Assembly (NCBI RefSeq): GCF_044704955.1
Contig: NC_091997.1
Location: 42,222,001-42,286,000, forward strand
Direction: 5' to 3'
Length of the DNA stretch: 64,000 nt
DNA from: Pristiophorus japonicus
Lineage: Eukaryota
Within the stretch, counting starts at the first letter, position 1, and each line of letters opens with the position of its first letter. The position numbers were made by a program, and so were the translations under genes. Of this stretch, positions 1-64,000 are shown in pieces. The notes under the pieces were generated by a model. That model was given only the letters and a program-made list of their open reading frames with translations. It had not been told where the DNA came from and did no database searches.

Positions 1-172
1 AGTTTCCGATGTAAAACGGATCCGTATTTTAGGATCTTAACAAATATATAAAATATAATTTTATTAATTGCGATTGTAAGTCCCGGGACCTGAGGAATAC
101 CCTGTATTTAATATCGAAGACTATTTCTTGTACCCTCGTTGATGAGAGGCAACGCCACGTTTTAATTAAGCA

Positions 173-182
173 GAAAGTGAAA
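173..182 (+). promoter_or_regulatory. IRF-binding element (GAAAGTGAAA) upstream of IFN-A1
   Basis: Matches the IRF-E consensus GAAANNGAAA about 270 nt upstream of the ATG; conserved in A2. Confidence 0.65.
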
Positions 183-443
183 GGTTTCAAATGAAGAAGT
201 CACTTTGGAAAGGTTTCCCTGAAAACCAACTGCGGTTAGAACCAAAATCGATCAATTTTTTTGTAACGTCAAAGGAATATCCTGGTGTGCACCTTAAAAT
301 GGACACACCTCGCCCAGAAGGAATATGCCTTTTAATCCAACAGTGAAGCAGAGCAGCTCGTGCAGATATTGTTGTCGGAGCTGAACCCCGATACAGCCGG
401 TTTGTGAGATTCCAGATCGCTGCTTTTCCCGGTGCTGGTGAAC

Positions 444-1963
444 ATGCTTTTTCCGAGTGTCGGGAGACTCTGGATTTTGTTAGCCTTGTTGCCCGGGACC
501 CTGAGCCAGGACTGCCAGAGGCTGCGGTTACTTGAAGAGATTAATAATGAGGCTCTCCACGTCCTGCGTGAAATGGTGAGTTTATCGGTGATCCGGCGAT
601 TTGAGTGACCAATCTTAACCACTCGTTTCTCGGGATAATTTCCTGTCGGGGAAATTCTGAGATTGAATCGTTATTATTACAAACTGCATCAACCGATATG
701 GAATATTTCATTGGCGGAATTCACATTGACGTATTAAAATAACGGCGAAATTGTGCAGAAACCGTTTAATATTTTGTATAAAGAGTGATTGATTCGTTTA
801 GACGGTTAGTTAAATATACGAGAGCTAAAATCTTTAAACAAATTGTTTAATGACAACGAATGATTGCAGCGGTTTTCAGGGAAACATTTCTGAGAGTAAG
901 TAGCGATTGTGAAGCATGTGCCCGGAGCCGGTTCTGACAGTCACTCTCTCCTGTTGCAGGGAAAGCCCTTTCCACTCCAGTGTCTATCAGAAAGGGCATC
1001 ACTGAGCAACAATTCCCTGAACATACACCAGCTCAGCAACAGGGTACAGGTGAGTGCACATTGTACATTGGGTAATCATTCCGCTAATGTGGCCAGGAGC
1101 AATCACCGTGTGGGAAATATATTCACATTAACAAAATAAAACGAACGTGAATCATTTTTAAAGTGAGCGCGTTACTTTAATCATTTTAATAAGGCTAAAA
1201 ATTTAATGTTCGGCAACACTCTGCGGAATGGTTTGTCTACTTGAACGAATGAGTTAGTCTGCTAAGAAAAATGGGATAACTAACCCACAGCGGAATATGG
1301 TAGGAACCAATTAGTTGTTAACATAGTAATATGACCAACAACAATCTCCATGCTCTGGTTTTAAATACAGACACTTTAAATATTTGCATCGACAGATGAC
1401 CATTCAATTAAGATATAGCTGAGCTGCGGTGATTGGCTGTGAATTTTGACCTATCACGAGCTGGATAAATGGGAACAGATCCCCTCTGATGACATTGTGT
1501 GTGTTTTGCACAGAGCCAGGACAGGATCCAGATTGTCCATCAAACACTGCGTCACCTCACTAAGATCTACAGCATGAACCTGGGTTCGGTCACATGGTCC
1601 CGGGACAAAGTGGAAACCTTCCGTCTGCTCCTGGATGGGCAGGTCGGGGAGCTGGAAGAATGTGTCCGGAAACCGGGCTCAGACTCCAGGCCGAGGAGAT
1701 TCTCCTCCATTAACAAATACTTTAAGAAACTGAGAATGTTTCTCGAACAGAAGGTGCGACAATTGATATTTGACTGTGTGATTACTGACATGTACCTCAT
1801 TTCCCACCATTTAAATCTGTTTATTCTCTCATGGATTTTCCTGAATATTTCTCTTTTTCAGACATTCAGTGACTGCGCCTGGGAAATAGTCCGCGTTGAG
1901 ACCAGGGCCCGTTTACAACAGATTCGTACCATAATGGGGAACATTAGAAGAGATTTTCCATAG
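444..1963 (+). CDS. IFN1: Type I interferon, subtype A copy 1; intact, 187 aa; exons 444-575, 960-1049, 1514-1753, 1862-1963
   Basis: ATG at 444 starts signal peptide MLFPSVGRLWILLALLPGTLSQD|C. All introns are GT..AG, phase 0. Four Cys (DCQRL, LQCLSE, EECVR, SDCAWE), YFKKL helix and the type I IFN CAWEIVRVE motif; stop TAG at 1961-1963. The symbol is family-level only. Confidence 0.93.
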
Positions 1964-2510
1964 ACATGTTTAGTAGAGACTGATATTGGTGATTATGTAT
2001 TTAGAAATGCTTGAATTGTATCTTAAGTGTTGCTCTGTTGTTCAACCAACCACACAATGCAGCAAAAAAGACTAGAGGAACCGAAAGCTTTCCCAATGAT
2101 ATATTTAATAGAGACTGAGAACATTGATTTACTTTTTACATTGTTTCGTCAAAGGAAAAAATATTTATTATAACATTATTCATGGCAAAATACACGAATT
2201 GAAAATATTTATTTTGTTTTGAAGATACTTGGTGCACGACAGAAATGCTCATTGTGTATGTATCTGTCGATATATATATATATAAAGCACATACCGTTGT
2301 ATAAGTTGATAAGCCATGTTTATTCAAATAGTTTCGTACGAAATTACAGTTAAACCATAAACATTTTGTACGTTGATCACTTTTATGAAGTGGCTCTAAC
2401 TTTACAACAGTGTTTGTATCTTTGGTCTGTTTATGTGCGGTGAAATGGCAGACAAATAGAAGTTGACATTTAATACAGAAATGTGGAAAACTATAAAATT
2501 CCCTCCCGAA

Positions 2511-2660
2511 AACTCTCTCTCTATTTCTCTCTCCTCTCTCTCTTTGACCCCTGTCGTAATATCTCCTTTGTCCAATTTTGTTTGGTAACACTTCCGTGAA
2601 GCGCCTTGCGACGTTTGACGAGGTGAAAGGTGCTATATAATACAAGTTATTGTTGTGACG
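2511..2660 (+). mobile_element. L2-type LINE/SINE 3' end fragment
   Basis: gtgaagcgccttgcgacgttt...aaaggtgctatataatacaagttattgttg is a typical L2 tail. The segment 2511-2918 is absent from the A2 flank. Confidence 0.55.
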
Positions 2661-4009
2661 TATTTTCGGAGGAAGAATGAGAGGAAACATAATCAAAATA
2701 GCACAATTTGAAAGGGGATGCAGGAACAGAGGGCTGGATTTTGCAGGGGTCAGTGGGCACGATCGGTGGTGGGTCGGATGGGAAAGTGTTTTTCCCCAAC
2801 AGGTCGAGAGCCCTCTGTGATCCACCATCCATGCGCCTTTACCAAATCATAATCATTAGTGGCTTGTTTACAGTCACTTATCAATGTTTTTTTTTCGTCA
2901 TTTCTGCTCCCCAGGTGTCAACACTTTAACTCGTCTCATGTCTTCCTAATTTATTGACATTTATAGTTGTGATCTCTTCATATAATTAAAAATTGCAGTT
3001 TAATAAAATGCGTAAAATGAAAATCAAAAGACGTGTTAATTTATTGGTATTGATTAAGAGTTGGGAATAGACAATGTTTTTCTAAACTGGAAACATTTTA
3101 TACTAGATGAAAACATGTTCGTGTAAATAAAATGTTTTCAATATTACACTTTTACTGGAGTAATATTTATTCCTCATTTGTGTCTGTCAGTTTTCCACAC
3201 TGACTATAAATTCTCTGGATTGCCACACCTGCTGCCTGTTACTGGGACACCCTCTCCGCTCTATGCTCCTCTCTCCAATGCCCGCTTGTTCCTCATCAGT
3301 CAAAACTCTGAATCATTTTTGAACCCAACTTTAGGCCCAATTTTCCATCTCCGAGACAGTACCACTGTTTTACTTTTCTGCTATCCAACTGAGTATTCTC
3401 ACTCCACACCATTGTCTCCAGTGCAAGATTGTGAAGACACAAAACAACACACTCATGGACAAAGGCTGCAACCATATCATAACAGCTGACTTATCAAAAT
3501 AGAATTACAAATGTTGAGCAATTTTCAATAGTAAAAGCTGGGAAAAAAACGTAATCAGAACTTGTGAGATTTGTGGCTTAAAGATTAGTTATTCTACCGT
3601 GATCTTTTATATGGTAGCTTACATGGGCCAGTGAACCGACACTGTTGCTGTATTTGCAAATCCTACCCCTTAATCTTTCCACGACCCATTCACCAACCTA
3701 CCACGCGCTCACACCCAACAACAGCCCGACATCGTTACCATTACTTTTTCTGAGCCAGTGGCCAGTTTGCGACCGTCAAGTTCACATGGGCAAGACCTAT
3801 TGTAAATGTTAGTATTGGACTTTACAATGGGAGAAAGTTAGGTCAAATAGTGTGACACAAACGTGACATCAGGAAGTCAGTCTGTGCAGAAGGCAATGTG
3901 CAAGGCTCTAAGATTATTATTTATTATAGATTAATGTGTTGTTACAATTACTTACTATTTCCCTTTATGTTTCCCACCAGTATTTACCATATACTGTAAT
4001 AGAATCATT

Positions 4010-4520
4010 GAATCATAGAACGATGCAGCAGACAATGAGGCCGTGCGGCCCATCATGTCTGTAACGGATCTTTGAAACAGCTATCCAATTAATCTCCTCC
4101 CCCTGCTCCTTCCCCAGGGTCCAGCAAATTCCCCCTTCAAGTATTTCTCCTATTCCCTTTTGATCATTATTATTGACTCTGCTTCCGCCATCCTTTCAGG
4201 CCGTGCATTCCAGATCAGATCAAGAATAAATGTCTGATCCTCACATCTCTGGATAAGACCATAAAACATAGGAGCAGGAGGAGGCCATCCGGACCCCGAG
4301 CCTGCTCCACCATTCAACAAGCTCAGAGCTGATCTTCTCCCTCAACCCCACTGTCCAGCCCTATCCCCGGCGCCCTTAATTCCCTTCGTGTCCAACAATA
4401 TAGGAAGATAAGAACTAGAAGCAGGAGTAGGAGAAACAGGAGCAGGAGTAATTATCTTAAATCTGTGCAGTCCGGATACTGACCCTTCTGCCACAGGAAG
4501 CAGCTTCTCCTTATTTACCG
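4010..4520 (-). mobile_element. Stacked degenerate CR1 3'-end fragments
   Basis: CR1 tail motifs (atcatagaa; cataaaacataggagcaggaggaggccat) on the minus strand. Confidence 0.55.
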
Positions 4521-4910
4521 AGAAAAACTATTTTCCCCCAAGCTCCCTAATTTGACTTTCGCATCAGTTCTATATTTTTAAAAATCATTCTTACAACATT
4601 CTTCAGCATAGATTATAATTATAGGCATAATTTGCAATGTTACTTTTATCTGAACTCTCCCTCTCACCTTCGCCCCCCAGCCTCGGATGTTCAATGAAAT
4701 ATGCCCAAACTAAAAGATTTGATGAAAAGATTCTCACCAGCACACGATCTCTGTAAGTTGCTGCAATCTAATTGTTTAACTGAGGCGTCAATAACTGGCT
4801 GCCGCTGTCTGCACCTAGAGCTCCTGGGATCTCAGTCCCAGAGCCAGTCGGCGGGAGTTTTTGTTCGCGATAACAGCTGAGAGTGATTCTGTGACATTCC
4901 CTGTGTAACC

Positions 4911-5043
4911 GGGGAAATCCCGGATATCCCAAACATTTCCCAGCTCCCCCTCCCCCTCTCCGTGTGAGCCGGTCTGTTTACACACAATCTTCACTTTCGG
5001 AAATGACAAAACTCGTCACTTTCACTGAGACACTTTCGCTTTC
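4911..5043. promoter_or_regulatory. Distal NF-kB + IRF cluster upstream of IFN-B1
   Basis: GGGGAAATCCC at 4911-4921; TCACTTTC at 4991 and 5016; CACTTTCGCTTTC at 5031-5043 (GAAAGCGAAAGTG on the minus strand). Confidence 0.65.
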
Positions 5044-5617
5044 GGTGAAATTGACACAAGGCTCATTTCCAGAGAGAAACTGACACGGACACTTTCCCGG
5101 GAGAGAGACAAGAAAGAAACGGCGAAAGAAAAGGCATCGGGATCATGTTCGGACTCAGAGTCGAAGCGGATTCAATATTCTTTAAAACAAAATCTCAAAA
5201 TGACTCCAAGAAAAAGCAAAGAAATGAGAAATAACTTCGACTTAAAGACCAGAGTCTCGGACAGGGGACTCCGGGCGAGGACAGCGGGCATCAAGCGGTG
5301 CCCTGGGCTGTGAGCCGGGCTCTCTGCGATGTTCAAGCCGCGAAGTGTGAACAGTCCCAGCGCGATGTGAGCACACCGGGGAGAGAGTGGATTTAAAATG
5401 GAGCAGCTGTCTCTGGAGCCGAATGTCAGCATTAAAATCCGCGGCCTCGAGATTCCCGCTGTCCGTGTCACTGTAATCCGGATTATAAAATACAGCCCCC
5501 AACATATGTCCACACTCCCCCAATACAGAGCCTCCCTCTGCACAACCTTAGTGCCCCGGGGGCCCGAATCTACACAACACGGAGCTGAAGCCGAGCGCTG
5601 GGTGGGATCTTCTGTGT

Positions 5618-5740
5618 GGGATTTTCCAGTCGCTGCTTCAGGAATCTCCAGGTTTTGGATTCCTCACCTCAGACAAAAACCGCACAAACTATTGCTCTCC
5701 TGCCGCTCTTCCAAAACTCCTGCAGCCCGATTTCACTTTT
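5618..5740. promoter_or_regulatory. Proximal NF-kB (GGGATTTTCC 5618-5627) and IRF-E (TTTCACTTTT 5731-5740) sites of IFN-B1
   Basis: Consensus matches in a GC/CpG-rich region before the ATG; both retained in B2. Confidence 0.55.
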
Positions 5741-5971
5741 GGAATGTAATGCCACCCATTGAAGCCGGCAGCATGGCAGTGTCCGCTCCCAGCAGTGTCC
5801 AGCCGCACTCCCACATAACTCGGCAACACAGGCGGCCGCTCCCGGATCACAAGCCGCTGCATTTCTACTTCCAGACTTTCATTCGGTGACAAGAACCGTT
5901 TTCGGAGCTGAGCCCGGATCCGCTCGGCTTCTGATCCTTCAAATCGGTACTTTACCCTGGGTCGGTTGAGT

Positions 5972-8900
5972 ATGGCTTTGTCGAGTGTTTGGAGATGTTG
6001 CGTTGTGTTGGTCTTGTTGCTCGGGACCCTGAGTTTGGGCTGTGAGAGGCTGCAGTTACAGCAAATTCTAAACACACACACACTGAGCAAACTGAATGAA
6101 ATGGTGAGTTTAACCTGCATCCCGAGCCGGATCCGATGCACACAGGGGCTGTTTGTTGTGAAAAGTCAGATATGGGGAGATAGTTTGGAGTTTTATAACT
6201 GTATCAAATTAACAGTCACTGACGCTCCAGTATTGCTGTGTCTCGGGTTGTCAGTAACGGCGATTATCTTCTGTCTCAGGGCGGTCGCATCCCCCGACAG
6301 TGTGTAAGAGAGAGACTCTCGCTGAAAACCAAGCCCTTGAATCTGGTGAAACTTTCGGAGGGATTGCCGGTGAGTGTTGTTTTATTTTATTCAAACTCGA
6401 ATTTTATCGAAAGTATGAGTAAGTTCAACATCCGGGCCAGAAGTTTAATCAGGAAATTAAAATCCAATGTTTGCCGCCCATTGATGTGGAAGGAGAACTA
6501 TCTCACTCTCCAACTATGTCACTCTCTCTAACTATCTAATTCGTTAACTCGCTCATGTACTTTCACTGTCATTCTCTCAAATTATCTCATTCACTCAAAC
6601 TATCTCACTCACTCTAGCTATCAAACTCCCTCTAACTATCCCAATCTCGCTATCGCACTCACAATCTCACTCCATTTATTTATCTTATTCCATCCAATCA
6701 TCTCACGCCCTCTATTCACTTAACCCAGTATAATCTGCTTGCTCCCATAACAAACTGCTTCCCAGTCACTGTCTCACTTCCTCTTATCATTTCACCACCT
6801 CCATCTCACTCACTGTAACCATCTCACGCCTTCATTTCACGCCCTCTGATTATCTGATTCACTGAAATCTTCTCAACATCTCTAATCATCTTGTACCTTG
6901 TGTCTATCTTAATCCCTGTAACCATCTGCCTCCCTCTAACCTTCTCACTCCGGAGCTATGGTGATAATTGTGAGGTTTGCCCGATTCCGGGCTGGTTAAA
7001 TCATAGAGTCATGTAATGATACCGCACAGAGGGCAGTCATTATGCCCATCGTGCCTATGTGACCTCATTGCAACAGCTTTCCAATTAATCCCACTAACCT
7101 GCCCACTCCTCAGAGACGTATACATATTTCCCCTTCAACTATTAAATCATAGAAGCATATAAATATCCAGCACAATAGGAGGCCATGCGGCCCATCGTTC
7201 CTTTGCCAGTTCTTTGAAAGAGCTATACAATTTATCCCATACCCCTGCTGTTTCCCAATAACCCTGCACAGTTTTCCGATTGAATTATTTATCCAAATTC
7301 GTTTTGAAAATTATTGAATGTGCTTCCACCAACCTTTCAGACAATTTATTGCAGATCTAACAAATCGCTGTGTAAAGGAACTATCCGTCATCACACCTCC
7401 AATTCTTTTGCCAATTACCAACTGTGCCCTCTTGTTGCTGATTCTTCTACCACTAGAAACAGTTCTCTTTATTTAGCCTATCACTCATCATCATCGGTGG
7501 TCCCTCGAACGAGGATGACTTGCTTCCACATGGGTTCACAGATGTTTCAATGAAGAACCCGATGTTCCAGTCCTGAACTCCAATTGAAGGGGTGGAAGAG
7601 GCCTGTGCGTGGATTTTTTTAACGTGTGATGACCGTTGCACATCAGCCACCACACGGGCTTGACATAGCCTTTATCCAGTGGCAAGGGTTAACCAGGACG
7701 ACTGAAGATGTGCTTTGCTGCACGGACCTAGTGTGCACACATATCGCAGTGTGGGCTGGCCAGTGCTGCCCCTGGGCTTCGGCTTTTCTGGGACCTGTAC
7801 CCTCATTTGCCGCACCTCCGCCATGATCTCTCACTGCTCCTCTGCCACGATCTCTCGCCGCTCCTCTGCCAAAAACATTAACTGCACTTCCGCTACGATC
7901 TCAGCATTCCTCCGCCATGATCTCTCGCCATTCCTCCGCCACAAACATTCGCTGCACCTCCGCCACGATCTCTCACTGTTCCATCATCATGATCTCTCAC
8001 AACTTCTCTGCTACAAACACATTCGCAGCACCTCCACCACAATCTCTCACCGTTCATCCACCCCTACCTTCCCGCTCCTCCACTGTACCTTGGCCCCACC
8101 GATGTTCCTGCCCACCATATCACTATTCTACCATCATCAACTCTCTCCTTTACTGCATCAAAGAACTCAATGACGTTAATCAAACATGATTTGCATTTAA
8201 CGAATCCCTTCTACCTGTCATTTATTAAAACCCATTTTCTCAAATTGAGAATTAATTGTGTATTGATTTATTGTCTCGAATACATATCCGATCCCCCAGT
8301 GTTAAACTGACTGGCCTGTATTTGCTGGCATTTTGTAGTCTCGTTTTAAACCCTATAGCTTTAATCGTCCAGGGAGAAGTAGATTTGCAGCCCCTTCCTT
8401 TCGCCTCGAAGGATTGTGCCTAGAGTGCATCCAAACTATGCTCACCATGAAGGCCTCCCATTGCTGATTCAAAGATTTACCTGCAAATATTTGATTAAAA
8501 TCCGCATGGGTCAGAACCTCTTTCTGGGTTCTGAAATTAGCCCTCCTCCAGTTTAATATTTTCACCTGTCATTGTTGCTGGTCCTTTCCCATAAATACTC
8601 TAAACCTAAATGGGAACAAATCCCCTCTAATGACATTCTATTTTGCACAGAGCCAGGACAGGATCCAGATTGTCCATCAAACACTGCGTCACCTCACCAA
8701 GATCTACAGCATGAACCTGGGCTCAGTCGCATGGCCCCGGGACAAGGTGGAAACCTTCCGTCTTCTCCTGAATGGGCAGCTCGGGGAACTGGAAGAATGT
8801 GTCCGGAAACCGGGTTCAGTCTCCAGGCCAAGGAGAAACGCCTCCATTCACAAATACTTTAAGAAACTGAGAAAGTTTCTCAAACAGAAGGTGGGACAAT

Positions 8901-9109
8901 TGATATTTGACTGTGTGATTACTGACATGTAGCTCATTTCACCCCATTTAAATCTGTTCATTCTGCAATGGATTTTCATGAATATTTCTCTTTTGCAGAG
9001 ATTCAGTTACTGCGCCTGGGAAATAATCCGGGCTGAAACGAGGGCCCGTTTACAGCAGATCCTTTTCATCACGGCAAAAATCAGAAGAGAAATTCAAGAT
9101 TTTCCATAG
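5972..9109 (+). CDS. IFN1: Type I interferon, subtype B copy 1; intact, 190 aa; exons 5972-6103, 6280-6369, 8651-8890, 8999-9109
   Basis: Exon translations MALSSVWRCCVVLVLLLGTLSLG|CERLQ...NEM / GGRIPRQCVRE...GLP / SQDRIQ...KFLKQK / RFSYCAWEIIRAE...QDFP*. Canonical splice sites; exon sizes 132/90/240/111; no lesions. The symbol is family-level only. Confidence 0.93.
6500..6950. repeat. Degenerate pyrimidine-rich low-complexity repeat in IFN-B intron 2
   Basis: Repeated ctctctaactatctcact-like units; copies at about 39280-39730 and 43460-43930. Confidence 0.6.
7486..8117 (-). mobile_element. Bipartite RTE-derived non-autonomous element (SINE-like) in IFN-B1 intron 2
   Basis: (TCA)n tail at the left end; RTE 3' end fused to RTE 5' UTR/ORF-start sequence. 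TSD TATCACT at 7479-7485 and 8118-8124; empty site in B3 at 44457-44463. Confidence 0.8.
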
Positions 9110-9629
9110 ACGTGTTTAATTATGACAACCATAATTATTTATCTTAAAATTATTGAACTTTATAAAATAGTTACATTCCAAAGACATGTTTAGTACAGAC
9201 TGGGAATGATTAATATTTATTTAAATTATCTTCTATTTATAAAAGAATCATTATATTTTTAAAGACATTATATTGCATTGCAGCTAAGTGACTGATGTAG
9301 AACAAGGAATATCTTGATCTTGTTCAATATTTAATAATTTATTTTAATTTATTGATATTTATTACTGAGTATATTTTCCTGTGACGAAATGTTAAATGTT
9401 TCACTGGGGCGAGTCTGAGGAAAATGCTGTACCTGTTCCGTCCTTTATGGACTGGCAGCTGCTACAATGAAAAGTTTCATCTCAGGTTTGCTCTGTTGGG
9501 CACCTTATTCCGCTTGCTGGTTTTCCAGTGTCAGCTCTGTGAACTGGCCCACCCAGATCATACTATTGTTATTCCTCATCTCACCTGAACTGAGTCAGTT
9601 TTATTGTCCTGATATCTTCATACAATAAA
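9110..9629 (+). promoter_or_regulatory. IFN-B1 3' UTR with AU-rich elements and a polyA signal
   Basis: Multiple ATTTA pentamers, including overlapping TATTTATTTAA near 9214 and a cluster at about 9328-9362; AATAAA at 9624-9629. Typical of cytokine mRNA instability elements. Confidence 0.65.
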
Positions 9630-9812
9630 ATGTTACCGTTTTTACACAAAAAGCTATTTCTTTCTCGTGCCTGTAAATGCATTTGGTTTTGCTATTTTTA
9701 ATATAAACACTTTTGATTCTCTCGCACACTCAAATGCTCAAGCTCACAATCTACTGATTCCATCATTCAGCATCATTAGTTTGTCCCTTCTGTACCTCAA
9801 TATCTCTGATTG

Positions 9813-12800
9813 TTTTAGCCAGCGGGAGGGGGGAGGTTGGGGGGTGGAAATTTGCCGAGAGATGTTGGGATTTGTTTGGAGTGGGGGAGCTCCCTAGGGA
9901 CCTATCTTAGAACCTAATAGGGGTCTAAGCACGTAAACCCAAACCCTTACCCTAGTCTCAAACCTGCGAGTCCAGCGAGCTCGGGCCATTCTGGCCTACC
10001 ACAGGCTTCCTACCACATCACACAGTGACCACTTCCAATGACCTCCGGCGAATCCCACGAGTTCGGGCCATCCGGGCCTACCGCAGTCTCCCATCACATC
10101 ACCCGTCGACGTCGCCTGACAACCTCTGACGACCTCCGACGTCCCTCGGTGACCTCCGGCGACCTCCAATGACCTCCGGCGACGTCCAGCGTCTTCTGGT
10201 GACCTCAGACGACCTCAGATGACCTCCGGAGGTGACGTCCTCGACCTGCACCAGGCGATCAGCCCTCCAACCCCCCGCCCTCCTGCGGTGATCAGATCGG
10301 AACTCCACCTGCGATTGCAGATGGGCCTCTCCTCCATGATGGAGTCTGAGCCTCCTCTACGATGGCTGCAGCTCCCGTGGCGACAGACGACCTCCTCCTC
10401 AAGGACGACTGGGTCCCCCTCACCCATATCGGCGACTGGCCTCCCCTCCTCTTTCAGCGACAACTGGAGCTCCCCTCCCTCACTGGCGACCTGGCCTCTT
10501 CTCCATTTCCAACCCATGGTGAGTTCCATGGCTGTGAGACTCCTGTCCTCCCACCCTGACCCCCGTTGGGACACTGACCCTCCCAATGGCTGTCCCCAAC
10601 CAGGCCTCGGATCACCTACCACCAAGGGTGCTACCCAGTGCCGATCCTGCGGCCAACATCTCGCCAGAGGCAACCAGGCCCATATAGCAGTTCCTGGTTT
10701 CCAGTTGTCTTGGACCACCTTACCACTGGATCAAGACCTCGCCGAGCTAAGCCAGTGTGGTAGCCGGTGTGCAACGACCATCCCACATTAAAAGAACTCA
10801 CAAACAGGCATCTTCCACTCCGTTAACATGAAGTTCTGAACCTGGAACATCAGGACCCTCATGGATAACCCTAACAGCGACGCCGGAATGCCGCACCGCC
10901 ATAGTTGCCCGGGAATTTAGACGCTTTGATATCAATATCGCCGCCCTAAGCAAGACCCGGCGGGCAGGGAAAGGCCAGCTCAAGGAACAAGGTGAAGGTT
11001 ACACCTTCTTCTGGAAAGGGAAACCAGAAGAAGAAAGCCGTCTCCATGGAGTCGGCTTCACCATCAAAAACGAGCTGGTTGACTGCATCAAAGACTCCCC
11101 CTTCAGGGCTAACGAACACCTCATGATTCTTCGACTCACCCTATCCCGGAACCAGTGCACCACAGTCATCAGTGCGTAAGCCCCAACACTCGATGCAACT
11201 GATGAGGCCAAAGAGGGTTTCTACACCAACCTCGAAAAATCCCTGTGCTGCATTCCCATGGGTGACAAACTGATCCTCCTCAGTGACGTCAACAGCAGGG
11301 TTGGCAAGGACACAGACCTCTGGGGGGGGGGCAGTAAATGGCAGAGATGGGGTAGGGAAAGCCAACTCCAGTGGTAACCTACTCTTGACAAAATGATTAG
11401 AGCACAAACGTGTCATTACCAACATCTTGTTCCACCTGAGGGACAAATACAAGGCATCATGGCAACACTCTCACTCCAAGCACTGGCACCTGCTCAACTA
11501 TGTCATCGTCCGAGCCAGGGATCGCAAGGATGTGTGCATCACCTGCACCATGACAGAAGCCAATGACTGTTGGATGGACCACCGCCTAATCCGATCCATC
11601 ATCGACATCAACATAGCCCCAAAGCGGAGGGGGCAGCAGAAGCAGTGCCGCAAAAAATCAATGCCGGAGCACTTAAGGACCCAGCTAAGAGAGCCCTATA
11701 CAGCCAACGCCTCACAGCCAACCTGGCGTGCCTTGATGATCCCGAGACGCAGAATGCCCACAGCGCATGGTCTGCCCTCCAGGCCTCCATAACCAGTGCC
11801 TGCAAAGAGACACTCAGTTACTCAACCAGGAAACACAAGGACTGGTTTGATGAGAATGATCAGGAGATCCAAGAGTGAATAGATTGCAAGCGCAAGACAT
11901 TTCTGAGCCTTAAACAACAACCCAACATGGGAGAGCAAAGCAGCATTACAGACGGCTCAAGGCTGAGGTCCAACAATAAACGCAGGACCTTAAGAACAGG
12001 TGGTGGATGGAAAAAGCACAGGAGATACAGCAGCTGGCTGACAACCATGATGTGCAAGGATTCTTCATCACAGTCAAGGCCACCTATGGGCCAAACACCG
12101 AAGGCCCCACCCCACTGCTGGCCAAGAATGGGGAAACACTCATCAAGGACACCGAGGCAGTCAAGGCTCGCTGGAAGGAGCACTTCGAAGATCTCCTCAA
12201 TTGAGACTCTGCCTTTGACTCGAGTGTTTTTGACTTCATCCTGCAGCATGCTACCCGCCACCACCTCAGTGAGACCCCAACACTGCATGTGGTAGAAAAA
12301 GCCATAAGTCAGCTTAAAAACAACAAGGCTACGGGTGTGGACGGAATCCCCGCTGAGGCATTGAAGTATGGCGGAGAGGCACTGCTGTCACGAATACACA
12401 ACCTCATCTCTCTCATCTGGAGGGAGGAGAGCATGCCGCGGGATCTCAGAGATGCAGTAATCATGACTATCTTTAAAAAAGGGGACAAGTCTGACTACGG
12501 CAACTTACATAGGAATCTCCCTGCTATAAGCCACTGGGAAAGTCATCACTAGAGTCCTCCTCAAACAACTTTTTCCCGTGGCCAAGGAGCTCCTCCCGGA
12601 GCCACAGTGCGGATTTCGACCCCTATGGGGCACAGCAGATATGATTTTTGCAGCGCGGCAGCTACAGGAAAAATGCAGGGATCAGCACCAGCCCTTATAC
12701 ATGGCCTTCTTCAATATTATAAAGGCCTTTGACACTGTCAACCGCGAGGGTCTTTGGAGCATGCCCCTCTGTTTCAGATATCCCCAAAAGTTCCTCACCA

Positions 12801-14077
12801 TCCTCCGCCTGATCCACGACGACAGGCAGGCCATGATCCTTTCCAACAGATCCACCAGAGACCCAATCCACGTCTGGACCGGGGTCAAACTGGGCTGCAT
12901 CATTGCCCAACCCTCTTCTCAACCTTCTTCACTGCCATGCTCCACCTCACAGTCAGCAAGCTCCCCGCTGGAGTGGAACTAAACTACAGAACCAGTGGGA
13001 ACCTGTTCAACCTGTGCCGTCTCCAGGCCAGATCTAAGACCACCCCAACCTCTGTCGTCGAGCTACAGTATACAGATGATGCCTGCGTCTGCGCACATAC
13101 AGAGGCTACACGCCAGGACATAGTCGATGTATTTAATGAAGCGTACGAAAGCATGGGCCTTATGCTAAACATCCGTAAGACAAAGGTCCTCCATCAGCCT
13201 GTCCCCACCGCACAGCACTGCCCCTCAGTCATCAAGATCTATGGCGCGGCCCTGAACACCGTGGACCACTTCCAATATCTCGGGAGCCTCCTATCAACAA
13301 GAGCAGGCATTGAAATCGAGATCGAACACTGCCTCCAGTGGACCAATGCAGCCTTCGGCCCCCTGAGGAAAAGAGTGTTGAAGACCGGGCCCTCAAAACT
13401 GCCACCAAGCTCATGGTCTACAGGGCTGTAGTAATACCTGCCCTCCTGTATGGCTCAGAGAAATGGACCATGTACAGTAGACACCTCAAGTTGCTGGAGA
13501 AATATCACCAACGATGTCTCCGCAAAATACTACAAATCCCCTGGGAAGACAGACGCACCAACATCAGCGTCATCATTCAGGCTAACATCCCCAGCATTGA
13601 AGCACTGACCACACTCGATCAGCTCCGCTGCGCAGACCACATAGACCGCGTGCCAGACATGAGACTAACAATGCAAGTGCTCTACTCGGAGCTCCTTCAC
13701 AGCAAACGAGCCAAAGGTGGGCAGCGGAAATGCCACAAGGACATCCTCAAAGCCTCGCTGATAAAGTGCAACATCCCCACTGACACCTGGGAGTGCCTGG
13801 CCCAAGTCCACCCTAAGTGAAGGAAATTCATCCGAGTGGGCGCTGAGCACCTCAAGTCACAACACCGAGAGCATGCAGAAATAAAGCGCAGATAGCGGAA
13901 AGAGCGTGCGACAAATCAGTCCCACCCACCCCTTACCTCAATGACTATCTGTCCCACCTATGACAGAGTTTGTGGCTCCTGTATTGGACTGTTCAGCCAC
14001 CAAAGTACTCACTTCAGGAGTGGAAGGAAGCCTTCCTCGATTTCGAGAGACTGCCTATGATGTTGAAGACAATGATG
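9813..14077 (+). mobile_element. Near full-length RTE-clade (BovB-like) LINE, decayed
   Basis: Endonuclease start MKF*TWNIRTLMDN near 10828; RT motifs (QCGFRP, KAFDTV, LQYTDD, FQYLGS); (TGA)n-like tail. 11-bp TSD ATCTCTGATTG at 9802-9812 and 14078-14088. Many stops and frameshifts. Confidence 0.92.
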
Positions 14078-14088
14078 ATCTCTGATTG

Positions 14089-15333
14089 CCACTTCCAGCA
14101 GGATAAAGAGTGTCAGATATTGGAAATTTGACTACCCTGGTCATGGTCATCAGATACATCCTTTGTCACAGACACATTCTGCCCCTCTTTTTCCTCCTTG
14201 ACCGCTCTGGTGTCTGCCACATGATCTACCGTTTCATTGTTTTTCACCACTTCTCCTCAGTGATTCACCTCTGTGGTATTGTCCTGGCTTGGCACTGCTT
14301 CTACGTGTCCCAATGTAGCTGTCGCACTTTCTAAAATGGCTTCTCCCTCCCCCCCAGTACATTCATTTTGGGTATCCCTTAAGATGCTTGCCCTTTCTTT
14401 CATCTACATGGTTCCCTTTGGTAACATCATTCTTACACATCGGGTCAACTTCCTTATGTGTGCTGTTGACCTTTGGATTTGCCCCACCACCATCACGCTC
14501 AATTCATAGATCACCACTGTACCATCTAACAGTAAATCATAGGTGAGCCAGAATTGTTCCCAACTCAGGACCAGCAAAGCCAAAGCCACCCTATTTAAAT
14601 CACAGCAAAAACTCTATACCTGGCCCCAATTTCATCCCCCTCCCTGGCAGCTCATTCAGGTTGAATCCAAACATCTGCCTTGTCTGTGATCTATTTGACC
14701 CTGAGTTGAACTTTAAGCCCAAAATATTATCCAGCACCAAGGATGCCTTTATCATTGCAGCATAATTTCCCTCTACTCCTAGCGCTCCCACATTGTCAAC
14801 ATAACCTTCATCTACTCTTTTGTCAGCTCCAAGCCTGACTTGTCCAAAGAGCTTTTTGTCGCCCCATCAACTCCACTCATCATAAACTCTGACTCGTCCA
14901 AAATGCATCTGCCGACAGCATGTCCTACACTATGTCTCAACTCCCTTTTACCCATTTCCTCACCAATCTCCATTAGTTCTTCATCTCCCAGTGCATTGAA
15001 TTCAAAGACCCTAGGTTAGTCTACAATTCTCTCCATGTCCGTGCCCCTCTCTCCCTCTGAAACCTCCTGTAGCTCTAGTAGCAACCTTGCAATCCCCTTT
15101 CCCTCTGCTGCACTGTCAGTGGCAGGGTTTATAGTGCCTTGGGCTCACACTCAAGAACTCTACCCCTAAATCCTTATCTCCCAATCTTTAAAAGCTTCCT
15201 CAAAACCGATACTTCCCACCTTGTCTTAAGCATATCTACTGTTGTCCTGCTGTTTGGAGTCCATTTTTAACCTCTGTGAAACATTGTGGATGATTTACTG
15301 TGCTGAAGGTATCACATAATTGCGTTGCGGTTG
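14089..15333 (+). mobile_element. Old L2 LINE remnant (RT region and 3' tail)
   Basis: ORF 14110-14334 resembles the L2 RT segment (TALVKV.NDIL...LLDLSAAFD.VDH...LAWF.SYLS); L2-like tail near 15275-15333. Confidence 0.7.
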
Positions 15334-16043
15334 AGAGTAGAAAATCGTGTTCATAATATACTGAGATGTAAATAAAAAATGCAAGGGCAAAACAAGCTTA
15401 TTAACTATCTGTTAATCTTGAGAGCAAAACTCCCGAGTAATTCTCCCATTCTTTAGCCCAGTGACACTGTAGGAAATTACACTGTGCCTGAGACTATCCC
15501 AAGAGATCAGCTTACTCAGCAGAGACCATTTCCAAACTAAGCAGTGCATTTTCACACTAAGCAACCAACGGGATGCTATCTCTTTATTTTAAGATAGCAG
15601 TATTAGCAGAGTCAGCAATAGCAAATGCGAGAAAACTTACTAATGGCAGGGCAAACTGGGGGACATGGGCACCGAGTATTGTGCAGTATCTGTGTGCCTG
15701 CAGTTGGTGCTGGGAGAGAAATTGTCTGTGAGGAATATATAATTGACCTCGATACCAATTTGGATCACTGTTAATCGCAGCAGACAAAGAGCCTGGATTT
15801 CAGGATTAAAATAGTATCCTTTTTGTACAATAAATTTCAAAATTTGGTCTGTCGGTTGTATAGTCTGCTGTGTACTCACATCGAGATTTGGGATTCTGAG
15901 CAAGCAATTCATTAAAAACTAATGCACAAGTACAAAAAGCAATCAAAAAGGCTAAGGGAATGTTACCCCCACACCAACTCCTCATCACCACCAAAATTAC
16001 TTACATGACCGTAAGGCTGGAAAATTGGCTAGGTCAGAGCACA

Positions 16044-19000
16044 AAACATAGAAACATAGAAAATAGGTGCAGAAGTAGGCCATTTGGCCCTTCGAACCTG
16101 CACCACCATTCAATAAGAGCATGGCTGATCATTCCCTCGGTACCCCTTTCCTGCTTTCTCTCCATACCCTTCGATCCCCCTAGCCGTAAGGGCCATATGT
16201 AAATCTTGAATATATCCAATGAACTGGTATCAACAGTTCTCTGTGGCAGGGAATTCCACAGGTTAACAACTCTCTGAGTGAAGAAGTTTCTCCTCATCTC
16301 AGTCCTAAATGGCCTACCCCTTATCCTTAGACTATGTCCCCTGGTTCTGGACTTCCCCAACAACGGGAACATTCTTCCCACATCGAACTTGTCTAGTCCC
16401 ATCAGAATCTTATATGTTTCTATGAGATCCCCTCTCATCCTTCTAAACTCCAGTGAATACAGGCCCAGTCGATCCAGTCTCTCCTCATATGTCAGTCCAG
16501 CCATCCAGGGAATCAGTCTGGTGAACCTTCGCTGCGCTCCCTCAATAGCAAGAATGTCCTCCCTCAGATTAGGAGGCCAAAACTGAACACAATATTCCAG
16601 GTGAGGCCTCACTAAGGTCCTGTACAACTGCAGTAAGACCTCCCTGCTCCTATACTCAAATCCCCTAGCTATGAAGGCCAACATACCATTCGCCTTCTTT
16701 ATCGCCTGCTGTACCTGCATGCCAACTTTCAATGACTGATGAACCATGACACCCAGGTCTCATTGCACCTCCCTTTTTCCTAATCTGCCGTCATTCAGAT
16801 AATATTCTGCCTTTGTGTTTTTGCCCCCAAAGTAGATAACCTCACATTTATCCACATTATACTGCATCTGCCATGCATTTGCCCACTCACCTAACCTGTC
16901 CAAGTCACCCTGCAGCCTCTTAGCGTCCTCCTCACAGCTCACACCGCCACCCAGTTTAGTGTCATCTGCAAACTTGGAGATATTACACTCAATTCCTTCA
17001 TCTAAATCATTAATGTATATAGTAAAGAGGTAGTATCCAGCACTTAACCCTGTGGCACTCCACTAGTCACTGTCTGCTATTCTGAAAAGGACCCGTTTAT
17101 CCCGACTCTCTGCTTCCTGCCTGCCAACCAGTTCGATATCCACGTCAGTTCATTACCCCTAATACCATCTGTTTTGATTTTGCACACCCATCTCTTATTT
17201 GGGACCTTGTCAAAAGCCTTTTGAAAGTCGAAATACACCACATTCACTGGTTCTCCCTTGTCCACTCTATTAGTTATATCCTCAAAAAATTCCAGAAGAT
17301 TTGTCAAGCAAGATTTCCCTTTCATAAATCCATGCTGTCTTGGACCGATCCTTTCACTGCTTTCCAGATGCACTGCTATTTCATCCTTAATAATTGATTC
17401 CAACATGTTCCCCACTACTGATATCAGGCTAACTGGTCTATAATTACCCATTTTCTCTCTCCCTCCCTTTTTAAAAAGTTATATTACATTAGCTACCCTC
17501 CAGTCCATAGGAACTGATCCAGAGTCGATAGACTGTTGGAAAATGATCACCAATGCATCCACTATTTCTAGGGCCATTTCCTTAAATACTCTGGGATGCA
17601 GACTATCAGGCCCTGGGGATTTATCGGCCTTCAATCCCATCAATTTCCCTAACACAATTTCCCGCCTAATAAGGATATCCGTCAGTTCCTCCTTCTCATT
17701 AGACCCTCGGTCCCCTGGTACTTCCTGAAGGTTATTTGTGTTTTCCTTTGTGAAGACAGAACCAAAGTATTTGTTCAATTGGTCTACCATTTCTTTGTTC
17801 CCCATTATAAATTCTCCTGAATCCGACTGCAAGGGACCTACGTTTGTCTTTACTAATCTTTTTCTCTTCACATATCTATAGAAGCTTTTGCAGTCACTTT
17901 TTATGCTCCTGGCAAGCTTCCTCTCATACTCTATTTCCCCTTCTTAATTAAAACCTTTGTCCTCCTCTGCTGAATTCTTAATTTCTCCCAATCCTCAGGT
18001 TTGCTGCTTTTTCTGGCCAATTCATATGCCTCTTCCTTGGATTTAACACTATCCTTAATTTTCCTTGTTAACCACGGTTGAGCCAGCTTCCCCGTTTTAT
18101 TTTTACACCAGATGTACAATTATTGAAGTTCATTCATGTGATCTTTAAATGTTTGCTATTGCCTATCCACCATCAACCGTTTAAGTATCATTTGCCAGTC
18201 AATTCTGGCCAATTCACACCTCATACCATCGTAGTTACCTTTCCTTAAGTTCAGGACTCTAGTTTCTGAATTAACTGTGTCACTCTCCATCTTAATAAAG
18301 AATTATACCATATTATGGTCACTCTTCCCGAAGGGGCCTCGCACAACAAGATTGCTAATTAGTCCTTTCTCATTACACATCAGCCAGTCTAGGATGGCCA
18401 GCTCTCCAGTTGGTTCCTCGATATATTGGTCTAGAAAACCATCCCTAATACCCTCCAGGAAATCCTCCTCCACCGCATTGCTACCAGTTTGGTTAGCCCA
18501 ATCAATATGTAGATTAAAGTCACCCATGATAACTGCTGTACCTTTATTGCACGCATCCCTTATTTCTTGTTTGATGCTGCCCCCAACTTCACTACTACTG
18601 TTTGGTGGTCTGTACACAACTCCCACTAGCGTTTTCTGCCCTTTGGTATTCCGCAGTTCCACCCATACTGATTCTGCATCATCCAGGCTAATGTTCTTCC
18701 TAACTATTGCATTAATTTCCTCTTTAACCAGCAATGCCTCCACGCCTACTTTTCCTTTCCATCTATCCTTCCTAAATGTTGAATACCCCTGGATGTTGAC
18801 TTCCCAGCCTTGGTCACCCTGGAGCCATGTCTCCGTGATGCCAATTACATCATAACAGTTAACTGCTCTCTGCGCAGCTAATTTGTCCACCTTATTCCGA
18901 ATACTCCTTGCATTGAGGCACAGAGCCTACAGGTTTGTCTTTCTAACACATTTTGCCCCTTCAGAATTTTGCTGTAATGTGGTCCTTTTTGCTTTTTGCC

Positions 19001-19625
19001 TTAGGTTTCTCTGACCTCCATTTTTACTTTTCTTCTTTCTATGTTTTGCTTCAGCCCCCATTCTACTTCCCTCTGTCTCCCTGCATAGATTCCCATCCCC
19101 CTGCTATATTAGTTTAACTCCTCCCCAACAGCACTAGCAAACACCCCCCCTAGGACATTGGTTCCGGTCCTGCCCCGGTGCAGACCGTCCGGTTTGTACT
19201 GGTCCATCCTCCCCCAGAGACCGTTCCAATGTCCCAGGAATTTGTATCCCTCCCTGCTGCACCACTCCTCAAGCCACGTATTCATCTGAGCTATCCTGCG
19301 ATTCCTATTCTGACTAGCACGTGACACTGGTAGCAATCCTGAGATTACTACTTTTGAGGCCCTACTTTCTAATTTAGCTCCTAGCTCCATAAATTCATCT
19401 TGTATGACCTCATCCCATTTTATACCTATATCGTTGGTACCTATATGCACCACGACAACTGGCTGTTCACCCTCCCTTTTCAAAATGTCCTGCACCCGCT
19501 CCGAGACATCCTTGACCCTTGCAGCAGGGAGGCAACGTATCATCCTGAGGTCTCGGTTGTGGCCGCAGAACAGTCTATCTAGTTCCCTTACAATCGAATC
19601 CCCTACCACTATAGCTCTCCCCCCG
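16044..19625 (-). mobile_element. CR1 LINE with ORF1 esterase (SGNH) domain and endonuclease-RT ORF2, decayed
   Basis: Tail (aacataga)n; RT (NYRPVSL, DFQKAFDKV, FADD); endonuclease (ITETWL, MGDFN, SDH); ORF1 GDSIVR...HIGTND...DGLH at 19109-19633. Empty site in unit 3 near 58107-58123. Confidence 0.93.
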
Positions 19626-20147
19626 TTGTGCAAAGTGACACAAGCTCACCAGCGGCTGGGACAAGGCATTGGAGACTGTGCTTTCCAGTGGAATAATAAT
19701 CAGCATCAGCTGCTCCTTTAAGGAGAAAGAGGTTAGGAGAAAAAATGAGAGTAAAAAACCATGGGGAGAAGAGGAGAATTTTGTTTACACAGCGAGTCGT
19801 CATGATCTGGGATTCAACATCTGAAAGGGTGGTAGAAGAAGATTCAGCAGTAACTTTCAAAAGGGAATTATATATATACTTGAAAAGGAAAGATTAGCAG
19901 GGCAATGCAGAAAGAGCAGTAAAGTGGGAATCATTAGATAGCTCTTTCAAAGAGCCAGCACTGGCACAGTGGCCGAAAATCCTTTTTTTGTGCTGTAAGG
20001 TTCTATGATTCTATGATTTTCATGCTTTCGATGATGTTGACATATACCTTTGTGGTTCCCTTTCTACCCTTTCATTTTCAATGTTATTTTCTCCCCTCCG
20101 TTAAGTCCCTCTTGTTCAAACTATGTAGCACTTGAGCCTTAGTCAAT

Positions 20148-20580
20148 GGCCGGAATTTTCTGGAAGTAGGCGGGTCAGGGGCGGGTGGCCTTCGAGTTGG
20201 GCGATAACCCAGGAGGCTGGGTGTCCCACACACCCTGCCGACTTGAACAGCAGGGCCTGATTTGCATATGAGCACTAGGTTTCCCGCCCACAGCCAGCCA
20301 GCTTGAGAGTCTGGCTGGCTGCGGGTGGGTAGGCTTGCAGCTGCAGAGAGGGATGGAGGGTCCGGTCCGGGGAAAGGATGGCAGGTGTGTCGGTCGGGGA
20401 TTGCTGGGGGCTCGGTCGGGAAGTGAGGATGGTCGGCCATAGATTGGGGAATCGGGGTAGGTGGTTTGGTGGGGGATCAAACGGGTTCGGTCAAGGATCA
20501 TCAGAGGGTTCAGTTAGGTGGCGGGGGGTCGGCTGGGGATCAAGGAACAGTGGGGTGCTTTGTTGGGGATTGGCAGTGGG
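20148..20580. mobile_element. GC-rich MITE-like element, truncated copy
   Basis: Begins ggccggaattttc; a longer paralog is at 58671-59502. Confidence 0.45.
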
Positions 20581-21763
20581 GGTCTTAAGGTGCCAATATC
20601 CTCCAATACGTTATCATAATGGGCATTGTCCACATGGCCTAGATGGCAGGCTATTCCCTAATTTGGACATCAGCCATGTCCAGTCCTCGCCTAAGGCAAA
20701 GTCTACGGACGTACCCTTCTCAGTAGGCTTTACTGGATAAGCTGCATGTGCAAACATTTGAATGGTCTGTGCTGCCAGTTAAAGGGCCCATGCATTAAAA
20801 AAAATGACACGGAACATTGACTAACACCAATTCAATCCAAAATCTTCTGGCTCTCAATAGTAAAAGTATTTGAAAAAGAAACACTAGCAAGACAGTAAAA
20901 ACAAATCTGCAGAAAGATTAACAATAATGTTGTTCAACTGAAACTCAGTAAATGGGTTTGTTACACAAGAAAAGATAATTTACAATATGTAGCTTTGAAC
21001 TACAAGTTTAACTCTGCTGCCCATGAACTGCTGAGGCCTGCTTATCAATGCTGTGCGTATTATGTCACTGGACAAGCTGAAACAAGCCGCTGATCTCTGC
21101 AGGTTGAGGGATTGGGTGTGCAGTGCTCCTCTCCTTGTCATGCAGAGCAGGGACAGTGCACCTCCCTGGAACACAGAGGAACCAAGTCAAGGTAAAGCAG
21201 AGAGATAAAACTAGTGATCAACGTCCAACAGAAATACACTTTAATGTTGGTTAGTGAACAAAAACAAGCAAAAGACAGCTCTATAAATGGAAAAATGCTT
21301 TTACTAGCTATTAATATCTACTTCTGGTAGGAAAATTTAATGCATTCTTCATTTATTCAAGTAAACCACATTAATATGAGGGGACTATTTAGAGCTAGTA
21401 TCAACATTATTGGGGGTCTTCATAAGAAGACTTATTATATAGAATTGTACAGCACAGAACAGGCCTTTTGGCCTAATACATCGAGGCCAGTTGGTATTTG
21501 TGGTCCACATGAGAATGCTCCCACACTATTTACTTCAACTCATCCTAGCAACATATCCTTCTATTCCTTTCTTCCTAATATACTTATCTAACTTCCCTTT
21601 AAATACATCTATGCTGATCACTTGAACCACCCCATGTGGTAGCGGGTGCCACATATTCGCTACTCTCTGAGTAAAGATGTTTACCCTTGAATGCTTTATT
21701 TAATCTATTAGTGACTTTCTATATTTATGGCCCATTGTTTTGGACTCCCCCAAAAGTGGAAAC

Positions 21764-24700
21764 TGTTATGTATTTAACCCTTGGCTACCTGTATCACACC
21801 ACCACTAGAGTGCCAACCTGTTGGAATCCCTTGGGAGCACTGTATATAAGCAGGCCACCCATGAGGTACCTTCAGTCTGGTGTCTAATTAAATGAGCTAA
21901 AGTCACACTTACTCATTGTTTACGGTACTGAGTTTCATCCTTTATTATCAGCATAATAATTGGCAACAAGATAACAAACAACCACGTGAAAATGCAAAGA
22001 ACAGTTGGTATCCTGGAGAAGTTCTCAGAAGTGGATGATTGGAAGACCTTCGTGGAGATACTTGATCAATACTTCATGGCCAATGAGCCGAAGGGGATGA
22101 GAATGCTGCCAAACGAAGGGCGATCCTCCTTACTGTCTGTTGGGCAGCAAACTATGACCTCATGAAGAATCTTCTTGCTCCGGTAAAACCAAAAACCAAA
22201 TCCTATGAAGAATTGTGTACGCTGGTCCGGGACCACCTAAATCCTAAGGAAAGTGTTTTGATGGCGAGTTATCGGTTCTACACGTATCAACGGTCAGAGG
22301 GCCAGGAAGTGGCGAGCTATGTCGCTGAACTAAGGTGCCTTACAGGACATTGCGAATTTGATGGATTCCTTGAACAAATGCTCAGAGACTTTTTTGTGCT
22401 TCGCATTGGCCATGAGTAATCCTCCACCAGCGATAACATGAAACAAATTTTGCAACATAAAGAGGTTTCAGCCACTACTGTGTACAAAGTAACAATGTTT
22501 TCGAGCAGGAATATACATGGCAGAACATACACGCCGGCTGCAGTTCGATTTCAGATGACCCAGAGTCCGCCATCAATCGTTAATGCAAGGCAGTTAACAC
22601 CTTGTTGACGTTGTGGAGGTGATCATCGGGACCATCAATGCAACTTCAAGCACAATGCCTGCAGCAGCTGCAGAACAATGGGACACCTCCAGCTGCAAAC
22701 ACTTCAATCCCTGCAAACCACCACATTGCAGAGGAAGGTCGATCCACGGTGGATCAGGCTGAACTTGAGACTCGTATCGAGGAGGCAGATATGTACCGGT
22801 GTACACATCTTTACCACGAAATGTCCACCAATAATGTTAAAAGTTGAACTGAATGGAATTCCAGTATCCATGGAACTGAACACGGGTGCGCGTCAGTCCA
22901 TAATGAGCAAAAAGGCCTTCGAGAGGCTGTGGTGCAACAAGGCACACAGGCTCAAGCTCAGCCCCATTCACATCAAGCTAAGAACTTACACCAAAGAACC
23001 GATCCCTGTAATTGGCAGTGCAGAGGTCAAAATCTCCCATGATGGAGCAGTGCATGAACTTCCACTATGGATCATGCCAGGGGATGGCCCCACACTGTTC
23101 GGCAGAAGCTGGCTGGGAAAAATACGCTGGAACTGGGACGACATCTGAGCGCTTTCGTCCGTCGATGATTCCTCATGTGCCCAGGTTCTAAGCAGATTTC
23201 CATTGTTGTTCGAGCCAGGCATTGGATGTTTCTTGGTGGCCAAAAGTGCAGATCCATTTGGTTCCAGGAAAATGACCCATCCACCACAAGGCATGGGCAG
23301 TACTGTATATGATGCGAGAGAAAGTGGAAATTGAGCTGGACAGGCTGCAGCGAGAAGGCATCATTGGGCTGGTGGAATTCAACAAGTGGGCCAGTCTGAT
23401 TGTCCCAGTAGTCAAAGGTGATGGCACAGTCAGAATTTGTGGGGACTATAAAGTAACGATTAACCGTTTTTCTCTAAAGGACCAATACCCGCTACCCAAG
23501 GCAGATGACCTATTTGCGAACCTGGCTGGAGGAAAGACATTCACCAAGTTGGACCTGATCTTGGCCTACATGACATAGGGGCTGGAGGAATCTTCGAAAG
23601 GCCTCACCTGCATCAACACACATAAAGTTCTGTTCATCGATAACAGATGCCCGTTCAGGACTCAGTCAGCTGAGGCAATTTTCCAATGGAACTTGGAGAG
23701 CCTGCTAAAGTTTGTTCCTTGCACCATCGTTTTCCAGGACAACATACTGGTCACAGGTCGGGACACCATCGAACACTTGAAGAATCTGGAAGAGGTTACA
23801 AGTCGGCTAGATCACGTGGGACTCAGGTTGAAACACTCGAAGTGTGTTTTCCTGGCATCAGAGGTCGAGTTCTTGGGAAGAAGATTCACAGCAGATGGAA
23901 TCAGACCCACCGTCACCAAGAGGGAAGCCATCAGGAATGCGCCGAGATGACAGAACATGACGGAGCTGCGGTGGTTCCTCAACTATTTTGGAAATTTCCT
24001 AGAACCCCTACATGTGCTACTGCGCAAGGGAGATGACTGGGTATGAGGGAATTCACAAGAGGCTGCCTTTGAGAAAGCCAATTATGTTCAAGCGAATTGC
24101 TTATGTAAATGATTAGTGCTAGCTTGCGATGCGTCGTCATATGGGGTGGGGTGTGTGTTAAAACATACTAACGAATTGGCGATTTTGCAACTGATTGCTT
24201 ATGCGTCCAGGAGTCTGTCCAAGCCAGCAAGGGCCTACAGCATAATTGAAAAAGAAGCTCTGGCATATGTTTACGGGTGAAAGAAATGCACCAGCATTTG
24301 TTTGGTATCAAGATTGAGCTTGAAACTGACCATAAGCTATTCTCAGAGAGCAAAGGGATTAACAACAATGCCTCTGCCCGCATCTAAAGATGGGCGCTCA
24401 CGCTGTTGGCATATAACTATGTAATCTGCCACAGACAGGGCACAGAGAACTGCGCTGATGCTCTCAGTCAGCAACCATTGCCCACCACCGGGGTGGAAAT
24501 GGCACAGCCTGCAGACTTGCTCTTGGTGATGGCTGCATTCGAAAATGAAAAGTCACCCGTTACGGCCCACCAGATCAGGACCTGGACCAGCCAGGATACT
24601 TTACTTTCCCTGGTAAAAAAACTGTGTCCACCAGGGGAGCTGGTCCAGCATCCCATCAGAGATGCAGGAAGAGATTAACCCTTCCACAGGCACAACGATG

Positions 24701-26121
24701 AAATGTCCTTGCAGGCGGACTGTCTTTTGTGGGGTAAGCGCGTGGTCTTGTGCAAGAAAGGCTGAGAAATGTTCAGCCATGAACTACACAGCATCCATGC
24801 AGGCATTGTAATGATGAAAGCCATAGCCAGATCCCATGTGTGGTGGCCCGGCATCGAATCAAATTCAGAGTCATGCATGCGCCAGTGTAACACTTGCTCT
24901 CAATTGAGCAATATAGCCAGAGAGGCACCTCTAAGTTTGTGGTCGTGATCCTCCAAACTGTGGTCTGGGATCCATGTTGACTATGCGGGCCCATTTCTAG
25001 GCAAAATGTTCTTGGTTGTTATGATACTTATTCAAAATGGATTGAATGTGTAATAATGTCTGTAAGCACATCCACCGCCACTGTCGAATGCCTACGAGCC
25101 ATGTTTGCCACACACAGCCTGCCTGATGTCCTAGTCAGCGACAATGGGCTGTGTTTCACCAGTGCTCAATTCAAGGAATTCCTGACCCACAATTGGATCA
25201 AGCACATCACATCTGCCCCGTTCAAGCTTGCATCCAACAGCCAGGCAGAACGGGCAGTTCAGACCATCAGGCAAAGCTTGAAATGGGTGTCGGAAGGCTC
25301 CCTGCAGACGCGACTGTCCCGAGTTCTGCTCAGCTACCACACCAGACCCTTCTCGCTCACCGGGGTTCCCCCAGCCGAGCTGCTCATGAAAAGGGTGCTC
25401 AAAACAAGGCTCTCTCTTGTCCACCCTGATCTGCATGATCACGTCGAGGGAAGGCGGCATCAACAAAGTATGTACCATGATCGCGCAAATTTGCCATGCA
25501 ATATTGAGGTCAATGATCCTGTGTTTGTACACAATTATAGAAATGCTCCCAAATGTCTCACTGGCGCATTCATAGACAAAAGAAGGGAGTAGGGTGTTTC
25601 AGGTCAAATTGGCCAATGGACAAAATGCAGAAAGCACTTGGACCAAATCAAATTACGGTTCACTAACAGCTACGAGCAACTCGAAGAGGACACCACCAAC
25701 TTCGACCCTCCAACACACACACAAGTGGTAACCGACATCATGGTTGACCATGAAGCCAAACTCACCATCCCCACCACCCCAGCAAGGCTGGCGGCCTAGC
25801 AGCCCAGTGAAGAATCAACAGCTCACCTACACCCGCATTTTTACTGAGACGATTGACAAGAGAGCGAAAAGCTCCAGAGTGTCTCACACTGTAAAGAAGT
25901 TTACTGTTGACTTTACGCGGGAGTGATGTTATGTATTTAACCCTTGGCAACCTGTATCACACCACCACCAGAGGGCCTAACTTTTGGAGTCCCAAAGGAT
26001 GCTGGTATATAAGCAGGCCACCCATGAGGTACCTGCACTCCGGAGTCTAATTAATGGAGCTAAGGTCATACTTACTCATTGCTTACGGTACTCAGTTACA
26101 TCCTTTATTATGAGCGTAACA
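21764..26121 (+). mobile_element. Gypsy (Mag-like) LTR retrotransposon, full-length, decayed
   Basis: About 195-bp LTRs at 21764-21958 and 25927-26121 (TG...CA); 5-bp TSD GAAAC at 21759-21763 and 26122-26126; PBS TGGCAACAAG at 21961. Domain order gag, PR (LNTGA), RT (RICGDY, FQDNIL), RNase H, integrase (VSDNG, SNSQAER). Confidence 0.95.
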
Positions 26122-26750
26122 GAAACATCTTAGTGCTAGCTGATATCATGCTGGGCCAACTTTATACAATTTGCTTAATTAGTTATACATGACATGCTCA
26201 CAGTCCATAGAGGTCCTTTGACTCTGAGGCTGCAATTATTTTAGATATTTTTTTGTTGGCCTTTCCAAAGTCTGTAAGGGGAAAAAGGAGTGATTGGCAA
26301 AACGTAAAGGAAAGCAAAATATATTTGGGGGCAGAAAACTGAAGCTGTGACAAAGTAATGAGAAGGTGTATCCTCTGAACCATCTTTTGATCTCAATATA
26401 TTTGATTTCATTGTTTATTTTTCAATGCAATGCCAATGATACTGTGCCCATGAAACTATTCAAGCTTATAACAAATAGTAACATGTTAGTTTAATTTTTC
26501 AGTTGTTCTGGATATTTCTGAGAGGGATCCAAAAAGTGCCCCTTTCCCTTCTGAAATCTGGATTTGAATCGATCCCATCCCAGACTAAAACCAGAGCCAT
26601 TGTCTCCTTCCAGTGGTCATTAGTGTTCTGGATTGAGAGCACAAAAATTGTTGAAAAGGAGTGAAAGTACTTTTGCGAAGTACCAATATAAATCTCCTTG
26701 TGGGTCTACCAAGAAGATAGACCCACAAGGAGATAATTCTTGTTTAAAGA

Positions 26751-27321
26751 ACACCTGGAATACTGCGTGTAGTTTGGTTTCCATATTTACGAAAGGATAT
26801 ACTTGTTTTGGAGGCAGTTCAGAGAAGATTCACTAGGTTGATTCCGGGGATGAGGGGTATGACTGATGAGGAAAGGTTGAGTAGGTTGGGCCTCTACTCA
26901 TTGGAATTCAGAAGAATGAAAGGTGATCTCATTGAAATGTATAAGATTATGAGGGGGCTTGACAAGGTGGATGCAGAGAGAATGTTTCCACTGATGGGGG
27001 AGACTAGAAGTAGAGGGCACGATTTTAGAATAAGGGGCCGCCCATTTAAAACAGAGATGAGGAGAAATTCCTTCTCTCAGAGGGTTGTAAATCTGTGGAA
27101 TTTGCTGCCTCAGAGAGCTGTGGAAGCTGGGACATTGAATAAATTTAAGACATAAATAGACAGTTTCATAAAAGATAAAGGGATAAGGGGTTATGGGGAG
27201 AGGGCAGGGAAGTGGAGCTGAGTCCATGATCAGATCAGCCATGATCTTATTGAATGGCGGAGCAGGCTCGAGAGGCAATATGGCATACTGCTGTTCCTAT
27301 TTCTTATGTTATTATGTTCTT
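26751..27321 (+). mobile_element. CR1 3' fragment
   Basis: ORF2 C-terminus (VQRRFTRLIPG...QRVVNLWN) plus a ttcttatg tail. Confidence 0.88.
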
Positions 27322-27699
27322 AGAGGAAAAAAATTACAAAACAAAAGAGCAGAAAAATATCTTGATTTTAATTCAGCAAACTTCAGGATCATCCTATGGA
27401 TGCAACCCTGACTCCACTTAGCTCACTTTGTTGATTCATTCAACAGTAAATCACTGACCACATGCAACTGTTTGTGTTCAAACTGAAAGTTTCCTGCCAG
27501 GGTACACACCTTGGACACCCTGCTCAGAGTTGTGTCGGAGCAGCCTGCTGTATTGATCTCTTCCAGGTTCACTCCCTCCCTACAGGGAAATGCCCAGCCT
27601 CCATTTGACGCTTCTCCACAACAATCCTGCTGGAGTAGGGAAGTAACCAGTGAGGGTGATCATGTTCTACCATTTAAGTTTGCCCTGTAGGAGACCATT

Positions 27700-28162
27700 G
27701 GAGGTAACAGTGTTTGGCGGCATACCACTGCAGGGAGCAGCATGTGCTGCTGAAGGAGTGCGACTGCTACGATGCCAGGTTTCTGATTGCTGCAGGCAGG
27801 CACCGCAGGAGAGATGAAGGAATGGCACGAGTCCGTAGAGTGAAGTGACCAGGGCCCAGGAGATGCATCAATCGGGGCCCAGAAGTGCGAGGGCCCAGGG
27901 GCAGCATGGTCCAGCCCACACTGCGATATGTGTGTGCGCTCGGTCTGTGCAGCAGGGCTGGTCTCCAGTTAGTCTTGGGTAATCCTTGCCACTGGACCAA
28001 GACCTCGCTCTGTAATGCCACGTTAAAAAAATCCAAGCACAGGCATCTTCCACCCTTCACGATGTCGATTGGGATCTGGAATATTAGGTCCTTCATTGAA
28101 ACATCTGTGAACTTATCCCATTTTGGCGTGGAAGCAAGTCATTCTCATTTCGAGGGATGATG
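27700..28162 (+). mobile_element. Bipartite RTE-derived element, independent insertion
   Basis: Similar to the reverse complement of 7486-7800; ends ggaagcaagtcattctcatttcgagggatgatg. The 5' boundary is approximate. Confidence 0.72.
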
Positions 28163-28246
28163 GTATTAGTGCCACAATGACACAAATAATTCCAACCTTC
28201 TTCAACAACTTTGTCCTTGTATCTTGAGACATCAGCAGTTGATCAC

Positions 28247-30306
28247 AGAACATAGAAACATAGAAATTTACAACGTAGAAGGATGTCATTTCGGCCCATC
28301 GTGTCTGCACCAGCCAACAAAGAGTCGCACAGCCCTTCATCAGCAGTCCTAAGATTACATATAAACCTATGAACAATAACGGAATGGCAAAGAGCATCCA
28401 GCGCAACCAGTCCACCCCACACCACTGCAACACCCCTTATAATAAAAACATTCTACACGCCAACCCAACTGGGGCCATGTGATCGCCTGGGAGAGGCAAA
28501 AACCAGATAAAAACCCAAGCCAATTTAGGGATAAAAAATCTGAGAAAATTCCTCTCTGACCCATCCAGGCGATCGAAACTAGTCCAGGAGATCACCCTGG
28601 CCGTATTCTATTCCCTGCAGTACTTACCATTATATCTGCGCCGACCAACAAAGGTCATCTAGTCTAATCCCAATTACCAGCTCTAGGTCCATGACCCTGC
28701 AGGTTACGGCACTTCACGTGCCCATCCAACCATCTCTTAAAAGTGATGAGGGTTTCTGCATCCACCACTCTTCCAGGCAGCGAGTTCCAGATCCCCACAA
28801 TCCTCTGTGTGAAGATGTCCCCCCTCAAATCTCCTCTAAACCCTCGACCATGATGTTCCCTCAGAATAGCCACCTCCACCAATAGAAATATCCACTATGT
28901 CCATGCTCCTCAATAATTTGTACACCTCGATGAGGTCTCCTCTCAACCTCCTCTGTTGCAATGAGAACAAACCCAACCTATCCAGTCTGTCCTCATAATT
29001 AAGATTCTCCATTCCAGGCATCCTAGTAAATCTCCTCTGCACCATCTCTAGTGCGATCACGTCCTTCTTATAATACGGTGACCAGAACTGCATGCAGTAT
29101 TTCAGCTGTGGCCTCACCAAAGTATAATACAATTTAAGCATAACCTCCCTGCTCTTATATTCTATGCCTTGGCCAATAAAGGCAAGCATTCCGTATGCCT
29201 TCTTAACCACCTTATCCACCTGGCCTGCTACTTTCAGGGATCTGTGGACAAGCACTCCAAGGTCTCTTAGTTCATTTACACTATTAAGTGGCCTACTGTT
29301 TAATGTGTATACCCTTTCCTTATTCGCCCTCCCAAAGTGCATCACCTCACACTTTTCTGAATTAAATTCCAATTGCCACTGCTCTGCCCACCTGACCAGT
29401 AGATTGATATCCAACTGCAGCCCATGATGTTCCTCTTCATTATCAACCACACCACCAATTTCAGAGTCGTCTGCAACCTTCTTAATCTTACTTCCTATTG
29501 TCAAATCTAAATCATCCTCTATAGCAGTATCTGCATTACCACAATCCTTTCTGAAAACAGATGCAAAGTATTCGTTAAGCACCCTACTAACATCTTCCGC
29601 CTCCTCACAAAGATTATCCTCATGATCTCTAATAGGCCTTACCCTTTCCTTAGCTACCCTCTTACTCGTAATATATTTATAGAAAATCTTTGGGTTTTCC
29701 TTAATTTTACTGGCCAAGAATGCCTTGTGATCTCTCTTAGCATTCCTAATATCCTTTTTAATTTTACCTCTTATCTTTCTATATTTCTCTAAAGATTCTA
29801 AAGTATTTACCCATTGATATGTGATATAAGCGTCCTTTTTTTTCTTAATCGTCCCCTGTAAGTTCCTAGACATCCAGCGGGCTCTAGAATTATTTTTCCC
29901 AGCTTTTTTCTTTAAGGGCACATGTTAGGCCTGAATCTATCAGAATTCCTCCTTGAATGCCTCCCACTGTTTCAACACAGATTTACCCACAAGAGCTGTT
30001 TCCAGTCCACTATGGCCAAATCATTCCTTAACTTAGTAAAATTAGCTTTTCCCCAATTTGGAACTTTTATCCCAGGCCTATTCTTGTCCTTATCCATAAC
30101 AAACCTGAATCTGACTGAAGTATGGTCACTGGCGTCCAAATGCTCCTCCACTAGTACCCCTTCAACTTGCCCAGCTTCAGTCCCGAAACTAAATCCAAGA
30201 CAGCCCCGTCTTGCATGGGGCTTGCTACATACTGACTAAAAAAGTTCTCTTGAAAGCAATTCAAGAATTCTGCAACCTCTATACCCTTCACACTAAATTT
30301 GTCCCA
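28247..30306 (-). mobile_element. CR1 LINE with internal deletion and long 3' UTR
   Basis: ORF 28836-29921 joins pre-RT sequence directly to the late RT and C-terminus; (aacataga)n tail at about 28247-28267. Confidence 0.85.
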
Positions 30307-30959
30307 ATCATTTTATATTTAATAATGCATCATAACAACAGGGATTTATAACACACAAAATGAAAGGAACAAACACCTGATCAAATTTAGTACAAAATGG
30401 ATATGTGTAAATGATAACTCTTCCATGTATATATGTGCAAATAATTAGCCTCTCTGATACTGTACTTGCTCGGTCTGAATTTGATTTTATGTCAGTTATA
30501 TATTTATCCAAAGTTTCCTCTGGATTCACTTTCTCATAATTACACCCTGAATGAGGCAGCTAATTCGAAATGTTTAAAACATTTTTGCTGTAAACTAGTA
30601 CAAAGTGCATGTTGCCTAACTTAAAATTGTATCATGTCTTATTCATATTGTTTATTGTAGTTGAAACTGCTTTATATTGCTTACATAATGATTGAAACCC
30701 CACTGAGGAATATCAGCAATGATTGCTGCCATCTAGAATTACAAAACAATGCACAAGAGAAAGAAGTTAAATAGACACACAGTTGTATAAAGGATGAAGA
30801 AGAGTTACATGGAAAATGAATATGAAATTAAAACAGGAAGTGCTGGAAATTCACAGCACATCAATCAGCATGAGAAAGAGAAATGTGGCTTGTTGCTTCG
30901 GGAATACCCTTCAATATCTTTCTAGATAGAACCAATAGTATTGAAGGTTATTGCCGAAA

Positions 30960-32700
30960 CAATCAGTTCCCTTTAAATACATGTCCAAGTGTCTGTTAAA
31001 AGTTCCCATGGAATCTGATTCCACTACCCACTAAGGTCTAGATCTTAAGAAACCTCTGTGTGAAAAATATTCTGCTCTTGATCTTTAGCAAATTATTTAA
31101 ATCGATGATCTCTGGTTACCTAGCCACTTGCCACAGGAAACACATTCTCCCTACTTGCTCCATCAAAATCCCTCATAATTCTGAATACATCTTTTAGGAC
31201 TCCTCTTAACCTTCATTGCTCTAAGGAGAATATTCCCAGCATCTCCAATTTCTCTACATAACTGAAATCCCTCATCCCTGTTATCATCCTGGGAAACATC
31301 CTCTGTAACCTCGCCAAGGCTTTGGCATCCTTTCTAAAGTTGGTGCCCAGAATTGTACACATTACTCCAGCTGAGGCCTAACCAGTGATTTGTAAAAGTT
31401 TAGCATGACTTTCTTGCTTTGGATTCAAGTTACAAAGCTAACTATCGCTTCCCCTTACTTAGCCACCTCATCAACTTTCGCTGCCACCTTTAAAGACTTG
31501 TGAATGTGCATCCCCAGGTCCCTCTGCTTCTTCACCTCCACAAAATAGTATCATTTAGATTATACTGACTCGCCTTGCTGTTCTCCCCAAAGTGCATCAC
31601 TTCACAACTATCCACATTAAATTGCATCTTCCATGTGTCTTCCCATTACACCAGTCTGCCTCTGTCCTCCTGAATCTGCTACTATACTACTCACTATTTA
31701 CTACCTTACCAAGTTTTGTATCATTCCCAAACTTCAAAATTGTACTCCTTGTAGAAGAAAAGCAATGGTCCTAATATTGAACACTGGGGGACCCCATGCA
31801 TACTTCCCTACACTCAGAAAAATCATCCATTCACCATTGCTCTCTGCTTCCTCCTGCTCAGCCAACGATGTACCCAAGTTGCCACTGTCCTTTTATATCA
31901 AGTGCTTTTATTTTGTGAATAATGCTGTTATGTGGCACTTGATCAAATGCCTTTTGAAAGTCCATGGGGCTAGAGATTTGCCTCATGCTCTAAACGTTAT
32001 ATGTCGCACGTGATATTCAGTTCCACTGACTGGATCCAGCACTGCTTTAGTCCTCGTTGGGCCACAAACATACTGATTAATAAGGTTTTCCTATATATAT
32101 TTGAGGAATTCTTCACCCTCCTTGCCCATTACTCTGTTCCCCCAGCCCTCCGCCCCCCCCCCCCACGCCCCCCACACACCCCAGTCGATATTAGGTTAAT
32201 TGAAGTCCCCTACTATTACTGCTCTATTATTTTTATATTTCTCTGTAATTTAGCTACAGATTTTCTCCTCTACCTCATTCTCATTGTTTGGGAGTCTACA
32301 CGAATCACCCAGGGAAGTAACAGCTCCCTTTCTGTTCCTTAACTCTAAGCAAATAGATTCAATCTTTCAAACCTCGAGTATATTGTCCCTCTGTCGACCT
32401 GTAATATTATCCTTGATCAATACTGCCAAAACTCCTCCTGTAATTTTTTTTTCTTCCCTATCCCTCTTGAATACATTGTAGGCAGAAATTTTTAATTCCC
32501 ATTCCTGTCCATGTTTAAGCCAGGTCTTTGTTATAGCCGTTATATCATAACACCCATTTGGCAACTTTCGCCTGTAGCTCGTCAACCTTATTTGTAACAC
32601 TCCTCGCGCTAACACACATGCATTCCAACACTATGTTAGTCGGCTTTGCATTTTTCCTCCATTTATTTCCTGTTCTTTCTACACTATTCTTTGTTCTGTT
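30960..32700 (-). mobile_element. Older degenerate CR1 LINE
   Basis: Endonuclease remnants (YDITAITKTWL at 32367-32615) and RT/C-terminal remnants on the minus strand. Confidence 0.72.
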
Positions 32701-32904
32701 ACTGTTCGTCCCACCTAGCAATCATTTTGAAGGAAACTGAAAAAATAAGCTCGTATATGTATACTCATACTATTTTCACCTCTTTATATGCATACCTGTA
32801 TATATATTTATATATATATATATGGAGAAATGTAACATGATATATTTTTCTGTGATATGACTATACCTGACTTATTGCAAAGGTCAGTTTATAGAAGAAG
32901 CAAG

Positions 32905-33128
32905 AAAGACCTGGCATTTATATAATTTCTTACACAACCTCAGAACATGATAATGTGATTTGCAGCCAATAAAGTACTTTTAAAGTGTTTGGAAACGCGG
33001 CAGCCAAATTGCACACAACAAGGTCCCACAAACAGTAATGAGATAATGACCAGATAATTAATTGGTCGGGGATAAATATTGGACAGAACACAAGGACAAA
33101 TCACCTTCAGAAAAGTGCCATGGGATCA
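32905..33128 (-). mobile_element. DeuSINE (SacSINE1-like) partial copy
   Basis: Similar to 63590-63830 (ggaaacgcggcagccaaattgcacaca...cccacaaacag...ataatgacc). Confidence 0.65.
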
Positions 33129-33359
33129 CCCAAAGTCTGAACAAAGACAGCGACCTGAGAAGTTTCCGATATAAAACGTTTCCGTATTTTAGGATCTTAA
33201 CAAATATATAAAATATTATTGTATTAATTGCGATTTTAAGTCCCGGGACCTGAGGAACAGCTGATGTGACATTTAGAGAACAATCTCCCTGTATTTAATA
33301 TCGAAGACTATTTCTTGTACCCTCGTTGATGAGAGGCAACGCCACCTTTTAATTAAGCA

Positions 33360-33370
33360 GAAAGTGAAAG
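33360..33370 (+). promoter_or_regulatory. IRF-binding element (GAAAGTGAAAG) upstream of IFN-A2
   Basis: IRF-E/PRDI-like motif at the position paralogous to 173-182. Confidence 0.65.
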
Positions 33371-33638
33371 GTTTCAAATGACAAAATCACTTTGGAAAGG
33401 AATGAAACGTTTCCCTGAAAAGCAACTGCGGTTAGAATCAAAATCGATTAATTTTTTGTAACGTCAAAGGAATATCCTGGTGTGCCCCTTAAAATGGGCA
33501 CACCTCGCCCAGAAAGAATATTCCTTTCAATCTAACAATGAAGCAGAGCAGCTCGTGCAGATATTGTTGTCGGAGCTGAACCCCGATACAGCCGGTTTGT
33601 GAAGTTCCAGATCGCTGCTTTTCCCGGTGTTGGTGAAG

Positions 33639-35168
33639 ATGTTTTTTCCGAGTGTCGGGAGACTCTGGATTTTGTTCCTCTTGTTGCCCGGGACCCTGAG
33701 CCAGGACTGCCAGAGGCTGCGGTTACTTGAAGAGATTAATAATGAGGCTCTCCTCGCCCTGCGTGAAATGGTGAGTTTATTCGGTGACCCGGCGATTAGA
33801 CTAACCAATCTTAACCACCAGTTTCTCGGGATAATTTCCTGTCGGGGAACGGCTGAGATTGAATCGGTTTTATTACAAAATGCATCAACCGATATGGAAT
33901 ATTTCATTGGTGGAATTCACATTGATGTATTAAAATAACGAAGAAATTGTGCAGAAACCGTTTAACATTTTGTATAAAGAATGATTGATTCCTTTAGACG
34001 GTTAGTTAAATATACGAGAGCTAAAATCTTTGAACAAATTGTTCAATGACAATGAATGATTACAGCCGTTTTCGGGGAAACATTTCTGAGAGTAAGTAGC
34101 GATTGTGAAGCATGTGCCCGGAGCCGGTTCTGACAGTTACTCTCTCCTGTTGCAGGGAAAGCCCTTTCCACTACAGTGTCTATCAGAAAGAGCATCACTC
34201 AGCAACAATTCCCTGAACCTGCACCAGCTCAGCAACAGGGTACAGGTGAGTGCACATTGTACACTGTGTAATCATTCCGCTAATGTGGCCAGGAGCAATT
34301 ACCGTGTGGAAAATATATCCACATTAACAAAATAAAACGGACGTAAATCATTTTTAAAGTGAGCGCATTACTTTATTCATTTTAATAAGGCTAAAAATTT
34401 AGTGTTAGGCAACACTCTGCGGAAAGATTTGTCTACTTGAACGAATGAGTTAGTCTGCTCAGAAAAATGGGATAACTAACCTACAGCGGAATGTGGTAGG
34501 AACCAATTAGTTGTTAACACAGTATTATTACCTGCAACAATCTCCATGCTGTGGTTTTAAATTCAGTCACTTTAAATATTTGCATCTACAGATGACCATT
34601 CAATTACGATATAGCTGATTGCGGTGATTGGCTGTGAATTTTGTCCTATCACGAGCTGGATAAATGGGAACAAATCCCCTCTGATGACATTGTGTGTGTT
34701 TTGCACAGAGCCAGGACAGGATCCAGATTGTTCATCAAACACTGCGTCACCTCACCAAGATCTACAGCATGAACCTGGGCTCAGTCACATGGGCCCGGGA
34801 CAAGGTGGAAACCTTCCGTCTGCTCCTGGATGGGCAGCTCGGGGAGCTGAAAGAATGTGTCCGGAAACCGGGCTCAGACTCCAGGCCGAGGAGATTCTCC
34901 TCCATTAACAAATACTTTAAGAAACTGAGAATGTTTCTCGAACAGAAGGTGGGACAATTGATTATTTAACTGTGTGATTACTGATGTGTCGCTCATTTCA
35001 CCCCATTTAATTCTGTTCATTCTCTAAAAAATTTTCCTGAATATTTCTCTTTTTCAGACATTCAGTGACTGCGCATGGGAAATAGTCCGCGTTGAGACCA
35101 GGGCCCGTTTACAACAGATTCGTACCATAATGGGGAAAATTAGAAGAGATAAACATTTACATGTTTAG
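33639..35168 (+). CDS. IFN1: Type I interferon, subtype A copy 2; intact, 190 aa; exons 33639-33770, 34156-34245, 34709-34948, 35058-35168
   Basis: Close paralog of 444-1963 with the same exon 1-3 sizes, splice sites, 4 Cys and CAWE motif; C-terminus IRRDKHLHV*. Confidence 0.92.
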
Positions 35169-37689
35169 TAGAGATTGGTATTGGTGATTATTTATTTTAA
35201 AATGTTTGTATGTTATGTTAAGTGTTGCTCTGTTGTTCAATCAACCGCATAAACCAGCAAAAAAAAGCCTAGAGGAACCTAAAGATAGGGACTGCGAACA
35301 TTGATTTACTTTTTACATTGTTTTGTTTCAAGGGAAAAAATATTTATTATAACATTATTCATGGCAAAATACATTGATTGAAAATATTTATTTTGTATTG
35401 AAGATACTTGGTGCACGACAGATATGCTCATTGCGTATGTATCTGTCGATATATATATATATATATAAAGCACATACAGTTGTATAATTTGATAAGACAT
35501 GTTTATTCAAAGCAGTTTCGTACGAAATTACAGTGAAACCATAAATATTTTGTACGTTCATTACTTTTATGAAGTGCCTTTTATTTTAGAACAATGTTTG
35601 TGTCTTTGGTCTGTTTATGTGCGATGAAAGGGCAGAAAAATGGAAGTTGACATTAAATACAGAAATGTGGAAAACTATAAAATTCCATCCCGAAAACTCT
35701 TCAACACTTCAACTCGTCTCATGTCTTCCTAATTTATTGACATTTATAGTTCTGATGTCTTCATGTAATTAAATATTGTAGTTAAATAAAATGCGTAAAA
35801 TGAAAATCAAAAGACGTGTTAATTTATTGGTATTTATTAAGAGTTGGGAATAGACAATGTTTTTCTAAACTGGAAACTTTTTATACTGGATGAAAACATG
35901 TTGGTGTAAATAAAACGTTTTCAATATTACACTTTTACTGGAGTGATATTTCTTTCTCGTTTGTTTCTGTCAGTTTTCCACACTATAAATTCTCTGGATT
36001 GCCACAGCTACTGCCTGTTACTGGGACTCCCTCTCCGCTCTCCTCTCTCCACTGCCCGCTTGTTCCTGACCAGTCAAAACTCTGAATCCTTTTTTACCCA
36101 ATTTTGGGCCCAATTTTCCATCTCCTAGACAGTACCACTGTTTTACTTTTCTGCTACCCAACTGAGTATTCTCACTTCACGCCATTGTCTCCAGTGCAAG
36201 ATTGTGAAGGCACAAAACAACACGCTCATGGACAAAGGCTGCAACCATATCATAACAGCTGACTTATCAAAATAGAATTACAAATGTTGAGCAATTTTCA
36301 ATGGTAAAAGATGGGGAAAAAAACGTAATCAGAACTTGTGATTACCTTCAGTGAGATTTGTGGCTTAAAGATTAGTTATTCTACCTTGATCTTTTACATG
36401 ATAGTTTACATGGGCCAGTTAACCGACACTGTTGCTGTATTTGCAAATCCTACACCTTAAACTTTCCACGACCCATTCACCAACCTACCACGCCCAACAA
36501 CAGCCCGACATCGTTACCTTTACTTTTTCTGAGCCAGTGTGCAGTTTGTGAAATCAGACGGTCAAGTTCACACGGGCAAGACCTATTGTAAATGTTGGTA
36601 CTGGACTTTACAATGGGAGAAAGTTAGGTCAAATAGTGTGACACAAACGTGACATCAGGAAGTCAGTCTGTGCAGAAGGAAATGTGCAAGGCTCTAAGAT
36701 TATTATTTACTATAGATTAATGTGTTGTTGCAATTACTTACTATTTCCCTTTATGTTTACGACCAGTGTTTACCATATAGTGTAATAAAATAATTGAATC
36801 ATGCAGCAGACAATGAGGCCGTGCGGTGCATCATGTCTGTACTGGCTCTTTGAAACAGCTATCCAATTAATCCCCTTCCCCTGCCTCTTCCCCAGAGCCC
36901 AGCAAATTCCCCCTTCAAGTATTTCTCCAATTCCCTTTTGATAATTATTATTGCCTCTGCTTACGCCATCTTTTCAGGCCGTGCATTCCAGATCAGATCA
37001 AGAATAAATATCTGATCATCACACCTCTGGATAAGACCATAATAAATAGGAGCAGGTGTAGGCCATCCGGACCCTGAGCCTGCTCCACCATTCAACAAGC
37101 TCAGAGCTGATATTCTACCTCAACCCCACTGTCCAGCCCTATCCCCAGCGCCCTTAATTCCCTTAGTGTCCAACAATATAGGAAGATAAGAACTAGAAGC
37201 AGGAGTAGGAGAAACAGGAGCAGGAGTAATTATCTTAAATCTGTGCAGTCCGGATACTGACCCTTCTGCCACAGGAAGCAGCATCTCCTTATTTACCTAG
37301 AAAAACTATTTTCCCTCAATCTCCCTAATCTGTGTTTCGCCTGCGTTCTATACTTTTAAAAATCATTCTTATTACATTCTTCATCATAGATTACAATTAT
37401 AGGCATATTTTGAAATGTTACTTTTATTCTGACCTCTCCCGCTCACCTTTGACCCCCAGCCTCGGATGTTCAGTGAAATATGCCCAAACTAAAAGATTTG
37501 ATGAACAGATTCTCACCAACACATGATCTCTGTAAATTGCTGCAATCTGATAGTTTAACTGAAGCGACAATAACTGGCTGCCGCTGTCTACACCTAGAGC
37601 TCCTGGGATCTCAGTCCCAGAGCCACTCGACGGGAGTTTTTGTTCGCGGTTACAGCTGAGAGTGATTTTGTGACATTCCCTGTGTAACC

Positions 37690-37822
37690 GGGGAAATCCC
37701 GGATATCCCAAACCTTTCCCAGCTCTCTCTCCCCCTCTCAGTTTGAGCCGGTCTGTTTACAAACAATCCTCACTTTCCGAAATGACGAAACTCGTCACTT
37801 TCCCTGAGACACTTTCGCTTTC
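37690..37822. promoter_or_regulatory. Distal NF-kB + IRF cluster upstream of IFN-B2
   Basis: GGGGAAATCCC at 37690-37700 and ACTTTCGCTTTC at 37811-37822; paralogous to 4911-5043. Confidence 0.6.
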
Positions 37823-38393
37823 GCTCCAATGGAACAAGGCTCATTTCCAGAGAGAAACTGACACGGACACTTTCCCGGGAGAGAGACAAAAAAAACGGTG
37901 AAAGAAAAGGCATCGGGATCATGTTCGGACTCAGAGTCGAAGCGGATTCAATATTCTTTAAAACAAAATCTCAAAATGACTCCAGGAAACAGCCCAGAAA
38001 TGAGAAACAACTTCGACTTAAAGAGCAGAGTCTCGGACAGGGGACTCCGGGCGGTGACAGCGGGCATCAAGCGGTGCCCTGGGCTGTGAGCCGGGCTCTC
38101 TGCAATGTCCAAGCTGCGAAGTGTGAACAGTCCCAGCGCGATGTGAACACACCGGGGAGAGAGCGGGTTTAAAATGGAGCCGCTATGTCTGGAGCCGGAT
38201 GTCAGCACTAAAATCCGCGGCCCCGGGATTCCCGCTGTCCGTGTCACTGTAATCCGGATTATAAGATACTGCCCCCCAACACATGTCCACACTCCCCCAA
38301 TACAGAGCCTCCCTCTGCACCACCTTAGTGCCCCGGGGACCCGAATCCACACAACACGGAGCTGGAGCCCAGCGCTGGTTGGGATCTTCTCTC

Positions 38394-38517
38394 GGGGATT
38401 TTCCAGTCGCTGCTTCAGGAATCTCAAGCTTTCGGATTCCTCACCTTAGACAGGAACCGCACAAACTTTTGCTCTCCTGCCGCTCTTCCAAAACTCCTGC
38501 AGCCCGATTTCACTTTT
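38394..38517. promoter_or_regulatory. Proximal NF-kB and IRF-E sites of IFN-B2
   Basis: GGGGATTTTCC at 38394-38404 and TTTCACTTTT at 38508-38517. Confidence 0.5.
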
Positions 38518-38748
38518 GGAATGTAATGCCACCGATTAAAACTGCCAGCATGGCAGTGCCCGCTCCCAGCTGTATCCAGCCGCACTCCCACATAACTCGG
38601 CAACACAGGCGGCCGCTCCCGGATCACAAGCCGCTGCATTTCTACTTCCAGACTTTCATTCGGTGACAAGAACCGTTTCGGGAGCTGAACCCGGATCCGC
38701 TCGGCTTCTGATCCTTCAGATCGGTGCTTTACCCTGAGTCGGTTGAGC

Positions 38749-41700
38749 ATGGCTTTGGCGAGTGTTTGGAGATGTTGCATTGCGTTGGTCTTGTTGCTCG
38801 GGACCCTGAGTCTGGGCTGTGAGAGGCTGCAGTTACAGCAAGTTCTCAACACTCGCACTCTGAGCAAACTGAATGAAATGGTGAGTTTAACCTGCATCCC
38901 GAGCCGGATCCGAACCACATAGGGGCTGTTTGTTGTGAAAAGTCAGATGTGGGGAGATAGTTTGGGGTTTTATAACGTTATCAAATTAAAAGTCACTGAT
39001 GCTCCAGTATTGCTCTATCTCGGGTTGTCAGTACCAGCGATTATCTTCTGTCTCAGGGCGGTCGCATCTCCTGACAGTGTGTAAGAGAGACTCTCGCTGA
39101 AAACCAAGCCCTTGAATCTGGTGAAACTTTCGGAGGGATTGCCGGTGAGTGTTGTTTTATTTTATTCAAACTTGAATTTTATCGAAAGTATGAGTAAGTT
39201 CAACATCCTGGCCAGAACTTTAATCAGGAAATTAAAATCCACAGTTGGCCACCCATTGATGTGAACATGGAAGGAGAACTATCTCACTCTCTCCAACTAT
39301 GTCACTCTCTCTAACTATCTAATTCGTAAACTCGCTCATTTACTGTCACTGTCATTCTCTCTAATTATTTAATTCACTCAAACTATCTCACTCACTCTAA
39401 CTATCAAACTCCCTCTAACTATCCCAATCTCACTACCTCACTCTATCTCACTCCCATTAATTATCTTATTCCATCTAATCATCTCACGCCTCTCGTCACT
39501 TAACCCAGCATAATCTGCTTGCTCCCATAACAAACTGCTTCCCAGTCACTGTCTCACTTCCTCTTATCATTTCACCACCTCCAGCTCACTCAATGTAACC
39601 CATCTCACGCCTTCATTTCACGCCCTCTAATTATCTGACTAACTGAAATCTTCTCAACACCTCTAATCATCTTGTACCTGATGTCTATCTTAATCCCTGT
39701 AACCAACTGCCTCCCTCTAACCTTCTCACTCCGGAGCTATGGTGATAATTGTGAGGTTTGCCCCATCCCGGGCTAGTTAAATCATAGAGTCATGTAATGA
39801 TCCCGCACAAAGGGCGGTCATTATGCCCATCGCGCCTATGTGACCTTATTGCAGCAGCTTTCCAATTAATCCCACTAACCTGCTCACTCCTCAGAGCCAT
39901 GTACATATTTCCCATTCAACTATTAAATCAAAGAAGCATATAATGATCCAGCACAATATGAGGCCATGCGGCCCATCGTTCCTGTGACAGTTCTTTGAAA
40001 GAGCTATAACAGTTACCCCACACCCCTGCTGTTTCCCAATAACCCTGCACAGTTTTCCCATTGAATTATTTATCCAAATTCGTTTTGAAAATTATTGAAT
40101 GTGCTTCCACCAGCCTTTCAGACAGTTTATTGCAGATCTAACTAATCGCTGTGTAAAGAAACTATCCGTCATCACACCTCCAATTCTTTTGCCAATTACC
40201 AACTATGCCCTCTTGTTACTAATTCTTCTCCCACTAGAAGCAGTTTTCTTTATTTAGCCTATCACTCATCATCATCGGCAGCCCCTCGAACGAGGATGAC
40301 TTGCTTCCACATGTGTGCACAGATGTTTCAATGAAGAACCCGATGTTCCAGTCCTGAACTCCAATTGAAGGGGTGGAAGAGGATTGTGCGTGGATTTTTT
40401 AACGTGTGATGACCGTTGCACATCAGCCACCACACGGGCTTGACAGAGCCTTTATCTAGTGACAATGGTTAACCAGGATGACTGAAGACCTGCTCTGCTG
40501 CACGGACCTAGTGCGCACACATATCGTAGTGTGGGCTGGCCAGTGCTGCCCCTGGGCCTCGGCTTTTCTGGGCCCTGTACCCTCATTTGCCGCACCTCCG
40601 CCACTTCTCACTGCTCCTGTGCCACGATCTCTCGCCGCTCCTCTGCCACAAACATTAACTGCACTTCCGTTACGATCTCAGCATTCCTCCGCCATGATCT
40701 CTCGCCACTCCTCTTGCCACAAACATTCGCCGCACCTCCGCCACGATCTCTCACCGTTCCTTCATTACGATCTCTCACCGCTTCTCTGTCACAAAAACAT
40801 TTGCAGCACCTCCGCCACAATCTCTCATGGTTCATCCACCCCTACCTTCCCGCTCCTCCAGTGTACCTGCGCCCCGCCGATGTTCCTGCCCACCATATCA
40901 CTATTCAACCGTCATCAACTCTCTCCGTTACTGCATCAAAGAACTCAATCAAGTTAATCAAACATAATTTGCCTTTAACGAATACGTTCTACCTGTCATC
41001 TATTAGCCAATTTTCTCAAATTGAGAATTAATTATGGATTGATTTATTGTCTCGAATACATATCCGATTCCCCAGTGTTAAACTGACGGGGCTGTATTTG
41101 CTGGGTTTTTGAAGTCTCGTTTTAAACCCTATAGCTTTAATCGTCCAGGGAGAAGTAGATTTGCAGCCCCTTCCTTTCCCTCGAGGGATTGTGCCTAGAG
41201 TGCATCCAAACTATGCCCACCATGAAGGCCTCCCATTGCTGATTTAAAGATTTACCTGCAAATCTTTGATTAAAATCCACATGGGCCAGAACCTCTTTCT
41301 GGGTTCTGAAATTAGCCTCCTCCAGTTTAATATTTTCACCTGTCATTGTTGCTGGTCCTTTCCCGTAAATACTCTAAACCTAAATGGGAACAGGTCCGTT
41401 CTAATGACATTCTATTTTGCACAGAGCCAGGACAGGATCCAGATTGTCCATCAAACACTGCGTCACCTCACGAAGATCTACAGCATGAACCTGGGCTTAG
41501 TCGCATGGCCCCGGGATAAGGTGGAAACCTTCCGTCTTCTCCTGGATGGGCAGCTCGGGGAACTGGAAGAATGTATCCGGAAACCGGGCTCAGTCTCCAG
41601 GCCAAGGAGAAACGCCTCCATTCACAAATACTTTAAGAAACTGAGAAAGTTTCTCAAACAGAAGGTGGGACAATTGATATTTGACTGTGTGATTACTGAC

Positions 41701-41883
41701 ATGTAGCTCATTTCACCCCATTTAAATCTGTTCATTCTCCAATGGATTTTCATGAATATTTCTCTTTTGCAGAGATTCAGTTACTGCGCCTGGGAAATAA
41801 TCCGGGCTGAGACGAGGGCCCGTTTACAGCAGATCCTTTTCATCACGGCAAAAATCAGAAGAGAAATTCAAGATTTTCCATAG
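38749..41883 (+). pseudogene. Type I interferon subtype B copy 2, probable pseudogene; exons 38749-38880, 39057-39144, 41425-41664, 41773-41883
   Basis: Paralog of B1. Exon 2 has CGA>TGA at 39072-39074 and a 2-nt deletion in the (AG)n run (88 nt versus 90). Exons 1, 3 and 4 and all splice sites are intact. Confidence 0.88.
40266..40895 (-). mobile_element. Bipartite RTE-derived element, duplicated copy in IFN-B2 intron 2
   Basis: Same insertion site and sequence as 7486-8117. Confidence 0.78.
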
Positions 41884-42403
41884 AGGTGTTTAATTATGAC
41901 AACCATAATTATTTATCTTAAAATTATTGAATTTTATAAAATAGTTACATTCCAAAGACATGTTTAGTACAGACTGGGAATGATTAATATTTATTTAAAT
42001 TATCTTCTACTTATAAAAGAATCATTATATTTTTACAGACATTATATTGCATTGCAGCTAAGTGACTGATGTAGAACAAGAAATATCTTGATCTTGTTCA
42101 ATATTTAATAATTTATTTTAATTTATTGATATTTATTACTGAGTATATTTTCCTGTGACGAAATGTTAAATGTTTCACTGGGGCGAGTCTGAGGAAAATG
42201 CTGTATCTGTCCCGTCCTTTATGGACTGGCAGCTGCTACAATGAAAAGTTTCATCTCAGGTTTGCTCTGTTGGGCACTTTATTCCACTTGCTGGTTTTCC
42301 AGTGTCAGCTCTGTGTACTGGCCCACCCGGATCATACTACTGTTACTCTTCATCTCACCTGAACTGAGTCAGTTTTATTGTCCTGATATCTTCATACAAT
42401 AAA
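41884..42403 (+). promoter_or_regulatory. IFN-B2 3' UTR with AU-rich elements and a polyA signal
   Basis: Near-identical to the B1 UTR; AATAAA at 42398-42403. Confidence 0.55.
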
Positions 42404-42586
42404 ATGCTACAGTTTTTACACAAAATGCTATTTATTTCTCATGCCTATAAATGCATTTGGTGTTGCCATTTTTATTATAAACACATTTGATTCTCTCGCC
42501 CAATCAAATGCTCAAGCTCACAATCTACTGATTCCATCATTCAGCAGCATTAATGCGTCCCTTCTGTAACTCAATATCTCTGATTG

Positions 42587-43120
42587 TTTTAGAGAGTGGG
42601 AGGGGGGAGATGGGGGGTGGCAAGTTGCCGAGAGATGGTGGGAGTTGTTTGGAGCAGATGTTATCTTAGACCCTAATAGGGGCTCTAAGCAAGTAAACAC
42701 AAACCCTTACCCCTTACCCATTCCCAAACCTGCGAGTCCAACGAGCTCGGGCCATTCTGGCCTACCGAAGACTTCCTACCACATCACCCATCGACGACCT
42801 CCGACGGCCTCCGGTGAGTCCCAAGAGTTCGGGCCATACGGGCCTACCGCAGGCTCCCATCACATCACCCATTGACATCCCCTGGCGACCTCCGACAACC
42901 TCCGACGTCTCCCGGCGACATCCAGCGACCTCCGACATCCCCCGTCGACCTCTGACGACCTCCGATGTCCCTCGGTGATCTCCGGCGACCTCCCACGTCC
43001 AACGCCGACCTCCAACGACCTCCGGCGACTTCCAGCGTCCTCCGGCGAACTCAGACGCCCTCAGACGAACTCCGAAGGCGACGTCCTCATCCTGGACCAG
43101 ACTATTGGGCCTCCAACAAC
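42587..43120 (+). mobile_element. 5' remnant of the same RTE insertion in unit 2
   Basis: Follows ATCTCTGATTG (42576-42586); carries the GACCTCC repeat leader; truncated by the deletion junction. Confidence 0.82.
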
Positions 43121-43124
43121 CACT

Positions 43125-46100
43125 ATATGGGGAGATAGTTTGGAGTTTTATAACTGTATCAAATTAAAAGTCACTGGTTCTCCAGTATTGCTGTGTCTCA
43201 GGTTGTCAGTAACAGCGATTATTTTCTGTCTCAGGGTGGTCGCATCCCCCGACAGTGTGTAAGAGAGAGGCTCTCGCTGAAAACCAAGCCCTTGAATCTG
43301 GTGAAACTTTCGGAGGGATTATAGGTGAGTGTTGTTTTATTTTATTCAAACTCGAGTTTTATCGAAAGTATGAATATGTTCAACATCCGGGCTAGAACTT
43401 TAATCAGGGAATTTGATTCCAGTGTTGGCCGCCCATTGATGTGAAGATGGGAGGAGAACATTTCATTCGCTCTTTGTCACTCTCTCTATCTAAATCTCGC
43501 CAACTCTCTCATTCTCTTCAACTATGTCACTCTCTCGATCTCATTCATTAACTCGCTGATTTAGTTTCACTGTCACTCTCTCTAACTCAAACTATCTCTC
43601 TCACTCTAACTATCAAGCTCCCTCTAACTATCTCAATCTCACTACCTCACTTACTATCTCACTCCTTTTAACAATCTTATTCCATCTAATCATCTCACAC
43701 CCAGTATATTCACTTAATCCAGTAAAATCTGCTTGCTCCCATAGCAAACTGCTTCCCAGTCACTGTCTCACCACCTCTATCTCATTCATTGTAACCATCT
43801 CACTCCTTCATTTCACGCCCTCTAATTGTCTGACTCACTGAAATCTTCTCAACACATCTAATCATCTTGTACCTGGTGTCTATCTTAATCCCTGTAACCA
43901 TCTGCCTCCCTCTAACCTTCTCACTCCGGAGCTATGGTGATAATTGTGAGGTTTGCCCGATCCTGGGCTGGTTCAATCATGGAGTCATGTAATGATACCA
44001 CACAGAGGGCGGCCATTATGACGATCGTGCCTATGTGGCCTCATTGCAACAGCTTTCCAATTAACCCCACGAGCCTGCCCACTCCCCACAGCCGTGTACA
44101 TATTTCCTTTTCAGCTATTAAATTATAGAAACATATAATCATCCAGCACAATAGGAGGCCATACGGTCCATCGTTGCTGTGCCAGTTCTTTGAAAGCGCT
44201 ATAAAATTCATCCTATACCCCTGCTGTTTCCCAATAGCCCTGCACAGTTTTCCCTTTAAATTATTTATCCAACTTCTTTTTGAACGTTATTATTGAATCT
44301 GCTTCCACCAGTCTTTCAGACAGTTTATTGCAGAACTAACAAATCGCTGTGTAAAGAAACTATCCGTCATCACACCTCCAATTATTTTGCCAATTACCAT
44401 CCGTGCCTCTTGTTACTGATTCTTCTGCCACTTGAAGCACTGCTCTTTATTTAGACTATCACGATTCTACCGTCAACTACTCTCTCCATTACTTCATCAA
44501 AGAACTCAATCAAGTTAATCAACATGATTTGTCTTTAACAAATCCCTGCTAGCTGTCATTTATTAACCCATATTTCTCAAACTGACAGTTAATTATGTCT
44601 TGAATTATTGTCTCAAAAACTCATCCGACCCCCAGCGTTAAGCCAACTGGCCTGTAGTTTCTGGCATTTTGTTGTTTCCTTTTAAACCCTATATTTTTAA
44701 TCGTCCAGGGAGATCTAGATTTGCATGCCCTTCCTTTCCCCCTCGTGGGATTATATCTCGACTGCATCCAAACTATGTCCACTTTATATGAATATAAGAA
44801 CATAAGAAATAGGAGCAGGAGTAGGCCATTTGGCCCCTCGAGCCTGCTCCGCCATTTAATAATATCATGGCTGAACTGATCATGGACTCAGCTGTAATTC
44901 CCTGCCTGCTCCCGATAACCCTATACTCCCTTATTGCGCAAAAATCTGTCTATCTCCGCCTTAAATACATTCAATGACCCAGCCTCCATAGTTCTCTGTA
45001 TCAAAGAATTCCATAGATTTGCAACCCTCTGAGAGAAGAAATTTCTCCTTATCTCAGTTTTAAATGGGCGGCCACTTATTCTAAGACTGTGTCCCCTAGT
45101 TTTAGTTTCCCCTATGAGTGGAAATATCATCTCTGCATTCACCCGGTCGAGCCCGCTCATTATCTTATTTGTTTCAATAAGTTCACCTCTCATTCTTCTG
45201 AACTCCAATTTGTACAGGCCCAACATACTCAACCTATCATCATATGTCAACCCCCTCATCTTCAGAATCAACCTAATGAACCTTCTCTGAACATAGAAAC
45301 ATAGAAACATAGAAAATAGGTGCAGGAGTAGGCCATTCGGCCCTTCGAGCCTGCACCGTCATTCAATGAGTTCATGGTTGAACATGCAACTTCAGTACCC
45401 CATTCCTGCTTTCTCGCCATACCCCTTGATCCTCCTAGTAGTAAGGACCTCATCTAACTCCTTTTTGAATATATTTATTGAATTGGCCTCAACAACGTTC
45501 TGTGGTAGAGAATTCCACAGGTTCACCACCCTCTGGGTGAAGAAGTTTCTCCTCATCTTGGTCCTAAATGGCTTACCCCTTATCCTTAGACTTTGACCCC
45601 TGGTTCTGGACTTCCCCAACATTGGGAACATTCTTCCTGCATCTAACCTGTCTAAACCCGTCAGAATTTTAAATGTTTCTGTGAGATCCCTTCTCATTCT
45701 TCTGAACTCCAGTGAATACAAGCCCAGTTGATCCAGTCTTTCTTGATAGGTCAGTCCCGCCATCCAGGGAATCAGTCTGGTGAACCTTCGCTACACTCCC
45801 TCAATAGCAAGAATGTCCTTCCTCAAGTTAGGAGACAAAAACTGTACACAATACTCGAGGTATGGCCTCACCAAGGCCCTGTACAACTGTAGTAACACCT
45901 CCCTGCCCCTGTACTCAAATCCCCTCGCTATGAAGGCCAACATGCCATTTGCTTTCTTAACCGCCTGCTGTACCTGCATGCCAACCTTCAATGACTGATG
46001 TACCATGACACCCAGGTCTCGTTGCACCTCCCCTTTTCCTAATCTGTCACCATTCAGATAAGAGTCTGTCTCTCTGTTTTGTAACCAAAGTGGATAACCT

Positions 46101-47630
46101 CATAGTTATCCACATTATACTTCATCTGCCATGCATTTGCCCACTTACCTAACCTATCCAAGTCACTCTGCAGCCTCATAGCTTCCTCCTCGCAGCTCAC
46201 ACTGCCACCCAACATAGTGTCATCCGCAAATTTGGAGATACTACGTTTAATCCCCTCGTCTAAATCATTAATGTACAATTAAACAGCCTCCAATGCAAGT
46301 ATATCCTTCCTTAGATACAGAGACAAAAACTGTACACAGTACTCCAGGTGTGGCCTCACCAATACCCTGTACAGTTGTAGCAGAACTTCTATGCTGTTAT
46401 GCTTTATCCCCCTTGCAATACCTGCATTACTTGCTGTACCTGCATACTCACTAATTGTTTTTCATGCACAAGGACCACCAGGTCTCTCTGTACTGCAGCA
46501 CTTTGCAATTTTTCTACATAATTTGCTTTTCTGTTCTTTCTTCGAAAGTGGATCACCTCATATGTTGCCACATTATACACCTTTGCCAAATTTTTGCCCA
46601 TTCACTGTGCCTATCTATATCCCTTTGCAGATTGTTTGTGTCCTCCATACAATTTGCTTTCCCACCCATCTTTGTATAATCAGCAAACTTAGCTACATTA
46701 CACTCGGTCCTTTCAGCCAAATCATTAATATAGATTGTAAATAGTTGTGGACTCAGCAACGATCCCTGCGGCATCGTCACTATTTGCCAACCGGAAAACT
46801 ACCCATTTATCCCGACTCTCTGTTTTCTGTGAGTGAGCCAATCCTCTATCCATGCTAATATATTATCCCCAACCCCAAGAGCTTTTATCTTGTGCAGTAA
46901 CCTCTTATGTGGCACCTTATCGAATGCCTTCTGGAAATCCAAATACAACACATCTCCTGGTTCCCTCTTATCCACCTTGCTCGTTAAATCTTTAACAAAA
47001 CCCAGCAAATTTCTCAGAAAGATTTCTCTCTTTGAAGGACTCCCATTGCTGATTTAGCATTTTACCTGTGAATCTTTGAATAAAATCCACATGGGCCAGA
47101 ACCTCTTTCTGGGTTCTGAAATTTTCCCTCCTCCAGTTGAGTAGTTTCACTTGGGACTGTTGCTTGTCCTTTCCCATAAATACTCTGAACCTATATGGGA
47201 ACAGATCCGCTCTAATGACATTCTATTTTGCACAGAGCAAGGACAGGATCTAGATTGTCCATCAAACACTGCGTCACCTCACCAAGATCTACTGCATGAA
47301 CCTGGGCTCAGTCGCATGGCCCCAGGACAAGGTGGAAACTTTCCGTCTTCTCCTGGATGGGCAGCTTGGGGAGCTGGAAGAATGTGTCCGGAAACCGGGC
47401 TCAGTCTCCAGGCCGAGGAGAAACGCCTCCATTCACAAATACTTTAAGAAACTGAGAAAGTTTCTCAAACAGAAGGTGGGACAATTGATATTTGACTGTG
47501 AATACTGACATGTAGCTCATTTCACCACATTTAAATCTGTTCATTTTTAATGGATTATCCTGAATATTTCTCTTTTGCAGAGGTTCAGTGACTGCGCCTG
47601 GGAAATAATCCACGCCGAGACCAGGGCCCA
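43125..47630 (+). pseudogene. Type I interferon subtype B copy 3, 5'-deleted pseudogene; exon 2 43235-43324, exon 3 47236-47475, truncated exon 4 from 47581
   Basis: Homology starts in mid-intron 1, with no promoter or exon 1. In-frame TAG at 43322-43324 and at 47251-47253. Exon 4 (RFSDCAWEIIHAETRA) loses homology at about 47630. Intron 2 is expanded by CR1 insertions. Confidence 0.9.
44788..47030 (-). mobile_element. CR1 insertion in IFN-B3 intron 2, with a second CR1 nested at about 45289-46280
   Basis: Two CR1 tails: (aacataag)n near 44795 and (aacataga)n near 45290. The host CR1 resumes at aacagcctccaatgc near 46282. Absent from the B1 and B2 introns. Confidence 0.85.
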
Positions 47631-48126
47631 TATACGTTTCTTGAAATGGAACAGAAAATGTTTTTTTAATGAATCTGTTTTCATTGATTTTAAATAAATC
47701 TACGTCAATAATTTCTGCCTCGCATGCTTTATGAAAACGTATTTATTTCTCCTGCCTGTAAATGCATTTGGTTTTGCCATTTTTATTATAAATACTTTTG
47801 ATTCTCTCACACACTCAAATGATCAAGCTCCCAATCTACTAATTCTGTCATTCAGCAGCATTAGTTTGGTCTTTCTATTCCTCAATATCTCTGATTGCCA
47901 CTTCCAACAGGATAAAGAGTGTCAGAGATTGGAGATTTGACTGCCCTGGTCATGGTCATCAGAGACATCCTTTGTCACAGAGACATTCTGCCCATCTTTG
48001 TCCTCCTTGACCTCTCTGGTGTGTGCTATATGATCTACAACTCCATCGTTTTTCACCATTTCTCCTCAGTGATTCACCTCTGTGGCACTCTCCTGGCTTG
48101 GCCCCGCTTCTACATGACCAATGCAC

Positions 48127-49495
48127 TTCCTAAAATGGCTTCTCTCTCCAGCCAAGTATAGTCACTTTGGGTATCCCTTAAGATACTTGCCCATTCTTTG
48201 TCTAAATGCTTCCCTTTGGTAACATCATTCTTTCACGTAGGGTCAACTTCCTTATGTGTGCTGTTGAACTTGGGCTATGGCCCTCCACCGTCGCCCTCAA
48301 TTCATGGGCCACCACTGTACCATCTGACAGTAAATGAAGGGTGAGCCAGAATTGTTCCCAACTCAGGACCAGCAAAGCCAAAGCCACCCTATTTAAATCA
48401 CACCAAAAACTCTATACCTGGTCCCAATTTCATCCGCCTCCCTGGCAGCTCACTCAGGCTGAATCCAAACATGTGACTTGTCTGTGATCTATTTGACCCC
48501 GAGTTCAACTTCAATCCCAAAATATTATCTCGCACAGGAATGCCTTTAGCATTGCAGCATAATTTCACTCTACTCCTAGCTCTTCTCCCGCCCCCACTCA
48601 CCATTGTCAATGAAACATGGCAGTCGGAAGATGGGAGTTCATGAGGCGAGTGACCAATAAAGGCCCAACAGTTCGAGGAGAGCAGCGGCAGTCGGGAGGC
48701 GGGAGTTCGTGAGGCGAGTGGCCTACAAAGGCCCAACAGTTCGAGGAGAGCAGCAGCAGTTGGGAGGTCAGCCGGTGCAGCTGCGGCTGGGAGAGAAGGC
48801 AAAAAGAAATAGAAAGAAATCGAAAGGAGACGTCACAGCCAAGAGGATAAGTGATTGGCTGGTGATTGGTGAGAAGATTTTCTTTTCTTTTCTTTATCAG
48901 TAAGTAATGTTTAGCATTATTGTTGCCAAATTAAGATAATCTAAAGGTAAAATCATGGCAGGAGAGCTCGGACACGTGTTATGCTCCTCCCATGCTATGT
49001 GGGAAGTCAGGGACGCTTCCAGTGTCCCTGACGACTACATGTGCGGGAAGTGCATCCACCTGCATCTCCTGACAGACCGAATTGAGGCTTTGCCACCCAT
49101 GGTGCCATGAACTTGGCTGCTGCTGCTCTTCCCTGATGAGTCATCCCCCTCAACAGTAACCAAAGAGGTGTATCTGTTTTGCAGGGTGATGAAATTGGGG
49201 CCAGGTATAGAGTTTTTGGTGTGATTTAAATAGGGTGGCTTTGGCTTTGCTGGTCCTGAGTTGGGAACAATTCTGGCTCACCATTCATTTACTGTCAGAT
49301 GGTACAGTGGTGGCCCATGAATTGAGGGCGATGGTGGAGGGCCATAGCCCAAGTTCAACAGCACACATAAGGAAGTTGACCCTACGTGAAAGAATGATGT
49401 TACCAAAGGGAAGCATTTAGACAAAGAAAGGGCAAGTATCTTAAGGGATACCCAAAGTGACTATACTTGGCTGGAGAGAGAAGCCATTTCAGGAA
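48127..49495. repeat. About 308-bp inverted repeat (arms 48127-48434 and 49188-49495)
   Basis: The arms are near-identical reverse complements; ORFs 48202-48387(-) and 49235-49420(+) translate almost identically. Confidence 0.9.
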
Positions 49496-52400
49496 AAACA
49501 GTGGGTGAGCTATTGTGATCTGGGATTCAATTGTAAGGGGAATAGATAGGCGTTTCTGCGGCCGCAACCGAGACTCCAGGATGGTATGTTGCCTCCCTGG
49601 TGCAAGGATCAAGGATGTCTTGGAGCAGGTGCAGGACATTTTGAAAAGGGAGGGTGAACAGCCAGTTGTCATGATGCATATAGGTACCAACGATGTAGGG
49701 AAAAAACGGCATGAGGTCCTATGAGATGAATTTAGGGAGCTAGGAGCTAAATTAAAAAGTAGGATATCAAAAGTAGCAATCTCAGTGCCATGTGCTAGTC
49801 AGAGTAGGAATCGCAGGATAGCTCAGATGAATACGTGGCTTGAGCAGTGGTGCAGAAGGGCGGATTCAAATTCCTGGGATATTGGAACGGTCTCTGGGGA
49901 AGGTGGGACCTGTACAAAACGGACGGTCTGCACCTGGGCAGGACCAGAACCAATGTCCTTGGGGGAGTGTTTGCTAGTGCTGTTGGGGAGGAGTTAAACT
50001 AATATGGCAGGGCGATGGGAATCTATGCAGGGAGACAGAGGGAAGTAGAATGGGGGCAGAAGCAAAAGATTGAAAGAAGAAAAGTAAAATTGAGGGCAGA
50101 GAAACCTAAGGCAAAAAGCAAAAAGGGCCACATTACAGCAAAATTCTAAAGGAGCAAAGTGTGTAAGAAAGACAAGCCTGAAGGCTCTCAATACGAGGAG
50201 TATTTGGAATAAGGTGGCCGAATTAACTGCGCAGATAGCAGTTAACGGTTATGATGTAATTGGCATCACGGAGACATGGCTTCAGGGTGACCAAGGCTGG
50301 GAACTCAACATCCAGGGGTATTCAACATTTAGGATGGATAGACGGAAAGGAAAAGGAGGCGGGGTGGCATTGCTGGTTAAAGAGGAAATTGATGCAATAG
50401 TCAGGAAGGACATTAGCTTGGATGATGTGGAATCGGTATGGGTGGAGCTACGGAATACTAAAGGGAAAAAAACGCTAGTGGGAGTTGTGTACAGACCACC
50501 AAACATTAGTGGTGAGATTGGGGACAGGACAGCATCAAACAAGAAATAAGGGATGCTGCAATAAAGGTACAGCAGTTATCATGGGTGATATTAACCTACA
50601 TATTGATTGGGCTAACCAAACTGGTAGCAATGCGGTGGAGGAGCATTTCCTGGAGTGTACTAGGGATGGTTTTCGAGAGCAATATGTGGAGGAACCAACT
50701 GGAGAGCTGGCCATCCGAGACTGGGTGATGTGTAATGAGAAAGGACTAATTAGCAATCTTGTTTTGCGAGGCCCCTTGGGGAAGAGTGACCGTAATATGG
50801 TAGAATTCTTTATTAAGATGGAAAGTGACACAGTTAATTCAGAAACTAGTGTCCTGAAATTAAGTAAAGGTAGCTTCGATGGTTTGAGGTATGAGTTGGC
50901 TAGCATAGACTGGCATATGATATTTAAAGGGTTGAAGGAGGATAGGCAATGGCAAACATTTAAGATCACATGGATGAACTTCAGCAATTGTACATCCCTG
51001 TCTGGAGTAAAAATAAAATGGGGAAGATGGCTCAACCATGGCTAACAAGGAAAATTAAGGATAGTTTTAAATCCAAGGAAGATGCATATAAATTGGCCAG
51101 AAAAGGTAGCAAATCTGAGGACTGGGAGAAATTTAGAATTCAGCAGGGGAGGACAAAGGGTTTAATTAAGAGGGGGAAAATAGAGCACGAGAGGAAGCTT
51201 GCCAGGAACATAAAAGCTGACTGCAAAAGATTCTATAGATATGTGAAGAGAAAAAGATTAGTGAAGACAAACATAGGTCCCTTGCAGTAGGATTGAGGTG
51301 AATTTATAGTGGGGAACAAAGAAATGACAGACCAATTGAATAAATACTTTGGTTCTGTCTTCATGAAGGAAGGCACAAATAACCTTCCATAAGTACTAGG
51401 GGACTGAGGGTCTAGTGAGAAGTAAGAACTGAAGGATATCCTTATGAGGCGGGAAATTGTGTTAGGGAAATTGATGGGATTGAAGGCCGATAAATCCCCC
51501 GGGGCCTGCTAGTCTGCATCCCGGAGTACTTAAGGAAGTGGCCCTAGAAAAAGTGGATGCATTGGTGGTAATTTTCCAACAGTGTATCGATTCTGGATCA
51601 GTTCCTATGGACGGGAGGGTAGCTAATGTAACACCACTTTTTAAAAAAGGAGGGAGAGAGAAAACGGGTAATTATAGATCGGTTAGCCTGACATCAGTAG
51701 TGGGGAAAATGTTGGAATCAATTATTAAGGATGAAATAGCAGCACATTTGGAAAGCAGTGACAGGATCGGTCCAAGTCAGCATGGATTTATGAAAAGGAA
51801 ATCATGCTTGACAAACCTTCTGGAATTTTTTTAGGATGTAACTAGTAGAGTGGACAAGGGAGAACCAGTGGATGTGGTGTATTTGGACTCAAAAGGCTTT
51901 GCCACACAAATCAGTTGGGAAAGGCTTGACAAGGTCCCACACAGAGATTGGTGTGCATAATGAAGTATGTATTGACGTGAATAGAGAACTAGTTGGCAGA
52001 CAAGAAAGCAGAGAGTCGGGATGAACGCGTCTTCTTCAGAATGGCAGGCAGTGACTAGTAGTGCCGCTGGGGTCAGTGCTGTGACCCCAGCTCTTTACTA
52101 TATACATTAATGATTTAGATGAAGGAATTGAGTGTAGTATCTCCAAGTTTGCAGATGACACTAAACTGGATGGCGGTGTGAGCTGTGAGGAGGATGCTAA
52201 GAGGCTACAGGGTGACTTGGACAGGTAGGTGAGTGGGCAAATGCATGGCAGATGCAATATAAATTGGACAAATGTGAGGTTATCCACTTTGGGAGCAAAA
52301 ACATGAAGGCTGAATATTACTTGAATGGCGGCAGATTAGGAAAGGGGGAGGAGCAATGAGACCTGGGTGTCATGGTACATCAGTCATTGAAAGTTGGCAT

Positions 52401-53062
52401 GCAGGTACTGCAGGCAGTGAAGAAGGCAAATGATATGTTGGCCTTCATAGCTAGGGGATTTGAGTATAGGAACTGGGAGGTCTTACTGTAGTTCTACAGG
52501 GTCTTGGTGAGGGCGCACCTGCAATATTGTGTTCAGTTTTGGTCTCCTGATCTGAGGAAGGACATTCTTGCTATTGAGAGAATGCAGACTGATTCCCGGG
52601 ATGGCTGATCTGACATATGTAGAGAGACTGGATCAACTGGGTCTTTTTACATTGGAGTTTAGAAAGATGAGAGGGGATCTCATAGAAACATATAAGATTC
52701 TGACGGGAATGAACAGGTTAGATGCGGGAAGAATGTTCCCGATGTTGGGGAAATCTAGAACCAGGGGACACAGTCTTAGGATAAGGGGTAGGCCATTTAG
52801 GACTGAGATGAGGAGAAACCTCTTCACTCAGAGAGTTGTTAACCTGTGGAATTCCCTGACACAGAGGGTTGTTGATGCCAGTTCATCGGATATATTCAAG
52901 AGAAAGTTAGATATGGCCCTTACAGCTAAAATGATCAAGGGGTATGGAGAGAAAGCAGGAAAGGCGTACTGAGGGAATGATCAGCCATGATCTTATTGAA
53001 TGGTGATGCAGGCCAGAATGGCTGAACGGCCTACTCGTCCACCTACTTTCTATGTTTCTATC
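48618..53062 (+). mobile_element. Full-length CR1 LINE (5' UTR repeats, ORF1 zinc finger/leucine zipper + esterase, ORF2 endonuclease-RT), decayed, ORF1 rearranged
   Basis: ORF1 ATG at 48955 (MAGELGHVLCSS...CGKC); esterase at 49515-49990; endonuclease from 50214; RT; tail ttctatgtttcta. Same family as 16044-19625. Confidence 0.92.
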
Positions 53063-56000
53063 AATAGTTGAATTTCAAATTCAGATGGAGGGTGAGAAAA
53101 TTGGATCTCAAACCAGCCTAATAAGTTTAAATAAAGGAGAATATGAAGGTATGAGGGCAGAGTTGGATAAAGTGGACTGGGAAATTAGATTATTGAGTAG
53201 GACGATAGATGAACAATGGCATACATTTAAGGAGCTATTTCACAACTCTCAAGAAAAATATATTCCAGTGAGGAGAAAGGGGTGTAAAAGAAAAGATAGC
53301 CATCCATGGCTAACTAAATAAATAAAGGATGGTATCCAATGTAAAACAAGGGCATACAAAGTGGCCAAAACTAGTAGGAGGACAGAATATTGGGAAACTT
53401 TTAAAAGCCAGCAAAGAATGACTTAAAAAATTAGGAAGATAGACTATGAAAGTAAACTAGCACGAAATACTAAAAACAGATAACAAGAGTTCCTGTAGAA
53501 ACATAAAAATGAAGAGTGACTAAAGTAAATGTTGGTTGCTTCGAGGACGAGATGGGGAATTAGTAATCATCATCATCATAGGCAGTCCCTCGGAATTGTG
53601 GAAGACTTGCTTCCACTCTTAAAATGAGTCCTTCGGTGGCTGAACAGTCTAATATGAGAACCACAGTCCTTGTCACAGGTGGGACAGATAGTCATTGAGG
53701 GAAAGGGTGGGTGGTACTGGTTTGCCACACAATCTTTTGCTGCCTGCACTTGATTTCTGCATGCTCTCGGTGAAGTAACTCGAGGTGCTCAGCACTCTCC
53801 CAGATGCACTTCCTCCACGTAGGGCGTTCTTTAGCCAGGGACTCCCAGGTGTCAGTGGGGATGTTGCACTTTTTCAGAGAGGCTTTGAGGGTGTCCCTGT
53901 AACATTTCCTCTGCCCACCTTTGGCTCGTTTGCTGTGAAGGAGTTCCACGTGGAGCGCTTGCTTTGGGAGTCTCGTGTCTGGCATGCGAACTATGTAGCT
54001 TGCCCAGCGGAGCTGATCAAGTGTGGTCAGTATTTCAATGCTGGGGATGTTGGCTTGGTTGAGCACGCTAATGTTGGTGCATCTGTCCTCCCAGGGGATT
54101 TATAGGATCTTGCGGAGACATCGTTGGTGGTATTTCTCCAGCGACTTGAGGTGTCTACTGTACATGGTCCATGTCTCTCAGCCATACAGGAGGGTGGGTA
54201 TTACTACAGCCCTGTAGAACATGAGCTTGGTGGCAGCTTTGGGGGCCTGGTCTTCGAACACTCTTTTCCTCAGGTGGCACTGGCGCACTGGAGGCAGTGT
54301 TGAATCTCATCATCAACGTCTGCACTTGTTGTAAGAGGATCCCGAGCTATGGGAAATGGTCCACCTTGTCCAAGGCCGCGCTATTGATGTTGATGACTGG
54401 GGGCTGGGGCCCGCTCGAAGGAGCACTTCGAAGATCTCCTCAATTGAGACTCTGCCTTTGACTCGAGTGTTCTCAGCTCCATCCCGCAGCATGCTATCCA
54501 CCACCACCTCAGTAAAACCCCAACACTGCATAAGGTAGAAAAAGCCATAAGACAGCTTAAGAACAACAAGGCTATGGGAGCGGAAGGAATCTGAAGTACT
54601 GAAGTATGGCGGAGAAGGAATCTGAGGCACTGAAGTATGGCAGAGAGGCATTACTGCCGCACATACATGATCTCATCTCTCTCATCTGGAGGGAGGAGAG
54701 CATGCTGGGAGATCTCAGAGATGCAGTGATCGTGACCATCTTTTAAAAAACCGACAATTCTGACTGCGGCAACTACAGAGGAATCTTCCTGTTATCAGCC
54801 TCAGGGAAAGTCATCGATAGAGTTCTCCTCAACCATCTTCTCCCTGTGGCTGAAGAGCTCCTCCCGGAGTCAAAGTGTGAATTTCATCTCCTACGGGGCA
54901 AAACGGACATGATTTTTGCAGCGCAGGAAAAATGCAGGAAACAGCACCAGCCTTTATACATGGCCTTCTTCAACGGTACAAAGGCCTTTGACACTGTCAA
55001 CCGCGAGGATCTATAGAGCGTCCTCCTCCATTTCGGATGCCTCCAAAGTTCGCCACCATCCTCCGCCTGCTCCACGATGACATGCAGGTCATGATCTTTA
55101 CCAAGAGATTAGTAATGGAGAACATTGAGATGGCAGAAACTCTGAACAAATATTTTGTATCAGTCTTTAAGGTAGAGGACACAAAAAATATCCTAATAGT
55201 GGATAGTTAGGGGGCTATAGGAGGTGAGTAACTTAACACAATTACAATCACTAAGGATGTGGTACTCAGTAAGATAATGGGACTAAAGGTGGATAAATCC
55301 TTTCGACCTGATGGCTTGCATGCTAGAGTCTTAAGAGAAGTAGCGGCAGGGATAGTGGATGCATTGGTTGTAATTTAGCAAAATTCCCTGGATTCTGGGG
55401 AGGTTCCAGCAGATTGGAAAACTGCAAATGTAATGCCCATATTTAAAAAAGGAGGCAGACAAAAAGCAGGAATCTATAAACCAGTTAGCCTAACATCTGT
55501 GTTTGGGAAAATGTTGGGATCCATTATTAAAGAAGCAGTAGGAGGACATTTGGAAAAGCATAATTCGGTCAGCATGGATTTATGAAGGGGAAGTCATGTT
55601 TGACAAATTTGCTGGAATTCTTTGAGGATGTAATGAACAGGGTGGATAAAGGGAAACTAGTGATGTGGTGTATTTGGACTTCCGGAAGGCATTTGACAAG
55701 GTGCCACATAAAAGGTTACTGCACAAGATAAAGTTCACAGGGTTGGGAGTAATATATTAGCGTGGATCGAGGATTGGCTAAATACCAGAAAACAGAGAGT
55801 CGTGATAAATGGTTCATTCTCGGGCTGGCAATCAGTAATAAGTGAGGTGCCACAGGTATCGTTGCTAGGACCCCAATTATTTACAATCTATATTAATGAC
55901 TTGGAAGAAGGGACTGAGTATAACATAGGGACACAAAAAATCTGCGAAAGGAAATAGACAGGTTAAGTGAGTGGGCAAAAATTTGGCAGATGGAGTATAA

Positions 56001-56822
56001 TGTTGGAAAGTGTGAGGTCATGCACTTTGGCAGAAAAAAAATCAAAGAGCAAATTATTATTTAAATGAAGAAAAACTGCAAAGTGCTGCAGTACAACGGG
56101 ACCTGGGGGTACTTGTGCATGAAACACAAAAGATTAGTATGCAGGTACAGCAAATGATCAGGAAGGCCAATGGAATCTTGGCCTTTTTGCAAAGGGAATG
56201 GAGTATAAAAGCAGGGAAGTCTTGCTACCATTATACAGGGTATTGATGAGGCCATACCTGGAATACTGCGTCCAGTTTTTTGCTTTCCATATTTACGAAA
56301 GGATATACCTGCTTTGGAGGCAATTCAGAGAAGGTTCACTAGGTTGATTGCGGAGATGAGGAGGTTGACTTATGAGGAAAGGTTGAGGAGGTTGGGCCTC
56401 TACTCATTGGAATTCAGAAGAATGAGAGGTGATCTTATCGAAACATAAGATTATGAGGGGGCTTGACAAAGTGGATGCAGAGAAGATGTTTCCACTGATA
56501 GGAGAGACTAGACCTCGAGGGCATAATCTTAAAATAAGGTGCCGTCCATTTAAATCTGAGATGAGGAGGGATTTCTTCTCTCAGAGGGTTATAAACCTGT
56601 GGAGTTGGCTGCCTCAGAGAGCTGTGGAAGCCGGGACATTGAATAATTTTAAGACAGAGATAGACAGCTTCTTCACAGATAATGGATTAAGGGGTTATGG
56701 GGAGTGGACAGGGAAGTGGAACTGAGTCCATGATCGGATCAGCAATGAGTGTATTAAATGGCGGAGCAGGCTCGAGGGACCGTATGGCTTACTCCTGCTC
56801 CTATTTCTCATGTTCTTATGTT
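53063..56822 (+). mobile_element. 5'-truncated CR1 (second family), interrupted by an RTE at 53568-55107
   Basis: ORF2 remnants at 53063-53567 and 55117-56725; tail ttctcatgttcttatg near 56805-56822. Confidence 0.87.
53568..55107 (-). mobile_element. 5'-truncated RTE with inverted 5' segment
   Basis: (CAT)n tail at 53568; minus-strand 3' part to about 54409; plus-strand RT segment at 54410-55104; TSD ATTAGTAAT at 53559-53567 and 55108-55116. Confidence 0.87.
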
Positions 56823-58670
56823 ATAAACCTTCATCTACTCTTTCATCAACTCCAGCCCTGAAATGTCCAAAGACATTTTTGTCAGCCCCATAAACTCCAC
56901 TCAGCATAAACTCTGACTCATCCAAAACGTGTCTGCCTGCAGCATTTCCTATACTATGTCTCATCTCTCTATTACCCATTTCCTCACCAATCTCCATTGC
57001 TTCCTCATCTCCCAATGCATTGAATTCAAAATCCATGTCCTAGTCTACAAATCTCTTCATGTCCGAGCCCCTTTCTACATCTGCAACCTCCTGAAGCTCT
57101 ACATAGCAACATGCACCCTCTGCACTTGTGACTGATCACCTTTGGAATCCGCTTCCCCTCTGCTTCACTGCGAGTGGCAGGGTTTATAGTGCCTTGGGTG
57201 CACATGTGGGAACTCTACTCGTAAAGCTATCTGCCTTGCCTTCTTTCTCCAAATCTTCAAAAGCCTTCTCAAAACTCATCCTTCCCACCTTGTCTTTAGC
57301 CATATCTACTGTAGTCCTGCTGTTTGGAGTCCATTTTTAACCTCTGTGTAGCATTATGGATTTACTGTGCTGAAGGTACCACATACCTGTGTTGCTGTTG
57401 AGAGTAGGAAATCGTATTCATAATATACTGAGTTGTAAATAAAAAATCAGAGAGAAAAACAAATCTAATTAACTATCTGTTAATCTTGAGAGCAAAACTC
57501 TGATTAATTCTCCCATTCTTTAGCCCAGTGGCACTATAGGAAATTGACCTGTGCCTGAGACTATCCCAAGAGATCAGCTTACTCAGCAGAGACCATTTCC
57601 AAACTACGCAGTGCTTTTGGCCACTAAGCCACCAACGGGAAGCTTTCTCTTTATTTTCAAATAGCAGTATTAGCAGAGTCAGCAGCAAATGAGAGAAAAA
57701 CTGATTAATGGCAGGGCAAACTGGGGGACATAGAGGTGCCTTTGTGAGTCTCCAATCCGCCCTTCGAGAGAGAACTTGTCTGTGAGGTGCATATTATTGA
57801 CTTAGACACCAATTTATATCACCATATTTCACGTTAGTCACAGCAGACAAAGTACCTGGATTTCAGGATTGAAACAGTATCCATTTGGAACAATAAATTT
57901 CATAATTTGTCCCATTTGTTGTATGTTAGTCTGCTGTGTACCCACAAACATTTGGGTGTCTGAGCGCACAAATCATTAAAATCTAATGCACAGGTAAAAA
58001 AGCAATCCAAAAGGTTAAAGGAATGTTACCCCCACACCAACCCCCCATCATCATCAAAATTTCATACATGACCGTAAGGCTGGAAAATTGGCTAGGGTCA
58101 GAGCACAGAAGAGCTAGGCCTCATTGTGCAAAGTAACACAAGCTCACCAGCTGCTGGGACAAGGCAGTGGAGATTGTGCTTTCCTGTGGAATAATACTCA
58201 GCATCATCTGCTCCTTTAAGGAGAGAGAAGTTAAGAGAAAAAAAATGAGAGGAAAAAACCATGGGGAGATGAGGATAATTTTTTTCATGCAGTAAGTTGT
58301 CATGATCTGAAACTCACTGTCTGAAAGGGTGGTAGAAGCAGATTCAGCAGTAACTTTCAAAAGGGAATTGGATATGTACTTGAAAAGGAAAGATTAGTAG
58401 GGCAATGCAGATAGAGCAGTAAAATGGGATTCATTTTATAGCACTTTTAAAGAGCCAGCACAGGCACAGTGGTCGAAAGGCCTGTATTCGTGCTATAAGA
58501 TTCTATGATTCTATGATTTTCATGCTTTCAATGATTTTGATATATACCTTTGTGGTTCTCTTTCTACCCTCTGATGTTCAAAGTTATTTTCTCCCCTCCT
58601 TTAAGTTCCTCTTGCTCAAACTATGTAGCACTGAATTTAGCATTGAACGTAAGAGTGAACCTTAGTCAAT

Positions 58671-59502
58671 GACCGGAATTTTCTGGAAGTAGGTGGCTCA
58701 GGGATGGGTGGGCCTCCGGGGTGAGCGATAACCCAGGAGGCCGGGCGTCCCAGAGGCCTGCCGGCTTGAACAGCAGGGCCTGATTTTCATGTGAGCACTC
58801 GGTTTCCCGCCCACAGCCAGCAAGATTGGGAGGCTGCGGGTGGGTAGGCCTGCTGGTGCAGAGAGGGAGGGATGGTCCGGTCCGGGGGGAGTGGATGTCA
58901 GCAGGGGATCGGGCTTCGGCGGGATGTTCGATCGGGGATCAGGCGGGCTCTGTCAGGGATCACGGGAGAGCTCGGTCGAGGATTGGCAGTGGTGGTTTGG
59001 CCGATGATCGGCGGTGATTGGGGATCAGTGAGGGGACGGGGGACTAGGGGTTGTCAGCTGGAGCATCGGTAGTGGGGGAGAGGCGATCAGGGCTGGCCAC
59101 CACAGCATTGTGGCCGGCCTCAGCACCATCAGTGGGTTTGGAGTGGGGAGGCCTCATGATGGGTTTCACAGGCCTGGGAAGGTGATCAGAAGCCTTGTGA
59201 GGGTGTCTCCAATCTCAGGGTGGATGGGTTAGATAGGGACCCTGACTCCAAGAGGTAGTTATAAAGCCACTTACCTCCTGGTGCAGCAGTCCGTGCCATT
59301 TTTAACAATTTAAATGCCCGCACGCTCCAAACCACCCGCTTTTAATCACAGAAATTTCCGATTTGGAGGATTCAATCCAACATATTCCTGGTATTTGAAA
59401 GAGAAGCACTTGCAAGACATCAACAAAAATGTCTCTTGGTAACCAAACTCTGGAAGGCGCATGGGGCAGTTTGTTTTTGATGTGCCCTCTGAATTTCCAG
59501 CC
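58671..59502. mobile_element. MITE-like (probably Harbinger-derived) non-autonomous DNA element
   Basis: Imperfect terminal inverted repeats gaccggaattttc ... gaatttccagcc; GC-rich non-coding interior. Confidence 0.45.
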
Positions 59503-62500
59503 TCCTTTGAAGGGACGGATCTTGCCTGCACTTAGTATTTCCCCAATGTTAAGGTTGAGTTTGGGATTTCGCTGGGAATGGATGGTGTCATGGATATGAA
59601 CCAGTGCTTTATCAGTGCAGACACAGAGGATTTAAAAACCAGCATATAATGGATCATTCATAGCTGCTGTAAAAGTTCTGGTGATCTATGTGCACTCAGG
59701 GTTGATATAATTTTACGGGTGCTAATGTCCTCCAATACATTATCACAAAGACCATTGTCCATATTAGCCAGATGGCAGGCTATTCCCTTGTTTGGGACAT
59801 CAGCCGAATCCAGTCTTGTCATGAACTAAAGTCCACGGACATGTCCTTCTCAGTAGGCATTACTGGATAACGATGCATGCGCAAATATCTGAATGGGCTG
59901 TGCTGCCAGTTAAAGGGCCCATGCACCAAAAAAATGACAGGGAACATTGGCTATGACGAAGGGTCATAATGCTGTCCCAGGTCACCTAACACCCAGTCAA
60001 TCCAAAATCTTCATGCTCTCAATAGTAAAAGTATTTGCAAAAGAAGCACGAAGAAGACATGAAAAAACATCTAAGAAAGATTAACAATAATGTTGTTCAA
60101 CTGAAACTCAGTAATTGGGTTTATTACAAAAGAAAAGATAATTTACAATATATAGCTTTGAACTACGTCCAGCTCTGCTATGCATGAACTGCTGAGGCCT
60201 GCCTATCGATGCTGTGTATTATGTCACTGATCAAGCTGAGATAAGCCGCTGATTTCTGCAGTACTCACTCGCCAATCACCTGCTATTTTCACAGTCGCTT
60301 TCAGAATCAGTATCGCTTTCAATTTCAATTTATCTGAACGTAGAGAGTGGGATTTCTCATTGTATAGTCAGCCAATGAGCAGCCTCCTGTGCAGATAGCT
60401 CACCTGATAAGATAGGAAGCCCAAACCACTGACCTGATCAGGCGTAGGAGCATGCTTAAAATTTTACAGACTTCCCGGTAGAAAATTCCCCTAGTTCAGC
60501 ATGAAATTGCAAATCTCACTCAGAATGGCTGGAGTGGGAAATGCAAAATGGTACATTGGTGTAGCAAGGGAAGGTTTTCTGAGATTTGGATTAAGATGCA
60601 TTGGGCTGGATTCTTCACTGCAATCCCACCGAAATGAGGCTAAATCTGGTGTTGAGGCCTAACAACGCCTCACCGCCCTGACCTGAAGTTCCATCCCCCC
60701 ACCTCTGTCCCCAGGAGAAATGCTGCTGGCTGTGTCAGGGGAAGGGTATTACTTCTTGAAATAATAGGGTTCGCAGCATTCAATGTCAGACATTCACAGA
60801 TTTATTAAGCATGGAATAATAATTGACAGTAATTAAACCTATATTTAACCGCAACAATTATGACAAAACTTTGCGAGGTTTAGCAGGAAAATGTACAACA
60901 CATTGCAGTTCCGAGCTCGGTGTACTTGATTGGCCAGACCATCGAATTCCAAAGTATCTGTTCTAACAAACACTTTTTACACCCTGTGTCACAACCGGTG
61001 CATGAAAATTTACACGTTCCATAGTACTGCCTAATATACAGTTAGCATTCAACACTGATTTGCCTGTACTGCCCTTGTCGCCATCGATCCTACTTCCAAA
61101 CAGACCTGAAGAAATGAGACTCCACGCTTATAATAATTATTTTTCAGGGCCATAGAGATTGACTGGCAGTAACTAACATTTATGTCATTAACACGGTTTT
61201 AGACTGAAGTAGACAGGACTTCAGTTTCTGTGGCAAATTTACTTCATATCTGCAATGAAAATATAGCAACATCACGCCTTTCATTGCATTTCAGTGGTGA
61301 GGCAGACAGCAAGATGTCATTTTTGTTAAGCCAACAGCAGGGTGGTGCATCTCAGACAGCAACGTTTGGATTTTTGTGTTTAACCTTGCATCCGCCCTCT
61401 TGTGCAGTTGCTGTACCATTTGTGCATAAATAAGAGTGAGTGCTATTAACCTCAGTTATTTCGAGAGCAAATTATGGCCCAGTGTTTTCTAACACACTTC
61501 ATTGGAAATACTCAACAGATGAATTCTTCACAAATAAACCTATTGTCCAGTTTCCAAAGTGCTGGGTCTGGCTGCAGTTCATCGACCTGACACCAAACAG
61601 TGGGGCAGCCAATTAAAATCATTAAGAGGTATTTTAAAGGTATTTAAAAATAATTTTACCAGGTACTTACCATTTTTCCAAGCTTTTTACGAGATTCACA
61701 TCCCTCGCAGAACACATTCTGTCTGGTTCTCAATAGCTTTGACTAGTTGATAGCTGCAGAAGTGGTATAAAAGTTACCATTTCACACCTGTTCACTTTCC
61801 AATCTCAGAGGCTTTCAGGATTTGGAAGACACTTTTGAGCTATATGCAGGTTGAAAGTGTTTGCAGTGAACTATCTAACCACTGTCACCTCCTTGAAACA
61901 ACTTCTTTCACCACTGACAGATCGCATCTGTCATCTCAACTTCAGCTGCCATCTATTCCCACAGCTTCGGTGCCCTTGAAAAGATTTCACATAGGTCCTC
62001 AGAATCCCACCACGATCAGCCCCAACACCAACATCACTAAACACACCAGCATCACCAACAACACTAACCTTTTCTGCAATCACCTGATGCTGAACAGGAC
62101 ACAGGGCATCAGCACCCAACCACATTGCTGCCGGGATGCCAGGGATGGCCAGATTTTCTTCACTTGATGCTGTACACCATGGCTGCCACATGATGCATCA
62201 GTTTGGCACCACCCCACACCAGCACCATAAAACATCTCTGCAATGCCTAAGCCATTATTTTTGCACTCATCGCCATTGTGGGGGGTATCCTTATGTCTCA
62301 CCATTCACTACACTTCACTAAGCTAGTTACAAAGGTGCAAATAGATCTGTCCAAAAATGCAAATGTTGAAAATAAAGATTTCAATGTTTGACAACACATT
62401 AGCAGAATCTCTACATTGGCTAAAAGACCCAAGTGCCTACCGTTGTGTGTTGTTAGTTGGTATGATTGAACAAGGCTGAGGGTAAGTGTAAGGTGTGGCT

Positions 62501-62659
62501 AGTGAGTATGGGATGTGATAATGTAGATAGAGAGTGATGAGTGCAAGCTAAGTTGTTGTGAGTAAAGATGTGCAGGAGCAGAGTAGGGAAGGCAGAGTGA
62601 TGGGGATGTAATGAGAGGCACAGTAGGATGAGGTTAATTGTGGCTTTTCAGTAACATAT

Positions 62660-62880
62660 CGTGATCTACTGAGATCATTGAAAGGTTTGCGTCACTGCAG
62701 GCTGGTCCTCATGATGACATCCCTGTTTGTGCCCTTATGTACAATGTGCAACCAGGCTGTGTGGTGTCCTACGGAGGTCTCTTCCGTCCATTGGAAGGAA
62801 AGAGTACCTCAGTGCGTGCTGTGACTCCCTCCATGAGCATATGCAGGGAGTCCTAGGAGAGCCTGGGTGCAGTCGTGCAT
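62660..62880 (-). mobile_element. Harbinger-type Myb/SANT-like ORF relic, within a larger decayed DNA transposon (about 61560-63177)
   Basis: Minus-strand translation APRLS*DSLHMLMEGVTARTEVLFP...AWLHI...RTSLQ*RKPFNDLSR fits the Myb/SANT trihelix pattern of PIF/Harbinger ORF2; contains stops and a frameshift. Confidence 0.68.
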
Positions 62881-63587
62881 CTTTGTGTAGTGCGTGTCAT
62901 TATTTGCAGAACCACAATGCTGCAGAACACTGACACGACAACTGTCAAAATGAATCTGGTCATGGTCTCTTTAAGGAAACTAGCTGATGGCATTTCATCA
63001 AATGACGTTATCAGACCCGGTTCCTTTTAATTGGCTGTGTACCTCGTAGGGCGGGCTTAACAATTGTAATCTCGGGAAGATTCTTTTCACGGTGCGGACT
63101 GGAGCCAGGAGCGGAGTCGCAACAGGCCACCGACCCCGGTCATCCCGGACCCGCCATGGTTGGCGAAATCGCGGCCTTAGTGTCTACATGTAGTATCTGG
63201 AGTCATTCTTGCCTTCAGGTATCTGCAGGTTCGGGACTTTGGTACACTGAGTTTATTAACATGGTACTTCACTTGGGATAACACAAGCAAATAGGAACTC
63301 CCTATACATGCAGTTCTAAAAATTCCCTCAACTTCCTGAAGTATTCCTGAATTTCCTAATTTTCAGAGTCTAACAGAGTCCCAGGGCACGGCACTGACTG
63401 AAAGTCTTGTTGATTTGATCCAATGTTTAACGGATAACCAGGATTTGTCTTTGACCTGTAAAATACACACAGTTACTTCCCGGGGAAACTTGGCACTATT
63501 CAGAAGGTTAAATATCTTCGACCTCAATATTATTTATACTTTTAAAAGGCAACAAGCAAGGCACAGCTAGAACAGAAAGAAAAAAAG

Positions 63588-64000
63588 GCTTACATTTATA
63601 TAGCGCCTTTTATGGCGACCGGCCATCGCTTTACAGTCAATGAAGTGCTTTTTGAAGTGTAGTCACTGTTGTATTGTAGGAAACGCAGCAGCCAATTTGT
63701 GCACAGTAAGCTCCCACAAACAGCAATGTGATAATGACCAAATAATCTGTTTTAATGAGGTTGATTGAGGAATAAATATTGGCTAGGACAATGTCCCGAC
63801 TCTTCTTTGAAATAGTGCCATATGTTCTTTACTTCCACCTGAGAGGGCAGATAGGGGCTCGCTTTAATGTCTTATCTGAAAGACGGCACTCCCTCAGTAC
63901 TGCACTGGAGGGTCATCCAAAATTTATGTGTTCATGTATCTGGAGTGGAACTTGAACCCACAACTTTCTGACAGAATGAGGGTGCCACCAATTGAGCCAA
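63588..64000 (-). mobile_element. tRNA-derived DeuSINE (SacSINE1-like)
   Basis: On the minus strand: A box tggctcaattgg, B box ggttcaagttcc, Deu-like core, and L2-like tail aaaggcgctatataaatgtaag. Confidence 0.75.

Follow-up and report, generated by a model that had tools for sequence, protein, structure and literature searches.

The A and B genes of the sawshark (Pristiophorus japonicus) type I interferon array appear to be ancient four-exon subtypes in which a tract of ~450 nt was overwritten by non-allelic gene conversion, separately in several shark lineages. The exchange would be conversion between neighbouring tandem genes, and it would set two predicted IFNAR2-binding faces, with their promoters, on a shared predicted IFNAR1-binding face. 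We hold this explanation, history and receptor step together, to be likely. The conversion history of the tract, argued from sequence comparisons, is very likely; the receptor-based reason for the tract, argued by analogy, is a tentative proposal, a little more apt to fail than to hold.

Two subtypes and a shared tract in the sawshark array

The window, a stretch of 64,000 nt, is part of an array with 34 copies of the shared block, built of near-identical repeats of ~80 kb. The genes are type I interferons in sequence and fold: PF00143 (interferon alpha/beta domain) was present in 24/24 hits, and all 19 PDB sequence matches were named interferon (best E 1.7e-16). The structure model (mean pLDDT 81.5) had carp IFNa, human IFN-beta and zebrafish IFN1 as its top fold matches, with a long unbroken last helix (H158-185); in the A1 model, exon 3 holds helices H75-92, H104-125 and H138-153. 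Four exons are separated by three phase-0 introns, and a four-exon organisation has been described for cartilaginous-fish type I IFN genes (PMC5332411). Mature-peptide cysteines C24, C52, C124 and C159 occur in both A1 and B1, and C52 is missing from three open B copies. A search for exon 1 of B3 found none. Exons 1-2 of the broken C-type gene lie just beyond the end of the window.

Table 1. Interferon genes and gene parts in the window
Feature	Position	Strand	Description
A1 exon 1	444..575	+	signal peptide and helix A; subtype-specific
A1 exon 2	960..1049	+	AB loop; subtype-specific
A1 shared tract	1466..1923	+	~48 nt at the 3' end of intron 2, then exon 3 and intron 3, then ~60 nt at the start of exon 4
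A1 exon 3	1514..1753	+	aa 75-154; helices B, C, D (structure model)
A1 intron 3	1754..1861	+	108 nt, GT..AG
A1 exon 4 to stop	1862..1963	+	helix E; 3' third A-specific
B1 exon 1	5972..6103	+	subtype-specific
B1 exon 2	6280..6369	+	subtype-specific
B1 shared tract	8607..9059	+	
B1 exon 3	8651..8890	+	
B1 intron 3	8891..8998	+	108 nt
B1 exon 4 to stop	8999..9109	+	
A2	33639..35156	+	A1 duplicate; reading frame open; C-terminal tail differs
B2	38749..41883	+	B1 duplicate; exon 2 broken (88 nt, stop)
B3	43235..47635	+	partial B copy; stops in exons 2 and 3; exon 4 shortened
Third-type (C) interferon exon 3 remnants	63311..63462	-	broken gene

An earlier reading made from the letters alone had reported that two unlike gene fronts lead into a near-identical module, and most of its measurements were reproduced. 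The A1 and B1 proteins (P0001 and P0003 in full) agree at 20/44 aa (exon 1), 12/30 (exon 2) and 70/80 (exon 3), exactly as counted there; exon 3 is identical at 221/240 nt, and intron 3, put at about 90% identity, matches at 98/108 positions. Similarity does begin at 1466 and 8607. Upstream of it the genes part company as claimed: the 450 nt upstream agree at 55.0%, against 55.7 +/- 2.0% in shuffles; intron 1 is at chance level (68% versus 66 +/- 3% in gapped global alignment) and gave no match in a local search; and of intron 2 only the last ~48 nt align. Immediately before the ATG, the 5' UTRs match weakly (60 nt, 72%, E 5e-4).

The downstream limit is where the sequence-only reading went too far. 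It had near-identity running through exon 4 to the stop; exon 4 agrees at just 81/99 nt and 21/33 aa, and its first 60 nt hold 8 of the A1/B1 differences, the following 30 nt another 10. When 15 A copies are set against 17 B copies, 8 near-fixed differences cluster within one 30-nt window of exon 4, and because of this cluster we place the end of the near-identical tract near 1921-1923 in A1 and 9059 in B1. The proposed common "helix B-E scaffold" thus stands for helices B-D and the first half of helix E, and fails at the end of helix E, which is subtype-specific.

Synonymous sites follow the same division. Between A1 and B1 they differ at 28/53 sites in exons 1 and 2 and at 8/56 in exon 3 (Fisher p 3e-5). 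The A-B dS for exons 1-4 is 0.65, 1.3, 0.13 and 0.32, the exon 3 value being the same as that between B copies (0.13). Similar dS in all exons would speak against exchange; dS instead differs by exon.

Within the sawshark array the exchange looks like one sweep before array expansion with re-divergence afterwards. The A and B tracts are now 8-12% different. Exon 3 has zero near-fixed A/B differences over nt 1-186, and intron 3 has one among 106 sites (dxy 0.12). In the shared module tree the sawshark A copies form one clade (100/99), and polymorphisms shared by A and B number only 3 in exon 3 and none in intron 3; frequent neighbour-to-neighbour conversion was thus not seen in the sawshark. 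The "recurrent" conversion originally proposed is borne out when lineages are compared, and probably also inside the array of the sevengill shark, but not inside that of the sawshark. The last sawshark sweep would predate most of the array expansion and probably ran from B to A: exon 3 sites such as nt 104 and 154 link all A copies with 5-6 B copies, a weak indication given B clade support of 25/0. Outside the array, at a distance of 13 Mb, a further B gene joins B in exons 1-2 (100/100); its exon 3 is more distant from A and B (0.14, 0.15) than these two are from each other (0.11).

After the sweep, A would have fixed new residues. Seven, in helix D and early helix E, are fixed on the sawshark A line, five of the changes being at the start of helix D or inside it; one aligns with what we take to be Arg120, an IFNAR1 contact of human IFN-alpha2. 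All 8 near-fixed coding differences in the tract alter the protein, against 1 intronic difference, which is no more than suggestive of positive selection on the sawshark A stem (Fisher p 0.037, with approximate site counts and a comparison chosen post hoc). The fixed changes in helix D sit in the supposed shared IFNAR1 face, and to that extent count against a receptor reading.

Subtype histories across sharks and rays

Both N-terminal types are present in six shark orders and in rays. Species besides the sawshark enter these comparisons as annotated proteins, a level that carries neither introns nor dS and at which models from tandem arrays may be stitched. The exons 1-2 protein tree splits 13 A rows, from sharks and rays, from 28 others (100/100), and same-species A+B clades are rejected in this region (p 0.004 and 5e-5). 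The exons 3-4 tree, in which 20 of 38 inner branches lack resolution, instead joins sawshark A to sawshark B (100/95) and sevengill shark A to its own B (95/90), and a single A clade is rejected (AU p 0.003). Exon 3 alone gives a matching outcome, as does a mixture model on 19 rows. The subtype label undergoes at least three changes on starred branches of this tree, and two same-species clades are starred. Separate trees, the check proposed with the original reading, thus group exons 1-2 by subtype and exons 3-4 by species in at least two lineages; together with the exon-wise dS, this conflict supports gene conversion or an equivalent exchange between two old subtypes. Sliding windows and AU tests accompanied the split trees.

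Exon 3 is not merely slow: B orthologues from different orders diverge by 0.28 there, as against 0.14 in the mature part of exon 1 and 0.31 in exon 2. In exon 3, A and B are 0.19 apart when taken from the same order and 0.27 when taken from different orders, a gap that exons 1-2 do not show. Measured to the nearest B of the same species and the nearest foreign A, exon 3 of A lies at 0.12 and 0.24 in the sawshark, 0.00 and 0.15 in the sevengill shark, 0.15 and 0.19 in the horn shark, and 0.07 and 0.09 in the basking shark. The species' own B is not nearest in 8 of the 12 species with both types, and for 6 of those 8 the nearest A belongs to a close relative (same order, or among rays). At the protein level, columns not shared by A and B number 10-16/30 in exon 2 and drop to 0-9/80 once exon 3 is reached, in all 7 sharks tested; the right-hand limit of the tract, seen at this level, varies among sharks.

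One A and one B protein of the sevengill shark are identical at 80/80 positions in exon 3 and at 44/74 in exons 1-2, and the exon 3 sites that differ between its two A proteins (3/3) are also variable among its B proteins, suggesting recent or ongoing exchange. Rays, with exon 3 of A at 0.44-0.54 from their own B, and carpet sharks, at 0.33-0.38, appear to have had no recent exchange, which would have stopped there long ago. These two groups and the seven residues fixed on the sawshark A line make "constant" the wrong word for the C-terminal half. Subtype C adds a second kind of sharing: in the sevengill shark it matches B at 35/43 aa in exon 1 and 35/77 in exon 3, and since C has B's exon 1 but not its exon 3, B is intermediate between A and C.

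Predicted receptor faces and competing explanations

In human structures, helices B-D form the IFNAR1 face, and by analogy exon 3, which encodes these helices in our model, would be the IFNAR1 face in sharks; the subtype-specific parts would be the predicted IFNAR2 face. Receptor family scans found a four-gene cluster on C11, the first gene of which is annotated IFNAR2-like in four sharks. The IFNAR2-like exon has 5 other genome matches at 37-56% identity, the best of which contains a stop. At least one clear IFNAR2 gene is present in the sawshark genome, and the single clear hit weighs against the receptor step. A teleost-like arrangement, with a separate IFNAR2 paralogue for each subtype, was considered and is not supported by this minimum count; two IFNAR2 copies have been reported in the elephant shark (PMC5332411).

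The preferred explanation would work as follows. The tract would persist as the sole long unbroken homology between A and B, a fused exon of 240 nt, a short intron and an exon. Conversions confined to it would be tolerated or favoured, since both subtypes must fit one IFNAR1, and conversions that also took in helix A, the AB loop or the final part of helix E would wipe out the subtype differences in IFNAR2 binding. A shared IFNAR1 face is nonetheless not required, because rays and carpet sharks keep both subtypes without homogenisation. The same conversion history also has a neutral version, compatible with the preferred explanation and disputing only its receptor step, which we think has a substantial chance of being right, if short of even. 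The tract would then be the only place where length and similarity suffice for recombination, exons 1-2 would have escaped after their introns diverged, and the match to a receptor face would be a by-product of exon layout. The tract limits, near splice sites and where alignable DNA ends, fit this version, as do the shortness of exons 1 and 2 (132 and 90 nt, with flanking introns unalignable between A and B), the complete escape of rays and carpet sharks, and the post-sweep changes in sawshark A, which are amino-acid changes and point to selection against sameness. Against it, the right limit lies inside exon 4 though the genes remain homologous as far as the stop and, weakly, in the UTR, and the A-specific signal at the end of helix E persists in several orders.

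Accounts that dispense with conversion fare much worse. A single chimeric origin (for example, B as a C-type front with an A-type back), followed by strong purifying selection on exons 3-4 and no later exchange, could draw on the intermediate position of B, with its exon 1 in common with C, and on the greater conservation of exons 3-4 than of exon 2 among A orthologues; it may describe how B first arose. As a full account it is improbable: it yields neither species-specific shared residues nor same-species clades, the exons 3-4 trees, which reject a single A clade, contradict it, and it fails on the sevengill 80/80 identity and the sawshark's 91% intron identity and dS of 0.13. Convergence of A and B toward each species' receptor, with intron 3 as a regulatory element, is more improbable again. 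Within any one species A and B presumably meet the same receptors, and the comparisons outside the sawshark are at the protein level only, but in the sawshark the sharing extends to synonymous sites and to intron 2 at its 3' end. Nor is intron 3 unusually constrained: B copies diverge by 0.083 in it versus 0.068 in intron 1, the distant B gene is separated from B by 0.20, and C-type intron 3, aligned to that of A and B, gave no match beyond the 5' edge.

Near-identical ~80-kb repeats can mislead assemblers, and an assembly chimera was recognised from the start as a threat to the original reading. An assembly or annotation artefact is nevertheless very hard to credit. A exons 1-2 lie upstream of the block in 14 A copies, and intron 2 measures 450-466 nt in 13 of these; one contig of a public DNA run (a single sample, possibly the assembly's own) spans 900-1531 unbroken, across the junction of A intron 2 and the tract; and further contigs depart from the A sequence at 1466 and 1923 into B-type letters. 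The A and B tracts also differ, by the 8-12% given above, and the pattern recurs in other species.

A broader version of the preferred explanation, which we consider unlikely, sees an exon-level mix-and-match system following receptor geometry. Loss of intron 3 would have fused the whole IFNAR1 face into one exon, providing an extended substrate for conversion; from the shark-ray split onward, this face would have been repeatedly re-synchronised between subtypes, co-evolving with IFNAR1 as a single unit. A subtype would be defined by its promoter and IFNAR2 face (exons 1 and 2 with the last part of exon 4), with the back common to A and B, exon 1 common to B and C, and tract limits set by selection.

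Relation to known systems

Judged from its sequences, the shark A/B pattern is segmental concerted evolution of the kind seen in mammalian TLR1/TLR6, likewise old tandem immune paralogues, whose N-terminal part groups by orthology and whose C-terminal region, as a result of independent conversions, groups by species, an arrangement proposed to hold surfaces for shared partners in step (PMC2077338). Unlike those receptors, shark A and B are secreted cytokines in a large birth-and-death array; their tract takes in an intron and has its limits close to splice sites; and exchange would have stopped in rays and carpet sharks, while a third subtype shares exon 1 instead. The mosaic pairs BMP8A/B, DDX19A/B and TUBG1/2 also combine exon-intron-exon near-identity with paralogues older than the species compared (PMC2720389). 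Their converted introns have raised GC, whereas sawshark intron 3 is the most AT-rich of the introns (GC 0.33-0.36, versus 0.38-0.45 in introns 1-2), and a signature of GC-biased conversion sought in it was absent; GC3 is 0.67-0.70 in exon 3 and 0.58-0.62 in exons 1-2. The mosaic pairs show no clear domain overlap, whereas the shark tract matches one structural face, and the word "interferon" is absent from the main text of that study. Our literature search, with a coverage that ended short of mammalian IFN-alpha conversion studies, returned no report of segmental concerted evolution for interferons.

Cartilaginous-fish type I IFNs have been described with four exons, three introns, four cysteines, tandem clusters and lineage-specific expansion, as here, and earlier work weighed whole-gene birth-death against concerted evolution with elephant shark and catshark data (PMC5332411, PMC6640115). 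As far as the cited portions of those papers go, they contain neither two N-terminal subtypes nor an exon-wise conflict; "exon" and "recombination" are absent from the main text of PMC6640115, where type I interferon phylogeny is known to be unresolved and the choice between the two modes is argued from whole-protein trees. In sharks both modes would hold, for different exons of one gene. Because exons have split histories, whole-gene trees would conceal two or three subtypes that date back at least to the shark-ray split, making ancient subtypes resemble species-specific expansions.

Teleost group I and II IFNs have CRFB5 (IFNAR1) in common and differ in the use of CRFB1 or CRFB2, the IFNAR2 paralogues (PMC8980424, PMC8863823). 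The two groups thus diverge on the IFNAR2 side and have the IFNAR1 chain in common, which is what is predicted for shark A and B. The teleost groups have unequal cysteine numbers, whereas both shark subtypes have four, and teleosts have two IFNAR2 genes to the one clear IFNAR2 of the sawshark. The shark array would offer natural chimeras separating two predicted receptor-binding faces, and rays and carpet sharks natural controls in which exchange stopped; together they make selection for shared-partner co-evolution testable, a question that TLR1/TLR6 left open. Linkage to growth hormone and CD79 was looked at through a single putative somatotropin-family exon, which lies on the same contig, at ~170 kb from the distant B gene; the array is 13 Mb away from it.

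A shared exon 3 tract in otherwise divergent interferon subtypes

Pfam and PDB sequence matches, the predicted fold and four cysteines concur in marking A1 and B1 as type I interferons, and their translations are the database proteins P0001 and P0003, which carry the UniRef name interferon alpha-21-like, Pristiophorus japonicus. Their layout is the known cartilaginous-fish form, in which the ancestral gene's intron 3 is lost (PMC5332411). The first 10 kb of the window is duplicated downstream at 91 to 92%, yielding A2 and B2, and there is a partial B3 as well.

The A/B mosaic is well supported as real. Recalculated A1-B1 identities matched the sequence-only reading exactly (20/44, 12/30, and 70/80 amino acids in exons 1 to 3; 98/108 nucleotides for intron 3). 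Intron 1 and the promoters, described there as unalignable, matched at shuffle level, and the onset of similarity near 1466 and 8607 was reproduced. Near-identity "through the stop" proved too wide a claim: it holds for the start of exon 4, but that exon is identical at 81/99 nucleotides overall. Across 15 A and 17 B copies, a sliding window found no near-fixed difference in nucleotides 1 to 186 of exon 3 and six in the remainder of that exon. Intron 3 had a single one, and exon 4 had two within nucleotides 1 to 60 and eight within nucleotides 61 to 90. Class-level A-B dS for exons 1 to 4 was 0.65, 1.3, 0.13, and 0.32, values based on only 20 to 56 synonymous sites per exon; synonymous divergence differed between exons 1 plus 2 and exon 3 (p 3e-5) and less clearly between exons 4 and 3 (p 0.06).

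Searching genome DNA with this block returned 40 matches, 34 of them strong copies and six weak matches to a third subtype, C. All but one omitted fragment were annotated (33/34), giving 15 A and 17 B genes in mostly alternating order at 41.72-42.27 Mb of contig C21, plus one further B at 28.46 Mb. Open frames with normal splice sites were found in 11/15 A and 5/18 B copies; 13/18 B and 4/15 A copies (C21:41.72-42.27 Mb) are broken or incomplete, and three open B copies lack Cys52 and five helix C residues. In public DNA runs, one contig spans the junction between A intron 2 and the tract, and at 1466 and 1923 others depart from A, carrying B-type letters. Because the three public runs represent one sample and the junction contig differs from A1 at 38/634 letters, it supports the A-type architecture rather than the exact A1 copy.

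Features of the window, the array and related loci (plain positions refer to the window; C21, bearing array and window, and C11 are contigs of the sawshark genome, G000; L numbers are locus handles)
Feature	Position	Strand	Remarks
IRF-element-like match	173-182		A promoter, ~271 nt upstream of ATG; consensus match only
A1	444-1963		four exons, GT..AG phase-0 introns
NF-kB-like match	5618-5627		B promoter, ~354 nt upstream of ATG; conserved in distant B gene; consensus match only
B1	5972-9109		four exons, GT..AG phase-0 introns
C-terminal overruns	1950-1963, 9090-9109		same three final residues
Retroelement fragments	10100-33100, 44400-61000		dense; LINE-like and integrase-bearing
Repeated block	12-21 kb, 48-60 kb		partly inverted, 80-89% identity
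Broken interferon copy	63311-64000 + L055:1-339	minus	B-like exon 1; C-type intron 1, exon 2, exon 3 remnants
Distant B gene	G000:C21:28452398-28462172 (L053, L054)		lone, intact, 13 Mb from array
Higher-order repeats	G000:C21:41.73-42.05 Mb		four, ~80 kb, B-A-B-A, near-identical genes
Orphan B-type exon 1 copies	G000:C21:41730893, 41769107, 41812433	opposite	without exons 2-4; further repeats through array
Tandem C-type exon 3 copies	G000:C21:42301635-42366728 (L056-L058, L085-L089)		nine, at 42.30-42.36 Mb; mostly ~7.25-kb spacing, several with identical translated exons
Divergent interferon exon 3	G000:C21:42385586-42385831 (L059)		fourth type, array's edge, 44% to A1
Class II cytokine receptor cluster	G000:C11:97137286-97506388 (L061-L084)		IFNAR2-like gene, then three more

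Exon histories across sharks and rays

Aligning 118 annotated proteins, the sole cross-species data, and hand-picking 41 to cover species and types gave trees that differ by exon. In the exon 1-2 tree, a set of 13 A rows covering six orders of sharks plus three rays was separated from all B and C rows (100/100). This tree partly restates its labels, since types were assigned from the N-terminus; a split at this level spanning sharks and rays places the A-B divergence before these lineages parted. In exons 3 and 4, subtype labels were scattered, with seven changes for A, and sawshark A joined sawshark B (100/95) as sevengill A joined sevengill B (95/90). A single A clade was rejected there (AU p 0.003), as were same-species A plus B clades in exons 1 and 2 (p 0.004 and 5e-5), p-values that are rough given short alignments and single constrained searches; many other branches lacked support. 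The outcome held when only exon 3 was used (33 rows) and under a mixture model (19 rows).

Exon 3 is not intrinsically slow, since B orthologues differ between orders by 0.28 there versus 0.14 in exon 1 and 0.31 in exon 2. A-B distance in exon 3 was below the between-order mean (0.27) in 5/6 orders (0.05-0.23), with carpet sharks as the one exception (0.38); in rays it was 0.44-0.54. One A and one B protein of the sevengill shark are identical across exon 3 (80/80), and each of the three sites at which its pair of A proteins differs there is also variable in its B proteins.

Exon-level exchange is probably wider than A and B alone. C grouped with B in the exon 1-2 tree and has a B-like exon 1, while its exon 3 is distant from both; sevengill C and B agree at 35/43 amino acids of exon 1, compared with 35/77 of exon 3. 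The broken copy at the window's right edge joins an exon 1 88.6% identical to B1 to a C-type remainder, possibly through B-to-C conversion. The sevengill shark also has C, and one catshark protein, judged by eye, is of this type.

Timing and direction within the sawshark array

All 15 A copies formed one clade in the module tree on a short stem of 0.024 (100/99); for exons 1 and 2, the branch between A and B is 0.47. In exon 3, just three sites vary within both classes. Exons 1 and 2 of the distant B gene are B-type, but its exon 3 lies 0.14 to 0.15 from either class, versus 0.11 between A and B, and in intron 3 this gene and B are equally far from A (0.12). The simplest reading of these sequences would be a single or final sweep near the onset of array expansion. 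With the A-specific part of helix D removed, the tree supported neither an A-B split nor a direction of conversion. Near-fixed coding differences within the tract are all protein-changing (8/8), affecting residues 137, 138, 141, 149, 152, 164, and 166, where most A proteins of other sharks, judged by eye, have the B-like state. This hints that sawshark A may have re-diverged under selection after the sweep (post hoc p 0.037).

The ~80-kb repeats either expanded very recently or stem from the assembly. Upstream of its single set of exons 2 to 4, the distant B gene has at least four tandem exon 1 copies at ~2.6-kb spacing, and a somatotropin-family exon lies ~170 kb away. Array A and B proteins overrun the stop position of other sharks, A with a 9-nucleotide gap; the usual stop is retained in a single B of the array and in the distant B gene.

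Proposed receptor and homology accounts of the tract

Whole-gene conversion is known among mammalian IFN-alpha genes and is briefly mentioned in PMC6640115. The A/B mosaic works like segmental conversion in mammalian TLR1/TLR6 (PMC2077338) and like long-lived mosaic gene pairs (PMC2720389). Its mechanism is familiar, and its occurrence in interferons apparently new: a literature search covering a minority of subscription journals found no earlier report of an exon-wise interferon mosaic. The leading study on how shark interferons evolved weighs birth-death against concerted evolution of whole genes and, as far as its available text goes, does not separate exons (PMC6640115).

In the predicted model, exon 1 forms helix A, exon 2 the AB loop, exon 3 helices B, C, and D (75-92, 104-125, and 138-153), and exon 4 helix E. 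We infer a receptor logic behind the mosaic, in which the exchanged tract would be the IFNAR1 face and the subtype-defining parts the IFNAR2 face and promoter. Conversion would be possible because the only long block of homology runs from exon 3 across the short intron into exon 4, and would be tolerated or favored because the two subtypes depend on a common IFNAR1. Three points speak against this reading: sawshark A has diverged again in helix D, both rays and carpet sharks do without exchange, and receptor searches of the sawshark genome found only one clear IFNAR2. Any subtype difference would then concern affinity or expression and not the choice of receptor. A neutral account, with the tract set by homology length and not by selection, is roughly as probable.

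The three genes following the IFNAR2-like gene on C11 presumably correspond to IL10RB, a two-domain IFNAR1, and IFNGR2 with duplicated first-domain exons.
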